Shown here piece by piece: positions 1-64,000 of a stretch of DNA of 64,000 bases; position 1 is the stretch's first letter, and every line of letters starts with the position of its first letter. The notes beneath the pieces were generated by a model, which worked only from the letters and a program-made list of their open reading frames with translations, had not been told where the DNA came from and did not search any database. The DNA is taken from the NCBI GenBank assembly GCA_963847185.1, contig CAWJYV010000010.1, positions 544,001-608,000 on the forward strand, in the 5' to 3' direction. A program made the translations under genes and the position numbers. Source of the DNA: an uncultured Methanosarcinaceae archaeon (GTDB lineage: Archaea; Halobacteriota; Methanosarcinia; Methanosarcinales; Methanosarcinaceae).

Positions 1-505
1 CAGGGTCAAGTTCCATTCCATATTTCTCGGAAAGCCCTTTTACCATCTGGGCAATTCTTTCAGGTCTGAAGGTATTTTCAGTATCTATGATGATAACTGA
101 ACCTTTCAGACCTCCATGTTCCTTATCCATCTGAACATTTGCTGCAAGCTGGTGGGCCAGCTGGGTCTTTCCGGAACCGAACTCCCCATAAAGTTCTGTA
201 ATGGCCTGGGTTTCTATGCCCCCACCCATCATCTCATTAAATTCGGTACAACCGGTGGTCAGCTTGCCTACCATTTTTCGCCTTTCAAGCACGATGTCTC
301 CGGTCTCAAAACCTCCTATATCAGCAGCCTGCCTTGCAGCATTGATAATTTTTGCAGCAGTTGATTCCCCTATCTCAGCTGTTGTCGCAAGTTCAGCAGG
401 AGAGGCTACCGCCACTGCTTCAATAGTGTTGAATCCAGCTTCTTTGAGTTTTTCTGCAGTTGCAGGGCCAACTCCGGGCAGTTCTTCCAGTGATATTTCA
501 CTCAT
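1..505 (-). CDS. radA: DNA repair/recombination protein RadA (5' part; runs off window)
   Basis: Manual translation from ATG at 505: [25 protein letters not shown]...[26 protein letters not shown]...[14 protein letters not shown]. HhH N-terminus plus Walker A. Confidence 0.95.
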
Positions 506-791
506 TACAAATTTCTCCTAAGATGCACATGTTTGTGTAAGGTGCATGACAGTTGCTCAACTATGGTTTTGCGAGTATATATAATTAGAGGAGGCGGAGT
601 GAAAGTATTTTATGACAATATAAAACGCAGTAATAATGGTGAGAAACATGACAAAAAAGAAGAGAAACAGGAGTTCTTTTTCTGATACTTACAGTTATAA
701 TAAGAAGAAAAAAGTAAAGAAAATCCCAAAAATGCCCAAAAAATAGAGAAAAACCAAAACTTCTTTTTACTTAGTTGGAATATCACCCATC

Positions 792-1262
792 ATGCCGAAG
801 GTTGCAGTTGGCGGTACGTTTCAATATCTTCACGACGGGCACGCCAAACTAATTGAAAAAGCATTTGAAATAGCAAAGGATGGAAAAGTCCATATAGGGC
901 TCACCTCGGACGAGATGCTGCAGAAAAGCCACAACATCGATAGCTATGAAATAAGGAAAGTCCGACTGCTGGAGTATATAAAAGGAAGGGGATTTCCGGA
1001 AAACAGATATGAAATTACACGGCTGAATGATCCCTGCGGCCCTACTCTGGAAGAAGATTTTGATTTTATAATTGTCTCTCCCGAGACGTATCCTGTTGCC
1101 CTTAAGATCAACCGCATCAGAGGAGAAAAAGGAAAGAAAGCTCTGGAAATCGTATACGTTGAATATGTAATGGCTGACGATGGATTCCCTATTTCCTCAA
1201 CAAGGATTGCAAAAGGAGAGATTGACAGACACGGCAAATTAAAAAACAGGTTTAAACTTTAA
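792..1262 (+). CDS. coaD: Phosphopantetheine adenylyltransferase (archaeal type)
   Basis: VAVGGTFQYLHDGH (HxGH), IVSPET and ISSTRI motifs. Confidence 0.9.
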   Translation: MPKVAVGGTFQYLHDGHAKLIEKAFEIAKDGKVHIGLTSDEMLQKSHNIDSYEIRKVRLLEYIKGRGFPENRYEITRLNDPCGPTLEEDFDFIIVSPETYPVALKINRIRGEKGKKALEIVYVEYVMADDGFPISSTRIAKGEIDRHGKLKNRFKL

Positions 1263-1370
1263 ATAGCTTCGATACGCGTTTAGAATCAAAAGGGTTAGAG
1301 TACAAAATCATTTTCTCAACAGATATTCTTCAACAGACATAAATCAGCACAGGATTAATAAAGTGATAAT

Positions 1371-1703
1371 ATGCCCAGAGAATTTACCGAAAAAGATATT
1401 CAGATTTTTAACAAGCTTGTTCCTGAAGCCAGAGGAAAACTCATTTCCAGAGAAGCAGGGCACCAGTTTCCTTTCATCCTGCGTCCGGTCTCACACAAAT
1501 TTGCGGAGTCATCTGAAGATTTCAGGGAAAGGCTGGAAAGACTGAGCCCTGAAGAACTCGATTACCTTGTAGGACTTGCACTGGAAGGAAAGGAAGACGT
1601 TCAATCTCTAGACGAAGACCTTGAGGAGCTAGTGGCAGTAGTTGCTGAAAAAGTGTCTCCAGAAAGAGCAAAGCAGTTGAAGGATTTCGTGGGGCTATTT
1701 TGA
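1371..1703 (+). CDS. Conserved hypothetical protein
   Basis: 110-aa ORF with typical composition, co-oriented between coaD and nfo. Confidence 0.75.
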   Translation: MPREFTEKDIQIFNKLVPEARGKLISREAGHQFPFILRPVSHKFAESSEDFRERLERLSPEELDYLVGLALEGKEDVQSLDEDLEELVAVVAEKVSPERAKQLKDFVGLF

Positions 1704-1718
1704 AAAGGATAATTTGAA

Positions 1719-2552
1719 ATGGCCTCAAAACATCTACTTTTTGGAACAGGAGGAATCCCGAGAAGCACAAAAGGAAAAAGCAGCATCTCAGGGATCGAGC
1801 GCATCAGGGAACTCAGCCTCGATTGTATGGAACTCGAGTTCGTTCAGGGAGTGCGCATGGGAGAAGAAGGGGCAAAAAATGTTATGAAAGCCTCACTAAA
1901 AGAAAAAGTAGCCCTGAGCGTTCATGCACCTTATTATATTAATATGAATTCTTATGATAACGAAAAACTGAAGGCAAGCCTGGAAAGGCTTTATCAGGCC
2001 GCCAGAATAGGCAGCCTCTGCGGGGCTGAATCAATTGTTTTTCATGCGGCTTTTTACCAGAAAAGCAGCAAACAGGATACATATACGAAAGTATCGGAAG
2101 CTCTGGAAGAACTTACAGGCCGACTCAGAGACGAAGGAATCCCGGCAATTCTGCGCCCTGAAACTATGGGCAAACGAACTCAGTTTGGAACGCTTGAAGA
2201 GTTACTTGACCTGAGTGCTGGAATTGAAGGGGTTATGCCCTGCCTTGACTTTTGTCATCTGCACGCAAGGGAAGGAAAAGAAAATTCCTATTCCGAGTTT
2301 AGGGAAATTCTCTCGAAAGTGGAAGAAACCCTTGGGAAGGAAGGACTTTCAAATATGCACATGCATGTTTCTGGGGTTGAATACGGTACGAACGGAGAAA
2401 AAAGGCACCTGAACCTGGAAGAATCCGATTTCAATTTTTCTGAACTTATGAGAGTCCTGAAAGAATTTAAAGCTCAGGGGAGGGTGATACTGGAGAGCCC
2501 TGTTCTGGAACAGGACGCTCTTCTGTTAAGGAAGATTTACACGGAATTATAA
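1719..2552 (+). CDS. nfo: Endonuclease IV / AP endonuclease 2 TIM-barrel
   Basis: SVHAPYYIN, VFHAA, RPETMGK, CLDFCHLHAR and HMHVSG metal-ligand motifs. Confidence 0.85.
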   Translation: MASKHLLFGTGGIPRSTKGKSSISGIERIRELSLDCMELEFVQGVRMGEEGAKNVMKASLKEKVALSVHAPYYINMNSYDNEKLKASLERLYQAARIGSLCGAESIVFHAAFYQKSSKQDTYTKVSEALEELTGRLRDEGIPAILRPETMGKRTQFGTLEELLDLSAGIEGVMPCLDFCHLHAREGKENSYSEFREILSKVEETLGKEGLSNMHMHVSGVEYGTNGEKRHLNLEESDFNFSELMRVLKEFKAQGRVILESPVLEQDALLLRKIYTEL

Positions 2553-2800
2553 TCTTATAATTAAAGGTAAGAAAAACTCTCTGTATTTTCTTACATATAG
2601 CTTACTTTCTATTATCCTGAAAATTGCTTTCCATCTAATTGTACCCGAAGAAATAACCATAGATACATATGAAGGTTATTCAAATAGCAGGATTCATTAT
2701 AAACGTTGGAGCATTTTCAGCAGAAAATTATGGACTTCCTAAATTTGTGACTGTATGAATAAATTTAATTAAAAAAGAAAGTAAATTTAGTATGTTAGAT

Positions 2801-2983
2801 TTAGTATTTTACAGGATTAGAACCATATCTTGATCCGGTTCTTTTTTCCTCTTCTTCTTTTGTTTTATGCCAGCCACGCAAACAGCACCCTTCTTTACAA
2901 TGCATAGTACGTATATGTTTTACGACACAAGCAAATCCTATTGCGGCTAATACATAGACCACTATTTCCATAAATTTATGCAT
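2801..2983 (-). CDS. Small single-TM protein, paralog of 46003..46233
   Basis: Hydrophobic N-terminus, KEGCCLRGWH, C-terminal TGSRYGSNPVKY shared with the second copy. Confidence 0.7.
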   Translation of the reverse strand: MHKFMEIVVYVLAAIGFACVVKHIRTMHCKEGCCLRGWHKTKEEEEKRTGSRYGSNPVKY

Positions 2984-3312
2984 GTTGAGTTCTCCATTCG
3001 ATTAATACACCTTATTGCTTATTAATCTATGTATGAAGATAGAAAAATAACAATTTTGATTATAAATTAACTAAGCTTGTATTTCCACCATATTTAGATC
3101 TAGCTCATTAATACTATATTTTAGGAAGGCTTTCGTTTATACACATCTGAACTGGAAAATAGTAGCAGTAAAAAAAGCCAAGTGTCTAAAATGTAAATTT
3201 AAACCGTGATATTTACTATGTTTGATTTTATAATCGAGTGTGTAACTCCTGTGAAAAAAACGTTGTCTTTAAGTAATTATTTATAGATAATACTTCTCTA
3301 TCTTCGATAGAC

Positions 3313-3588
3313 ATGAGGAAACTAAAAGACATAAAGGATAATGCAAAAAAGTACCTCGAATTATGCAAACTTCTATATACAGATTCTCGCACCCCCAGGG
3401 TTGCAAAAATACTGTTATGGATCGCCATAGGATATGCATTGTCACCAATCGATTTAATACCTGATTTCATACCTGTAATTGGATATCTCGATGATCTCGT
3501 AATCGTTCCTGTTCTTTTGTATATCGCAATGAAATCAGTGCCTAAAGATGTGTATATAGAAAATTACGTTAAGATTTTAAAAAAGTGA
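3313..3588 (+). CDS. YkvA/DUF1232 family protein
   Basis: YALSPIDLIPDFIPVIGYLDD signature. Confidence 0.9.
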   Translation: MRKLKDIKDNAKKYLELCKLLYTDSRTPRVAKILLWIAIGYALSPIDLIPDFIPVIGYLDDLVIVPVLLYIAMKSVPKDVYIENYVKILKK

Positions 3589-3679
3589 GAGTAATGGAAA
3601 TAATTTCCTGAAAAAAGAAAAATGAGAATTTTCTTCACTTTTCTCAAATACAGGAAACATATTCGCTTTTTCGGAAATT

Positions 3680-3991
3680 TTATGGAATACCACTCCAACT
3701 GTACTGCTTGCCACTATACTGGTGCTTGCCTTTTCTATGCAACTTTTTTTTCAGGTCTGAGAATTTTGTCTTGTGTGCTATTATCAAGTAGACTCCAGAA
3801 AGACCCACCAGAGTGTAAACCAGCCTCGAAATAATTGATTTCTTCCCAAAAACAGCTGCTACCAGATCAAAGTTCAGGATACCTACAAGACCCCAGTTCA
3901 GAGCACCTATTACTACTAACAGTTTGGATAGACTGTGTGGCTTAACCATAGGCATTCCGTGCATCTTATGTATTTTGTGCATCTTTATCAA
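3680..3991 (-). CDS. DUF378 membrane protein
   Basis: LVVIGALNWGLVGILNFDLVAAVFG signature; GGGAGG RBS before TTG. Confidence 0.85.
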   Translation of the reverse strand: MIKMHKIHKMHGMPMVKPHSLSKLLVVIGALNWGLVGILNFDLVAAVFGKKSIISRLVYTLVGLSGVYLIIAHKTKFSDLKKKLHRKGKHQYSGKQYSWSGIP

Positions 3992-4194
3992 ACCTCCCCA
4001 CTAGATAGAACATCGTGAAAGGGCAGATCAGTTTTTGACTGGAAAATATTGGGCCGGAAGACTTTGACCGGAAGACTTGATCTTTTAAACGCCCAATTCC
4101 CTGCCCCCTCAAACAATGTTTGAGTTAAGATATTATTAATTTATTCCTTCTCCTGGCAGAAATCGTTTTCTGAGGAACAGTTATTAAGTGAAAA

Positions 4195-5556
4195 TTATAT
4201 TTTAAGCGCTTCAGGATTTTCATCGGTTTCTTCACTCCATTTGCAGCCTTCCTCTCTGTTCGCTACTCCGACTGTGAATTCTATCCCGCTTTTTTCCACA
4301 TACTCCCTGATCCTCTTCAGGGCATGATCAACCATCCCTCCTGCTGTGAGGATGAGGCAGCGTTTTCCGCAGAGAGCCATCAGGATGGATTTGTCTATGA
4401 CACCTGAGGTGACATCAAGGCGGATTCCGTCCTGTTCTGCAAGGGTTTTACTCTTTTTACCCATTGCTCCTACAAAGACAACTTCTCCTTCCTTCAGGAT
4501 CTGGTTAATTTCTGGCAGGGAATAGCTTTCAGTATCATAAAGTAGTACTCCACCAGCCTTAATTCCTTTACGCTTAAGTTCGACAATAGCCCTTCCCCCG
4601 GGATAGATATGCAGAACAGTAGCATTAATTGCTTCGTAAGGAGATTGAGTTGCATATTCCCCATACATAACCCCAAGGTTAAGGCTGTCTCCTTCTCTTA
4701 CTTTTGGAGGGACATCAACCCACATAAGGTCCAGAGGTTTTAAGGTATTGACAAGCTCGGGTATAGTCTTTGGTGAATTCCTGCCATATGCAAGCCCTCG
4801 TCTTTCGATTTCATGATATATCTCAAGGGTTGTTGGCTGGCGGAGGCTTGCTTTTTTTAGAAGCTCCTGTTCTTTGAAAACCTCTGCAGGTGTTCCCTGC
4901 CCTATGAGCTTACTATTTGACAGAAGGTATACATAGTCAGACCAGCGGTATGCCAGATCCACATCATGAGTGGAAATAATGATGGTGCTCCCGAAGTGGT
5001 TAAATTCGTTTAGTAGATCCATTATTTCGTCTGCCCCTACCGGATCAAGATTTGATAGAGGTTCGTCCAGAATTATCACTTCGGGTTCCATTGCCATTAC
5101 TCCGGCAATTGCAACTCTCTTTTTCTGTCCTCCGCTGAGGTGATGAGGAGGCTTGTCCTTCAGGCGGGAGAGTCCTACCTGCTCAAGGGCATGCTGTACA
5201 GCGGCATCAACCCTTTCTTTAGAATAACCCAGATTTGCAGGCCCGAAAGCTACATCCTGATATACAGTTGGAGCAAAGATCTGATCATCTGAGTTCTGAA
5301 AAACAATTCCTACTGACTTTCTTATCTCTCTAAGGGATTTTGAGTCATATCTAAAGGGGGCTCCATGAAAAAGGACTTCACCTTCAGCTGGCTTTAAAGT
5401 TCCGTTAAGGAGAAGAAAAAGTGTGGACTTTCCGGAGCCGTTTTGTCCTACAAAAGCTACTTTCTTTCCCTTTTTAATTTCGATATTCAGATCCTGGACA
5501 GCTGCAGTCCCGTCCGGGTAAGTATATTTAAGGCCCCTGGTCTCAAGAATGATCAT
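4195..5556 (-). CDS. cbiO: ECF cobalt transporter ATPase CbiO with C-terminal extension
   Basis: [16 protein letters not shown] and ILDEP motifs; last gene of cbiMNQO. Confidence 0.9.
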
Positions 5557-5567
5557 AATCTGTTACC

Positions 5568-6350
5568 TCAAACAATGGATATGTTTTTTGTGAAATAAAA
5601 TAGTGCAAGAGTCGAAATAAAGTAGGCAGAAGTAAGAAGCAGTTCTGTTGCTTTTACAGGCCTGTGAACCTCAAAGAGAGTCATTTTTCCATCGTAGCAC
5701 CTTGAATTCATGGCAAGGAAGAGTTTATCTCCCTGTTCCCAGGATCTGACAAAAAGCGTGCTTCCAAGCATTCCCATTGAAAAGATGGAGCGCTTTAAGT
5801 TGGAATATCCCAGCCTGACTGTCTGTGCGTACTTAATGCAAAGGGCGATGTCAAGAAAAACAAAAATATACCTGTAAATTAGCATTGAAAGCTCTATAAC
5901 TGATTCAGGAAGCCTGGAAGCTTTGAGCACTGCAAAGAGCTCTATCATAGGAGTTGTAAGTGAGAGGAAGTAAAGGCAGCACATCCCGCTTATGGATCTT
6001 GCAAGAACCAGCAGGGCAAGTTCAAATCCATCTGTTCTTACGGAAAGTGGATAACCCAGCAATTCAAAGGCGAGCATCTCAGATCCCGAACCTGAGAAGA
6101 AGGCAATTATAAGGACACTTACGATGGCAAAGCCCATTGGAGCCAGCAAGAGCTTGAAATAGAGCTTAAGAGGCGTTCTGCCAAGGGCAATTGTTGTAAA
6201 GCTCATGCAGAATGCTATAAAAAAAGGAGGAATTGGGGATGTAGCTGAAACTCCAACAAGCAGCCCGAAAAGAACTATTACCAGCTTCAACCAGTTGTTT
6301 CGATGCCTTAGAGGGCTCATAAGGGCATAATCATCAAGGATGTTAGTCAT
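5568..6350 (-). CDS. cbiQ: ECF cobalt transporter T component
   Basis: Multi-TM protein, YRYIFV...RLGY and AMNSRCYDG motifs; operon context. Confidence 0.9.
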   Translation of the reverse strand: MTNILDDYALMSPLRHRNNWLKLVIVLFGLLVGVSATSPIPPFFIAFCMSFTTIALGRTPLKLYFKLLLAPMGFAIVSVLIIAFFSGSGSEMLAFELLGYPLSVRTDGFELALLVLARSISGMCCLYFLSLTTPMIELFAVLKASRLPESVIELSMLIYRYIFVFLDIALCIKYAQTVRLGYSNLKRSIFSMGMLGSTLFVRSWEQGDKLFLAMNSRCYDGKMTLFEVHRPVKATELLLTSAYFISTLALFYFTKNISIV

Positions 6351-6464
6351 AGGAAACCCGCAGATAAGTGGATAAGAACTGAAAATTAAAGATTAAAAAT
6401 AAAAGGCAAAAGATAAAAGCTTTCCTCCCAGCAGGAAGGAAAGCAAACATGGTAGAAGAAGAGA

Positions 6465-6806
6465 TTATAAAGAGTGTTTGTCTTTTTCTGACTTGTCCTT
6501 CCCTTTATACCCAAGCTCATTTTCATATTTTTTTTTGGCCCTGTAATAACCAAAGAAGTAACCGAGTACCCCTGCACCTATAGCCGCCTGAAGGCCGAAA
6601 AGAAGGCTTTCAATTTCTGCGCTTGGAGGTTCCCATATAGGTTTTGTTGTTGGCTCGTAAGTTCCGTTTGTAAGATCCTTAACTACTCCCTCAGCTTGTG
6701 TGTCAGCTCCTTCATACTCGGCATCCGTAGTTGAAGACATATAAAAGAACTGCACTGCAAAAATCAGGAGAATGGCAAGTACGATGAGTTCCAATTTCCT
6801 GCTCAT
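6465..6806 (-). CDS. cbiN: Cobalt transport protein CbiN
   Basis: GADTQA...PIWEPPSAEIESLLFGLQAAIGAG. Confidence 0.9.
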   Translation of the reverse strand: MSRKLELIVLAILLIFAVQFFYMSSTTDAEYEGADTQAEGVVKDLTNGTYEPTTKPIWEPPSAEIESLLFGLQAAIGAGVLGYFFGYYRAKKKYENELGYKGKDKSEKDKHSL

Positions 6807-7510
6807 GCAGAAATTCCCCTCAGCTTTCTCACAACTTTATCTTCGAGAACTTTCATTTCTACAAGGATATCACTCTTGACATTGACTACATACTTAAAGA
6901 GCAGGGCACTGATAGCCCCTTCCATGATTGCAAGAGGTATCTGAGTCACTGCGAAGACAGCGGCAAATTTACCTAATGAGCTGAGAAAAGCTCCAATTGT
7001 AAGTACCCCCCCTGCAGGGTATGCGAGGGCAAGTTGTACAGAGGTAGTTACATAAGTGGCCCAATCTCCAAAGGCTGTAGCCAGAAAAACGACAAGGTAA
7101 AAGTTTAGATTCGCTTTCATTCCTGCTTTGTATATCAGGTACGCTACTAACGGGCCTACTATTCCCATTGAAAAGACATTGGCTCCAAGGGTTGTCAGAC
7201 CGCCATGCGCAAGGAAAAGAGCTTGATAAATAAGCACGATAGTTCCAAGCACCCCAGAAATCGCAGGCCCAAAGATAATTGCAGAGACCCCGGTTCCTGT
7301 GGCATGAGAAGAGCTTCCGGTTATTGAAGGCAGTTTGAGGGAGGATAATACGAAAATAAATGCTCCAGCAACGGCCAGGAGAGGCAATATCTCGCGTTTT
7401 TCTTTTACCAGTCTATTCAGTTTATGAATTCCATACATTATCACCGGAATAGATACTGCAAACCAGATCTGCCACCAGGGAGTTTGTAAAAAGCCTTCCA
7501 TTATATGCAT
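6803..7510 (-). CDS. cbiM: ECF cobalt S component CbiM
   Basis: N-terminal MHIMEGFL, GSSSHATG and AHGGLTTLGAN motifs. Confidence 0.93.
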   Translation of the reverse strand: MHIMEGFLQTPWWQIWFAVSIPVIMYGIHKLNRLVKEKREILPLLAVAGAFIFVLSSLKLPSITGSSSHATGTGVSAIIFGPAISGVLGTIVLIYQALFLAHGGLTTLGANVFSMGIVGPLVAYLIYKAGMKANLNFYLVVFLATAFGDWATYVTTSVQLALAYPAGGVLTIGAFLSSLGKFAAVFAVTQIPLAIMEGAISALLFKYVVNVKSDILVEMKVLEDKVVRKLRGISA

Positions 7511-8149
7511 TGGGTCACCGTCGGGATATCAAGTAAACATTAGTGAGATTAAGACAAGTTAAATTGCGTTATTCCTTACATAAAGGTTGCGGTATGGGAT
7601 AATCAGGATCATGAGGGCTTTTAAAGTTAATTAAAACGTAAGAATGTTTTTAGGCTAGAAGTAGTTTAGAGTAGAACAATTTAACTTGAGTCCGTATTAT
7701 GTATAAACTCAGAGGATATTCATATACATTTCATAATAATTTTGCGTAAAATAGGCGGCAGGCGAACTTTAGTAATATCAACTAAAAAAATAGCGAATTG
7801 GTTGGTGAGAAAACATGATTTTCACTTCATATAAAGAAAAGTTGTATATATACTCAGAAGAATAAAAATAAAAGAAAAATATTAAAAAAATAAAAATGGA
7901 GGTTATAATCAAACGCGGAGCCCGTTTTGAAGGCCCGGAAGACAAGGCCAGAAATAGAAAGTCAAAGCAATAAAAATCAACTAAATTTGCTTTAACAAAA
8001 TTATATTGAACCCTGCCTTATATATACATATCTATTTTAATCTGCCTGGAATATAAGTTGGAAAGTAAGCCTCAGAATATTTAATTTTAAAAGGAGTATG
8101 AATATAACATAGACAGGGAATTACCTCATTTTTTCCAGAGGGAAAAAAG

Positions 8150-8605
8150 TCAAGCGTTGAGAACAGCGGTCAGATAAGCAAGTGCAAAATAACGTCCGAA
8201 TTTCCCGAGAAAAACAAGAACCGAAAAAGATCTGAAAGGAAGCTGCATAAGCCCTGCAACCATCGTAATTGCATCTCCTATCCCTGGAACCCAGGTAAAA
8301 AGAAGCGTATAAATCCCGTATTTCTTAAAAAGCCTTTCACTTTTTTCAAGTTTATTCTGAGATGGAGAAAGATACTTCTCAAGTACCGGTCTACCTTTCA
8401 GTCCAAGATAATAAGTTGTGCATGATCCGAGATAATTACCCAGAGTCGCCACCATAACAACAGTAAAAGGACTGAATCCCTGATAAATGAGAGCTACTAC
8501 CAGTGCTTCCGACCCGAAGGGCAGAACCGTAGAAGCCAGAAAACTCAGAACGAAAAGGTTTAGATAACCGTAATTAGCAAGAAAGGAATTCAAAAATTCA
8601 AGCAT
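8150..8605 (-). CDS. YqaA/DedA (SNARE-associated) membrane protein
   Basis: FLASTVLPFGSE, ATLGNYLGS, PGIGDAI and GKFGRY motifs. Confidence 0.85.
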   Translation of the reverse strand: MLEFLNSFLANYGYLNLFVLSFLASTVLPFGSEALVVALIYQGFSPFTVVMVATLGNYLGSCTTYYLGLKGRPVLEKYLSPSQNKLEKSERLFKKYGIYTLLFTWVPGIGDAITMVAGLMQLPFRSFSVLVFLGKFGRYFALAYLTAVLNA

Positions 8606-9000
8606 TGTATACTTACCATCCGGGGAAACTCACATTTTATCGTAGCTTATGTCTTTAAAACACTTCTTTTTTTAAATCACTTATTTTACACTCCTTCCCA
8701 CGATTGTATTTATATTATTTTATATTGACGAGGCTTCAAGGAAAAAATTCACTAATTCTATACTTAAATGTCATTAGGATGTTTTCTTGTAAGTCGATCA
8801 GATAACATCAGATCAATCAAACAAATGATCATTTGGTCAGGTAAAATCAGATATGGTAAAAACAGAGACTAAAATCTTGAGAACCGGAAATAAGAGTTAA
8901 TCTCCGGTCCTGCAAACAAAGAAAGGACTGAATGATATCTAGATGAAACAACACGGGGTTTATAGCTTAAAACCCCAAGTTCAATCAGCCTTTCTTTTCT

Positions 9001-9075
9001 AATTAATTTCTTTTCTTTCCAAATAATTTCTTTTCTTTCTAAATAATTTCTTTCAATTAATTCCTTCTTTTTCTG
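9001..9075. repeat. ~20-bp degenerate tandem repeat overlapping the S-layer gene stop
   Basis: Units aattaatttcttttctttcc / aaataatttcttttctttct / aaataatttctttc / aattaattccttctttttct. Confidence 0.6.
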
Positions 9076-11663
9076 AGCAACACGAACACAGTAGCGAGTA
9101 TTCCAAGAGTTACTATGCCACTCAAGAAGGGAGCTTTTTTAGTTACTTCATAGCTTCCTTTCAGATCTCCTATTGTAACATTATATGTTCCTTCCTTTTC
9201 TTCGGTACGGGTGAATGCAATTTCCTTGCTCTCGCCTGCTTCCAGGCTTACATTCTGAGAATCAACCGATTCATTGTTAACCAGAAGTTCCACTTTAGTT
9301 TCGCCTGCAACGGTTCCGGAATTTGTGATATTCACACTGATATTGACAGCATCTCCTCCCTCAACTGAAGCCGGCTGTATCTTGAGATTAGAGTATGTAA
9401 ACTTCGCTATTTTTTCGGCAACTTCAATTACAGTTTCTCCTTCCTCATATCCTGTCTTTGTAGCATTTACCGTGTATGTTCCCGGTGCAGTTACCCAGTA
9501 AGATACAGTACCGTCCGTACCTGTCTGTTCTTCAAGTTTCTTTCCTCCGAAAAAGACATCCGCTCCGGCAACAGGCTTCTTTTCCACAGAATCCGTAACC
9601 TTTATGGTTATCTGATCTCCTTCTTTAACAGTTTCAGGAGAGACTGAAAGTAGAAGTTTCAGGACACCTTCTCCGACAATATCTACACTCTTATTTCCGG
9701 AGACATAACCTGCCTTGTTTGCAGATAAAGTGAATTTGCCTTCCTTTGCAGGGGTGTAAGTAAGATTTCCGCCATCTCCAGTGGTACCTATGCTCTCATT
9801 TCCTGCGAAAATTTCAACACCACTGACTGAAACATTTCTTGCCGTGACCAGGATTTCTGCCTGTTTTCCTGCTACAAGCACATCGGGCACTGAGATTTCA
9901 AGCTGGTCGCCTGTGCTGGTTTCGACTTCAACAAAAGGATAGAAGCGCAGGACTGAAGAATCAGCTACCTTAAACTTGACATTTCCCATCAGGTCAATTA
10001 CATCGCCTTTTGAAAGGGAGATAGAATCCTTATTTTTCATTGTGATTCCTGAGCTGGAAATTGTGCTTATTTCCATTTCTCCAAAGGAGTCGCCCTGAGA
10101 AAGTTCCAGGTAATCGTCCGAGATCTGGAAAATCCCCTCTACAAAAACAGCATTTGATTCCGTACCACTGAAAACAGTACTCACATGGACTGCAATCATT
10201 GGGACATCTTCTGCTCCTCCTATATTGGCTTCATAGATATAATCCCCGTTCTGGGAAATTATTTCCGAATCCAGCTTATCTCCGTCCTTATAAAGCTCGA
10301 AAAGGATCTTTTCTCCGTTAACATCAACTTCTGCAGCCTTAAGGGAATAGCCATTTTCAAGAGCTAGAGAAGAGCCTGTATACATAGACTTTTTATCATC
10401 GTCATCAACAAGGATTTTGGAAAGGACATTGTCCGAAAGCACACTCACGCTTTTTGAGTTTCCAAAAATATTCGCCGGATAGCCTGCAAAATACTTCTCT
10501 GCCATGAAACCAAGAACCTGATAGCTTCCCCAGCCTTCCTGTTTAAATGCTACAAGTGCGGGTTTTGTAGAGTAGACAAGATTATCTTCGTCAATAGTCC
10601 TTCCGTTGAGCTTTACGATGGAAAGACTTTCGGTTGAAACATTTTCATCGATGTTGTAGTAGAAACCTTCAAAGTTGAAAGGTGTCCAGGTAGTGGTATT
10701 AAATTTCTCGTCGTAGACAGTTCCCCTTAATTCATATTTTCCGGGCTCGGAAGTCTCGACTATGGGGGCAAAGCGAAGATCATCGGCATCAGCCACAACA
10801 AAACTGAGTTTTCCCATAATATCGATTGTATCGCCTTTGTCCAGGGAGATAGAATCGCTATTTCTCATTTTAATCCCGGAACTTGAAGTGGAACTTATTT
10901 CCATTTCTCCAAACTTATCTCCATTCGCGATTTCGACATATTTGTCCGAAATCTGGAAAATCCCCTGCACAAAAACAGCATTTGTTTCCGTACCCCTGAA
11001 GACTTCTGAGCAAATGGACTGCAATTATAGGGACATCCTCTGCATCTCCAAGGTCGGTTTCATAAACATAGTCTTTATTGGAGGACAGGAAACCATCATC
11101 TACTTCCATTTCCATCCTTTTCAAGCTGTACCCATACTTTATCTCCACTAACATCAACTTCCACAATGTTCAGAGAATATCCTTCTTCAAGGATAAGGGA
11201 AGAGCCCGTGTAAAGGGATTTCTTGTCATCACTGTCAATCAGTATCTTCGAAAGCTGTCCTTCTGAAATAACACTGATATCGTCATTTATAAAGCTGGAA
11301 TTTTCCGTGTATCCTGCAAAATACCGTTCTGCCATAAACCCTATAACCTGATAAGAACCCCAGTCACCGTATTCAAATTCCGTTTCTATGGGTTTTGTTT
11401 CATACTGCAATCCATTTCTCTGGACACTCCGGCTGCCAGCGGTAAGCTGGATTGTCATATTCTCGGAGCCTTCCCCGGTATCCAGGTCATAGTAAAAGCC
11501 CGAATAAGTCTGAGGCGTCCATGTATAAGTAAGATTCTGGTTTGCGTTTTCATCCCAGATGCGGTTGCCTGTTGAACTTGAAACCTGTGCAGACTGCAGT
11601 TTCACATAGGACTCCGAGCATTAAAAATAGACATAACAGTTTTATATAATTTTTAATCCCCAA
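9057..11663 (-). CDS. S-layer domain (DUF1608 x2) protein with Ig/CARDB domains and C-terminal anchor; frameshifted near 11000, 11100 and 11595 (likely sequencing errors)
   Basis: AGGAGG RBS plus TTG at 11663; signal peptide; TGNRIWD, GFYYDLD and GFMAEKYFAGY repeats; APFLSG-TM-RKRRN tail; three overlapping ORF pieces. Confidence 0.85.
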
Positions 11664-12037
11664 ATTAGACCTCCTTTTGATTGGATGGAGCAGGGGTGCA
11701 GCCTTCCAGGCATCCGGAGAGAAAAATAGAAACAAAAAAAGTTTCCTGAACACTCCCTGGAAGTTTTCCTGAGATCCGGATACCCCCATTTACTTCTAAA
11801 CATATTAAAACATTCAACTATATACATTTCTAGATATTGCATGGAATCAGATAAAAGTTTTTGGGCAGTTTATACTATCGAAAAAGAAAAATAAAAAAAG
11901 AATTATTAAACGGAAAGAAAAATGGAGTAAAAGTAAAAATAAAGAGAGGGAATAAGAGAGCTTAAAAAATAAAAAACGAGAAAGGATATGAAATATAAAT
12001 AATTAAATTTCTTAATGTTAAGACTGATAATATTTAC

Positions 12038-12754
12038 TTATTTAAGCAATTTTTTGTAAAACACAAACCAGGGATTGTCCAGAAAACCGATTACATTCTT
12101 ACTGATAAGCTGCCCTATAACCAGAGGAAGAACAGGCATAACCCCATAAAAGGCAATAAAAACAAAGATAAGGGAATCCAGAGTGAGGTTAACAATGTCA
12201 CTTGCACCTGAACGGAGCCAGATGTAGGGGTTTATCAGGGTATCGTGCTTGAAGTTCTTTTCTTTTTCTGAAAAACGCTTTTTAAGGGATGCAAAAACCC
12301 AGGCATCAAGGTTCGAGCAGACCAGAAAAGAAACCCAGCTTGCGATTGTAATCCTGATGCTCAGCCCAAAAAGGCTCTTCCAGGCATCTTCCAGTTCAAA
12401 GAAAGGGGCAGGGCTGAGAGTTGTGACCATGCCTATGAAGAGCACAAATAATACCTGAGTCGCAAAAGCTATGAGAATGGAGATATGCGTTCTTCTTTCC
12501 CCATAGACCTCATTGATCATATCCACTACCTGAGCAATAAAAGGATAGATGAAAACTGCCGCCGGAGCAAAGAAAGAGTAAAAACCAAGGTCAAATACGA
12601 TAATGCGCGTGGCAAGGACCTGGGAAGCTACAAGATAAACCACATAAAAAGCCGTAAGCACGGTAAAACCGTTTTCAGGCATTTTTTTGATAACATAAAC
12701 AGATGCATAGGTAGCAATTGTTAGAGTAATAATCCAGTACAGCCAGACGAACAT
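12038..12754 (-). CDS. Queuosine precursor transporter (YhhQ/VUT family)
   Basis: YPFIAQVVDMINEVYG, RITIASWVSFL, WLRSGASD and DSLIFVFIAFYG motifs. Confidence 0.85.
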   Translation of the reverse strand: MFVWLYWIITLTIATYASVYVIKKMPENGFTVLTAFYVVYLVASQVLATRIIVFDLGFYSFFAPAAVFIYPFIAQVVDMINEVYGERRTHISILIAFATQVLFVLFIGMVTTLSPAPFFELEDAWKSLFGLSIRITIASWVSFLVCSNLDAWVFASLKKRFSEKEKNFKHDTLINPYIWLRSGASDIVNLTLDSLIFVFIAFYGVMPVLPLVIGQLISKNVIGFLDNPWFVFYKKLLK

Positions 12755-13175
12755 TTTTTATCACAACCGGGTTTTATAGAGCTATAGAACTTGAGATGGA
12801 AACAATTGGACTGAAAATGAATCAATAAACTTGAACTGGAAACTAATAAGAGAACTATGATTAAAGATTCATATAATTAAAGAGAAAGTAAATCTGCAAA
12901 ACTGCAAGTCATTCGGGAAATAAAATACTACTCATTTTATTTAAAGTGTGATATTTTCGTAACCAAGGAGTCTCCGGAGAATACCTCCGGACATAAGAAT
13001 TCTAATCCCGCTAATTTCAAAAAAAATTCTTCAACCACCAACCTGGAAATACGAGCCACTTTTCCATTCATTTGCATATTACTACCCGAAGATCCACAAA
13101 ATATAAGTTAAAGAGAAGATTTCTGACCTTTATAATCAAAAATTATCTTAACCGGATCTACACTTAATTAAAAGT

Positions 13176-13275
13176 TACAATCAAAAGTCAATCAAAATCT
13201 ACAATCAGAATCAATAATCAATAGCTAAATCAAAAGCTAAATCAAAATCTATAATCAAAATCTGCAATCATCAAT
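13176..13275. repeat. Low-complexity AATCAAAA-based tandem repeat
   Basis: Many degenerate aatcaaaa(g/t)ct units upstream of cca. Confidence 0.55.
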
Positions 13276-13327
13276 ATTTATTATATATATTCTGGAGTTT
13301 AAAAAAAAATATGGAGCCGTCCCGGGC

Positions 13328-14698
13328 ATGGAAACATATACCAGCATTCCAGAAGACCTGAAGCTTGCCGTACTTGAAAAGATTAAACCCACGGAAGCCG
13401 AAAGAAAAAAACTCACTGGAAGTTCAGGAAGAACTTGCTGCGGAGGTAAAAGCGGCAGCAGAAAAACTTGGTGTATCAGGATATTTTTGTAAAAATGGTA
13501 GGTTCTGCTGCAAGAGGCACCTGGCTTTCAGGCACCCATGACATTGATGTTTTTATCAGCTTTCCTGAGGAAACACCCAGAAAGGATCTGGAAATCAGTG
13601 GCATGGCAATTGCCAGGGAAGTGGCAAAACATGCTGAATATGCCGAAGACCGCCATGCTGAGCACCCATACCTGAATATTGTATTCAAAGGCTTTGACGT
13701 GGACCTTGTCCCCTGTTTCAGGGTTGCTTCGGCCTGCCAGCATCAAATCCGCAGTTGACAGGACGCCTTTTCACAATGAATTTGTAAAAGCCCACATAAA
13801 AGGGCGGGAAGACGAGGTCCTGCTTCTGAAGCAGTTCATGCGCGGAGGCGGAGTCTACGGCTCGGAATTGAAAACCCAGGGCTTTTCAGGCTACCTGACA
13901 GAACTCCTGATCATTCACTACGGCTCTTTTGAAAAAGCCGTAAAAGCAGCCTGTTCCTGGAAACCCGGACAGAAAATAGACATTATGCAGCACTCGAGAA
14001 ATGAAACACGAACGAACCTCTTGTCATGGTAGACCCGACCGACCCCAGGCGGAATGTTGCAGCAGCCCTCTCTCTTGACAAATTCTGCATGTTTATAGAC
14101 TCCTGCCGGGAGTTTCTGAAAAACCCGGAAATCAAATTCTTTTTCCCTGCCTCGTCCCCTGCCTATTGAAGACAAAGAAATTCTTGAGAGAGCCTGGAAA
14201 GCCGAAAAAGCTCACAACTTGCAGTTGTCTTCAAAACCCCTGACGTTGTCGACGACGTGCTATATCCGCAGCTCTATAAAATGGAACAGGCAACAGCTGC
14301 CCTCTTGAGAGAATACGATTTTTCAGTAATCAAAACCGGGGTCTGGTCAGGAAAACCCGAAACCGTAATCATGCTCGAACTTATCTCAGGCACCCTCCCA
14401 AATGTCAAAAAACACATAGGTCCTCCGGTCTGGGTCAAAGACCACGCCGAAAAATTCAAGGAAAAATATGAAGGCGCAGAAAATGTTTTCAGCGGCTATA
14501 TCGAAAACGGGAAGTATGTCTTTGAAATCCAGCGCAAATATCCCACAGCAAAAGGGCTTCTTGAAAACCAGCTTATCAATGCTCACTCGGAAAACAGGTC
14601 GTCAGAGTTTGAATGAGGGCTTTGAGATTATAGAAAATGCTGAGATTTGCAGGCTAAAAGATCCTGATTTCAGGGTTTTCTTGAGGAAATGGCTTTAA
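13328..14698 (+). CDS. cca: CCA-adding enzyme (class I); several frameshifts, probably sequencing errors
   Basis: [55 protein letters not shown] and DPTDP.RNVAAA found across successive frames. Confidence 0.9.
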
Positions 14699-14752
14699 GA
14701 GTTTGTTATGAGCTTTTATCAAAAAAGTTTAAAAGTAATGATAAAATCGAAT

Positions 14753-15601
14753 TTAATACAGTGAAACAAACCCTTCAACCCTTTTCTGATAAAACAGGTA
14801 TTGCTGGGCATATCCGCAGTAATGGCCGAAATACTCCCGTCCCCAGTCCCCCATTCTGCTCAGGTTCGTGCAGTTTTCAAAGAAGTTGTCGTCGATGTGG
14901 TAGTGCTGGATGATTTGCCTGATGTGGGTATCGACCGGGAAGGCTTCCATTTTCTCGAAGGCGAAGAGGAGAACGCAGTCTGCAACTTTTTCCCCTATAC
15001 CGCAGAGCCTCATGAGGCGTTCTCTGGCGTACCTGTACTCCAGGCGGTAGAGGACGGAAAGGTCAAGTTCGCCTGAAGCTACTTCTCTTGCTGCTTGTCT
15101 TATGCGCTCGGTCCGAAAGCCGAGCTTGCATTTGTCAAGCACGGAGATGTCGGCATTTGCAAGGGTTTCTGGGTCAGGAAAACTGAAATAGCCTTCTTCG
15201 AGTTCCTGCCCTAAAAACTGGCTGAGAAGATAGATCCTTTTCTGGATTGTGGGGATGCTTGAGGCCGTTGCGAGCATATAAGAAATCAGGCATTCCCAGG
15301 GATCCTGTCTGATCAGGCGCAGGCCTCTGTATTTGTTGATCGCCCTGTTTATCAAGAGGTCTCTGTTTATGCTCTCATAAATCAGAGGAAGGTTGTCGTC
15401 CAGCCGGAAATAACGAGAGAATGACTCGGGAGGGAGTTTGGAATCGACAAGCAGTTCTCCTCTGTCTTTCTCCTGCGAAAGCCGGATAACCTGGTCTCCG
15501 ACAACACCTGTCCAGCAATCACCGTCTTTTCTCCAGCGAAAGACCTGCCCGCAGTCAAGCGTGTAGTCAAGGTTAAAAATTGCGGGCTTAAGCCTGTACA
15601 T
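14753..15601 (-). CDS. ogg: 8-oxoguanine DNA glycosylase (OGG1-like HhH-GPD)
   Basis: TLDCGQVFRW, RQDPWECL, GIGEKVADC and FPVDTH motifs. Confidence 0.88.
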   Translation of the reverse strand: MYRLKPAIFNLDYTLDCGQVFRWRKDGDCWTGVVGDQVIRLSQEKDRGELLVDSKLPPESFSRYFRLDDNLPLIYESINRDLLINRAINKYRGLRLIRQDPWECLISYMLATASSIPTIQKRIYLLSQFLGQELEEGYFSFPDPETLANADISVLDKCKLGFRTERIRQAAREVASGELDLSVLYRLEYRYARERLMRLCGIGEKVADCVLLFAFEKMEAFPVDTHIRQIIQHYHIDDNFFENCTNLSRMGDWGREYFGHYCGYAQQYLFYQKRVEGFVSLY

Positions 15602-17075
15602 CCAGCTCCAGCTCCCTTAGAAAAGTTCCTGCAGTTAAGGTATCTCCAAGCCCGACCGTGGTTAGAGGGGATTTAGAAAGCAGAGTAGGGAGCATGCAGA
15701 GAATGTATCCTTCCCTGAAAGCATATGCTCCATTCCCTAAAATTTTTCCGTTAAAGGCTTTCAAGAAAAGCTCAAGTTGCTTTCTTCCGAATGCGCTTTC
15801 CTGAAGTTTCAAGGCTTTCTCTTCTGCAAACTTCCTATCCTCAAGCCTGCCTGATGCTGCATATGTTCCTGCACAGCTGACTCCAAACCTCAGAGCTTCG
15901 AGTTTTTTCCCGGCAATCTTTTGCAGAGCTGAATCGTCGAAATTTGAGTCCATTTCAATGTTCGAGTTGTTTTCAATATTCGAATCTTTCTCAATATTCA
16001 GGTTCGTTTTAAAGTTTGAATCCGTTTTGTAATCCTGTCCGGAATTCTGTTCTGAATCCGGTTTCTGTCCGGAATCCTGTTTAAATGCTGTTAACACAAA
16101 TTCTCTTGTATGAATAAGCAACTTCTTGAGCCCATACCTTGAAGACAGTTTGCACGCCGCATTTCCCACGGCTTCTGCCTCCATACGCAGAAGGCCTTCT
16201 GCAGGAATTCCGTGTAAATGATGAAGCATTGCCAGTTCATCTTCGTTCATACCCATGCTGCAGGAAATAGCTGCAAAATTCTGGAAGACCGAATTTGCAA
16301 TCTCTCTGCTAGCAAAGTGCCCGAATTCCAGATGAATCTGAAGTTTATTGTTCTCGGCTTTCCAGCGCCTGAGCTGGTTGAGAGTGTTTTCAAGAATTTG
16401 TTTATAATCACTGCCATCAGAATATCTCTCAAGCAAAAGGTGGAAGCCTGATATCAGTACGCCGTCAATCTCGCAGATGTGCCGGTGTGCATATTCTTCA
16501 AATGCAGGATTAACAAAAAGCTTGAAATTCAAATGATCGCAGGTTGCTATGAAGCGGTTTTCCCTGGGAATCCTTACTTCTGTTCCGTACAGAGAAAAAG
16601 TATCTCCATCGGAAAAATCAAATACGAAATGTATGGGGTCCTGGTTGCCGGAAGCAATATCCTTAACTATGTGAGAATCCGGGAAGTAAATCGCTTTTTT
16701 TGAGAATAGAGAGAGTTGAGTTTTTGAGGGAACTGCGATATTAGGAATTACACAGGAAGCTCCAAGCTGAGAAAGGGCGTTTGCCATTATCCCGGCGTTT
16801 CCTCCCATTCTAACAAGAGATTTCTCAAAGTAGCGGCTTTTAAGGAACTCGAAAACAGATTGCTCAAAAACAAGCCATTCGGCTCCGCATCCGTTTTTCA
16901 TGCAATAGACAAGTCCTGCCACAAAGTCTGATTCGGAATGTATTTTTCCAGGGGGATTTTCTACTTTTTCGAGAATCTCAGCCCTGTCAAAAGATTCCAG
17001 CAGTTCTGAAACCTCGGCTCCGCTGATTCTGTATACAGAGTCTATGTTGACATTATATCCGCAAAGTATTTTCAT
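15588..17075 (-). CDS. ADP-dependent glucokinase/phosphofructokinase family protein
   Basis: GYNVNID, RMGGNAGIMAN, NEDE and TTVGLGD motifs; low-complexity insert at about 15940-16080. Confidence 0.88.
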   Translation of the reverse strand: MKILCGYNVNIDSVYRISGAEVSELLESFDRAEILEKVENPPGKIHSESDFVAGLVYCMKNGCGAEWLVFEQSVFEFLKSRYFEKSLVRMGGNAGIMANALSQLGASCVIPNIAVPSKTQLSLFSKKAIYFPDSHIVKDIASGNQDPIHFVFDFSDGDTFSLYGTEVRIPRENRFIATCDHLNFKLFVNPAFEEYAHRHICEIDGVLISGFHLLLERYSDGSDYKQILENTLNQLRRWKAENNKLQIHLEFGHFASREIANSVFQNFAAISCSMGMNEDELAMLHHLHGIPAEGLLRMEAEAVGNAACKLSSRYGLKKLLIHTREFVLTAFKQDSGQKPDSEQNSGQDYKTDSNFKTNLNIEKDSNIENNSNIEMDSNFDDSALQKIAGKKLEALRFGVSCAGTYAASGRLEDRKFAEEKALKLQESAFGRKQLELFLKAFNGKILGNGAYAFREGYILCMLPTLLSKSPLTTVGLGDTLTAGTFLRELELDVQA

Positions 17076-17186
17076 CTAATCAGTTCCTTCATCTCACCAG
17101 TTAATTCGTCTCACCGTTTCCTTTTTGATCTCCACTGGATGGGTAGTTTCGGATTAAAAAATGAAAATTTATCTTTCCTGCCTGAT

Positions 17187-18662
17187 TCATTTCCCTGCCT
17201 GTTTCTGTTTCATTCTCGCAAGCATGGCAGCAAAAGCCCCTGCGGAGATCGCATCTCCTATTCCTACTGTTGCCTTTGGCTTATCAACAACTTTGGAAGG
17301 AACAATGACTGCATCATGGTCTGCTCCATAGAGATATCCGTATTCGAACTCATCAGATGTACAGATTCTTTTCCCTACGCAGTAAAGCTTGAAATTCTCC
17401 AGATCTTCAATTCCTTTGCCTGAAATCGGGATATCGAGTCCTGTTCCTACATCTCCAAGATTTTCGATATCTCCTTTAATGGCTTTGGCAGCTGCCAGGG
17501 TTGAGGAAAAGAGCAGGGAGTCCCTGTGTTCTTTGAGCGTAAGAGGATGGCCTTTTGCAAGGACACAGATGTAAAATCCAAGAGAATGCACATGGACTCT
17601 TTCTAGTGACAGGTCTTTTAAAAGCTGGACAGCTCCCTGGTAAAGCGATGTTATCCCGTTTTCCTCTTTCCTGATGACGGAATAAGAGAGTTCCTCATGC
17701 CCAAGCACATTCAGGGCATTTGCAACTTCTACTGTATCAAGGCCGAGAGAGTGAACGTGCCTGGCAACAATTTCTGTCAGGATAGCCTTTCTTATAACTC
17801 TGTTTTGAATAGAGGTAAGTTCCACATGGATTCGAAGCTCAGGATTTAAGGTCTTGAGTTTCTCAATTACTTTTACGGAGCGTTCAACATAGTCTTTATA
17901 TGTAGAGCCATCTTCGTATTCCTCTTTTATCATCTGGTACCCTGAAAGCATAGCCCCATCAATCGGGAAAATGGTGTCAAGCTGTTCATAGACTTCCCTG
18001 TCCATGTCCAGACGGATCCATTTAGGGCGCGAAGAAACAATAAGGCGATTGTCTCTTGGAACTTTGAAATTGCTTCCGTCGCAGGTTACTTCCAGATCTT
18101 TTGAGTATTCGAGAATCCAGTTGACCTTTGATTCGATTCCTGTCTTGAAGGCTTCTTGAGGATGTTTCAGAATGACTTTTCCGTCTTCTATTTTTGGATG
18201 AAAAAGATTGTCCGTAGCTACAAAGTATTCTGCCTGCTCTTCAGAAAGCCAGGGAATATATGCCACAACTTTTTTTAGCTCCAGAAGGGCAAGAAGATTC
18301 GAGATGATTCCTGCCTGGCCTCCCATACGCGCATAATCAAAACCCAGGTGCTCTTTCAACCACTCATGAGTATCCGAGTTATGAGCAGGGATTTCGGCAG
18401 CTTTTCCTTCGCGCATGGAAATAATCAGACGGGCCATTAAATCAATAGGGTCTTTAACTTCCCTGGGATATGTCTCAACTCTTTCCTGAATTTTGAATTC
18501 ATCGAAAAGCTCTATCAGTTTACACAGGTCTTCTTCGCTAAGATGCTTTATAGCGTCGATATTGCTATTATAAGCTACAAACATTCCGTCAAGGTAATGA
18601 AGGGCTTCTTTAACATTATGAAAAGCCTCTTTGTGACGCTGTTCCCATTCTTGTATGTCCAC
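17187..18662 (-). CDS. pfkC: ADP-specific phosphofructokinase
   Basis: AYNSNID, RMGGQAGI, PRDNRLI and TVGIGD motifs; likely GTG start at 18662. Confidence 0.88.
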   Translation of the reverse strand: MDIQEWEQRHKEAFHNVKEALHYLDGMFVAYNSNIDAIKHLSEEDLCKLIELFDEFKIQERVETYPREVKDPIDLMARLIISMREGKAAEIPAHNSDTHEWLKEHLGFDYARMGGQAGIISNLLALLELKKVVAYIPWLSEEQAEYFVATDNLFHPKIEDGKVILKHPQEAFKTGIESKVNWILEYSKDLEVTCDGSNFKVPRDNRLIVSSRPKWIRLDMDREVYEQLDTIFPIDGAMLSGYQMIKEEYEDGSTYKDYVERSVKVIEKLKTLNPELRIHVELTSIQNRVIRKAILTEIVARHVHSLGLDTVEVANALNVLGHEELSYSVIRKEENGITSLYQGAVQLLKDLSLERVHVHSLGFYICVLAKGHPLTLKEHRDSLLFSSTLAAAKAIKGDIENLGDVGTGLDIPISGKGIEDLENFKLYCVGKRICTSDEFEYGYLYGADHDAVIVPSKVVDKPKATVGIGDAISAGAFAAMLARMKQKQAGK

Positions 18663-18948
18663 TGAATAAACCCCCTGGATGTGCAGGTCTTGGTATGCAG
18701 GTCTTAATAAAAAAATAATTCTCTGGATTTCCATTTTGCACTTATTTTATTTATCTTTGTGCCGTAATGAATCCGAAATTAAGCCAGAATTAATTTAAAG
18801 ACATAAATGAACACAATTTAAAGGCCAATAGGCAGTATAATTAACAGAGAATTAATAAGTGAGAATCTCAATTTAACTGTAAAGAGATTCTCAAATTGAA
18901 AAATTAAGTAGAGTAAGTAGGTTAAGTTGTGTACTCGATTATACTCGG

Positions 18949-20136
18949 TTAAGTTGTGTACTCGGCATTGATTCTGACATAATCATAAGTCAGGTCGCAA
19001 CCCCAGGCAGTTGCATGCTCATTTCCCATGTCAAGATCAAGAGTAATAATTATCTCATCATTTGCCATTATCTTTTTCAGAAGTGCAAGGTCAGAATTCC
19101 TGGAAATCTCGCCGGACTTCACAAGTTCGACTTTTTCTCCTCCTCCTGAAAAAGAAAGAGTGAGCCTTTCCTGTTCAAGTTCCGCCCCGGAGTATCCTGC
19201 AGCAGCTACAACTCTGCCCCAGTTAGGATCTTTTCCGAAGATTGCGGATTTAACCAGAGGGGAACGTACAATTGCTTTTGCAGCAAGCCTTGCATCATGA
19301 TATGTTTTTGCGCCCACTACCCTGGCTTCAATAAGCTTTGTGGCTCCTTCTCCATCTCTGGCCATCTTTTTTGCAAGCTCTGTGAATACGTAAATTAGCC
19401 CCTCCTCAAAATCATCCAGACATTCCATACAGGGCTTGATTCCTGATTTGCAGGTGGAGGTAAGAAGCACCATATCATTGGTACTCGTGTCTCCGTCCAC
19501 GACAATCATATTGAAAGTTTTATCCACTGCTATTCTGAGAGCAGCATCCAGAACATCTGCAGGCACTTTTGCATCAGTATATGCAAAACACAGCATTGTG
19601 CCCATATTAGGCTCAATCATGCCCGAACCTTTGGCAATTGCTCCTATTCTTATCCCGCAGTCAATTTCAACAGCTACTTCTTTTAAGGCTTTATCAGTAG
19701 TCATAATAGCCTTTGCAGCTGCCTGGCTGCATCCAGGGGAACTGCCCAGTCCTTCAAGGACTTCAGGAAGGTGTTCCCTGATCCAGGAGACGTCAAGCCT
19801 TCTGCCAATTACTCCTGTTGAGGCAACGGCAACATTGTCAGCATCAAGTTCAAGCTTTTCGGCAAGTATTGATGCCATTTCCATAGCATCCAGAAAGCCA
19901 TCATCACCTGTAAAAGCATTGGCATTGCCACTATTTGCAATTATAGCCGAGAGCCGATGTTGGGTTTCGATTACTTCTTTACTCAGAGTAACAGGGGCTG
20001 CAACCACTTTGTTCTTTGTAAAAACGCCTGCTGCAGGGCCTTCTGCCAGAATAACCGCAATTCCCATTTTCCCGGGTTTGATTCCGTTTGCAGATACGCC
20101 CCTTACTGCACAGATTCCACCTTCTATTTGCTTCAT
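18949..20136 (-). CDS. argJ: Bifunctional ornithine acetyltransferase/N-acetylglutamate synthase
   Basis: NSGNANA, KGSGMIEPNMGTML, DGDTSTND and DGEGATK motifs; ATG at 20136 after GAGGAG. Confidence 0.95.
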   Translation of the reverse strand: MKQIEGGICAVRGVSANGIKPGKMGIAVILAEGPAAGVFTKNKVVAAPVTLSKEVIETQHRLSAIIANSGNANAFTGDDGFLDAMEMASILAEKLELDADNVAVASTGVIGRRLDVSWIREHLPEVLEGLGSSPGCSQAAAKAIMTTDKALKEVAVEIDCGIRIGAIAKGSGMIEPNMGTMLCFAYTDAKVPADVLDAALRIAVDKTFNMIVVDGDTSTNDMVLLTSTCKSGIKPCMECLDDFEEGLIYVFTELAKKMARDGEGATKLIEARVVGAKTYHDARLAAKAIVRSPLVKSAIFGKDPNWGRVVAAAGYSGAELEQERLTLSFSGGGEKVELVKSGEISRNSDLALLKKIMANDEIIITLDLDMGNEHATAWGCDLTYDYVRINAEYTT

Positions 20137-20155
20137 GAAAGGCTCTCCTCTTTCT

Positions 20156-20619
20156 TCAGAGTTTTGCAATACCATAGATGATATCGCCGCGAGTAATAAT
20201 TCCCACTACACGGTCGTCTTCAATCACAGGAAGCCTGTTTATCTTGTGCCTGATCATATGTTCGGAAGCTTCTTCTACTGATGCCTCAGAAGAGATCGTG
20301 TGGACCTCTCTGGTCATAATTTCTTCTATTTTGTAGAGCCAACATCAGAAAGCATCTTTTTCGTATCTTCCCAGCCGAGAAGCTCCCTTATAGGAACCTC
20401 TATAACCTCAAAGGGGCTTGGAAGCCAGAGGTCTCCTTTTTCAGGGACTATCAGCAGTTTCAACAGATCAGCTTCACTTATTATCCCTACAAGTTCTTCG
20501 CCGTCAAGGACAGGAGCTCCGCTTATGCTGTTTTCTTTCAGGACTTTTGCAGCTTCCCTAATTGTATTTTCAGGCTTGCAGAAAACAAGCTTAGGATTCA
20601 TGACATCTTTTACTTTCAT
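20156..20619 (-). CDS. CBS-domain protein; 1-bp frameshift in an A run near 20330
   Basis: First CBS (ISGAPV...GIISEADL). Restoring one A gives IEEIMTREV...INRLPV...GIITRGDII ending at TGA 20156. Confidence 0.85.
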
Positions 20620-20949
20620 TTTACTACCCCTTGAGATAAATTTTATTCTTTAATTTAATCTGTTCCCAGTTATATGTTCTCGCCTGCCTTTCAGCCTGCA
20701 AGCTTCTTTTCTTTATAATATCTAAATTCACTGAATAATATCGAAAGTCTCTGAATAAATCAAAGATATTTTAATATTATCGAAAAAAATAATTGTTCCT
20801 GGGGATGAGTTTTGAAAACCACAAGCGCAGGGTTTTTTTCATGTTCTTTCCCAAAAAAGGGGAATTGCCTATTTTTCAGATCAGTTAATGACTCATTCCC
20901 ATGATAAAGTAACGGCCTTAAGCCTGCATAATGGAATTTGCAGCTCATT

Positions 20950-21963
20950 TTACGGAGCTGCCGCAGGGAGCCAGAGTCCAAGCGTTTCATCGAGTCCGAA
21001 CATGAGATTCATGTTCTGGATCGCCTGGCCTGATGCGCCTTTGACCAGGTTATCTATTGCTGAGAGCACTACGACCCTGTTATTTTCCTTATCCACTTCA
21101 AAGCCTATGTCGCAGAAGTTAGTACCCCTGACAGCAGTGAGGGTAGGAACTCCTGAAGGGAACCGAATAAAAGGCCTTTCCCTGTAAAAGTCCTCATAAA
21201 TAGTCTTTAAGTCATCGCTAGAAACAGGCTCCTTTGTAAAGAGATGAGCAGTTGTAAAAATACCCCTGATGGAAGGAATCACATGAGGAGTGAAGTTAAC
21301 ATTTCTGAGTTTCTGGTCAAGCCTGTTTAATTCCTGGAAAATTTCAGCCCTGTGCCTGTGGGTTGTGAGTTTATAAGCAGTAATATTTTCAGCAAGGTTA
21401 GGGTAGTGTGAAGTTTGCGTGGGTGAAATGCCAGCTCCTGAAATCCCTGACTTTGAGTCAAAAACTGCAATGTCGATAAGTCCTGCTGCCGCAAGCGGAG
21501 CTGCTGCGAGGATCGCACCTGTGGGGAAACATCCGGGATTTGCTACAAAGTCCTCTTCTGCAGCTTCGGGATGAAGCTCTACAAGCCCGTAAACAGTTTT
21601 CCTGGGGTCTTTGTGCGTTGTCTCGTAAACTTCTTCAAATAAGGAGGTTTCAAGCCTGTAGTCAGCACTGAGGTCAATAACCTTTGTGTTGCCGTCAAGT
21701 AGCTCAGGGACATAGTCCATAGCAGTTCCATGGGGAACTGCCACAAAAACTACATCACAGCGATCCCTGATTTCTCCAGACTCCGGGTTTTCATACTTGA
21801 GGTCAAGAAAACCTTCAAGATGCCTGTGGGTACTTGTTACGGATTTCCCTGTCAAACTTCGGGAAGTTGCAAGCTCAATTTTAATATTAGGGTGGTTAAC
21901 GAGCAGGCGCAGGAGTTCTCCTCCCGTATATCCTGAAGCTCCTATTATTCCAGCTTTGATCAT
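20950..21963 (-). CDS. argC: N-acetyl-gamma-glutamyl-phosphate reductase
   Basis: GASGYTG, DLSADYR, ANPGCFPT, SGISGAG and DNLVKGASGQA motifs. Confidence 0.95.
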   Translation of the reverse strand: MIKAGIIGASGYTGGELLRLLVNHPNIKIELATSRSLTGKSVTSTHRHLEGFLDLKYENPESGEIRDRCDVVFVAVPHGTAMDYVPELLDGNTKVIDLSADYRLETSLFEEVYETTHKDPRKTVYGLVELHPEAAEEDFVANPGCFPTGAILAAAPLAAAGLIDIAVFDSKSGISGAGISPTQTSHYPNLAENITAYKLTTHRHRAEIFQELNRLDQKLRNVNFTPHVIPSIRGIFTTAHLFTKEPVSSDDLKTIYEDFYRERPFIRFPSGVPTLTAVRGTNFCDIGFEVDKENNRVVVLSAIDNLVKGASGQAIQNMNLMFGLDETLGLWLPAAAP

Positions 21964-22300
21964 AAATATCCACTGCCTGTGCAATATCAATACAATATAA
22001 TTAAACTTGTTATCCTATAAACTAATTGAAAAAATTTATTTATTCGTAATCCGATATTAAGGGCCTGGATTGTGATCCGGCTCAGAAAAGGTTCCAGACC
22101 CCTGGCCCTGTCTTTTTATTTTAAGTTGATGTTTTGTAAAAGATACGATAAGATCTGATTTTTGTAAGGAACTTGTTTTTTAATTGATCCTTCTTAGATA
22201 ACATGAAGATCTTAAATTCAAGTCCGATCCTTTACAGGTAGCTTGCTTTCTTAAACATGAGGAGGTTATTTCCCAGGTTTCTACGTACTAGTAAAGTATT

Positions 22301-22338
22301 ATTGCAGTTATTAAGTCCTATTGCAGTTATTAAGTCCT
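22301..22338. repeat. 19-bp perfect tandem duplication
   Basis: attgcagttattaagtcct occurs twice in tandem. Confidence 0.7.
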
Positions 22339-22714
22339 CAGAGTGCCAATTAATCATGAATATCTCCGTTTTATCTAAAGATATAATATTTTTTATAAAT
22401 TGGAAGTTATATAAAGTAATGTTTTTATAAATAATAGCTCAATAGTCTCACAGTTTTATAATTTAGTAACTAATAATGATAACTTGGTAATCTAGCTTTT
22501 TGTCCAGAGCCTCCACTTTAGTTAATAAGTCATAAATTTAATCTTGAGACAGTTAAATTTAAATTTTTAAATATATAAGTTTATTCCAACTGAAATACTC
22601 CGGCCTATTGTGCTGGAAAAACCATATTCACAGGTAAAGTATTTGAGCTTTAGAAGCCCTTTTACTGTAATAAAATTTATTAACTACCCCCATCGAAGTG
22701 ACAGGAAGAAAAAC

Positions 22715-23137
22715 ATGAGTAAAAAAAAGTTAATTTATCTTGCCGGCCCCCTTTTCACCCATGCAGAACTTGAATACAACTGTAAACTGAAGGATATACT
22801 GCTTAAAAAAAGTTTTTCTGTCTTTTTACCCCAGGAAAATGCAGAAGATTCCGCTTTTGAGCGCGAAAGACAGAATCAGGAATCTATTTTCAAGAAATGC
22901 GTTGAAGGCGTGGATGTTTCCGATATTGTAGTTGCTGTCCTTGACGGCGTAGATGTTGATTCAGGGACGGCCTGGGAGATCGGCTATGCTTACGCCAAAG
23001 GAAAACCTGTCATAGGACTCAGGACTGATTTCAGGTCCCTCTCAGATGGGATCGTTAATCTGATGGTTGAGATGGCTATAGTTGCCCTTGCCAGAGATGA
23101 AGAAGAATTGCTAGAAATAATTGATAAGTACAAATAA
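22715..23137 (+). CDS. Nucleoside 2-deoxyribosyltransferase family protein
   Basis: IYLAGPLF, FLPQE and DSGTAWEIGYAYAKGKPV motifs. Confidence 0.9.
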   Translation: MSKKKLIYLAGPLFTHAELEYNCKLKDILLKKSFSVFLPQENAEDSAFERERQNQESIFKKCVEGVDVSDIVVAVLDGVDVDSGTAWEIGYAYAKGKPVIGLRTDFRSLSDGIVNLMVEMAIVALARDEEELLEIIDKYK

Positions 23138-23441
23138 AATTCTGGGTTTTATTACACTCTTATATCCCTTTTTATCTTTTATAGATCATCTTTTGCGGAT
23201 ATAATTATAATTTCGTTTTTCAATAATATTTATTAAGTCTCCTTGATAACCGAGTTATAAAAATAACCTTTATATTTATAATGTTTTAAACTCCAGTTCT
23301 TTTATTCAGTGTATAATTATATCTTGAGTGAGATATGTTCAAAAATAGAATCAGTTACAGAAGGCATAATCTATAACGATTATTAAGTAAAAAAATTTTA
23401 ATATAGAATGCCCTACATAATAAATAGCGGAGGTTAAATCC

Positions 23442-23612
23442 ATGACCTTTGTGAACGGATACACTTTCAAAAAAGTGAAAACTTCACATGGGCCTGACAT
23501 GTACGTATCCAGATTTGGGAAGCTGGTAAAGGTCGTTCCATGCAGTGCACATGTAGAGTTATCTGAAAGGTATACCAGTGACTTGATCCACCAGATCGAG
23601 ACACTGGAGTAA
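23442..23612 (+). CDS. 56-aa small protein (not in ORF track)
   Basis: GGAGGT RBS, then MTFVNGYTFKKVKTSHGPDMYVSRFGKLVKVVPCSAHVELSERYTSDLIHQIETLE*; T-rich tract downstream. Confidence 0.65.
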   Translation: MTFVNGYTFKKVKTSHGPDMYVSRFGKLVKVVPCSAHVELSERYTSDLIHQIETLE

Positions 23613-23920
23613 AATTTAAAACATTTTTCCGACTTTTATTTTTTGATTCGGACTCATTTTCATGAAAGCCCCTTTCCAGATCGAAGCCTATTCGGTCTGA
23701 CATTTTTTAAACTTTTTTCTTTCTATAAAAACCTTCCTCTTCTGTGAACTTTTTTTCTAAAGTTTTCATGATCCGGAATTCTCACACTTCATCATACCGT
23801 AATATTCGATATGGAGATATACTTTTAACTTTAAATCGGGTAAAAGAAACCTGGAAAAAAACTCTATAAAAAGAGATTCTTCAAAATAAAAGTCTTCTAA
23901 AAAAACGGGAGCTTTATACA

Positions 23921-24373
23921 ATGATTCAAAATTACAGTGTTCGAGATTGCAGAATTAGAAATTACAGGGAAACAGATCTTGATGAGATGGTGAAGATCTG
24001 GTACGATGCCTCAATTATAGCCCACTCCTTCATTCCGGCTTCTTTCTGGGCTTCGCAAAAAAATGCAATGAAGGAGAGGTATCTTCGATCTACAGAAAAC
24101 TTTGTTTTCGAAGAAAACGGGCGGGTTTCAGGATTTATTTCCCTTGCCGGAGATAAGGTATGTGCTCTCTTCGTTGAGCCGGAAATGCAGGGCAAAGGAA
24201 TCGGCAGAGCTCTTCTGGAGCATGCAAAAAATCTGAAAGGAAGGCTCTCTCTCATGGTCTATAGAGAAAACAAAAAAGCCATCTGTTTTTATAAAAAATG
24301 CGGCTTTGTTGAAGTCAATGAAGAAGTTGATGAGTTTACGGGCTGCATGCAGATACTTGTGGAATGGAAATGA
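23921..24373 (+). CDS. GNAT acetyltransferase (YiaC/YjaB-like)
   Basis: AHSFIP, ALFV...QGKGIG and N.KAICFYKKCGF motifs. Confidence 0.88.
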   Translation: MIQNYSVRDCRIRNYRETDLDEMVKIWYDASIIAHSFIPASFWASQKNAMKERYLRSTENFVFEENGRVSGFISLAGDKVCALFVEPEMQGKGIGRALLEHAKNLKGRLSLMVYRENKKAICFYKKCGFVEVNEEVDEFTGCMQILVEWK

Positions 24374-24426
24374 AATTGTTTATTATTCTATTTGTTTCAT
24401 TAATCTAATAACTTGAGGACATTTTT

Positions 24427-25401
24427 ATGAGTCGTGGTGAAAATAGTGAAATTCAAGAAGACGAATTCTCTTTGTCTGAGTTGCTCGTGCCGGCTACAGC
24501 AGAAGAAAAAGCAATAAAAAGCCTGCAAGGAAATGAGTATAAATACGGCGATTATCTGGGGACAATTGAATATTCGATTGCCAGGTATTTTTATGAGGAT
24601 AACAGAGAAATAAAGGACAAAGATGCAGTATCAGCATTAAAAAATATCAGAAATAACTGCGACAAAAAAATCTCTTTTTTTGAGCAGGACCTTGAAAAAG
24701 AAATTATAGAAAACCTGCTAGACCTTCTTGAAAGCGAGCCAATAAGCCATCACGAGTTTGAACTGGCAATTGACTACGTTTTAGAGGTTATCGACAACCG
24801 TTCATGGATGGAAGATGAACAGGCTTACCTGAAGTGGGTTACTTACGTCATGGGGCTTTTCACGGAAGAAGAGAGTGAAGAGTATGAAAAGAGCGTCAAG
24901 AAGCTTGCCGCTAAACTGGGCCTGTCCAGCAAACACGCAGATCTCATGCTTTTGAAAGGAAGCGAGGATGATTATTTCGAATTCGTAGAAAATTACGGGA
25001 CAGATGACGGAGATGATGACGGGGAAGAGCTGACTGAAGAAGAGCTGATTGACGAAATGGAACGGAAGTTCCTTTCACTGCCAGATGCCGAAAAATTTGA
25101 TTTCCTGATGGAAAACGGTCCGGAGTTTTATGAACTTGTAGGCCTTTATATCTCAGAACTTTCAGAAAAAGGCGAGTTTGAAAGAATCCAGGAACTTTAC
25201 AGAAACCTTATTGAAAAATATGATGACTTCCTTTACCTGTATGTTTATATGGGAGGGGTCTACGTCGAGGCCGATCCTGCTCTTGCAAAATTCTATTTCG
25301 AAAAAGCCCTGAAAACCCTGGATAAACTCGATGACCTTTCGGACTCTACCAAAGAAGTGTTAAGAGCCAACTTCCTCGACCTGATAGCTAGAATAAAATG
25401 A
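24427..25401 (+). CDS. Acidic hypothetical protein, paralog of 25956..27059
   Basis: 324-aa ORF; shared blocks YLG.IE, ALKNI, NRSW.ED.QAY.KW and DPALAK.YF. Confidence 0.8.
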   Translation: MSRGENSEIQEDEFSLSELLVPATAEEKAIKSLQGNEYKYGDYLGTIEYSIARYFYEDNREIKDKDAVSALKNIRNNCDKKISFFEQDLEKEIIENLLDLLESEPISHHEFELAIDYVLEVIDNRSWMEDEQAYLKWVTYVMGLFTEEESEEYEKSVKKLAAKLGLSSKHADLMLLKGSEDDYFEFVENYGTDDGDDDGEELTEEELIDEMERKFLSLPDAEKFDFLMENGPEFYELVGLYISELSEKGEFERIQELYRNLIEKYDDFLYLYVYMGGVYVEADPALAKFYFEKALKTLDKLDDLSDSTKEVLRANFLDLIARIK

Positions 25402-25513
25402 CTATAACAAAGCAGAAATTCCACTATTTCAGCAGGCAGAAAAAGGTAATAAAGACCTGAAGGCGGATACGATCAATAAAAAACAAGACGGCATAATTAG
25501 AGCCGTCTTTAAC

Positions 25514-25545
25514 GTGTCCTGTCACGCTCGAAGAGCGGCCTTTCA
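25514..25545 (+). repeat. Hairpin element, short-loop variant
   Basis: cctgtcacGCTC-gaa-GAGCggcctttc, similar to the copies at 27384 and 50901. Confidence 0.6.
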
Positions 25546-25735
25546 CGGCCGGCTTTACGGCGGACTCACAATCGAACAGATCAAATCCAAAATGGTCTCA
25601 GAAAGAAGAAATGAATTAATCGCTGAAACCTTCCATGAAATACACCTTATAGAAAAATGGGGTCGCGGAATAAACACTATCCTTACAAAAGATTTTGCCG
25701 GTAATATCACAAAAGAAGATGAAATTACAATGTAG
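25546..25735 (+). pseudogene. Internal fragment of an ATP-binding/RecG-C-terminal-like (HATPase_c_4) protein
   Basis: GRLYGGLTIEQI...SERRNELIAETFHEIHLIEKWGRGI; no N-terminus, begins directly at the hairpin element. Confidence 0.65.
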
Positions 25736-25955
25736 ACTGCATCCAGACCATTTAAATTATTATATATAAATTATTATATACTAGCTTGATTTCAACTTAC
25801 TCCACAAAAATCCTGAGTTGTTCCTATCCGGCCCTGTTTTATAGTTGAAAAAACGAGCATGACTGAAGGAAAATCCCAGTTCAACCACGTAAAAATAAAT
25901 TACATTCATCCGTCCATGTCATTAGAAATCAATATAAATCAATAATCAGAGAGGA

Positions 25956-27059
25956 TTGTTTATGAGTCCTGACGATAACAATCAATTTGTTGAAGACGAT
26001 CTGTCCTTGTCCGAATTTTTAGTGCCGGAGACTCCTGAGATAAAGGAAATGAAAAGCATTTACGAGAATGAGTATGAGTACAGCGAATATCTGGGTGCAA
26101 TAGAGTTTGCGGTTGCCGATTATTACTATAACGAGAACCGTAAAGTAACGGACAAAGATGTAATAAATGCATTAAAAAATATAAAGCAGAACCGCGACAA
26201 GCCAATCAGTTTCTTTGAAAAATCCCTTGAAAAAGAAATTGTAAAAAACCTGGCCGAACCTCTTGAGGAAAACCTGCTTACCAACCATGAATTCACTCTT
26301 GTCCTTGACTATGTTTTGTGGGTCATTGAAAACAGATCCTGGCTGGAGGACAAACAGGCCTACGTGAAGTGGATCACGTACGCGCTTGACTTTTTTTCAG
26401 AGGAAGAAGAGAAAAAATACGAAAGCAAATTCAAAAAATTTGCACGTAAAGTGGGCGTATCCGGGGCTCAGGTTGAAATGCTCCTCATGAAAAGAGGTGC
26501 TGAAGATTTCCTCGACGATTTGGATTTTTTTGGAGAGGGGAGCTTATTTAAAGACCTGCCGTTAGAGGATATTTTTGAAAAGGACAGGGTAGCAGATGAC
26601 CTTGAAACCGGTTTCTTTTTAATGACCGATGACGAAAAATTTGATTTTCTGCTGGACAAAGGTACGGATTATATGGAACTTATGCAGGATTATCTTCTGG
26701 AACTTATGGATAAAGAAGACTTTGATAAAATCCAGGAATTTTACAAGAAGTTCAATGAAAAGCACAGAAACTTCTCTCCCCTTCAGATTATGGTTGGAAA
26801 CGTTTATGCTGAGAAAGATCCTGCTCTTGCAAAATCTTATTTTGATGAAGCCCTAAGATCCATACAGGAATCAAAAGAGTTCCCTGAGGAAATAAAAAAG
26901 GAACTGATGAGTCAGATTAACCATCTAGCAAGCCTTCTCTTTGAAGAATCCGCTGAAATAGTTGAGGAAAAAGCAAGTGAAGGCAAAAAAGGCAAAAAGA
27001 CAAGCAAAAGCGGAAGAAAAACTTCAACAAAGGATTCTGAAAGCAAAACAGATAATTAA
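25956..27059 (+). CDS. Acidic hypothetical protein with TPR-like C-terminus and basic tail
   Basis: 367-aa ORF, paralog of 24427..25401. Confidence 0.8.
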   Translation: MFMSPDDNNQFVEDDLSLSEFLVPETPEIKEMKSIYENEYEYSEYLGAIEFAVADYYYNENRKVTDKDVINALKNIKQNRDKPISFFEKSLEKEIVKNLAEPLEENLLTNHEFTLVLDYVLWVIENRSWLEDKQAYVKWITYALDFFSEEEEKKYESKFKKFARKVGVSGAQVEMLLMKRGAEDFLDDLDFFGEGSLFKDLPLEDIFEKDRVADDLETGFFLMTDDEKFDFLLDKGTDYMELMQDYLLELMDKEDFDKIQEFYKKFNEKHRNFSPLQIMVGNVYAEKDPALAKSYFDEALRSIQESKEFPEEIKKELMSQINHLASLLFEESAEIVEEKASEGKKGKKTSKSGRKTSTKDSESKTDN

Positions 27060-27081
27060 TTCTTATTTTGTAACTATATAA

Positions 27082-27200
27082 TAATCCAGATTATCATATT
27101 TTTCAATTTTATGTAATCCTATTACAAATTTCTCAATTTTATGTTAATCCTGATTAGCATCTTCCTCAATTTTCATTAATCCAGATTAACATATTCTTTA
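27082..27200. repeat. ~32-bp degenerate tandem repeat (about 3.5 units)
   Basis: taatccagattatcatatttttcaattttatg-like units start at 27082, 27114, 27145 and 27178. Confidence 0.6.
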
Positions 27201-27383
27201 ATCATGCCGGTCCACCCGCAAGAACTTCAGTGCCAGTAATTTAATAGAAAACCCAAAATTTATAGAAAAGAAAACTTTTTCCTGATCATACGCCACCCAA
27301 CAATGTATAAGTGGATTACAAAGAGGGCAAGAAGAACAGATTTAACAAATCAAAAATAAAGAAGCAGTATTAGCTGCCCCATG

Positions 27384-27425
27384 TCGTTTTTGTCACGCTC
27401 GACGCAGGAGAGCGGTCTTTTCCGT
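27384..27425 (+). repeat. Hairpin element copy
   Basis: 26-bp core ACGCTCGACGCAGGAGAGCGGTCTTT (27395-27420) is identical to 50912-50937. Confidence 0.8.
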
Positions 27426-27550
27426 GAAATCACAAAAGGGAAAGGCACAACTAAAAAGTAGCATGTTTTAATGAAATGAAAAGATCCACTCTGATATCTG
27501 TTTAAGTAAAAAATACATGAAATTAATAAAAACGATACGGGGAAAAGAAA

Positions 27551-27618
27551 TTGGCTTCTGAAGCAAAATTCAAAGAAACCGGATCAGAATGATTCCGGAA
27601 GAATGGAATATTGGGTGA
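27551..27618 (+). pseudogene. Possible remnant of a type I restriction specificity subunit (HsdS) N-terminus
   Basis: ASEAKFKETG/RMIPEEWNIG* (one frameshift) resembles the FKxTEIGxIPEEW start of HsdS proteins. Confidence 0.45.
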
Positions 27619-28336
27619 TGTGTATGAGTCATTGAGAACGGAAGTATAAGATTCTCTTAATATTTTTCTCAAAGACGGAAAATGTACTCATTTTTCCGGA
27701 ATAGATTAATAACTGGTGTACATGATCACTTTTTAACATAGTTATTACTTCAGCATTTTTTAATTTCGAGACCCAGTCGATCTTACTTTTTAATTAAATC
27801 TCATAACTTTAGGTTAACGAGAAGCTTTTTTTGCCCGAGAATTTTGCGGTTTGCCTGAGATATGATTCTTATCAGAGATATGTAATTCAGGCATGCAACC
27901 AAAATATTTAAATATAATGAATACTAACTATAGGGTAGTAACTGAAGAACAATAACTATCTTACAGTAACTATCAAATAGTGACCGTAAGGTTATGTCCA
28001 TCAGTTATCTGTCAACCAATATGCGAACAGACAAAAGGCAAAAGTATACACCTCCGAAAAACGGATTTAGCCCCCCTATAAAAAGAGAGTATGGGAGTTT
28101 CAACTCTCATTTGCCATGCCTGTGAGAGGCGGAAAGTAAATTAAACAGGCTCTCACTCAGATCGTAGCCGGATCCCCGTGTCTTGCAGGCAGCTTTCTGT
28201 ATACTTAATCTAACTGGAAAAACTAAACAATAGAGTTTTCACCTTGCAATTTGAATCACATAAGAACCCAGGAAGGCCTGAAAAGCCCATGTTTTGACTC
28301 AGAAAAATCCTGGATAATACAAGGAGGAATATCTGC

Positions 28337-28795
28337 ATGAAATTACCAATAAAAAGACCATCTCGTGACGTATACAGTTGGGACCCGTTTGATGAAGTAA
28401 GAAGAATGCAGGATTACATGGAACAGATGTTCAGGACATTCCCTGCACTGGAAAGCCGGTTAGGAAGCGAAACCCTTTCCCCGCTAACAGATGTGGTGGA
28501 AGAAGGGGATAAGGTGCTTGTTACAACCGATCTGCCCGGAATTGACAAAGAAAACGTCGAGCTGAGCCTCAAAGATAATGTTCTTGTAGTCAGTGCGCAG
28601 AAAGGAAAAGAAGAAGAATCCGAAAAAGAAGGCTATCTCAGAAAAGAGAGATCTTTCATGCGCTATTACCGTGAAATCCCTCTTCCCGACAGCGTAACCG
28701 AAGAAGGGGCAACCGCTCAGCTCAAAAATGGGGTCTTAACAGTCACCCTGCCAAAAACAAAATTAGTTACTCAAAGGAAGATTCAGATTGAGTAA
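28337..28795 (+). CDS. Small heat shock protein Hsp20
   Basis: WDPFDE, DLPGIDKE, ERSF and A.LKNGVLTVTLPK motifs; GGAGG RBS. Confidence 0.93.
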   Translation: MKLPIKRPSRDVYSWDPFDEVRRMQDYMEQMFRTFPALESRLGSETLSPLTDVVEEGDKVLVTTDLPGIDKENVELSLKDNVLVVSAQKGKEEESEKEGYLRKERSFMRYYREIPLPDSVTEEGATAQLKNGVLTVTLPKTKLVTQRKIQIE

Positions 28796-28837
28796 TCTTA
28801 CACAAAGACCAGGTAAGCTTAAATGGCTAAAAGGGAT

Positions 28838-28883
28838 GCCTGCGGGCAAACTCAGAAAATCCTGATTGAGAAAGCCCGCAGGC
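28838..28883. terminator. GC-rich stem-loop between convergent genes
   Basis: 10-bp perfect inverted repeat gcctgcgggc / gcccgcaggc. Confidence 0.5.
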
Positions 28884-28971
28884 TGTTCTCAATTAGCTTC
28901 TCAACAAATATTTCAATTAACTTGTCAATAGGTAAAAATTTAAAAGTTTTCAATTGAATGCTTTCTATATT

Positions 28972-29580
28972 TTATTCACTTGAGTATTTTTCCTCAATAA
29001 CTTCTCCCTGTGGATCTTTTTCCTTGAATATCTGTCCTTCGAAACAGTGAACTTCAGCTCCTTTGAGCCAGGCATCCGGAGAAAGGCCGGCTTTCATGCA
29101 GGTATGCCCCAGAAAGTCAATAGGATCCATATTATTCTCAGGAGCAACCTGAGGTAGCAGAAGTCCCTGACAGTATCCCTGTTTTACAATGAGACCATGC
29201 TTTCCAATCTCTATAAGGTTGGGCAGCTCTTTTGGAGGGGCATTGATTTTTTCAGGAGGGGTAAGAATAGTTACCTCAACAACAATATTATCCAGCTCGT
29301 CTTCTTCCAGAGACGGAAACCGAGGGTCGTTAATCGCCGCAGAGATTGCAGAATCCATAATCGCCTCCTCAAGTGCGGAATCAGGAAAAGGATGTCCTAT
29401 ACAACCCCTTAAAAGTCCTTTTTCCGTGAGTGTGACGAAAACTCCCCTTTTCTCCTTGAAAACCGGCGAAAGCTCAAAACCTAATTCTTTAGCTTCCGGA
29501 AGTCTTTCCTCAGATAGGAACAACTCAATTGTCTTCCTTGCAAGTTTGACTGCATTTCTGCCTTCTGTTTCTGTAAGCAT
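28972..29580 (-). CDS. AMMECR1-domain protein (AmmeMemoRadiSam protein A-like)
   Basis: GVFVTL...LRGCIG, DPRF and GLLLPQV motifs. Confidence 0.9.
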
Positions 29581-29838
29581 GCTTGAACCAACACCTGTAT
29601 TTTAGGCCCTTTTAACTGTATTCTTTTAGGCCTGTGTTTGTAGTACCTGTAAAATTAGTCACTTAACTACGGATATTAACCAATAATAGCCATATTATCA
29701 GCTACCGGTTAATGACAATATGTGTATGAAACCGGTATAACAGTATGTTTATTGATCTGGTTAAAGTACGTTTCCTGAACATTATTTCTAAGAAACCAGA
29801 AGATGACTGGAAAACAAAAATGATTGGGGAACAAAAAC

Positions 29839-29995
29839 TACTAAGGGACCAGATAAATGAGAATCGGAAGCTTACTAAGGGACCAGATAAATGAGAATCG
29901 GAAGACTACTAAGGGATCAGATAAGTGGGAAGCGGAAGATTACTGAAGAATCAGATGAGTGAGAGGTCAAGTTACTAGAGAATCTACTAATGAGA
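29839..29995. repeat. 34-bp tandem repeat, progressively degenerate
   Basis: tactaagggaccagataaatgagaatcggaag(ct/ac) units at 29839, 29873, 29907, 29941 and a partial one at 29973. Confidence 0.8.
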
Positions 29996-30179
29996 CCGAG
30001 TAAGAATCGAGTAAAAATCGAGTAGAAACCAAAATTCAAAAAATATAAAAAATGAAAAAGTTATTTTTTACAAAATAGATAGTCGGCAGGAAAGGACTGC
30101 CGAATAGGACAATTTACTGTAAGTAGGATTTCAGGAATTATATCAGGAAGTACAATTCTTACCCCAAGAAGCACAAATC

Positions 30180-31418
30180 TTATAATTTTTTAGCTTCCTG
30201 ATATTTTTTAGCTGCAGCCTTTAGAGCCTCTACACCTGGAAGTTTTACCCCGGCAAGATAATCAATGCATGCTCCGCCACCTGTGCTGATGTGGGAAAAA
30301 CGGTGTTCAAGGCCCAGATGGGAAACTTCTGCCGAGATGTGCCCACCGCCAATAATCGAAAAATCAGATTTAATCGCAGCTTTTATTATTTCGTGGGTTC
30401 CAAGGGCAAAATCAGCAATCTCGGAAACACCCGCAGGGCCGTTTAAGATAACGGTCTTTGCATTTGCGATTTCATTGGTGAAGTCTACTATGGTTTCAAG
30501 TCCGATATCATTTATAGGAAGAGAATTCGAATTGAGTTCCGATACCTGCACTTCAACCCGCTTCTTATTATCGTTTAAGGCTACGTCCTTTGGAAGGCCA
30601 ACTTTGCCATTAAATCTCTCGAGTATACTTTTTGCCTTTTCTATCTGGTTTTCGTAACCCTGGGATTTAATGAAATCCATATTAGCTTTTCCGATGTCTA
30701 CTCCGGACGCTGCAAGAGCCACGTTTGCAATCACTCCTGTCAGGAGTACCCTGTCAGCCCCTCCTTTTGCAAGGACGTTTTCCGAGACTCTAAGAGAATC
30801 ATCCACCTTTGCTCCCCCGAGTACGAAAATAGTCGGGCTTTCTCCGCCTTTGACTCCTCTGTCAAGGGAAACAATCTCTTTTTCCATTACTCTCCCGGCT
30901 CCTGAAGGTAAAGCCTCAGTAAAACCTACTACGGAAAGGTGAGATCTGTGAGATACAGCAAAGGCATCGTTAAGGAAAATATCTACAAAAGGCTCAAGCT
31001 TCTTGACCGGGAAAGTCCTTGCTTGTTCTTCTGCTGGTCTTTCCAGGCTTTCTTCAGAATAGAACCTTACATTTTCAAGCAAAATGACATCACCGTTTTC
31101 CATAGAGGCGATCTGGGTCTTTGCATAAGTTCCGAAGATATCATCCACATAACGGACCTGTCTGCCCAGGTGTTTGGACATCAGGTGGGCGTGAGGTTTC
31201 ATTGTTGTGAAGTCTTTTTTCCCGGGCCTGCTCTGGTGCGCAAGTAAAACGACTTTAGAATTCTCCAGATCCTTTAAAGTGGCAATGTGGCTCCGGATAC
31301 GCATATCGTCCAGAATGTTGCCCTGGGGATCCATAGGAGAGTTCAGGTCAACTCTTACAAGAACTGTCTTTCCATCTGTGTCAAAATCATCGATCGTAAG
31401 AAAATTTCTAGAAGTCAT
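30180..31418 (-). CDS. pgk: Phosphoglycerate kinase
   Basis: VRVDLNSP, LLENVRF, NDAF..SHRSH.S, GGAKVDD and ISTGGGA motifs. Confidence 0.95.
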   Translation of the reverse strand: MTSRNFLTIDDFDTDGKTVLVRVDLNSPMDPQGNILDDMRIRSHIATLKDLENSKVVLLAHQSRPGKKDFTTMKPHAHLMSKHLGRQVRYVDDIFGTYAKTQIASMENGDVILLENVRFYSEESLERPAEEQARTFPVKKLEPFVDIFLNDAFAVSHRSHLSVVGFTEALPSGAGRVMEKEIVSLDRGVKGGESPTIFVLGGAKVDDSLRVSENVLAKGGADRVLLTGVIANVALAASGVDIGKANMDFIKSQGYENQIEKAKSILERFNGKVGLPKDVALNDNKKRVEVQVSELNSNSLPINDIGLETIVDFTNEIANAKTVILNGPAGVSEIADFALGTHEIIKAAIKSDFSIIGGGHISAEVSHLGLEHRFSHISTGGGACIDYLAGVKLPGVEALKAAAKKYQEAKKL

Positions 31419-31686
31419 GTACCCTCAGCACACCTTTGTGAATAATTTATATATAGATTGATGAATATTAGCTGGATAATAACATCTTGGATAATTTTTT
31501 CTTTAAATAAATAATGATTATTTTGTCATGGAATTTTTTCCTTAAATAAGTTTGTTTTATTAAGCCTCATTTGATGGATTGTGATTTTTATAGGGAAATC
31601 TCTAAGAAAATGATTAACACTTCAACCCCTTTATCTTAGAAAAAAGACGTGCCATCAGGAAAAAATATTAAAGAAGGTAGAAAGCG

Positions 31687-32280
31687 ATGACATATGAAAA
31701 AGAAAAGCGCGGAGAATTTGAAGAGAGAGTCAGAACAATGGTGGAGGCCGGATATGAGACTGTCGCAAGGGAAGCAATAGCCTGTACTCGATGTCAACTC
31801 CATAAAAGTGCAATCAAAAGAGTAATAGGAAAGGGATCCTGCAATCCAAAAGTGTTCTTTATAGGAGAAGCGCCTGGTGAAAGTGAAAACAAGTCCGGAA
31901 TTCCATTCTATGGGAGGGCAGGAAAAAAACTGGACAAAATGATCGAATATATGGGACTTTCTGATGAGGATTGGATGGTAACCAATACTGTCAAATGTCA
32001 TCCTCCTGAAAACAGGAAACCCAAAATAGATGAGATTGAATGCTGCAAGCCCTTTCTTCTTGCCCAGATAATCCTGCTAAACCCGAGAATAATAATTCTC
32101 CTTGGCAATACAGCTGAAAGATCCTACTGTCCTGAAAAAAAACTGGAATGGGGAGTTCCTGTAGAACACGAAGGAAGGACAATCCTGAAACTTTATCATC
32201 CTGCAGCTCTTATTTACACAGCTTCGAAGATAGAGGTTCAGCGCGCTTTTATTGATAAAAACAGGGATCTCTGGGCGTAA
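31687..32280 (+). CDS. Uracil-DNA glycosylase family 4 (Fe-S)
   Basis: CTRCQLH, IGEAPG, PFYGRAG, NTVKCHPP.NR.P and YHPAA motifs. Confidence 0.9.
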   Translation: MTYEKEKRGEFEERVRTMVEAGYETVAREAIACTRCQLHKSAIKRVIGKGSCNPKVFFIGEAPGESENKSGIPFYGRAGKKLDKMIEYMGLSDEDWMVTNTVKCHPPENRKPKIDEIECCKPFLLAQIILLNPRIIILLGNTAERSYCPEKKLEWGVPVEHEGRTILKLYHPAALIYTASKIEVQRAFIDKNRDLWA

Positions 32281-32453
32281 GAAGCCCTCAGGTATAGAGG
32301 ACATCCAGCCTGGAAAAAGATAGATGAAGGCAAAAAAGAGATCTAAAATCGTTATCATTAAGCTGAAAAACTTTTTTAGCTCATAAAGTATAAATAAAAC
32401 GATCCGGCAATTATTATTTGGACTCATTTTATAATATCTTGGGAGGGGTGAGT

Positions 32454-32750
32454 ATGTCGATGGTGAAAATGACACCTGACGTGTTTTCATGTTCTGACGA
32501 TATGGGAAATCTGGAAATTCAAATTAATATGATAGGGGTAAAAAAAGAAAATATCGAGTTAAAGATGGTTGAGAACGGTTTTTTTATAAGAGCAAAAAGA
32601 GAAGAAACCGGAGTTGAATATGTCGGGACTTATGCTTTCTGCTGTGCTGTTGTCCCTGAGAAAGCTGTTGCGAGGTACTGTGATGGAAAACTCCTTGTGA
32701 CTGTACCTTACAGGGAACCCACAAAAACCCTGGATGTCAAAATCCAGTAA
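32454..32750 (+). CDS. Hsp20/alpha-crystallin-like protein
   Basis: GVKKENIEL and A.YCDGKLLVTVP motifs; GGAGGGGTGA RBS. Confidence 0.75.
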   Translation: MSMVKMTPDVFSCSDDMGNLEIQINMIGVKKENIELKMVENGFFIRAKREETGVEYVGTYAFCCAVVPEKAVARYCDGKLLVTVPYREPTKTLDVKIQ

Positions 32751-32838
32751 AAAACTATGATCAAACTGAGATTAGCAATCAAAGCCAGCTCCTGAATTTT
32801 AAATATATCATTTATAGGAGAAATGAGACGGAGGAAAA

Positions 32839-33033
32839 ATGTATCCAGTAATAGATTATAACAAGTGTACCGGGGCTCTCGCTTGCTATGAGGTCTGTCC
32901 TGCAGAAGTTTTTGATGTTCAAGAAATAGATAAGGTGAAAAGGGGACTTGTAGCCCGTCCGGAAAACTGCATAGAGTGCGATCAATGTGTGGAAGCCTGT
33001 CCTGAAAACGCTATCAAACTTGTTGAAGACTGA
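32839..33033 (+). CDS. Dicluster ferredoxin
   Basis: CTGALACYEVCP and CIECDQCVEACP motifs. Confidence 0.9.
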   Translation: MYPVIDYNKCTGALACYEVCPAEVFDVQEIDKVKRGLVARPENCIECDQCVEACPENAIKLVED

Positions 33034-33049
33034 CTTCTCCTAAAAAAAA

Positions 33050-33256
33050 GTGGTGAAAAAAGTGCATCCCAGAATTGATTATAACAAATGTGTCGGCTCA
33101 CTTGAATGCTATGATATCTGTCCTGTAGATGTTTTTGACGCAGAAGAAACAGAAGATGGGAAAAGAGCAGTAGTAGTACGTCCTGAAGACTGCATAGAGT
33201 GCGAACAGTGTATACAGGTCTGCCCGACAGATGCAATAGTACTGATAGAAGATTAA
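33050..33256 (+). CDS. Dicluster ferredoxin (tandem paralog)
   Basis: CVGSLECYDICP and CIECEQCIQVCP motifs. Confidence 0.9.
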   Translation: MVKKVHPRIDYNKCVGSLECYDICPVDVFDAEETEDGKRAVVVRPEDCIECEQCIQVCPTDAIVLIED

Positions 33257-33477
33257 GTTAGTATTATGCCTGTAAAGATTATTTGGTGTTAAACTTATTC
33301 TATGTTAAGCTTATTCATTAGTGTTTTATCCGGAAATATTGGAAAATTTGGTTAAATCTTTGATTCCAAAATGCTCGATTTCTACAAATTGTGTATCGTA
33401 TGCTTCTTTTCTGGATAAAACACCCTTTCTATGAATTGACTTCTAATTTCGTTTTTTACTAATTTTTCATATCTTTT

Positions 33478-34878
33478 TCATTTGCCTTTCATTGCGGCAA
33501 ATATACAAAAATCCTGGTACCATGAAGTAGACGGTTTTGTACTTTTGTCAGCAAACTTCGTTACCCCTTTTCCGAGATTGGAAGATGCAGAACAAGAATA
33601 ATCAGCAACTGGATTTTTTTCGAAGACAAGGCTGCCAAGGTCAGATTCATTCACTCCTCTTATGGTTCTCGTAAATCTGTATTCTCCTACCTGGTCCCCG
33701 ATATTAATGGTTTTGGCATTTACGTAATCAAGAAGCCAGATTCCGTCGATCCAAACAATCTTTTTTTCCGTACCTGCAAATAACTGTTTGACGTGGACTT
33801 TCATTACAACAATATTGTCTTCTCCCTGGACATTGTCAAGGGTAACTGTCCATGTGCTATTACTATCAGTATTAACCTGGATTTTCTTATCTGCTGCATG
33901 TTTTCCATTCCTTGTAAGTTCTAGCCAGACTTTCTCATCGTCAATATCAATCTGCTTGACCTTGAGGGCATAGCCTTGGCCAAGATCCATTTTTTCGCAG
34001 ACTTCGAGGGTATATGTCTCATTACTGTCAAGAACGAGCTTGGCGAGCTTGTTAACATGAGAATTCCATATATTCTCGTTAGCATTGAACAGTGGAACAT
34101 ATTTGTCTCCAAATAAATCGATTACTGGATATTGTTCATTGGACCAGCCGTCATATTCATATTTGGCGCCATCAACTTTACAGACTACAGAAAATTTCGT
34201 CTCATTTTCGAAAATAAGACTTCCAAGGTTAGATTCATCCACTCCGCTTATGATCTTTTGAAGTGTAAACTCTCCAATTTTATCTCCTATATTGAGGGTT
34301 GTGGAATTTGCATAGTCAATAAGCCAGATTCCATCGATCCGAACAATGTTGTCTTCTACACCTGCGAACAATTGGTTGACATAAACTTTCATGATAACAA
34401 CATTGTTTTCGCCCTGAATATTGTCAAGGGTGACATTCCATGTCTTGTTATTCTCGCCAGTATTAACTGAGATATTTTGATCCGCTACATATTTTCCATC
34501 TTTAGTGAATTCTAGCCAAACCTTCTCACTATCAATGTCGATCTGCTTGACTTCGAGAGCATATCCATTGCCGAGATCGAGTTTTTCATCATTTTTGAGG
34601 GTATATGTTTCATTACTGTCAAGAATTAACCTTGCAAGCTTGTTTGTGTGAGAATTCCATATATTTTCACTAGCATTGAACAGCGGAACATTCTTTTCTC
34701 CAAATAAATCGATCACCGGATATTGCTCATCAGACCAGCTCTCGCATTCATAATTGGTGCCTGCAACATTACAGGTACTGTTATTATTGCTAGCACTGTC
34801 TGCTGCACTTGCAGCGGTTGCTGCAAATACAACTAAGACAATAAAAGCAGCCAGTGAAATTGCTGTATACTTATTCAT
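33478..34878 (-). CDS. Secreted S-layer-domain protein (two internal repeats)
   Basis: Signal peptide; duplicated WS.EQYPVIDLFG...KLA.L.LDSNETYTL...VKQIDID.EKVWLE domains. Confidence 0.85.
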   Translation of the reverse strand: MNKYTAISLAAFIVLVVFAATAASAADSASNNNSTCNVAGTNYECESWSDEQYPVIDLFGEKNVPLFNASENIWNSHTNKLARLILDSNETYTLKNDEKLDLGNGYALEVKQIDIDSEKVWLEFTKDGKYVADQNISVNTGENNKTWNVTLDNIQGENNVVIMKVYVNQLFAGVEDNIVRIDGIWLIDYANSTTLNIGDKIGEFTLQKIISGVDESNLGSLIFENETKFSVVCKVDGAKYEYDGWSNEQYPVIDLFGDKYVPLFNANENIWNSHVNKLAKLVLDSNETYTLEVCEKMDLGQGYALKVKQIDIDDEKVWLELTRNGKHAADKKIQVNTDSNSTWTVTLDNVQGEDNIVVMKVHVKQLFAGTEKKIVWIDGIWLLDYVNAKTINIGDQVGEYRFTRTIRGVNESDLGSLVFEKNPVADYSCSASSNLGKGVTKFADKSTKPSTSWYQDFCIFAAMKGK

Positions 34879-35087
34879 TTTGTTGTTTCCTCCTTACTTT
34901 TGTTGGTATTTTTTCTAAACACTTCACTCTTTTTTGGGATATTGAAAAATCTAGCATAGCTTCCGCTAACAGTTGACCACTATCGATCAAAAATCTGGAA
35001 AATGTAAAGGCTCTTTCCAGGCTCCCAAATGTTCGCAATTATTGCTAGACTAATAAAAACGTGAATTTTGCAGTCCAAACGGACTAT

Positions 35088-36453
35088 TTAAGAAGGGGCA
35101 GAGGCATTTCCTGTCTCGCCTCCCTTAAGTTTCTTCAGTGAATCCTCTGCAGCAGTCCTTACAAATCGATACTCGTCCATGTCCGTGATGATCCGGCTCA
35201 AGCCTTCTATAGCCTGCTGTCCTCCAAGTTCCCCCAGAGCCAGAACTTCCGATTGCCTTACATCCCTTTCCCTTTCGGTCTCAAGAGCCTTAAGGAGAGG
35301 TTCTACAGCTTTTCTGTCTCCAAGTTTTCCAAGACCGTCTGCAGCACTTTTCCTTACTCTGTAATTTTCGTCTCCAAGTAAAGAAATTAAAGTGTCAATT
35401 GCTCGAGAGTCTCCTATCTCTACCAGGGAATTCGCAATATTTTCTCTTACTAACCAGTCTTCATTCTCAAGAGTGGCAATAAGGGAGTCCACGGCTTCAG
35501 GATCTCCAATGCTCCCCAGAGCTTCAATGGCAGCATTCTGGAGATTTTTGTTCTTAGCCTGGAGGAGCCCTTCAAGAGAAGGTATAGCTTCTTTACTTCC
35601 GATCCTTCCAAGAGAGCGTGCAGCAGCTTCCTGTACCTCGGATTTATCATCCCCAAGGGCATTAATCAGAGGCTGCTCTGTCTGGGCAATTTCCTCAGGT
35701 TCTTTAAATTGGCTCAGTGCTGAAGCAGCTTCCTTTCGCACCTCTGGAGATTTATCTTTCAGCAATTTAATTATAAAAGGAACACTAGCAGGGTCCCGGA
35801 TATATCTCAGGGCACAAATGCTGTTGATACGGATATCCGAATCCTTGCTGTCTAGCAGTCTGATGAGTTTTTCAACGGCTTTTTCATCCCCTAAGTTCCC
35901 AACAGCAATTGCTGCGGAATCTCCAAGTTCCCTCTCACCAAACAGCTCGATGAGAGGGTCAGCAGCTTTCGGGTCTCCTATTGCTCCTAAGGCAAATATG
36001 ACTTTATCGCGCACTTCATCATTATCGTGATCAAGAAGCTCAATAAGCGGATCTACGGCTTCCGCAGCTTTCAGCTCCCCGAGAGCCTCGGCTGAATTCA
36101 TACGGACTTCAGACTCAGGATCATTGAGGGTCTCTATAAGTGGTTTTGAAGCCCTTGGATCTCCTATCCTTCCAAGAGAAAAGGCGGCGATGCTACGTAC
36201 CTGTGGATCCTCGTCTTTTAAATCTCTTTATTAGAGAATCCACAGACGGTTCTCCTATCTCGATAAGCGCATAAGCTGAAGCATAAGCAATTTCCTGGTC
36301 TTCATCTCCGAGGTTTCGGACTAATTTGTCTATCCTGGATTCGAGAGGGTCCTGACCAAGACAACCAGCACAGATTCCGGAAACAAAAAGCAAGAGAAGT
36401 AAAATTTTTGTATACTTACAGCTGGTAAGTTCATCTCGCTTTATCATATGCAT
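35088..36453 (-). CDS. Putative lipoprotein with HEAT (PBS-lyase-like) repeats; frameshift near 36220
   Basis: ATG overlaps the upstream TGA; signal peptide with CAGCLG; repeated AAxALGxIGD.AVxPLI units. Confidence 0.8.
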
Positions 36454-37307
36454 CACCTGTTCACCTGCTTGGGAGGAATCAGCAATTCGGTAGAAGCTAC
36501 TCGATCCTGCCATCTGGCCGTTACATTAACTTTGAAGTGGTCTTCGCCTTCTCCAATTACAACATTCTTGACAGGCATATAGGACTCTCTTAATGGCGTT
36601 CCACGCGCAATTTCTATCATTGCATAGGGATAATCTGGCCATGTCCAGAGAGGAGTCTTATCATATTCTCCCACATCATAAAGCTCGGAAGATGTAAACA
36701 CTATCTTCCCGGTTCTCTCGTCTGTCACTGTTAGGTTCGTGGATACGTTCTCTGCAAAGCCTGATTCTTTGTTGACGATGTAGCCATAGATTCTGTAAAT
36801 ATCTGAGGTATTTTTGCTTTCCATTTCATATTCCAGCTTCAGGCAGATATTTTCGGGAGTTTCAGGAAGGGGAACCTCTACAAGACATGTGCCTTCATCA
36901 AGAAGCCTGCTGCTCTCAACAACCTTTACTTTTACCGGATATTCCCCTGGGAGTGCATATCCAATCCATACGCTGACTGAATTGTTTCCGGGAAGAAGAT
37001 TAATCGGTTTCTCAAGCGAAACTGACTCTTCATTCCCTGGGGTGGAATTGTTTGAGATTATCAATCTTGACGTTGAGTAGCTCTTTCCGTTCTCATCCAC
37101 AAAAGCATTCTCTACTTCAATCCACACGTCCACAGCTTTTGAATCATTACTCTTAAGCACTATGTCCAGCTGTCCTGATTGCCCGAGCTCAATAGGGGGA
37201 GCACTCATATTAGCAATTTTCACATCAGCCCCGCTTCCATACCATAAGATTCCAAAAGCAAGGATCAGGAGGGCAACTGATATAGAGATTAGAGTAATTT
37301 TTTTCAT
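36453..37307 (-). CDS. Exported hypothetical protein
   Basis: N-terminal TM/signal sequence; beta-rich; translationally coupled to both neighbours. Confidence 0.75.
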   Translation of the reverse strand: MKKITLISISVALLILAFGILWYGSGADVKIANMSAPPIELGQSGQLDIVLKSNDSKAVDVWIEVENAFVDENGKSYSTSRLIISNNSTPGNEESVSLEKPINLLPGNNSVSVWIGYALPGEYPVKVKVVESSRLLDEGTCLVEVPLPETPENICLKLEYEMESKNTSDIYRIYGYIVNKESGFAENVSTNLTVTDERTGKIVFTSSELYDVGEYDKTPLWTWPDYPYAMIEIARGTPLRESYMPVKNVVIGEGEDHFKVNVTARWQDRVASTELLIPPKQVNR

Positions 37308-38011
37308 TTCATTTCCTCCTTTATCCCTGTGTTATTCTTAAGCTCATCAGCTATCGAAATGCAGTTGGTTAGTCCGTACTTTTTCTTTGTTATTATCCCT
37401 CTCTTTTCCAGGCTCATAAGAACCCTGGAAGCCTTGGCCTTGGAGAAATCAAGGGAATTGACGAGTTCATTCTGGAGAATTCTTCCTCCTCTTGATGCGA
37501 TTAGTTCAACAGCTTTTCTTTCGTCTCCTTCAAGCGCCCGCAAAAGGACATCCGTAGGGTCAATGTTAGCTCTGGCAGGCTTGAATTCTTCAACAGGGGC
37601 ATTTTCAAGGGAGACTTCCAAAATCTCCTCTGGAGCTTTCTCTGTGATAATATTGAGAGCTGTTACCTGTGCTGCCTGTCCTGTTCCTGGAAAAGCAGAG
37701 CCTTGGAGCCCCAGGAACGGTAGAACCTGAGCTAGCGCCAGGCCCCCTAAAAAACCGGAAAAAAGGAGAACATACGCTTCTTTTACAGTATAGACATAAG
37801 GGATATCCACAACCTTGAATGTGTCTCCTTCAAGCTGGATCACCACAGGCGAATCTTCAAGCAGAAGATTGATGGCTAAGGTGCTTGAAAGAAGCAGGAT
37901 ACCCACAGCAACTATGAATCTTTTCCGTTCCTGGGTCGTACTACCACCTTCATTTACTACCTCCACTATGTACGAAACAAATGTTATATTTTTACTATGA
38001 CCTGCCCTCAA
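37304..38011 (-). CDS. Membrane-anchored winged-HTH (MarR-like) regulator
   Basis: Two TM segments, then GGRILQNELV..LDFSKAKASRVL..LEKRGII.K.KYG.TN. Confidence 0.8.
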   Translation of the reverse strand: MRAGHSKNITFVSYIVEVVNEGGSTTQERKRFIVAVGILLLSSTLAINLLLEDSPVVIQLEGDTFKVVDIPYVYTVKEAYVLLFSGFLGGLALAQVLPFLGLQGSAFPGTGQAAQVTALNIITEKAPEEILEVSLENAPVEEFKPARANIDPTDVLLRALEGDERKAVELIASRGGRILQNELVNSLDFSKAKASRVLMSLEKRGIITKKKYGLTNCISIADELKNNTGIKEEMK

Positions 38012-38216
38012 GACGTCTCAAATATCTGAAACCAGTGGCGATGGATAGTGAAAAATAGTTCAAGCCAGTGTTTTGACAAACCAGATAGTTTGGCAAAGCT
38101 CGAGTAAATAACCTCAAAGAAGTTTCAAAGAAATAGTTGAAAAAAGTGACTTTTACAAGAAGTTCGACGATTAAAACTTAAAAAATAGAAGAAGGTAAAG
38201 GAGAAATTCCCTTACC

Positions 38217-39443
38217 TTAGATAGGAATAGATCTGCGTAGTTTCATCTCAGTTTCGCAGATTTCTCTTGTATCCCTTGCAATGGTAAGTTCTTCATTGGT
38301 TGGGATAACAAGGACCCTTATTTTCGAATCTGGAGTACTGATGTCGATTTCCTGGCCTCTGATTTTGTTCTTTTCCTCATCTATTTTTACGCCAAACTTA
38401 TCAAGGCCGGCAAGGATTCTTTTCCTGATGCTTGCGCTGTTTTCTCCGATGCCTGCGGTAAAGACTATCGCATCTGCACCATTAAGCACGGCTGAATACT
38501 CACCTATAACCTTCTTAATCTTATATGCGAAGACTTCAAGGGCAAGTTCGGCTCTCTCGTTTCCATGGGAGGCTGCCTCATCCAGGTCTCTGAAGTCGTT
38601 GCTGATTCCAGAGACTCCGAGCACCCCTGACTTCTTGTTCATAAGAGTGTCTACGTCCCTGCTTGACAGATGTTCTTTATCCATAATGTAGGGAACTACT
38701 GCAGGGTCAATAGAACCACATCTGGTTCCCATTGCAACTCCTTCAAGAGGGGTAAAGCCCATAGTGGTTTCAACGGATTTTCCGCCTTCAACAGCCGTAA
38801 TACTTGAACCGTTTCCAAGGTGACAGGTGATGACATTGGTTTCTTCTATGGGTTTTCCGAGCATAATAGCAGCTCTTTTGGAAACATAGAAGTGGGAGGT
38901 CCCGTGGAAGCCGTATTTCCTGATTCCATGTTTCTCGTATAGAGCATATGGTAGAGCATACATGTAGGCATATTTGGGTATTGTCTGGTGGAATGCTGTG
39001 TCAAATACAGCAACCATCGGTGTTCCAGGCATAATTTCAGCACATGCTTCAATACCCATCATGTTTGGAGGGTTGTGAAGAGGAGCCAGTTCAAAGCAGT
39101 CTTTAATCGCCTTTTCTACACTCTCATCAATTAAAGCCGACTTTGTGAACTTTTCTCCACCATGCACGACCCTGTGCCCGACCGCATTGATTTCTGTCAT
39201 ATCTTTAATGACACCAAATTCCGGGTCGGTGAGAGCCTTGACTACTTCCTCGAGAGCTGTCTTGTGAGTGGGCAGATCCGTCTGCTTTTCCAGCTTTTTA
39301 CCATCGAATCTCTTCTGGGTAATGATCGAATTGTCGATACCTATCCTCTCACAGAGACCTATTGCAAGGGGAGATTCATTACTCATGTCAATTAATTGGT
39401 ATTTGAGAGATGAACTTCCTGCGTTTATTACCAGTACTTTCAT
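38217..39443 (-). CDS. ackA: Acetate kinase
   Basis: [42 protein letters not shown] and IPTNEE motifs. Confidence 0.97.
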
Positions 39444-39560
39444 GCGTAAACCCCATTCATACATTGTTTTTTTTTACATCGATATTTATAGTAGAATAAT
39501 TATGTATGAAAGTTAATAAAAAGCTTCCTAAAATGTTCTCAAATATTGGAATGTTTACAA

Positions 39561-40565
<1,005 letters not shown>

Positions 40566-40801
40566 TCAACCAACCTCCGATATAATTAGAGTAACTTAAA
40601 TTAGCTGGCTCTTGATATATAAATTTACGTAAAATGCATAGAGATATATATAAATGTATAAAATATATATTTCTCCTGCTTAATATCCACACCAATTTCT
40701 TTTAGTACTACGAAAATATGATATGTTTTGCGGCAGACATTGTCATACTTGAAGTAATGTTACTGAACATAGATGACAAATTGATATAAAAGAATTCCGG
40801 A

Positions 40802-41377
40802 ATGAACATAATGAAGATACTAGGAATTTCAGGCAGCCCGCGAAAGGGCCAGAACTGCGAAAAAATGATCGGATCAGTCCTTGAAGTTGCGAAAGAAAGG
40901 GGATTTGAAACAGATAAAGTTCTTCTCTCCGCTTCAGAAGTTGGCCCCTGCAAAGCCTGCGGAGCTTGCAGAGAAAAAGACTTCTGCGTAATTGAAGACA
41001 GCATGGAAGAAATTTATGAAAAAATGAGAAATTCAGACGGCATAATCGTGGCAGCACCTGTATATATGGGAAATTATCCTGCGCAGCTTAAAGCTCTTTT
41101 TGACCGGAGTGTGCTTCTCCGCCGCAAAGATTTTGCACTCAAAAACAAAGTAGGAGCAGCTCTTTCTATTGGAGGTTCGAGAAACGGGGGGCAGGAAAAG
41201 ACCATACAATCCATTCACGACTGGATGCATATTCACGGGATGATTATTGTTGGAGACAACGCTCACTTCGGCGGAATTACCTGGAATCCCGTAGAAGAAG
41301 ATTCAATTGGAATGGAAACAGTTATCGAGACTGCAAAAAAGATGTGCGATGTCCTTGAGCTTATAGGAAGAAAATGA
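40802..41377 (+). CDS. isf: Iron-sulfur flavoprotein (Isf-like flavodoxin family)
   Basis: GSPRK, CKACGAC....C, PVY.G and RNGGQE motifs; divergent from pta. Confidence 0.85.
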   Translation: MNIMKILGISGSPRKGQNCEKMIGSVLEVAKERGFETDKVLLSASEVGPCKACGACREKDFCVIEDSMEEIYEKMRNSDGIIVAAPVYMGNYPAQLKALFDRSVLLRRKDFALKNKVGAALSIGGSRNGGQEKTIQSIHDWMHIHGMIIVGDNAHFGGITWNPVEEDSIGMETVIETAKKMCDVLELIGRK

Positions 41378-41439
41378 GGCGCCTGAAACGGGTAATATCC
41401 CTAATTTGACAGATTCTGCTAATTAATACAGTATTTTCT

Positions 41440-41681
41440 TAGAAGCTGTCTTAAAATTCAAACCATTTCTACATTTGGATAATAGGCATCGTTGATTTTA
41501 AACTTAGACCGTAAATTTATTACATCGGACTTGATCGCTCAAGTATAAAACCAAACACATTAGGCGTTATGGTTAAAATTCACATTTTAGATATTTAACA
41601 GTTTAATGCTACCGTTTTTCAGTTCAAATGGATAAGTCCGATCCAATTGTAGAATCAAATTTAATTTTAAGACACGCTCTA
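41440..41681. mobile_element. Non-autonomous MITE-like element (~240 bp)
   Basis: Imperfect ~40-bp terminal inverted repeats: left tagaagctgtcttaaaattcaaaaccatttctacatttggat; right (reverse complement) tagagcgtgtcttaaaattaaatttgattctacaattggat. No ORF inside. Confidence 0.7.
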
Positions 41682-41715
41682 AGAGGGTCACTGACTTCAA
41701 ACCGCTTGACTGTTT

Positions 41716-41832
41716 TTATGTTACGGTTACAAGTAAACCCCACATTGTATGATTACCAAATACTATGGCAAGAGCCATAATAATGAAAATGAAAATGACA
41801 AAAATTGCTTCGTTTGAAATGCTTTCGGTCAT
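41716..41832 (-). CDS. 38-aa small membrane peptide (not in ORF track)
   Basis: GGGAGA RBS; MTESISNEAIFVIFIFIIMALAIVFGNHTMWGLLVTVT*. Confidence 0.45.
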   Translation of the reverse strand: MTESISNEAIFVIFIFIIMALAIVFGNHTMWGLLVTVT

Positions 41833-42285
41833 GATATCTCCCTGTTGAAAGAGAAGTCACTGGCTTATTAAACCCAATAAATCGCCCACATTAAAAAACA
41901 AAATACGACGACATAATATACCAATTCTTCTGGTGTCACTTTATCTTCTCTTTAAGTCTTTCCGTAATAGCCATCGCGGCTGGCGTTTGCCTGTTAAGCA
42001 GTCCATTAATTGTCCAGTCGGAATTTAAAGGGCGCGAATTAGCCCATTTATTTTTATTATGTAATGCAAATAGGTCAAAACATTGTTACTGAACTACCAC
42101 GGGCTTTTAATGCGATCATGTCGGAAAATAAATTAGCCGGAAGCCTGCCCCGCGAAATATTAAGTTTTTTAATTAGTGGCTGTCCTTGAATGTAGGAGTC
42201 TGGATGGAAAAAATGGTTTATAGATGAAAATCCAGAGTTTATAGAAACATTGCATCAATGGGGTCAAAAACAGTAATGGGAGTGG

Positions 42286-42813
42286 GTGAAAATGGAGAAA
42301 TTTTCAATCTTAGCTTTGCTTTTATGTCTAACATCGTTAACAGGGGTAACTGACGCCGCTACAGTAACGGTTACGCCATCATTTCGTTACAACTGTTGTG
42401 GTGCTGACGGGCACCGGATTATTATGGTCAATTACAACAATGCAACGAATCCTTCGTACAGTGACCTCGTTGCTGCAGTAAAAGCTGATAACACAGACGC
42501 TCACATATACGGAATTAATACGTACAAATGTACTGATTACGCTGAAGAAATACACAATAACCTTGAAAAGAGAGGGATGAGATGCGGTATTGCAAGTGTA
42601 CAGTTTAATACAGGGAAAGGTCATGCTGTGAACGTCGTAAATACTACGGATAAAGGCAATGTGTATGTCGATTGTAGTGGAACAGAAGGAAACCCTGGAA
42701 TGGATACGATTGCAACAATAGAAGTCGGGAAGAAGTATACTATCACGCCAATTGACAACTCAGATTCAATTGTGAGAAATAGAATTGTTAAAAGTGTAAG
42801 AGTGTATTGGTGA
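42286..42813 (+). CDS. Secreted transglutaminase/papain-like cysteine protease domain protein
   Basis: Signal peptide; YKCTDYA, GHAVN and YVD fit a Cys-His-Asp triad. Confidence 0.65.
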   Translation: MKMEKFSILALLLCLTSLTGVTDAATVTVTPSFRYNCCGADGHRIIMVNYNNATNPSYSDLVAAVKADNTDAHIYGINTYKCTDYAEEIHNNLEKRGMRCGIASVQFNTGKGHAVNVVNTTDKGNVYVDCSGTEGNPGMDTIATIEVGKKYTITPIDNSDSIVRNRIVKSVRVYW

Positions 42814-42976
42814 GGTAATTGATTCAGTGACCATTCTAAATAGGGTGTTAAAACGGCATCATCAAAAGCAATTCAAGAAATGATATATAATGCATTGGAA
42901 GGAACCGAGATTGGAAGATTAAGAGACCTTCACGGTAACACGGATTATGCTCTGATTGACAGAGAAAAATAATCGA

Positions 42977-43231
42977 ATGTCTTATCGAGCAGGATGCATC
43001 AAACTCTTTGACCCATCAAACAATCTAGTCTTGTCTAAGTCCTGCCAAAATATTCAATTGTGCCTCTGGTTTTCGATTCGTGCAAATCCTCAAGTTGCGC
43101 GTGTGGAGCTCAATTTATCTACTTCTTCAAAAACAGTCTTACATTAAAATCTCTTTTTGAAACAGCCCAAGGATATTGATTCCTTCATGATACAAATCCT
43201 TGCTAAGTATGGGAAAGGCTCCAAGTTTTGT
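42977..43231 (+). pseudogene. Decayed small gene (in-frame TAA at 43145), homolog of 46575..46833
   Basis: RAGCIKLFD..NNLVLSKSCQN..CLW, then KTVLH*NLFLKQPKDIDSF..KYG in one frame. Confidence 0.55.
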
Positions 43232-43288
43232 GTGATTTATGCAGACAACTCTAACGAAAACATTGACTCTGAAATCGCTTTTAATCGT

Positions 43289-43447
43289 TTACTCTTTCTC
43301 CGTAGGCATTTGTTTAACGATTTCGAGAATTTCCCGGCAAACCTTAACTTCCGCCTCTGCCTCAGCCAAGTGTTTTTCTGCATTGATTAAGTTGTGTTCA
43401 TAAGTGATTAGTAAATTAGCTCTTCTGGATTCAGTTAGTAATTCCAT
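43289..43447 (-). CDS. 52-aa coiled-coil small protein (not in ORF track)
   Basis: AGGTGG RBS; MELLTESRRANLLITYEHNLINAEKHLAEAEAEVKVCREILEIVKQMPTEKE*. Confidence 0.55.
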   Translation of the reverse strand: MELLTESRRANLLITYEHNLINAEKHLAEAEAEVKVCREILEIVKQMPTEKE

Positions 43448-44253
43448 TTCATACCACCTAACAGAATTAAGACTGGACTGAACTTATATTGAGCGAACCA
43501 CGACAATAATATTGACAGGGTTATAGGAACAAAGCAATAGAACGGACGCTGTGACGAGCTTATAATGTGATCAAGCTGGAAACAGTGACCACTACGAAAG
43601 AAGGTCACTGGAAAAAAGTATTATTGAAACATATCCTTGTTTATCCCCAATTTGCCTTGTTAAGCTTTCAACAGCGATCTGTTGAACAAGGTCACTGAAG
43701 AATTCGAATGTTAACTATGTTCTTTCTACCCCTTACTTCTGTTATATTACTATCACTTCCAATAAAGAAAGTTCCAGTTTATACAGGTTTAAAAAGAGTA
43801 CCTTTTCGACCCAGATGATGGTTCTCCTGAATCAAGTGTTAAATGTTCTACATTCATTCGTTGTACCCCATCATCAAAATTCCAATGTCTTTTTCGATCT
43901 GATTACTTGACCGAACACTGGTTACAAAAACCCCATCGACAAACATTTGGGTAATGCCGTTTTTCGATTCAAAATCGAATATGTTACCGAACATTATATG
44001 TTTGTACATTTAGTTACTCTCACCCTGGATTTGACTATATGCTCACTGAATGTATCACTAATTCAGATCGAGTATCTCTATCCGTTTACACCTTTCTTCA
44101 ATAATGTACTCATTTGTAAGTATAAGCTACGAATTGAATCATTATTTTTACTCAGTAATGTATATGTGGATGTCATAGATTCAAAGCCTATTGAGTCAGT
44201 AACTTTCTGCAAACGTGTCGAACGTGGTCGCTGACTCCTGACCGCTCATTATA

Positions 44254-44433
44254 TCAATGACCCTCTTGAGATCCACTTTTTTGAATTGCAACATCTGCCG
44301 GACTTTTCATATTCGACAGAAACTCGATTAAATAATTGAGAAATTCTATTTCCACGTCTGCTCTTGATTTCAAAAATTCTGCGCTCCTTAGTCTTTCATT
44401 GTAATCAGCTGGTATTTCTCTTTTCATATCCAT
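44254..44433 (-). CDS. Possible 59-aa small protein or fragment
   Basis: MDMKREIPADYNERLRSAEFLKSRADVEIEFLNYLIEFLSNMKSPADVAIQKSGSQEGH*; lies between two palindromes; no clear RBS. Confidence 0.3.
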   Translation of the reverse strand: MDMKREIPADYNERLRSAEFLKSRADVEIEFLNYLIEFLSNMKSPADVAIQKSGSQEGH

Positions 44434-44889
44434 ATATCGTCTGATTAAAAATAGTCAAATTGGAATATATAGAAAGCTCACAGGGACAATTATTTTAATT
44501 CAGTGATAAGAACAGTAGAGAACTATGTTACTGAACTAATGTAGAATTTCTAATTTAACCACATGGAAAAATAGACTGAATGTGGAAATTGTCCTACTCA
44601 TTATAATTTTAAAAGAATAAATCGATAAACGCTTTTATAATCTCCAGACACGCTTTTAGTATGTTTTATGAGTATTCGAGGTTGCTTTTCTTTCTGCCGT
44701 TTGTCGCACTATTTCTTTTCCTTGCCATCTTATTTGTGATGGCAATGAGGTTATGAATGTTAACTTTTTCTTGCTTTTCAGTGACCTTCCTGAATCGATA
44801 AAGGTTACTGACAAAAAAGCAGAGAACTATGTTTCTGAATAAAAAGAGTAATAAGGAACGTGGAGGGAGGGGAGGTGGTTATCCCCAAG

Positions 44890-45273
44890 TTACCTTCTGT
44901 TTCCGTGGTACTTGTTATAATCGCTGTACCATTTTCCATAATTTTTGTTCCATTTCCCGTAATTGTTGTTCCACTTCTTATAATTGTTTAACCATTTCAT
45001 ATACAGGCTGTACCAGTTGTTGTACTCTTTGCCATGCTTCTTCTCTCTGTCCCACTTTTTCTTCTCCCCTTCCCACTTTTTCTTCTCTCCGTCCCATTTT
45101 TTATTCTCATTTCCCCACTTTTTCTTCTCCCCATCCCATTTTTGTTTCTCGTTTCCCCACTGGCTCTCACCTTTCTGAGGTGCAGCATTTACTGATGCAA
45201 CTGTCACTGACAGCACAAAACAAATTGCAAGCAAAATACCCATTATTTTTTTTATTTTCAGCATATTTGCCAC
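44890..45273 (-). CDS. Secreted Trp/Lys heptad-repeat protein
   Basis: AGGA RBS plus GTG; signal peptide; (GEKKKWD)-like 7-aa repeats followed by W/Y-periodic repeats. Confidence 0.8.
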   Translation of the reverse strand: MANMLKIKKIMGILLAICFVLSVTVASVNAAPQKGESQWGNEKQKWDGEKKKWGNENKKWDGEKKKWEGEKKKWDREKKHGKEYNNWYSLYMKWLNNYKKWNNNYGKWNKNYGKWYSDYNKYHGNRR

Positions 45274-45313
45274 TCCTAAAATTTGTTAACCCCATTATTA
45301 ATACTAATATTCA

Positions 45314-45351
45314 GGTTAATCTGGATTAATCTGAATTTATCCAGATTAACC
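45314..45351. promoter_or_regulatory. 13-bp perfect inverted repeat upstream of the Trp-repeat gene
   Basis: ggttaatctggat-N12-atccagattaacc. Confidence 0.45.
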
Positions 45352-46002
45352 CAGATGCTTCTAAATGCACTATTTTTTTTTAAATTGTCTCCCAAATTAT
45401 TTTCATTTCGTTTTTTAATCGTTTTTCAACTACCCGTCAGCTGCCGGAGTTGATTTATTTTTGTCTTGCCGACTATCTTCGACTTAACAACCATAATATT
45501 GACCAAATTAAATAAAAAGATACTTATTATAACTACATATATAAAAGTAAGACCATTATTAAAATAAGTGTTATTAAAGTGTTTATTGGAAAAAAGAGGA
45601 TTCGTAGATACTTAGAGAACAAGCTATTGGTCTTTAAAGGGTTGATAGGCATAAAATAAGCGTTTGAACCTTTATTATTTGTGACCTTCCTGAACATAAG
45701 AAGAGGTCAATGACTCGGAACAACGAAGGTCAAACAACGAAGGTCAAACACCAAAGCGCAAACCCTAGATATAATACAATTTCAACGAATTCATCGAATG
45801 TAATATCAAACCCCTCCTTCAATCTGTCCAATACAACATTTCGATAAACGTGGAGTTTGAACTTATAATGGACGCATGGAGAAATTTATTTAAATCAAGT
45901 AATAGGAACAATGATACCACTTATATAATATTTAATGACTTTTTAGCTGTTCACATACATTAATAACTAATGATGTCCATCAATATTCATGAGTTGAAAA
46001 CT

Positions 46003-46233
46003 ATGGAAAAAATAGTCAAAATAGTAACTTATCTCTTAGCCGCTATAGGGCTCGCTTCTATTGTAAAACATATACACACCATGCGCTCAAAAGAAGGTTG
46101 TTGTTTGTGTGGTTGGCATAAAAAGAAAGAAGAAGAGGAAAAACCAACTGGTGCAACTGCATCGCATAAAACGAAAGAAGAAGAGGAAAAACCAACTGGC
46201 TCAAGATATGGTTCCAATCCGGTGAAATACTAA
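46003..46233 (+). CDS. Small single-TM protein, paralog of 2801..2983, with internal duplication
   Basis: YLLAAIGLASIVKHIHTM..KEGCCLCGWH; HK.KEEEEKPTG twice; ends GSRYGSNPVKY. Confidence 0.7.
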   Translation: MEKIVKIVTYLLAAIGLASIVKHIHTMRSKEGCCLCGWHKKKEEEEKPTGATASHKTKEEEEKPTGSRYGSNPVKY

Positions 46234-46574
46234 TATCCTGAATTCATTTTTATTCTTTAATCGAGTCTGGTTAACATTGCCGGTCAGGTATCTCTGGTAG
46301 CAAGCAGCTCCTCGTGAGCGCGCTCGTGAATGATATCAGGCAGTTGGAATCCATCTCAGTGTGAAGGAGACCTTTGTGGAGTTCTTGATGAGCTCGACGA
46401 GCTCGGGATCATCCCAGATCCTCTAACAATCCAGGCACTAACCGGGGCGTCCATCTGCTGGGATGATGATGCTTTTTGGGATGTTTCAGCCAGTAAAGTA
46501 TATGCGTAGGGTGGGGGCGTGCCGGCAGGATTCGTGCAGGTCTGGGAAGATACAATCCAGGATACCTCAAGAAA

Positions 46575-46833
46575 ATGCCAAAAAGAGCTGGCACTATCAA
46601 ACTGTACGACAGAGACAACAATCTAATCCTGTCCAAATGTTGCCAGAATACCCCTGCTTGTCTCTGGCTCACGATTTCTGCATCTAATCCCTGCAGTCGC
46701 GCTCGTGTAGTATTATATCACTACTTTTCCAAAAACAGTTTGACATTTAGTTCTTCTTTTGAATCAGCCCTTTGATATTGATTCTTTCATTGAAACAATA
46801 TACAGGAAGTATGGACAAGTTTCCCCTTTTTGA
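46575..46833 (+). pseudogene. Decayed small gene, homolog of 42977..43231
   Basis: RAGTIKLYD..NNLILSKCCQN..CLW; after a frameshift KTV*HLVLLLNQPFDIDSF..KYG. Confidence 0.55.
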
Positions 46834-46839
46834 GTAGAT

Positions 46840-47114
46840 TAGCGGGAAGAATTACCCTTTCAGACCTCAGGAGCAAGGTAAAGTATGGGGAGATAAACAA
46901 AAAAATAGGAGACATAGCTACCCGAAACCTTGCAGTTGCTTATCCTGACGAAAGCCTTGACATTATCCTCAATCGTCTTGCAGTAAAAGAAATAGGACGG
47001 CTTCCGGGAGTTGACAGAGAGGATAAAACAAAACTTCTTGGCCTGATCACTCGGAGCGATATCGTAAATTCGTATAACAAGAAAGTTGTCGAAAAATTCC
47101 GGGATCCATACTGA
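46840..47114 (+). pseudogene. C-terminal CBS-domain fragment (resembles a ClC chloride-channel tail)
   Basis: GRITLSDL...VAYPDESL...IGRLP.VD...LLGLITRSDIV; lacks N-terminal part and a credible start. Confidence 0.65.
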
Positions 47115-47223
47115 AAAACAGTAAACCTAAAAAGATCCCCTTGCAAAAAAGAATAGAACTAGAACGGATATATCCATATAACGGATATATTCTTGTATAT
47201 TCCTTACAAATGGTGGGGGCCTT

Positions 47224-50200
47224 ATGTCTGGAATTAAAAGCAGCTTAAGCGGGGAACTGGAAAGGTACCTGAGAAATATAATACTGGAGGATAGGGGTGA
47301 ATTATGTAGTTTTTACATAGAACTATCTGCCAGAGAAATGTTACCAATCACGCGCCGACTTTTTGAAGAAAAAGTTTCCCTTCCTCATGAGTTCGAACTC
47401 TCGGAACTTGTGGAAAAAGAAAAACATTTAATGATTTACGGAGAAGCAGGCCAGGGAAAAACAATAACCCTTAAATGGCTGAATACTGCCTTTTCCAGGA
47501 AGTTTCTTGAGAAAAAAGAAGGGTATATTCCAATTTATGCAGCCCTTGATTCCTATGTAAAAGGCTCTTTTTACGATAATTTGAAAGCAAGTGCAAAGAA
47601 AAAGGGTATTTCTGAGCCCAATTTCAGGAAGTTACTCGATGGAAGAGCTCTTTTTTTATTAGATGGGCTGGATCTACTAACGCCTGCTGAAAATTTTTCC
47701 CCTTTTGATGAGATCTCAGATTTTATTTCCGAGTATGAAGATTGTCGATACGTTATTACTTCAAGACCAGGGCCTTTTGGCAGTATAAAAAGTACGTTTG
47801 CACTGTCAGAGCTAGAAAAATTGTCAGATGAAAAAATAAGATATTTCATAGAAAAGCAAGTTCCGAATAAGAGACAGGCGAAGCTTTTGAAAGCCCGAAG
47901 CCTGAATGGAATACATTCAAAATCAATTTTAAGAAATCCGCTACTACTTACTCTCTGGATCAGAATTTCAATTGCTCGAATGGAAATGACAGAAAAAACA
48001 AGAAATAATCCAAACTTTATATCCCCCGACCTTATATCTTCTGAATTTATATCTTCCGACCTTATATCTTCCGAATTTATATCTTCCGACTTTACATCCT
48101 GCGATGTTGCTCCTTACGACTTTGTTTCCTCCAATCGGGCAGAATTATACCGAATTTTTATCTCTGAGCTTCTTAAAGACCCCCGACTAAGAGAAGATTT
48201 TTTAGATTCCGAGAACTTTCTCCTCTCAAAAATAAACGATAGGAAAACAAATTCTAAAAACACAACCTCTGAAAAATTGACTTTTGAAAGGGCAGATCTA
48301 AAAAGAGTAGATCTTGAAAATGTTCTAATGAACCTGGCCTTCATAATTCAGTGCAGGAACAGGATTTCATGTAAATATAGTTACGCTCTTAAGGTGGCAG
48401 AAGAGTGTGTACGCAGTACTTCTGGAAGAGTAAAAGCCAGAAACCTTCTTCACGCCTGTTTTAAGCATGGGCTTCTTACCAGAAAGGGTTCTGAAGTAAG
48501 ATTTGGGATAGACAGATCTTTTCAGGAATATTTTGCAGCTCTAAAGCTGAAAACATACTTTGAAAGCGGAGTGGATATCTCTGAAGCATTCAAGCATCCG
48601 AGATGGGAAAATGTAGTCTTATTTACTTCGGAACTTGTCGAATCAGGAGAGGAACTGGTGGACTCTATAGTTTCAAGCGGAAATTTATATCTTGCCTCAA
48701 AATGTGCCATGAAAGCCAGTCCTGAAACGAAAGAAAAATTATGCACACTTCTTTCCGGGAAACTCGATAGTAGATATATGGTGGAGAAAATAAGGGCAAT
48801 CCAAAGCCTTGGAAGGCTGGGAGCCTGTGGAATAGGAGCTAATTCGGGAGCACTTGAAGACGAAGATATAGGAGTTAGAAGAGAAGCTGTAAGGGTTCTT
48901 AGGGAAACAAAATCAGAAATAGCACTCTCCTTTCTTGAAGCTGCACTTAGAGATGAAGATTACTCTGTGAGGATAGAAGCTGTAAAGGCTTTAGGCACTA
49001 TAGGATCCGAGAAAGCTGTGGAATTGCTCTCAAATACATTTGAGGATAAAATCCGTGCTGTCCGTCTTGAAGCAACCGATGCGCTGGCGCAGATCGGATC
49101 AGAAAAGGCACTTGAAGTCCTTGTTTCCGCACTTGGGGCAAAAGACGATTTTGTTCGTTTTGGAGCTATAGGAGCGCTTGGCAGAGCAAACTCCCAGAAA
49201 GTGGCTGAGGCCCTTATAAAAGCATTTAAGGAAGAGGACAAGCTTACTCGACTGGGAGCTGCCGAGGCTCTGGGTCAGATGAAATCGGAAAGAGCTGTTG
49301 AACCTTTTGTAGACGCTCTGGGAGATAAAGATGAGTTTGTACGATGGATAGCTACAAAGACTCTTAGAGAAATAAAATCTGACAAAACCTACGATACATT
49401 CATCAATATGCTTGGGGATAAAAGCCGCTTCGTCCGTCGGGAAGCCGCAAAGGGGCTTGGTGTGCCAGGGGCCGATATAACACTTGAACCTCTCGTTTCT
49501 GCGCTTTCTGATGAAGATGAATATGTAAGAAAAACAGCCGCGGAATCTCTGGGGGAAATAGGGTCTGAAACAGCTGCTAAAACTTTGATAAATAAGCTTA
49601 ACGACAAAAGCCATTTCGTCCGGCTGGAGGCTGCAAGATCCCTTGGAATGATAAAAGTCAGGAAAGCTGCTACCCCTCTTCTTTTTGCACTGGGAGATGA
49701 AAATCATTTTGTAAGAAAGGAAGCTGCAAACGCACTCGGACAGCTGGAATCAGGAAGAGTTTTTGAGCAGCTTGTTTATGCTTTTAAGTCAGGAGATCGC
49801 CTTAGAAGGCAGGGAGCAGTAAGGGCCCTGGGACAGAAAAATCTGGATGGGATTCCGGACAGGATCTCGGATAGAGTCTTCGATTTTCTTGACAGTGCTC
49901 TTAATGACGAAGATAAGTTTGTACGGAAAGAAGCAGCAAAAGCTCTGGGAAATATCTCTGAAAGCAGATCTGAAAGAGCTTTTGAATCCCTGATTAATGC
50001 CCTTGATAATGAAGATAGTGAGGTCAGGAGGCTTGCAGCCGAATCCCTGGAATTTTTTAACTCTGAAGAAGCCGTTCCTCAACTGATATATGCACTTAAG
50101 TCCGAAGATGCAATTGTACGAAGGTCTGCAGCTAAAGCCCTTGATCAAATACACTCTAAAAAAGCCCTCAAGCCCTTGATAGATGTTTTAATTTTCGACA

Positions 50201-50679
50201 ACGATGGTTCTGTGAAAGAAGAAGCTGCAAGAGCTCTTGGAAAACTAAAAGCTAAAAAAGCTGTAGAGCCTCTTATTGACGCTCTAATGGATGAAAATAA
50301 TGAAGGAAGATGGGGAGCAGCAGAAGCTCTGGGCCGGCTTAAAGCTGAAAATGCAGTCGATAATCTCATCATTGCTCTTGAGGATGCAGATGAATTCACC
50401 CGGCTGGCTGCTGCAAAAGCCCTGGGGAGAATAAAATCAAAAAAAGCAGTAGAACCCCTCATCAGCACACTTTATGATTGGAACCGCTTCGTAAAAGCAG
50501 AAGCTGCAGGCGCTCTCAGTGAAATCTGTACGAAAGAGGATGAAGCACAATTGAAAGCTTTACTTGACTCAGAATACGAATTTGCAGCAAATCTTGCCTT
50601 TGAGATCCTGGAAAGAATCGAAATAAAGGAAATATTAAAAACCAGGCTGTTTTTAGATTTATATAAGGAAAAAGATTGA
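47224..50679 (+). CDS. NACHT-type STAND NTPase with C-terminal HEAT repeats (NLR-like)
   Basis: Walker A GEAGQGKT, Walker B LFLLDGLD, ITSRP, NPLLL, SFQEYFAA; about 19 HEAT repeats. Confidence 0.88.
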   Translation: MSGIKSSLSGELERYLRNIILEDRGELCSFYIELSAREMLPITRRLFEEKVSLPHEFELSELVEKEKHLMIYGEAGQGKTITLKWLNTAFSRKFLEKKEGYIPIYAALDSYVKGSFYDNLKASAKKKGISEPNFRKLLDGRALFLLDGLDLLTPAENFSPFDEISDFISEYEDCRYVITSRPGPFGSIKSTFALSELEKLSDEKIRYFIEKQVPNKRQAKLLKARSLNGIHSKSILRNPLLLTLWIRISIARMEMTEKTRNNPNFISPDLISSEFISSDLISSEFISSDFTSCDVAPYDFVSSNRAELYRIFISELLKDPRLREDFLDSENFLLSKINDRKTNSKNTTSEKLTFERADLKRVDLENVLMNLAFIIQCRNRISCKYSYALKVAEECVRSTSGRVKARNLLHACFKHGLLTRKGSEVRFGIDRSFQEYFAALKLKTYFESGVDISEAFKHPRWENVVLFTSELVESGEELVDSIVSSGNLYLASKCAMKASPETKEKLCTLLSGKLDSRYMVEKIRAIQSLGRLGACGIGANSGALEDEDIGVRREAVRVLRETKSEIALSFLEAALRDEDYSVRIEAVKALGTIGSEKAVELLSNTFEDKIRAVRLEATDALAQIGSEKALEVLVSALGAKDDFVRFGAIGALGRANSQKVAEALIKAFKEEDKLTRLGAAEALGQMKSERAVEPFVDALGDKDEFVRWIATKTLREIKSDKTYDTFINMLGDKSRFVRREAAKGLGVPGADITLEPLVSALSDEDEYVRKTAAESLGEIGSETAAKTLINKLNDKSHFVRLEAARSLGMIKVRKAATPLLFALGDENHFVRKEAANALGQLESGRVFEQLVYAFKSGDRLRRQGAVRALGQKNLDGIPDRISDRVFDFLDSALNDEDKFVRKEAAKALGNISESRSERAFESLINALDNEDSEVRRLAAESLEFFNSEEAVPQLIYALKSEDAIVRRSAAKALDQIHSKKALKPLIDVLIFDNDGSVKEEAARALGKLKAKKAVEPLIDALMDENNEGRWGAAEALGRLKAENAVDNLIIALEDADEFTRLAAAKALGRIKSKKAVEPLISTLYDWNRFVKAEAAGALSEICTKEDEAQLKALLDSEYEFAANLAFEILERIEIKEILKTRLFLDLYKEKD

Positions 50680-50761
50680 AAAAACACAAGAGAGAGTAAA
50701 ATTTAGAGGATAAATAAACGACCAAACGGCCTTATCCTCCATACTGAATTGTTTCTGTCAC

Positions 50762-50815
50762 ACCCGAATTCCGCTTCGGGAGCACGGGGTCCTTTTCGCT
50801 TCGCTCAAGAGGACT
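50762..50815. repeat. Double-hairpin GC-rich intergenic element
   Basis: cccgaa-ttccgc-ttcggg followed by gtcct-tttcgcttcgctcaag-aggac. Confidence 0.55.
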
Positions 50816-50900
50816 AATTTATGGCTATAACAGTTATTTTCAGTCAAGAGACATAAATTCTAGATCATTTGACCCCTACAACCTTATTCACTATATTGGG

Positions 50901-50942
50901 TCGTTCCTGTTACGCTCGACGCAGGAGAGCGGTCTTTCCCGC
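50901..50942 (+). repeat. Hairpin element copy
   Basis: 26-bp core identical to 27395-27420. Confidence 0.8.
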
Positions 50943-51028
50943 GCAAAATAGAAAGAATTAATTTAGATGGTTTCAATAAGGGAGCTGATCGAGAAATAAA
51001 GAAGTAAATTTTTACCAACAGGGATAAA

Positions 51029-54000
51029 ATGGTTATTTCAGAATTAGCTTTAGGTTTTCTTACTAACCTGATATATGATTCTTCCAAGAAAATCCCTAAA
51101 GAAATTTTTGATACTTACTCGAAAGTATATGAAAAGGCAATTGAAGAGTTTTCAAATAAGAATTATAAATTGAATGGAATACAAATTGATACTTTTTTTC
51201 ATCAGAAAAACGTGGAAACAGCAATCGAAGAATACCTGAAAAACCCGGATAAAGCTTGATTGTTCAAATATTTTAATTCAAGAGTTTTTTGAATTATTCA
51301 GTGAGGAAGATTTCTCCCGCGAAGATGCAGACTTAATCTTAAACACTTTTTTGAAATTCTAGATGCTGAGATTGAGAAATATCCTGAACTTATAATATAT
51401 CTTGATCATTACTTAGCAAAACAAACATATGAAAAGTTCAAGAGACAAATCAAGGAGTTCATGAGCTATCTCAAGAATCAAAGAAATATCTCAAACAGTT
51501 CAGGAAATACACAAAGTGGTTAATGGAAGTAGAGCAGATAAAAGTAGAAAAGAATTAGATGCAGATTTCGATGAATCAATAAAAAAATACTTGAACAAAA
51601 TAATAGATGAAGAAGGCAGAACCGAAATTAGTGAAGTATATACCGAACTTTCAGCCAAAGAAATTTTGCCAATAACCCTCAAATTCCGCGATGAGGAAAA
51701 CGATAAAACACAAGAATTTGAGGTTCTTGAGCTTGTTGAAAAAGAAGAAAAGCTTATCATTTCCGGGGAATCAGGTTCTGGAAAAACAACTACACTTAAA
51801 TGGTTAAATTACACCTTTGCCACAAAGTTATCTTGAGGGAAAAAACGAAAACATTCCCCTGTACATTGAATTAAATTCTTACATAGGTGAAGAGGTTCAT
51901 AAAGAAGCCTTTTGATGCATACGTCACGATGAAAGCAGAAGGGAAAGAATATCAGAGGACACTCTTAAAAACGATACTTAAAGGAAAAGCAATTATTCTT
52001 CTCGATGGCTTTGACCTACTTTCACCTACCGATGAGTTCTATCCCTATGACAAAATTTCCAATTTCATTTCCGAATACAGCAACTGCAGATTTGTTATTT
52101 CTTCAAGACCAGGTTTTTTTGAGAGTATAAAAAGTAGATTTCAAAGTTTCGGAATTGGAAAAACTAACCGATGAAAAAATCGAGATATTCATAAATAGCT
52201 ATGTTTCAGAATAAAGAACTAGAAAATATTCTCAATAGATAAAATCCTTGAGCAATCAACAGTTAAAATCTATATTTTCAAACCCAATGATGCTTTACAT
52301 CGCCATCAAAGTTGCAATGGAGAGAAAAGACAAGTCTGATGACTTACTGCCTTCAAACCGTTCTGAATTGTATGAAGCTTTTATTTCTACTCTTTTCAGT
52401 CATCAAGAAAAAAAAGGAAAAATCTCCATGCAGACAGAATACAGATTGAGAATGCTCTTACTGATCTATATTTTAAACTTCAGTGCAGGAATGAAGTTTC
52501 ATGCAAATATTCTGAAGCTCTAAATATTGTCAAAAAAAGCTCTGAAGATTCTATATTCAGAAAAATCACTCCAGGAAATTCTTGAAGATTGTTTCAAACT
52601 TGGACTTCTTAATAAAAAATGATTCTCATGTATCATATGGAATCCACCAGTCTTTTCAGGAATATTTTGCAGCTATAAAGTTAAAAGAGCTTTTTGAAAG
52701 TGGATTTGATGTATCAGAGGCTTTCAGTCATCCAAAATGGGAAGAAGTCGTGATATTTACCTCTGAAATGTGAATTCGGATTTAATTGACGAATTTATTG
52801 ATTCAATGATTTTAAAAGGTGAACTTTTCCTAGCTTCAAAGTGTGTAAATAAAGCAAGTGATGAAATAAAAGAAAAACTGTGTGCTTTACTTGCTGATAA
52901 AATGGATTCTAAGTATAAATTGGAAAAAATAAATTCGATTGAAAGCTTGGAAAGAATTGGAATTATCGGAATCAGTATAATTACCAAAGTCCTGAAAGAT
53001 GAAGAATCGAAGATGTGCGGTGGAATGCGGCAAAGGCACTTGGAAATATAAAATCAGAGAAAGCAGTGCAGTTACTAATAAACGCATTGAAAGATGAAGA
53101 TAAATATATGCGGCGGAATGCGGCAGAAGCACTTGGAAAATAAGATCGGAAAAAGCAGTCCAGCCACTAATCAACGCACTGAAAGATGAAAATGAAGATG
53201 TGCGGCAGGAATGCGGCAGAGGCACTTGGAAATATAAAGTCGGAGAAAGCAGTGCAACCACTAATCAACGCATTGAAAGATGAAAATCCATATGTGCGGC
53301 AGAAGTGCGGCAGAGGCACTTGGAAATATAAAGTCAGAGAAAGCAGTCCAGCCACTAATCAACGCACTGAGAGATGAAGAATTCGTATGTGAGGGGAAGT
53401 GCGGCAAAAGCACTTGGAAATATAAAGTCGAAGAAAGCTATGCAGCTGTTAATCAATCTACTGAAAGATGAAACTACATATATGAAGATGGAGTGCATCA
53501 GAGGCACTTGGAAATATAGAATCAGAAAAAGCTGTGCAGCCGTTAATCAATGCACTGGAAGATGAAGACTATCATTTGTGCGGTGAGAGTGCGGCAGAAG
53601 CACTTGGAAATATAAAGTCGGAAAAAGCTGGTCCAACCATTGATTAATGCACTGAAAGATGAAGATTATGATGTGCGGGAACGTGCGGCAGAAGCACTTG
53701 GAAATATAAGTCGGAGAAAGCGTCCAGCCACTGATCAACGCACTAAGAGATAAAAATGTATGTGAGGGAATGCGGCAGAGGCACTTGGAAATATAAAATC
53801 GGAGAAAGCCGTGCAGCCACTGATCAACGCACTGAAAGATGAAAATTCGTATGTACGGCGGAGATGCGGCAAAGGCACTTGGAAATATAAAATCGGAGAA
53901 AGCCGTCCGACCACTGGTCAATGCACTGAAAGATGAAAATGAATGTGTACGAAGGAGGGCGGCAAAGGCACTTGGAAATATAAGATCGGAGAGAGCTGTG

Positions 54001-54401
54001 CGACCGCTAATCAACTGCACTGAAAGATGAAGATAAATATATGAAGTGGAAGTGCAGCAGAGGCACTTGGAAATATAAAATCGGATGAACAGCTGTGCAG
54101 CCACTGATCAATGCATTGAAAGATGAAGATAAATATACGGCGGAACTGCGGCAGAGGCACTTGGAAATATAAAGTCCATAGAGAATACCGATATGCAAAA
54201 GAGAAAAACTTACCAATTCTTGTTTTCATCAAAGGTGAAAGGAATATAGAACATGAACAGGGAACTGAAACACTATTTAGGGAGATTGAATCTGATGACT
54301 TCAAGTACAAGAGATTCAGAAACGTTATTGAACTAAGGAATGAAGTTAAAGAATCTCTTAAAAAACTGCTTCAAGAAGAAGGTAAATTTTTGAAAAAATA
54401 A
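51029..54401 (+). pseudogene. Second NACHT-HEAT NLR-like gene with DUF4062-like C-terminal segment; heavily frameshifted (true decay or sequencing error)
   Basis: Fragments carry GESGSGKTT, ILLDGFD, ISSRP, NPMML, HQSFQEYFAA and AFSHPKWE, collinear with 47224..50679; 93-bp HEAT array; tail HREYRYAKEKNLPILVFIKG. Confidence 0.8.
52990..54176 (+). repeat. About 13 x 93-bp coding tandem repeat (31-aa HEAT units)
   Basis: Recurrent gcacttggaaatataaa(a/g)tc...ccactaatcaacgcactgaaagatgaa; consensus [31 protein letters not shown]. Confidence 0.9.
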
Positions 54402-54501
54402 GAAATTATTTTTTCAATATGATTCTACCAATTCCATATCCTCTTAAGTACATGCAATTTCACAGTAGGATATCTTAAGCAACGTTTTTTTTGTTAATTC
54501 T

Positions 54502-54532
54502 GGAAAGACCGGCCACTGGCCGGTGAGAGCGC
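54502..54532 (-). repeat. Inverted hairpin element variant
   Basis: Minus strand reads ctcACCGGCC-agt-GGCCGGTctttcc, with the same GGTCTTTCC end as the 50901 copy. Confidence 0.5.
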
Positions 54533-54631
54533 GGGGAAGAGAAATAAAGCTTAAAAAGTGAAACCAGCCCATAGTAAGTAATCAGGCACTAACATAATAT
54601 GTGAGTAGCATTGCGAATATAATTTTTAAAA

Positions 54632-54997
54632 TTATTCCAGCAGTTCCGTATCCTCATGCGAATAAGCCGGCGCACAGCAACAGAGAATTTTCAGCGGCGT
54701 GTTTCCTGTGTTTTGAATTCTGTGAGGAGTTCCGGGTGAAATGCAAATGGTATCTCCTGTTTTGACCTCGATTTCTTCAGAATCCAGAGTCATTATCCCT
54801 TTGCCTTCTGTTATGTGATAGATTTCTTCAGTCAGGCGGTGTTTGTGGAGAAGGGTTTTTCCGCTTTCAGGCACTGTGGCTTCGGCAAGACTTTGATTTG
54901 AGTTGCCGTGGACTGAAGGGCGCATGAGTTCGCGGATTATGGAACCGTCTTTTGTAACGTAAGGTTCTATTTTCTGGTATTCGGTTACTGACTGCAT
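54632..54997 (-). CDS. Cupin domain protein
   Basis: LHKH..TEEIYHI..G.G and I.PG.PHRI.N.G motifs. Confidence 0.88.
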   Translation of the reverse strand: MQSVTEYQKIEPYVTKDGSIIRELMRPSVHGNSNQSLAEATVPESGKTLLHKHRLTEEIYHITEGKGIMTLDSEEIEVKTGDTICISPGTPHRIQNTGNTPLKILCCCAPAYSHEDTELLE

Positions 54998-55129
54998 CCA
55001 AAATTATTGAAACTTGTAATTATATAATCGTTTGCTCACCCAGGGCTTTGGTGATTCAAATACATGTTGATATCCGAATCGAGGTGGTGATTCAGCTCAA
55101 TGGTGGTGATTCTAATCGATAAAGGTGGT

Positions 55130-55783
55130 TCAAATCGATGGTGGTAATTCATCTTCTTGCAATAGCTCTGAAATAAACAAGGAACAGTCCGGAAGCTTCT
55201 CAGTATCTACCATAATCAAGTTAAGGTAATAAGGACCTCCTCGTTTTATATCTAGAGGAACGGGATCAACAAATTCCAGGACATCAGCAGGATGTTTGAG
55301 ATAGAAACCTTCAAGTTCGGGATTATTCAAGTTTTCCTTGCTGGGAAGGCCTATAGCATAGATTGTGGAATCTAAAAGAGTTTCGGTTTTTGCATCCAGA
55401 ATAAGTGCAAAAAAGGAATATTGTCCGTGAGGAAGATCAAGCATGTATTTAGTATCCACATCAAGCTCGGATAATAAAAGGTTCTGCGTTCCCTTTTCAT
55501 ATACTATCAGAAGCAATACTTTGTCCTAGGAAAGTAATTCCTGAACCGTGTCAGGTAAAAAAAGGTTTCCGAAAATCAGCTCATACAGATCATACGAAGC
55601 CCCAAAATCATTTCTTATAAACAACAGACCGTCCTCGCTCAACAGAGAATAACCCAGATTACCTTGAAGATCGACTATCGGGTATTTTTTTGCAGAAGTC
55701 TCTTTCCAGAAAATATCAATAGCTTCCTCATCCATTCGAGACAAAAGGTGCATGCATGCTCCTACAACAATTTCTTTCAACAC
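55130..55783 (-). CDS. Hypothetical protein interrupted by one in-frame TAG (55526-55528)
   Basis: The two ORF-track pieces share a frame: ...VQELLS(TAG)DKVLLLIVYEKG...; purine-rich RBS before GTG 55783. Confidence 0.7.
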
Positions 55784-56173
55784 TAAACCCCCTCTAATGC
55801 CATAGTTCAACTAATAATTCAACTACGATCAATTTTCTGTTACGAAATAAAAGCGCAATGAATCCCCTATTAAAACTGAAGTTACAGAGTATTATTTCTG
55901 CAGTTTATATTTTACGATTATTATATAAATTTATAACCTTTAAAATAAGATTTTAAGAATACAAAGTTCAAATAATAAAAATCTTAATTTTAAATAGTGA
56001 AAAATGAGATTATAAAAAATAATTTAAATACCAAGTTGGGAGCCTAAGCTCTTAGCTGACAAAGCTCTCAAAGAATAACCTTTTAGCTGGTGAGTTTCCC
56101 GAAAGATAAATTTATAGCTTCCGAAATCCCTAAAAATAAACCATTAGCTGGTAAGCTCCCTAAAAATAAACCA

Positions 56174-57481
56174 TTAGTTGATAAGCTTCCCGAGAAAATA
56201 ACCGGGTTTTGCAGCAACGATTTCCACATCAGCATACTGGCCTGGCTTAAGATTAGAGCCGCTAATGACGACGGGACGATAAGAGTCAGTTCGGGTGAGG
56301 ACATCGCCCATTTCCGTGAATTTCGAGACAAAGGCCCTGCCTCTCCAGCCAATCATTGCCTGCTTGGAATTCAGCTTGACCTGTTCGCAGACCCTGTGTA
56401 ACTCTTGGGAGCGCTTCACAGAAATCCGGGAGTCGAGATTTCGGAAGAAAAAGGCTTTCGTATGCGGACGGGGGGAGTAACGAGATACGTTTACTTTTTC
56501 AGGACGGTACTTCTGTATCCATTCCACAGTTTCTCGGAAATCGTCATCGGTTTCATCGCAAAAGCCTACGATTATATCGGTGAAAAGGGAGAGGTCTTCG
56601 AAACGGGCTCGGAATTTCGTAATGATCATATCCACTGCATCCATTTTGTGCAGCCGGTTCATTTTCTTCAGCACTGAATGAGAGGCTGACTGGATTGGAA
56701 GGTGGAGGAGTTTGAATATCTTATCGGAATCAAAAGCGTCCACAAGGTCATCAAGAATTGGAAGGACTGAAAATGGATTCATCATTCCGACTCTAACCTT
56801 GAAATCGCCAGGGATTTCCGAAATCAGGCACAGAAGCTCCGGAAGTTTGAAACCTGTATCCATTCCGTACTGGCTGTCGTCCTGTGACGTGAGCCAGATT
56901 TCCCTGCAGCCTTCTGCAACTGCAGAACGGATATCTTCAACGATTTCTTCAGGCGGGAAAGATCTAAGTTTGCCTCTTGCATTTCTTACAATACAGTAGG
57001 AACAGGCGAAGTTACAGCCCTGGGAGATCTGGCAGATATGAATATTGGGATTTGTGCGCTCGCGAGGAACGTTCAGAAAGCCTAAGGGCTCAGAGCTTCG
57101 GATCTCAAGGTGTTCTCCTCCGGAAAGCCCCTGCTTTTTTCTCTGTTCGATTAAGGAAAGAAGATCTCCAAGACGGGAAACCGCATTTACGCCCAGGATA
57201 TGGGCTTCCGGATTTGCGTGCAGGATATCTTCAAGCTGGACTTCGGGCATGCAGCCTGAAACTATCACTTCTACATTCCTCTCTCCCATGCTGCGGATTT
57301 TGTAGAGAATCTTTTGCTCGGTTGTGTATTTTACCGTACAGGAGTTGCAGATATAGATTTCTGCCTGGTTGGCATTATGAGGGCCAAGCAGCTCGTGCCC
57401 AAGCTTCTCTACACTGGCCTTCATGATCTCGGCTGATGCCTGGCTTGCTGAACAGCCAAAACTTTCAAGATAAACCTTCAT
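56174..57481 (-). CDS. MiaB-like tRNA methylthiotransferase (archaeal t6A37 type)
   Basis: ESFGCS, NSCTVK, GCMP, radical-SAM CNFACSYC motif and C-terminal TRAM domain. Confidence 0.9.
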   Translation of the reverse strand: MKVYLESFGCSASQASAEIMKASVEKLGHELLGPHNANQAEIYICNSCTVKYTTEQKILYKIRSMGERNVEVIVSGCMPEVQLEDILHANPEAHILGVNAVSRLGDLLSLIEQRKKQGLSGGEHLEIRSSEPLGFLNVPRERTNPNIHICQISQGCNFACSYCIVRNARGKLRSFPPEEIVEDIRSAVAEGCREIWLTSQDDSQYGMDTGFKLPELLCLISEIPGDFKVRVGMMNPFSVLPILDDLVDAFDSDKIFKLLHLPIQSASHSVLKKMNRLHKMDAVDMIITKFRARFEDLSLFTDIIVGFCDETDDDFRETVEWIQKYRPEKVNVSRYSPRPHTKAFFFRNLDSRISVKRSQELHRVCEQVKLNSKQAMIGWRGRAFVSKFTEMGDVLTRTDSYRPVVISGSNLKPGQYADVEIVAAKPGYFLGKLIN

Positions 57482-57615
57482 ATTTTGACTCTAAATTTTT
57501 TACTTGAATTTATGATTTTAAATCTTGCAGTTGAAATTTGTAGGCTTGAATTGTGCTTCTTAAAAATTATTTTTCAAAAAAGATAATAAATAGGCGAACG
57601 AAATAATAAAAGGAT

Positions 57616-58713
57616 TTAGAGGTAGAGAGGAGTCTCCCGCTTATCCTTTATATAAATACTGTCTGTGAACCTGACAGCTCCTGATGCACCCATGGAGATT
57701 GTGTGCACTCTGGCATCTCCGCCGCCGAAGAGATTGGTTTCTCGCAGGAAATGGCCTGGAGTTACGGCTGTTGCTGAGAAGATGACATCTTTGCCTGGAA
57801 CAAGTTTGTCGGTATCGAGGACATCTTTAAGGTTCTGCAGGGTAATCCCCATTTTTTCAAGCCTTGGCATTTTTTCTTCGATTTCTTCATCGATCTTGTC
57901 CTGGCTTTTTCCGTTTGCGACCGTTGGCAGAACAAGCCTTGCAATGATTTTTCCACCAAGAATCTTTATTGCAGCAGCTGTCAGGACAGCTTCTCCCGAG
58001 CCTCCTGCACCCATAACCATGTGAATGCCTGACCCGCGGACTGCAGTTGCAACGCCTGGCATAAGATCTCCGTCAGTGATCAGCCTTACGCGGGCTCCCG
58101 CTTCCCGAATCTCGGTTATCTTCTGGGCATGCCTTGGCCTGTCAAGAATAACAACAACAAGCTCTTCAATATTTCTTCCAAGAGCCTTTGCAACGATCTC
58201 GAGATTGTGCTTGACAGGTGCATCCAGATCGATTTTTTGATCAGGATGATCCATCTCATAGCGCACAACATCCGGTCCCACAACTATTTTGTCCATATAA
58301 ATATCTGGACCGTGGAAAATTCCGCCTCTTTCAGCCATTGCCATAACAGCAACAGAACCAGGACAACCGTCAGCAGTAAGGTTTGTTCCTTCAAGAGGAT
58401 CGACTGCTATGTCTACTTCAAGATCTCCTATGCCTGTTCCAACCTGCTCCCCTATGTAGAGCATGGGAGCTTCATCCCTTTCTCCTTCTCCTATTTTGAT
58501 TATGCCCTTCATATCAAGCTTGTTTAGCATTCTTCTCATGGCGGCTACAGCTACCTGGTCTGCAAAATGCTTATTCCCGCGCCCCATTTGATAGGCTGCG
58601 GCAATGGCAGCAGCTTCGGTCACCTGAATAAGTCTGGGTAACAGCTCACACTCAATAGGTCCTGAACATTCAATCATTTCTTCTACTGTCTTTGGGTGAG
58701 GTATAACAATCAA
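57616..58713 (-). CDS. glpX: Class II fructose-1,6-bisphosphatase
   Basis: IGEGERDEAPML, VDPLEGT, ILDRPRH and ITDGD motifs. Confidence 0.93.
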   Translation of the reverse strand: MIVIPHPKTVEEMIECSGPIECELLPRLIQVTEAAAIAAAYQMGRGNKHFADQVAVAAMRRMLNKLDMKGIIKIGEGERDEAPMLYIGEQVGTGIGDLEVDIAVDPLEGTNLTADGCPGSVAVMAMAERGGIFHGPDIYMDKIVVGPDVVRYEMDHPDQKIDLDAPVKHNLEIVAKALGRNIEELVVVILDRPRHAQKITEIREAGARVRLITDGDLMPGVATAVRGSGIHMVMGAGGSGEAVLTAAAIKILGGKIIARLVLPTVANGKSQDKIDEEIEEKMPRLEKMGITLQNLKDVLDTDKLVPGKDVIFSATAVTPGHFLRETNLFGGGDARVHTISMGASGAVRFTDSIYIKDKRETPLYL

Positions 58714-59061
58714 CTCCCATTACTGCTTCCTGATTACTAAATTTTTCCGGCTATTTCCTCTGCCTGTTATGTAGTTTTGTCTGTTTATGTGCTTTCTTAA
58801 CACAATAGTATATTAATGAATCTATCGGCCGCGTTGGAGACAGATTTTTATCTTATAAAACGCTTATCGCAGAAAGCTCTGCAAATAAAATAACTTCAAA
58901 CACATTTTAAGATTAAATATTAAGTTAAAAAATACAATAAACTCACTAAAAAGGTTTTGCTTTTAAATTTAATGACCTGGAAAGCATGAATTAAAAAAAT
59001 GGCTCAAAAACAAAACTTCGACTCAATGTCCTTCTATTAACCTGTTCAGGGAGAAATAAAC

Positions 59062-59787
59062 GTGAAAATTCACTGCCTCCAGCACCTTAAGAACGAAAAC
59101 CTGGGAAGCATAGGAACCTGGATTTTCCAGAGAGAACACACCCTTATGAAGACCCTGCTTTATGAGAATGCTCTTTTTCCCGAGCCCGAGGAATTTGACC
59201 TTCTTTTGATAATGGGCGGCACTATGAGCGTTTATCAGGAAGAAGAATATCCCTGGCTAAAGCCTGAAAAGGAATTTGTAAGAAAAGTTCTGGAATCCGG
59301 AAAACCAATACTTGGAAGCTGTTTTGGGGCGCAGCTGATTGCCGATGTGCTCGGAGGAAAAGTAACAAAAAACCAATTTAAAGAAATTGGATGGCATAAA
59401 GTCAGATCCGGACAGGGTAAAAATCTCAGCAGTACTATTACAGGCTCGGAACTTCCACTCTATCTGTTTCCAGAATTTATTGCTTTTATGTGGCATGGAG
59501 ACACCTTCGAAATTCCGTCCTGTGCAGTGAAACTTTTTGAGAGTGAAGCTTGCCCGAATCAGGGTTTTATTTACAATGGAAATGTTTTAGGACTTCAGTT
59601 TCATCCTGAGGCTGACAGGCAGTGGGTAAGAAACCTTCTCAATGATTCGGGGCATGAGCTTGTTCCAGGGAAGTATATTCAGTCCGAAAAAGAAATCTGG
59701 GGACAGGAAAGTTATTTTGAAGGATCAAAGGATCTGGCTTTTTCTTTGATGGACTGGTTTGAGAAAAGGTGCAAAAAAGAAGGTTAA
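59062..59787 (+). CDS. Type 1 glutamine amidotransferase (GMP synthase-like)
   Basis: GGTMS, GSCFGAQ, WHGD and LQFHPE motifs. Confidence 0.88.
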   Translation: MKIHCLQHLKNENLGSIGTWIFQREHTLMKTLLYENALFPEPEEFDLLLIMGGTMSVYQEEEYPWLKPEKEFVRKVLESGKPILGSCFGAQLIADVLGGKVTKNQFKEIGWHKVRSGQGKNLSSTITGSELPLYLFPEFIAFMWHGDTFEIPSCAVKLFESEACPNQGFIYNGNVLGLQFHPEADRQWVRNLLNDSGHELVPGKYIQSEKEIWGQESYFEGSKDLAFSLMDWFEKRCKKEG

Positions 59788-59922
59788 AAGGAAATTCGAA
59801 CGAAAATAGCAGTTCAAATACAAAGGGGAATTTAATAGAAAGAAAATTTTGGGTATAAATGCTAATTCCCGGGATCAGTTCGGAAATAAATGCTAATTTC
59901 CGGGATAACCTCGGTTTTCCTT

Positions 59923-60453
59923 TCATTTTGCAAAGTCAACGAGCGCTACTCTTTCAATCACGAGTTCAGGAATGTGTCCTTCTCCGGAAGCTTCAATCTC
60001 TGCTTCTGTAATCCCGAACTGAGAAAGAATTCCTTTTTTTTTAGGTTCAGAATAAGCAAGCAGCTCGTTACACGGCTTTTCTTCAATTAATTCTCTAATT
60101 GCAGAGAGAGCCAGAATCAGGTTATCCATTTTTCCAAGCAGTACAAAAACCGCATTATTCTCTCCTTCTCGCAGGCCTATGGAAAAACTTCTTTCGATTT
60201 GTCTTTCTCCTGCCGCATAACGCATGATCTCGATTCCTGGATCTTTTGCTATGTTTCTGCCTGCAGCAACTGCCCTGAGAGCCTTTCCAACTGCAAAATG
60301 AAGATGCCTTTCACCTGCAATCAAGTCTGCGTTCAAGCCCTGAATAGTAATTTCATTTTCGGAAGCGATAGAATTTACGGTTTTCAGGAAGCCGGAAAGA
60401 TTCGGGATCCGCACGGTTCCGCAGACTATCTGGATTTCCCTTTGCATTTCCAT
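59923..60453 (-). CDS. cgi121: KEOPS complex subunit Cgi121
   Basis: A..IAGERHL..AV.KA, EIMRYAAGERQI and ERVAL motifs. Confidence 0.88.
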   Translation of the reverse strand: MEMQREIQIVCGTVRIPNLSGFLKTVNSIASENEITIQGLNADLIAGERHLHFAVGKALRAVAAGRNIAKDPGIEIMRYAAGERQIERSFSIGLREGENNAVFVLLGKMDNLILALSAIRELIEEKPCNELLAYSEPKKKGILSQFGITEAEIEASGEGHIPELVIERVALVDFAK

Positions 60454-60878
60454 GCTCCTGCCATAGTACAGACTTTACAATAAGGATTTCGGTTGTGAGT
60501 GAAAAATTAGTGAAAAAGGGTCGGTAAGATTCAGAAAGCAGACTTTTTTACTACTTGCAGGAACAAACAAGAATGTATTATTAAGCAAACAGAGAAAACA
60601 AGAAGAAAAAATAAGGAGATAAAAGAAAAGCCGAGAACTCTCAAAAAGGGCTATAAATTATTAAACTTTTACGAACCAACTCAACCACAATCAGCCCCAG
60701 CATTACTAAAAAGAAAAGAATCAAAAGGTTGAGAATGATCGGGTCAATTATTCTTCGAACTGCCCCTGGTCCATACACTCAAATTCCCATATATAATAAT
60801 GACAGATTGATATATAATTATTTTCATAATTTTATATTTTTCAACTCCATATAATATCAATGTTTACTGTCACTGTTC

Positions 60879-61661
60879 TCATGTTACCCCTTTTTGATCG
60901 CCTTCTTCAATTACCTTGACAAAGTGTCTGTCCGATAGATCTTCTTTTCCGGACCAGAAGATCGCCTTATGGTATTTCCAGACATCAGGGTCAAACTCAA
61001 GGATCCCTACATGGACTATAACCTCAAAGACAAACCAGTACGCTGCAAGCAGATGTAATACACGGATTAATCCTAAAGCACTCATATTAAATGGAGATGC
61101 AATAAACCAGAATATAGAAAGAATCCATTGTGAGATCGGAATTCCAAAAGGACTCCAGGTAAGGCTGTAAAGTACCATTCCTGTAATTGCAACCAGGAAA
61201 ATTGCAGTGCTTTCGAAAATAATCAAAAGCTTGAGTCCTGGATGGAGTTTTGTTTTATAGTGTTCATCAGGCTCGTCATAGATCGTAAAAGCCGGATATT
61301 TGCCCTTCCCGAAAAAGTTCTTGATTATATCTACAAGGCGTTCTGCATCAGCTTTCCCAAACAGATAAGATTCCTTGAAATGCTCCAGCCTGTCTTTAAC
61401 ACCACACCTTTCCCCTTTGCAGGATAATATGTTGTAAGGAACCAGAAGCCAGTTTGCAACCAGGAAAAAAGGTACAGCAATCATGTGTAGAGTCCGAGCT
61501 GTTTGGAAAGACATGAAGCCCCAGAGAAAATAGATTTTGAATCCTGTAATAAGAAGGATAAACAGGGCAATAAGATGCACCAGATGAGTAAGCCTCTCAA
61601 GCCAGTTATAACGTAAAACAATTAATCTCCTGGAAGCTGGTCTTTCAGCGGATCGTACCAT
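60879..61661 (-). CDS. Hydrogenase cytochrome b subunit (VhtC/VhxC)
   Basis: ERLTHLVH, LHM, LHLL...VHV heme-ligand His pattern; downstream of the large subunit. Confidence 0.88.
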   Translation of the reverse strand: MVRSAERPASRRLIVLRYNWLERLTHLVHLIALFILLITGFKIYFLWGFMSFQTARTLHMIAVPFFLVANWLLVPYNILSCKGERCGVKDRLEHFKESYLFGKADAERLVDIIKNFFGKGKYPAFTIYDEPDEHYKTKLHPGLKLLIIFESTAIFLVAITGMVLYSLTWSPFGIPISQWILSIFWFIASPFNMSALGLIRVLHLLAAYWFVFEVIVHVGILEFDPDVWKYHKAIFWSGKEDLSDRHFVKVIEEGDQKGVT

Positions 61662-61675
61662 ATTTCTAGCCTCCT

Positions 61676-63466
61676 TTAGACTATCCTGATAGTAGAATTA
61701 GGATGCTTCCCGGTTTTGTCGATTGTATGAACCGCGCATGCGAGGCAAGGGTCATAAGACCGAGCTGTATGCAGGATCCCGAGAGGATTCGAATAATCTA
61801 CTCCAAGGGCATTTTCTGCAGCCGAAATTTTAGTGCCTATAAGGGCCTGCTCAACAGGGCTTGGAATTCCCTGAGAATTTCTGGGAGCAAGGTTCCATGT
61901 ACTCGGAACTACAGCCTGGTAAAGGGTTACCATTGAGTCCGGGCCTGTTGCAACCCAGTGCCCCAGCGCCCCTCGGGGAGCTTCCCATAAACCCATACCT
62001 GCGGAACTCTCTGCCATAGAGAGGTCGGTATGTACTGCAACCTTTCCGCCCGCTTGAATATCCTGCGTAAGCCATTTCATAAGTTCTGGGAACACTACCA
62101 GGATCTCCTGCATCCTTGCAATCATACGGGTGTAGTTATTGACAGGATAGTAGCCGTTATCTTGAAAAGTTTTTACCAATCCCGTAACAAGTGGTTCTCC
62201 CATAATCATCATACGAGCAATGGGGCCGACCTCACACGGAATTCCAGCATAATTAGGGGCTTTCGACCATGAATAACGGCTATTCGATCCTTTTGTATAA
62301 TCGATCTTTTCAGGGTCCTCTTCTGGAACCGTAACCCCATTCCAGGGAGGACGATCATTTTCCTCATCAATGTAAAAGGAGTGACTAATGCTTTCTGAAA
62401 TCTTTCTGTAATCGAATTTTTCAAGCTTGAAATATCCATTCATATAGCCGGAAGGTATAACCCTGCTGTCTGCAGGACTTGTAGGGTCATATCCGTCTCC
62501 TTTCTCAGGCTTGAAGAAAACCCCATAAGAAAGAAAGCCGATTTTGTCCGGGTCTTTATATCCTCCTGCATGGTCCATTTTCAGACTAATAGGCAAGCCG
62601 AGAAGTTTTTCTCCAACAAGTTCCGAACCAAAAGCTGCGAAAAGCGGAACGTCTCCCCATCCTGAAGAATGCGAAAAATCATTACTAATAAGAGATTTAT
62701 CCAGAAGTTCCTGTAGGTGCCCAATGACGAAATTAACAGCCTTTTGAGGAGAAGAGGCCCTGTAAGTATTTTCAATCCAGGTATCGGGAGAGACACCAAG
62801 AGTAAATGCTTCAATAAATTCCATGGTCTTCGATACATAACCTACAATTTGCCCGATATCAGCAACCGTCGGAGAATAAACTACTCCTCCAACATTCTGA
62901 AGAACCGGATGGGGCATTTTGCCGGCTATCAGAGAAATGGCTTCGTGCAAGCGGCGGAATTCCCCTATAGCACCGAGATAGGACGAGCCAGCTGGATAAC
63001 TTGTACCGTTAAGCTGATAAATCAAAGGCGCAAAACGCCCGGGAAGTTCTTTCCACACTGCATTTCCAACATCCCCGTATTTTACCAGAATATCACGGTA
63101 AGCCGGGTTTGCAAGATCAGGGCCCCAGAGCACGTAGATATGAGCTGCATGGCTGGCTATGTAATTAAGACTCTGGTGAATATTTCGCATTACAAGAGCG
63201 TTTTTGGGAACCTCACCTGCAACTCCGAAAAGTTCGTCCAGGGCATTTGCTGCAGTTATGCCATGGCTAACCGGGCAGACTCCACAGATCCTCTGGGACA
63301 GAAGTACCGCATCCCTGGGATCATGCTTCTGAAAAAGCCTTTCAAAACCCCTTAACTGCAAGCCATTACTCTGGGCATCAGTAATCACACCTTCCCCATT
63401 GACTTCGGTATTGATCCTGTAATGCCCTTCAATTCTCGAAACAGGATCAACAGTGACCTGTACCAT
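61676..63466 (-). CDS. Methanophenazine-type [NiFe] hydrogenase large subunit (VhtA/VhxA)
   Basis: [21 protein letters not shown] and DPCLACAVH plus cleavable tail. No maturation protease gene follows the cytochrome b gene, which fits a vhx/vho-type operon. Confidence 0.92.
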
Positions 63467-64000
63467 TATTTTTCACCTCCGGTTTCCTCTGGAGTGCTTT
63501 CTTCGGCAAAGCCTTCTTCGTCCTCAGGTCTTTTCATGACAGTTCTCCTAACAGCGTGAGCACCTGCAGCAAGCAGTGCACCTCCTACTGCCACGCCCGC
63601 TATAGTAGTGATATTCGTACCTACAATTCCAGTTTTCTCTATTTCCACGAAAAAAGGCCTTGATGAATCCGGGAAGCCAGGTTCAACGCAGGATATACAT
63701 GGAGAACCTGCCATCGGACATAAATTAAGGTGGCCGTTCCAGTGGCGAGTACCACAGTCGGCATGAGAATAAGGACCCTTGCACCCCAGTTTCCAGAGGC
63801 ACTTTTCTCCACCTACTGTCAGGTCAAATTCTCCACGGTCATAGTATCCGCGACGAGGACAGTTATCATGGACAACATGGTCAGGCGGGAAGAAAACCTT
63901 TGGACGCTTCCATTGATCCAGTACATAAGGTAAATCATCAGGTACCTTTATCTTTCCCAAAACAACTGCACCTATTGTCAAAAATACCCAGTCGGGATGT
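63466..64000 (-). CDS. [NiFe] hydrogenase small subunit, 3' part (VhtG/VhxG)
   Basis: [29 protein letters not shown] motifs and C-terminal TM. Confidence 0.9.

Follow-up and report, generated by a model that had tools for sequence, protein, structure and literature searches.

This locus raises two questions: whether a gene that is broken into many reading frames is nevertheless a real gene in the living organism, and what a protein of its kind, with a repeat array that varies at a few fixed positions, might do. The window (the whole stretch of 64,000 nucleotides of DNA that was analyzed) carries two paralogous NLR-like STAND NTPase genes of the genus Methanosarcina, both on the plus strand, collinear, and separated by 349 bp. 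A preliminary description, made from the letters alone, saw in them a diverged NACHT-HEAT gene and a recognition receptor with a diversifying HEAT array. Its observation and its interpretation hold in part: the pattern that it picked out is real at the family level, the details of the window copy are unreliable, and the idea of a sensor/helper pair is unsupported. The NACHT motifs that it took to be common to the two paralogs (Walker A/B, SFQEYFAA, and AF.HP.WE) were recovered from both. The features of the locus are as follows.

47224..50679, plus strand: gene 1, intact NACHT-HEAT STAND NTPase, a single ORF of 1151 aa
47428..47862, plus strand: residues 69-213 of gene 1, its NACHT NTPase core; Walker A is GEAGQGKT and Walker B is LLDGLD
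48014..48098, plus strand: 15-bp coding minisatellite, in frame, 5.7 copies (TRF)
48853..50619, plus strand: diverged HEAT-like array of gene 1, approximately residues 544-1132, 12 HEAT_2 stretches
51029..54401, plus strand: gene 2 as assembled, the paralog in ∼19 or more frame pieces; orthologs intact elsewhere
51029..51550, plus strand: N-terminal all-helical domain of gene 2, ∼170 aa, MVISELALGFLTNLIYDS..., kept in 37 protein clusters
51551..52991, plus strand: NACHT core and helical/winged-helix region of gene 2, with GESGSGKT, LLDGFD, SFQEYFAA, and AFSHPKWE
52992..54176, plus strand: alphaRep-type HEAT array of gene 2, 93-bp (31-aa) repeat, 12 full units and a 60-nt partial unit
54177..54401, plus strand: C-terminal DUF4062 remnant of gene 2, last ∼75 aa, ...REYRYAKEKNLPILVFIKGERN..., placed by alignment to the G013 ortholog

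Gene 1 and the pairing of the two genes

Gene 1 is intact and conserved genus-wide in Methanosarcina. Its product belongs to the NACHT/STAND proteins by profile (42.4 bits against Pfam NACHT, PF05729, with a cut-off of 26.7, at residues 69-213) and by its Walker A and B motifs, which are accompanied by SFQEYFAA and AFKHPRWE; against HEAT_2, it scores 440.6 bits. The protein is collinear with its ortholog in genome G013 (64% amino acid identity over residues 1-1192) and is 60-71% identical to nine named Methanosarcina proteins. Its HEAT repeats had been called old and diverged, and the 9 units that could be parsed without indels, out of 16 unit matches, indeed have a mean pairwise identity of 0.42. 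The minisatellite encodes ISSEF/ISSDL repeats in the helical region past the NACHT core; the insert is missing in 8 of 9 aligned orthologs, and the ninth has a different low-complexity insert. No effector domain is recognizable in gene 1 by Pfam, which returned only P-loop and HEAT-type families. Merely 68 aa precede Walker A, and the tripartite NLR-like architecture (effector, NOD, and repeats) is incomplete.

Gene 1 occupies a fixed site in the core genome, adjoining a ClC channel gene and pta-ackA at all seven loci examined (G013, G023, G007, G001, G024, G004, and G011). Genes 1 and 2 had been proposed to act together as a sensor/helper NLR pair, and they are indeed adjacent, collinear paralogs, 349 bp apart in the window and found at the same site in G013, G023, G007, and G001, of which the first has no effector domain and the second type has extra N- and C-terminal domains. 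Neither co-occurrence nor adjacency is conserved, however. G004 and G011 keep gene 1 at the site with no gene 2 adjoining it, and a DNA search for gene 2 in the complete genomes G004, G006, G012, and G014 retrieved just weak NACHT-region or short-repeat matches. Where other genomes have both genes, one to three unrelated and variable genes separate them, coding for a URO-D-like protein, a PP-loop-like protein, an EEP (endonuclease/exonuclease/phosphatase-family) nuclease, or a transposase-sized ORF. We therefore regard a sensor/helper pair as very improbable.

Gene 2 as assembled

The preliminary description treated gene 2 as a gene, yet the window holds no open frame for it: the longest plus-strand frame in 51-54.4 kb spans 106 aa. 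Relative to the intact G023 ortholog, positions 51029-53005 contain 16 frameshifting indels, and the array contains a further 22 indel events of 1-2 nt, for a total of 38. With the indels removed, GESGSGKT, LLDGFD, SFQEYFAA, and AFSHPKWE are all there. The frame pieces, each scored separately, reach 17.1 and 17.4 bits against Pfam NACHT, under the cut-off, and the array pieces reach 31.5-49.4 bits against HEAT_2, with HEAT_2 and HEAT_PBS both above cut-off. The array had been described as about 13 nearly identical 93-bp units. The number is close (12 full units and the 60-nt partial one), but the near identity is not found: mean pairwise nucleotide identity between units is just 0.81, and synonymous divergence (pS) is 0.36-0.61. 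As bounded here, the units are 89-97 nt long, and 0 of the 12 full ones measures exactly 93 nt; TRF places the repeat at 52992-54173/54176 with a period of 94, 12.6 copies, 80% matches, and 4% indels. Among the unit variants quoted in the preliminary description, DKYMRRN, NSYVRGS, DYDVRER, and NECVRRR can be read directly, and NSYVRRD appears only after frame correction. With 38 small indels scrambling this copy, neither the number and order of its units nor any individual residue can be relied on.

The 3' end differs in another way. At 54176/54177, gene 2 is without ∼360 bp that orthologs have, coding there for the C-terminal cap and for DUF4062 up to two thirds of its length. The DUF4062 remnant that follows is joined out of frame to the array. 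It aligns with the 3' end of the G013 ortholog over 216 nt with 0 indels (82% amino acid identity over 74 aa) and, taken alone, matches no Pfam family; a complete DUF4062 (PF13271) is thus absent from the window copy. No ending of this kind occurs among the homologs listed, and the incompleteness of the domain may be an assembly fault.

Assembly error or dead gene

We consider it quite probable, on comparative sequence grounds, that the 38 frameshifting indels are assembly errors in a low-quality patch; the real gene 2 is probably intact. We infer this rather than observe it, as the search turned up no reads of the source organism. The rival reading, that gene 2 is a true and recently dead pseudogene beside a still functional gene 1, would have the C-terminal cap and most of DUF4062 deleted and small indels then accumulating under an indel-rich mutation spectrum. 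Against it, the 5' part of gene 2 (2 kb) contains 0 stops once the indels are taken out, hence no nonsense substitutions, and shares 516 of 666 codons with G023. Window-specific substitutions number 85 (N:S 45:39), compared with 169 (86:82) for G013 and 189 (107:79) for G023. Relative to the intact orthologs, these counts and ratios show neither a surplus of substitutions nor any hint of loosened selection: substitutions in the window lineage are half as many as in its sisters, at the same N:S ratio, and 38 indels without matching neutral substitutions would need indels to exceed substitutions.

Damage of the same kind is found in an essential single-copy gene that cannot be dead. The CCA-adding enzyme gene (cca; window 13302-14692), the sole archaeal one in the genome, carries 10 single-base indels (8 insertions and 2 deletions), whereas in sister genomes it is an intact ORF of 461-505 aa in 5 of 5 cases. 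After indel removal, 399 of 461 aa are identical to G013, with no stops. Since no class II CCA-adding enzyme is present in the genome and CCA is not encoded in 51 of the 64 tRNA genes, cca must work in the living organism. Indel densities are alike in cca (0.72%), the 5' part of gene 2 (0.81%), and the framework part of the array (0.88%). Housekeeping loci elsewhere show no such damage: the ribosomal protein operon is unbroken, and the rRNA copies, compared over up to 5 kb, are at most 1 gap apart.

Several observations nonetheless count against an artifact or favor the pseudogene. The ∼360-bp structural gap with its out-of-frame junction is not a small-indel error, although it may be part of the same assembly problem. 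Neighboring genes are damaged as well: of the ClC channel gene, just the last 102 aa remain, and the downstream gene has an in-frame TAG where G013 has GAA. Frameshifts are also dense at accessory loci, namely the genes for a GT4 glycosyltransferase and a DUF1616 protein; several sister species lack gene 2 or have a shorter version of it; and 2 of the 12 copies of one IS element in the genome show a similar mix of 34 substitutions plus 13 indels and 33 plus 9. (Nine of the other ten copies of that element keep the full 328-aa ORF.) Within the array, 14 of 22 indel events fall inside the 21-nt variable segment, a density ∼6 times higher (binomial p = 6e-5), so that uniform random error is no explanation. 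Relatives at ∼90% identity in four metagenome runs are without the window indels at 51346, 51823, 51963, and 52138, which fits an artifact and a pseudogene alike. Taken with the state of cca and the substitution record, we judge a dead gene 2 to be unlikely.

The gene-2 subfamily in Methanosarcina

Orthologs of gene 2 are intact in G013, G007, G001, G023, and G024; NACHT scores of orthologs are 51.0 and 41.7 bits, above cut-off. The subfamily architecture comprises an N-terminal helical domain, NACHT, and alphaRep-type HEAT units, followed in some members by DUF4062 at the C-terminus. A set of 37 protein clusters shares at least 60% identity with the G013 ortholog over its first 640 aa; these proteins are 710-1362 aa long and are named as Methanosarcina by their sources. 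Between 0 and 18 HEAT units were parsed per protein. The distribution of the subfamily is patchy.

Unlike gene 1, the subfamily has an effector domain, the C-terminal DUF4062 (PF13271), which scores 63.3 and 64.9 bits in the G013 and G007 orthologs (cut-off 24.7). It forms the C-terminal end in 11 of the 37 clusters, and a further cluster breaks off within it. Because 15 of the 37 end in a short tail without DUF4062, NADase activity cannot be the general output of the family. The ∼170-aa N-terminal helical domain is specific to the subfamily and matched no Pfam family; its AF2 model is all helices (mean pLDDT 60.5), and the best fold match, with a Z score of 7.4, is uninformative.

Variation within the repeat unit

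Position-specific variability is a real pattern at the family level. It was gauged as the mean pairwise difference at each position of the 31-aa unit, using 94 units from 9 proteins. Unit positions 5, 6, 7, 10, 11, and 14 are peaks (0.44-0.69); 22 of the 25 remaining positions are at or below 0.29, and positions 23, 27, and 31 lie at 0.34-0.43. The clustering of differences in KDE[xxx]VR[xx]AA[x] that had been noticed in the window array was borne out there by a pN of 0.330 at codons 5, 6, 7, 10, 11, and 14 versus 0.068 elsewhere. Generally, pN was 3 to 5 times higher at the variable codons, with pS similar. The per-codon check suggested at the outset thus located the variability at six positions, but pN/pS at these codons stays under 1 both in the window array (0.54) and in that of G013 (0.81).

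The claim that the array is homogenized did not survive: units within the window array are 81% identical, against 76-78% (0.76-0.78) to units of G013, G005, and G023. Near-identical units, homogenized within an array as in concertedly evolving fungal NLR repeats, are not what this array contains, and 81% DNA identity together with a synonymous divergence of 0.36-0.61 implies little concerted evolution at present. Identical units are nevertheless seen, in small number, in the orthologs P0002, P0006, P0014, and P0028. In P0014 and P0028, whole blocks of units recur unchanged, a sign that units were duplicated recently.

The unit aligns in register with that of alphaRep proteins (LKDED xx VR xx AA x ALG ... 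AV.PLI.A), placing the array in the alphaRep-type HEAT-like family. The array matched alphaRep chains in the PDB at E values of 1e-40 to 4e-106 and MTH187 (PDB 1te4) at 4.6e-13; of the 24 PDB sequences matched at E ≤ 1e-10, 19 are alphaRep-type chains or fusions.

Proposed function

Judging from domain content and the pattern of variation, we lean toward the gene-2 subfamily being an immune sensor. In such a sensor, unit positions 5, 6, 7, 10, 11, and 14, as the hypervariable face of the solenoid, would bind a foreign protein, probably viral; binding would release NACHT-driven oligomerization, and oligomerization would switch on an effector. Where DUF4062 is present, the output might be NAD+ hydrolysis in an abortive-infection type response. 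That this function and the artifactual origin of the indels are both correct has, in our estimate, an even chance. The diversifying receptor of the preliminary description is retained in so far as the family has variable positions, an alphaRep-type array, and, in many members, DUF4062; with pN/pS below 1, selection for diversification is not shown.

A less probable but substantial rival is that NACHT-HEAT proteins are non-immune STAND NTPases serving in cellular signaling or as scaffolds, with the variable positions being unconstrained surface residues of a consensus-like solenoid. Relaxed constraint would fit a pN/pS of 0.54-0.81, and, in the published account available, variation at these positions had already been described for the natural HEAT-like family behind the alphaRep design; against mere surface drift, they correspond to residues on the binding face of alphaRep complexes. 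The fixed core-genome site of gene 1 and its lack of an effector domain also speak for a non-immune role. The patchy distribution of gene-2-type proteins and the wide range of their lengths speak against it. The locus has metabolic and transport neighbors (pta, ackA, a flavoprotein, the ClC channel, a URO-D-like protein, and a cupin), with no defense island or defense genes among the neighboring genes, and PADLOC returned generic HEAT models and weak P-loop matches with no specific defense model. On the other side stand the DUF4062 tails of 11 of 37 clusters, plus the one cut inside the domain; DUF4062-STAND and DUF4062-HEAT fusions are reported to be defensive, and bacterial NACHT proteins to defend against phage, in the portions of those sources at hand.

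Comparison with known systems

Bacterial bNACHT/Avs proteins, as far as the sources consulted describe them, likewise have a central P-loop STAND/NACHT module followed by C-terminal repeats with a putative ligand-sensing role. They carry TPR, WD40, or LRR repeats and an N-terminal effector, whereas the proteins here are archaeal, with HEAT-like repeats and the effector C-terminal of them, and match no specific PADLOC model.

Fungal NLRs of the HET-E/HET-D type combine NACHT with a repeat array in which unit number varies between strains and variation is focused on a few surface positions. NACHT, a variable-number array, and focused variation are shared, and whole units are duplicated in some orthologs here; set against this are units just 81% identical in DNA, a pS of 0.36-0.61, and a pN/pS below 1.

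Human NWD1, NWD2, and TEP1 (DUF4062-NACHT-WD40), in the descriptions available, also unite DUF4062 and NACHT in one repeat-bearing protein, although they are eukaryotic, with another domain order and WD40 repeats. According to passages of 2026 preprints, DUF4062 is a TIR-like NADase active against phage, and its fusions include one with Avs2 and one with HEAT repeats, "Vulcan." The DUF4062 domain here aligns to KpSwz (PDB 10wc) at an E value of 1.8e-6; in the phmmer alignment of KpSwz with the G013 protein, the TE motif pairs with TH, so that its Glu faces a His, and a Glu two residues on is a candidate for the catalytic residue, which is published as E97. PsAvs2 (NIR-STAND-TPR), Vulcan (NIR-HEAT), and Swarozyc (KpSwz) have building blocks—NIR, STAND, and HEAT—in common with this family. 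In the published systems, so far as those texts go, NIR is N-terminal; here, it is C-terminal, with all three blocks in one protein, and of this domain the window gene 2 retains just the final ∼75 aa.

The array itself is comparable with alphaRep, whose template family is the thermostable PBS-lyase-type HEAT-like repeats, e.g., MTH187. According to the part of the design literature consulted, alphaRep is randomized at positions 18, 19, 22, 23, 26, and 30, in the second helix, the first five of which lie on the concave binding face. The equivalence with these positions that the preliminary description had asserted is confirmed for five of the six: alphaRep positions 18, 19, 22, 23, and 26 are the naturally variable positions 6, 7, 10, 11, and 14 here. 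The sixth, position 30, is position 18 here and of low variability (0.19), whereas position 5 here varies (0.44). Finally, alphaRep proteins are stand-alone binders, while the Methanosarcina array is fused, in natural proteins, to a NACHT NTPase and sometimes to DUF4062.

Gene 2 and its relatives in Methanosarcina

The two NACHT-HEAT paralogs and the repeat array of the second are placed in the window as follows.

47224-50679, + strand: gene 1, a single ORF of 1151 aa
51029-54401, + strand: gene 2, a paralog of gene 1 with a helical N-terminal region, NACHT motifs, and a tandem array
52992-54173, + strand: tandem array of gene 2 (TRF: period 94, 12.6 copies, 80% matches, 4% indels)

Gene 1 contains a NACHT domain at residues 69 to 213 (Pfam, 42.4 bits; cutoff, 26.7) and 12 stretches of HEAT_2 (440.6 bits). 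In gene 2, the NACHT motifs (GESGSGKT, LLDGFD, SFQEYFAA, and AFSHPKWE) and the tandem array bear out the preliminary description; as assembled, this copy is not legible, most probably owing to assembly error.

The source genome, G000, comprises 4.04 Mb in 10 contigs, is 99.83% complete, and contains a tRNA-Pyl gene; the window spans G000:C10:544001-608000. A DNA search with the gene 2 region across 41 genomes, including G000, gave long matches in six congeners, at 83-84% identity in G013 and G023, 82% in G005, and 70-75% in G001, G024, and G007. The complete genomes G004, G006, G012, and G014 gave weak matches and nothing more. In five of the six congeners, the ortholog is a single ORF.

Table. 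Gene 2 ortholog ORFs in five congeners
Genome; ORF length
G013; 1153 aa
G007; 1252 aa
G001; at least 1121 aa
G023; 762 aa
G024; 720 aa

The G013 and G007 orthologs score above the Pfam cutoffs for NACHT (51.0 and 41.7 bits, respectively) and HEAT_2 and carry DUF4062 at the C terminus (63.3 and 64.9 bits; cutoff, 24.7). In the sixth congener, G005 (estimated to be 84% complete), genes 1 and 2 are both fragmented (locus L025, G005:C11:113000-125000), and the pta-like ORF at the same locus has 282 aa, versus 333-334 aa elsewhere; the fragmentation could stem from an error-prone assembly.

Homologs of gene 2, assigned to Methanosarcina by their source records, formed 37 clusters among the 120 matches listed when at least 60% identity over residues 1-640 of the G013 protein was required; lengths ranged from 710 to 1362 aa, with some proteins truncated by contig ends. 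Within these listed matches, an N-terminal helical domain of ~170 aa is present in 37/37 clusters. The last 25 residues, classified by reading, form a DUF4062 tail in 11 of the 37, one further cluster is truncated inside DUF4062, and 15 carry a short tail of the "...LFKDEKFLKT" type without DUF4062. The N-terminal helical domain matches no Pfam family. Atlas gave leads only (NNH2, 0.89; NNH5, 0.84), and an AF2 model (mean pLDDT, 60.5) had generic helical bundles as its best structural match (Z, 7.4); none of these gave an assignment. A Bell/HeLo-like identity, prompted by a preprint on bacterial amyloid signalling, would be a speculative candidate.

Reading-frame breaks in gene 2

As assembled, gene 2 lacks an open frame: the longest + strand ORF between 51 and 54.4 kb is 106 aa, and a dicodon-based scan for frame-shifted coding chains ranked the locus first in the genome for fragmentation, with one chain of 15 pieces and another of 4. 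Relative to the G023 ORF, window positions 51029-53005 contain 18 indels, 16 of which are not multiples of three (~10 of the 16 outside base runs). Since the breaks are indels of ±1-2 nt and not stop codons, pyrrolysine, programmed frameshifting, and another genetic code were rejected as their cause. The explanations to be weighed are error in the assembly, which we regard as probable, and real decay of the gene.

Once the indels are removed, the 5′ 2 kb of gene 2 is free of stops and agrees with G023 at 516 of 666 codons. The window has 85 private substitutions (N:S, 45:39), compared with 169 (86:82) for G013 and 189 (107:79) for G023; one extra "stop" in the window tally is a product of single-step counting, as the indel-free reading has no real stop. 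Despite 38 indels, the window lineage of gene 2 shows no extra substitutions and no relaxed constraint. Both results point away from decay, but the most telling of the three that do so concerns another gene in the same assembly.

13302-14692, + strand: archaeal CCA-adding enzyme gene (cca), with 10 single-base indels (8 insertions and 2 deletions)

This gene is intact in all five sister genomes searched (ORFs of 461-505 aa) and is the only PF09249 locus in G000, where no class II CCA-adding enzyme (PF01743) was found and where CCA is not encoded in 51 of 64 predicted tRNA genes. After removal of the indels, cca has no stops, and its product is identical to that of G013 at 399 of 461 aa (87%). 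A cca gene in ten pieces is incompatible with a living methanogen; because the gene is indispensable yet broken, the G000 assembly must hold local patches of indel error. Indel densities are 0.72% in cca, 0.81% in the 5′ part of gene 2, and 0.88% in the framework of the repeat units. Elsewhere, an intact ribosomal protein operon and rRNA copies with no more than 1 gap between them in up to 5 kb show housekeeping sequence to be clean. It is the combination of absent stops, unrelaxed substitutions, a broken cca, similar densities, and clean housekeeping genes that makes artefact the probable source of the gene 2 breaks.

Other observations argue against artefact. At 54176/54177, the array joins the last ~75 DUF4062 codons directly and out of frame, skipping ~360 bp, which in orthologs code for the C-terminal cap plus the initial two thirds of DUF4062. 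This gap is another type of lesion, and among the 120 matches listed none of the 37 closest homolog clusters ends likewise. Two neighboring genes also look damaged (a ClC channel gene and the gene downstream, treated below), and in 2 of 12 copies of one insertion sequence (IS) element, indels and substitutions are mixed in a similar way. The array itself, with 12 full units of 89-97 nt and a 60-nt partial unit, contains 22 indel events of 1-2 nt that are unevenly spread, 14 of them falling in the 21-nt variable segment that makes up 23% of aligned bases (binomial p = 6e-5). Such clustering might arise if reads from different units had been confused when the consensus was made.

A sequencing-run search turned up no reads of the source organism: no run contained at least half of the words, and no RNA run did so. 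In the four metagenome runs compared, the relatives stand at ~90% identity, and their contigs are therefore neutral between error and decay. Four further comparisons were set aside. A six-taxon tree gave the window copy the shortest branch, but this copy looks mosaic between G013 and G023. The count of ORF deserts as a sign of error (141 stretches of ≥1.5 kb without an ORF of ≥130 aa) was too unspecific, the IS element chosen for an indel-to-substitution comparison does not occur in multiple copies in the four complete sisters, and whole-window blastn against G013 for frameshift mapping (~78% identity) produced too many compensating gaps.

Other frameshift-dense stretches of G000 comprise a DUF1616 gene at a contig end, a GT4 glycosyltransferase gene, and two copies of one IS element (G000:C2:173102-175471, G000:C10:72998-74184, G000:C5:117298-118426, and G000:C7:662748-663889); these may be more error patches or true pseudogenes. 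In patches with ~0.7-1% indel errors, of which one lies in an essential gene and one in gene 2, neither a seeming pseudogene nor a unit count or a lone "variant" residue should be read as biology.

Variability of the HEAT units

Units were parsed with a profile built from nine G013 units; only those free of internal indels and with at least 25 matched positions were kept. Across the 37 homolog clusters among the 120 matches listed, parsed units number 0 to 18 per protein; unit number varies among relatives, the count in the window itself being unreliable. Nine of the 37 clusters, among these same listed matches, have arrays with a mean pairwise unit identity of at least 0.64 (gene 1, 0.42). 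Two-unit identical blocks are repeated in the homologous proteins P0014 and P0028, which points to recent unit duplication.

Per-position variability was calculated as the mean pairwise difference over 94 units from those nine proteins. Six positions of the 31-aa unit (5, 6, 7, 10, 11, and 14) reach 0.44-0.69, positions 23, 27, and 31 reach 0.34-0.43, and the other 22 remain at or below 0.29. Variation is thus clustered and not even, as had been noticed in the window array, and its peaks are clearer in intact relatives. Substitution rates were then compared between the six variable codons and the rest of the unit, with codons holding an indel or stop and the partial thirteenth unit excluded for the window.

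Table. Nonsynonymous and synonymous differences between array units
Array; codons; pN; pS; pN/pS
Window; six variable codons; 0.330; 0.613; 0.54
Window; rest of unit; 0.068; 0.360; 0.19
G013; six variable codons; 0.394; 0.485; 0.81
G013; rest of unit; 0.122; 0.398; 0.31

Constraint is much looser at the six positions than over the rest of the unit, with pN raised at their codons, but pN/pS (0.54-0.81) stays below 1 in both the window and G013 and does not demonstrate positive selection. The pattern carries the proposal of a diversifying receptor only part of the way. The description of the units as near-identical and homogenised was overstated, as DNA identity between units is 0.81 within the window array versus 0.76-0.78 to units of G013, G005, and G023, and pS is 0.36-0.61. 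Given this high synonymous divergence, the framework is kept alike by selection at the protein level, not by recent homogenisation of DNA.

Genomic context and the proposed pairing of genes 1 and 2

The gene order ackA, pta, flavoprotein, ClC channel, gene 1 is kept in G013, G023, G007, G001, G024, G004, and G011. Gene 2 follows gene 1 in only some genomes, with 1-3 unrelated genes between them (URO-D-like, PP-loop-like, or endonuclease/exonuclease/phosphatase-family nuclease genes), and gene 1 stands alone in G004 and G011. No known defence genes were found near the locus, where PADLOC gave only generic hits. The suggested sensor/helper pair is unsupported: the two genes are paralogs that happen to lie side by side, and there is no evidence of mutual dependence. 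The conserved 608-aa gene upstream of gene 1 was considered as an effector partner and rejected, as it encodes a ClC chloride channel with CBS domains.

In the window, the ClC gene is reduced to its last 102 aa (46815-47111), and ~5.4 kb of mostly strain-specific DNA replaces the missing part (region 41380-47220); part of this DNA is a ~250-bp element (~41432-41686) found in multiple copies in sister genomes. The spacer between genes 1 and 2 contains, at 50900-50958, a dispersed repeat of ~40-60 bp with many copies in most genomes of the genus searched. Downstream of gene 2, a conserved 225-aa gene with no assigned function (55130-55810, - strand) has an in-frame TAG at ~55526-55528, where G013 has GAA, and small indels; a pseudogene, a sequence error, and read-through are the candidate explanations. 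Within gene 1, an in-frame 15-bp minisatellite (48014-48098, + strand; 5.7 copies) encodes a run of ISSEF/ISSDL repeats that follows the NACHT core; eight of nine aligned orthologs lack this insert, and the ninth carries another low-complexity sequence instead. A separate stand-alone HEAT-repeat ORF of 337 aa (35088-36101, - strand) shares 30-38% identity with the gene 1 and gene 2 arrays.

Possible function and comparison with known systems

The G013 array aligns in register with artificial alphaRep chains (E values of 1e-40 to 4e-106) and also matches MTH187 (PDB 1te4; E = 4.6e-13). According to the alphaRep literature (PMC3754942), the variable positions of that library (18, 19, 22, 23, 26, and 30) were picked to reproduce how side chains are distributed in the natural family and lie on a concave face that binds the target in two solved complexes. 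These positions correspond to unit positions 6, 7, 10, 11, 14, and 18, so that five of six fall on the natural peaks. Because the alphaRep set was modelled on natural side chains, position-specific variability of this repeat class was already known; the fusion of a position-variable HEAT array to a NACHT module is less familiar.

A receptor role for the gene 2 family would be a reasonable reading of its sequences. More tentatively, and with some doubt, we propose an NLR resembling an alphaRep library, in which a HEAT solenoid of interchangeable 31-aa units, differing at six positions of one face, would serve as the receptor. Gain, loss, and duplication of units between strains would retarget it to new archaeal viruses, and the signal output might pass through the C-terminal NIR/DUF4062 NADase. 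To our knowledge, very little is known of innate immunity in methanogens. If virus sensing holds true, an archaeal NLR would recognise its targets with the same scaffold that engineers chose for artificial binders; this would offer a structural template for direct reading of receptor specificity and would show the recently described DUF4062 NADase in a domain arrangement that is new.

Among the papers listed on archaeal NACHT/HEAT-repeat NLRs and on Methanosarcina NACHT proteins, titles and abstract openings showed no description of this architecture; a preprint on bacterial amyloid signalling reports NLR-like architectures to be abundant in Methanosarcina and rare in other archaea. Three 2026 preprints present DUF4062 (PF13271) as a TIR-like NADase in antiphage defence, and the domain is reported in an Avs2 protein (N-terminal DUF4062, STAND module, and TPR repeats), in "Vulcan" (DUF4062 fused to HEAT repeats), in "Swarozyc" (KpSwz, with activation reported via the phage portal protein), and next to the NACHT domain in human NWD1 and TEP1. 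The G013 DUF4062 aligns with KpSwz (PDB 10wc) at an E value of 1.8e-6; the Glu of the KpSwz TE motif lies opposite a His in G013, which has a Glu two residues on. In the Methanosarcina proteins that carry it, NIR/DUF4062 is C-terminal, a domain order unlike that described for Avs, Vulcan, and Swarozyc.
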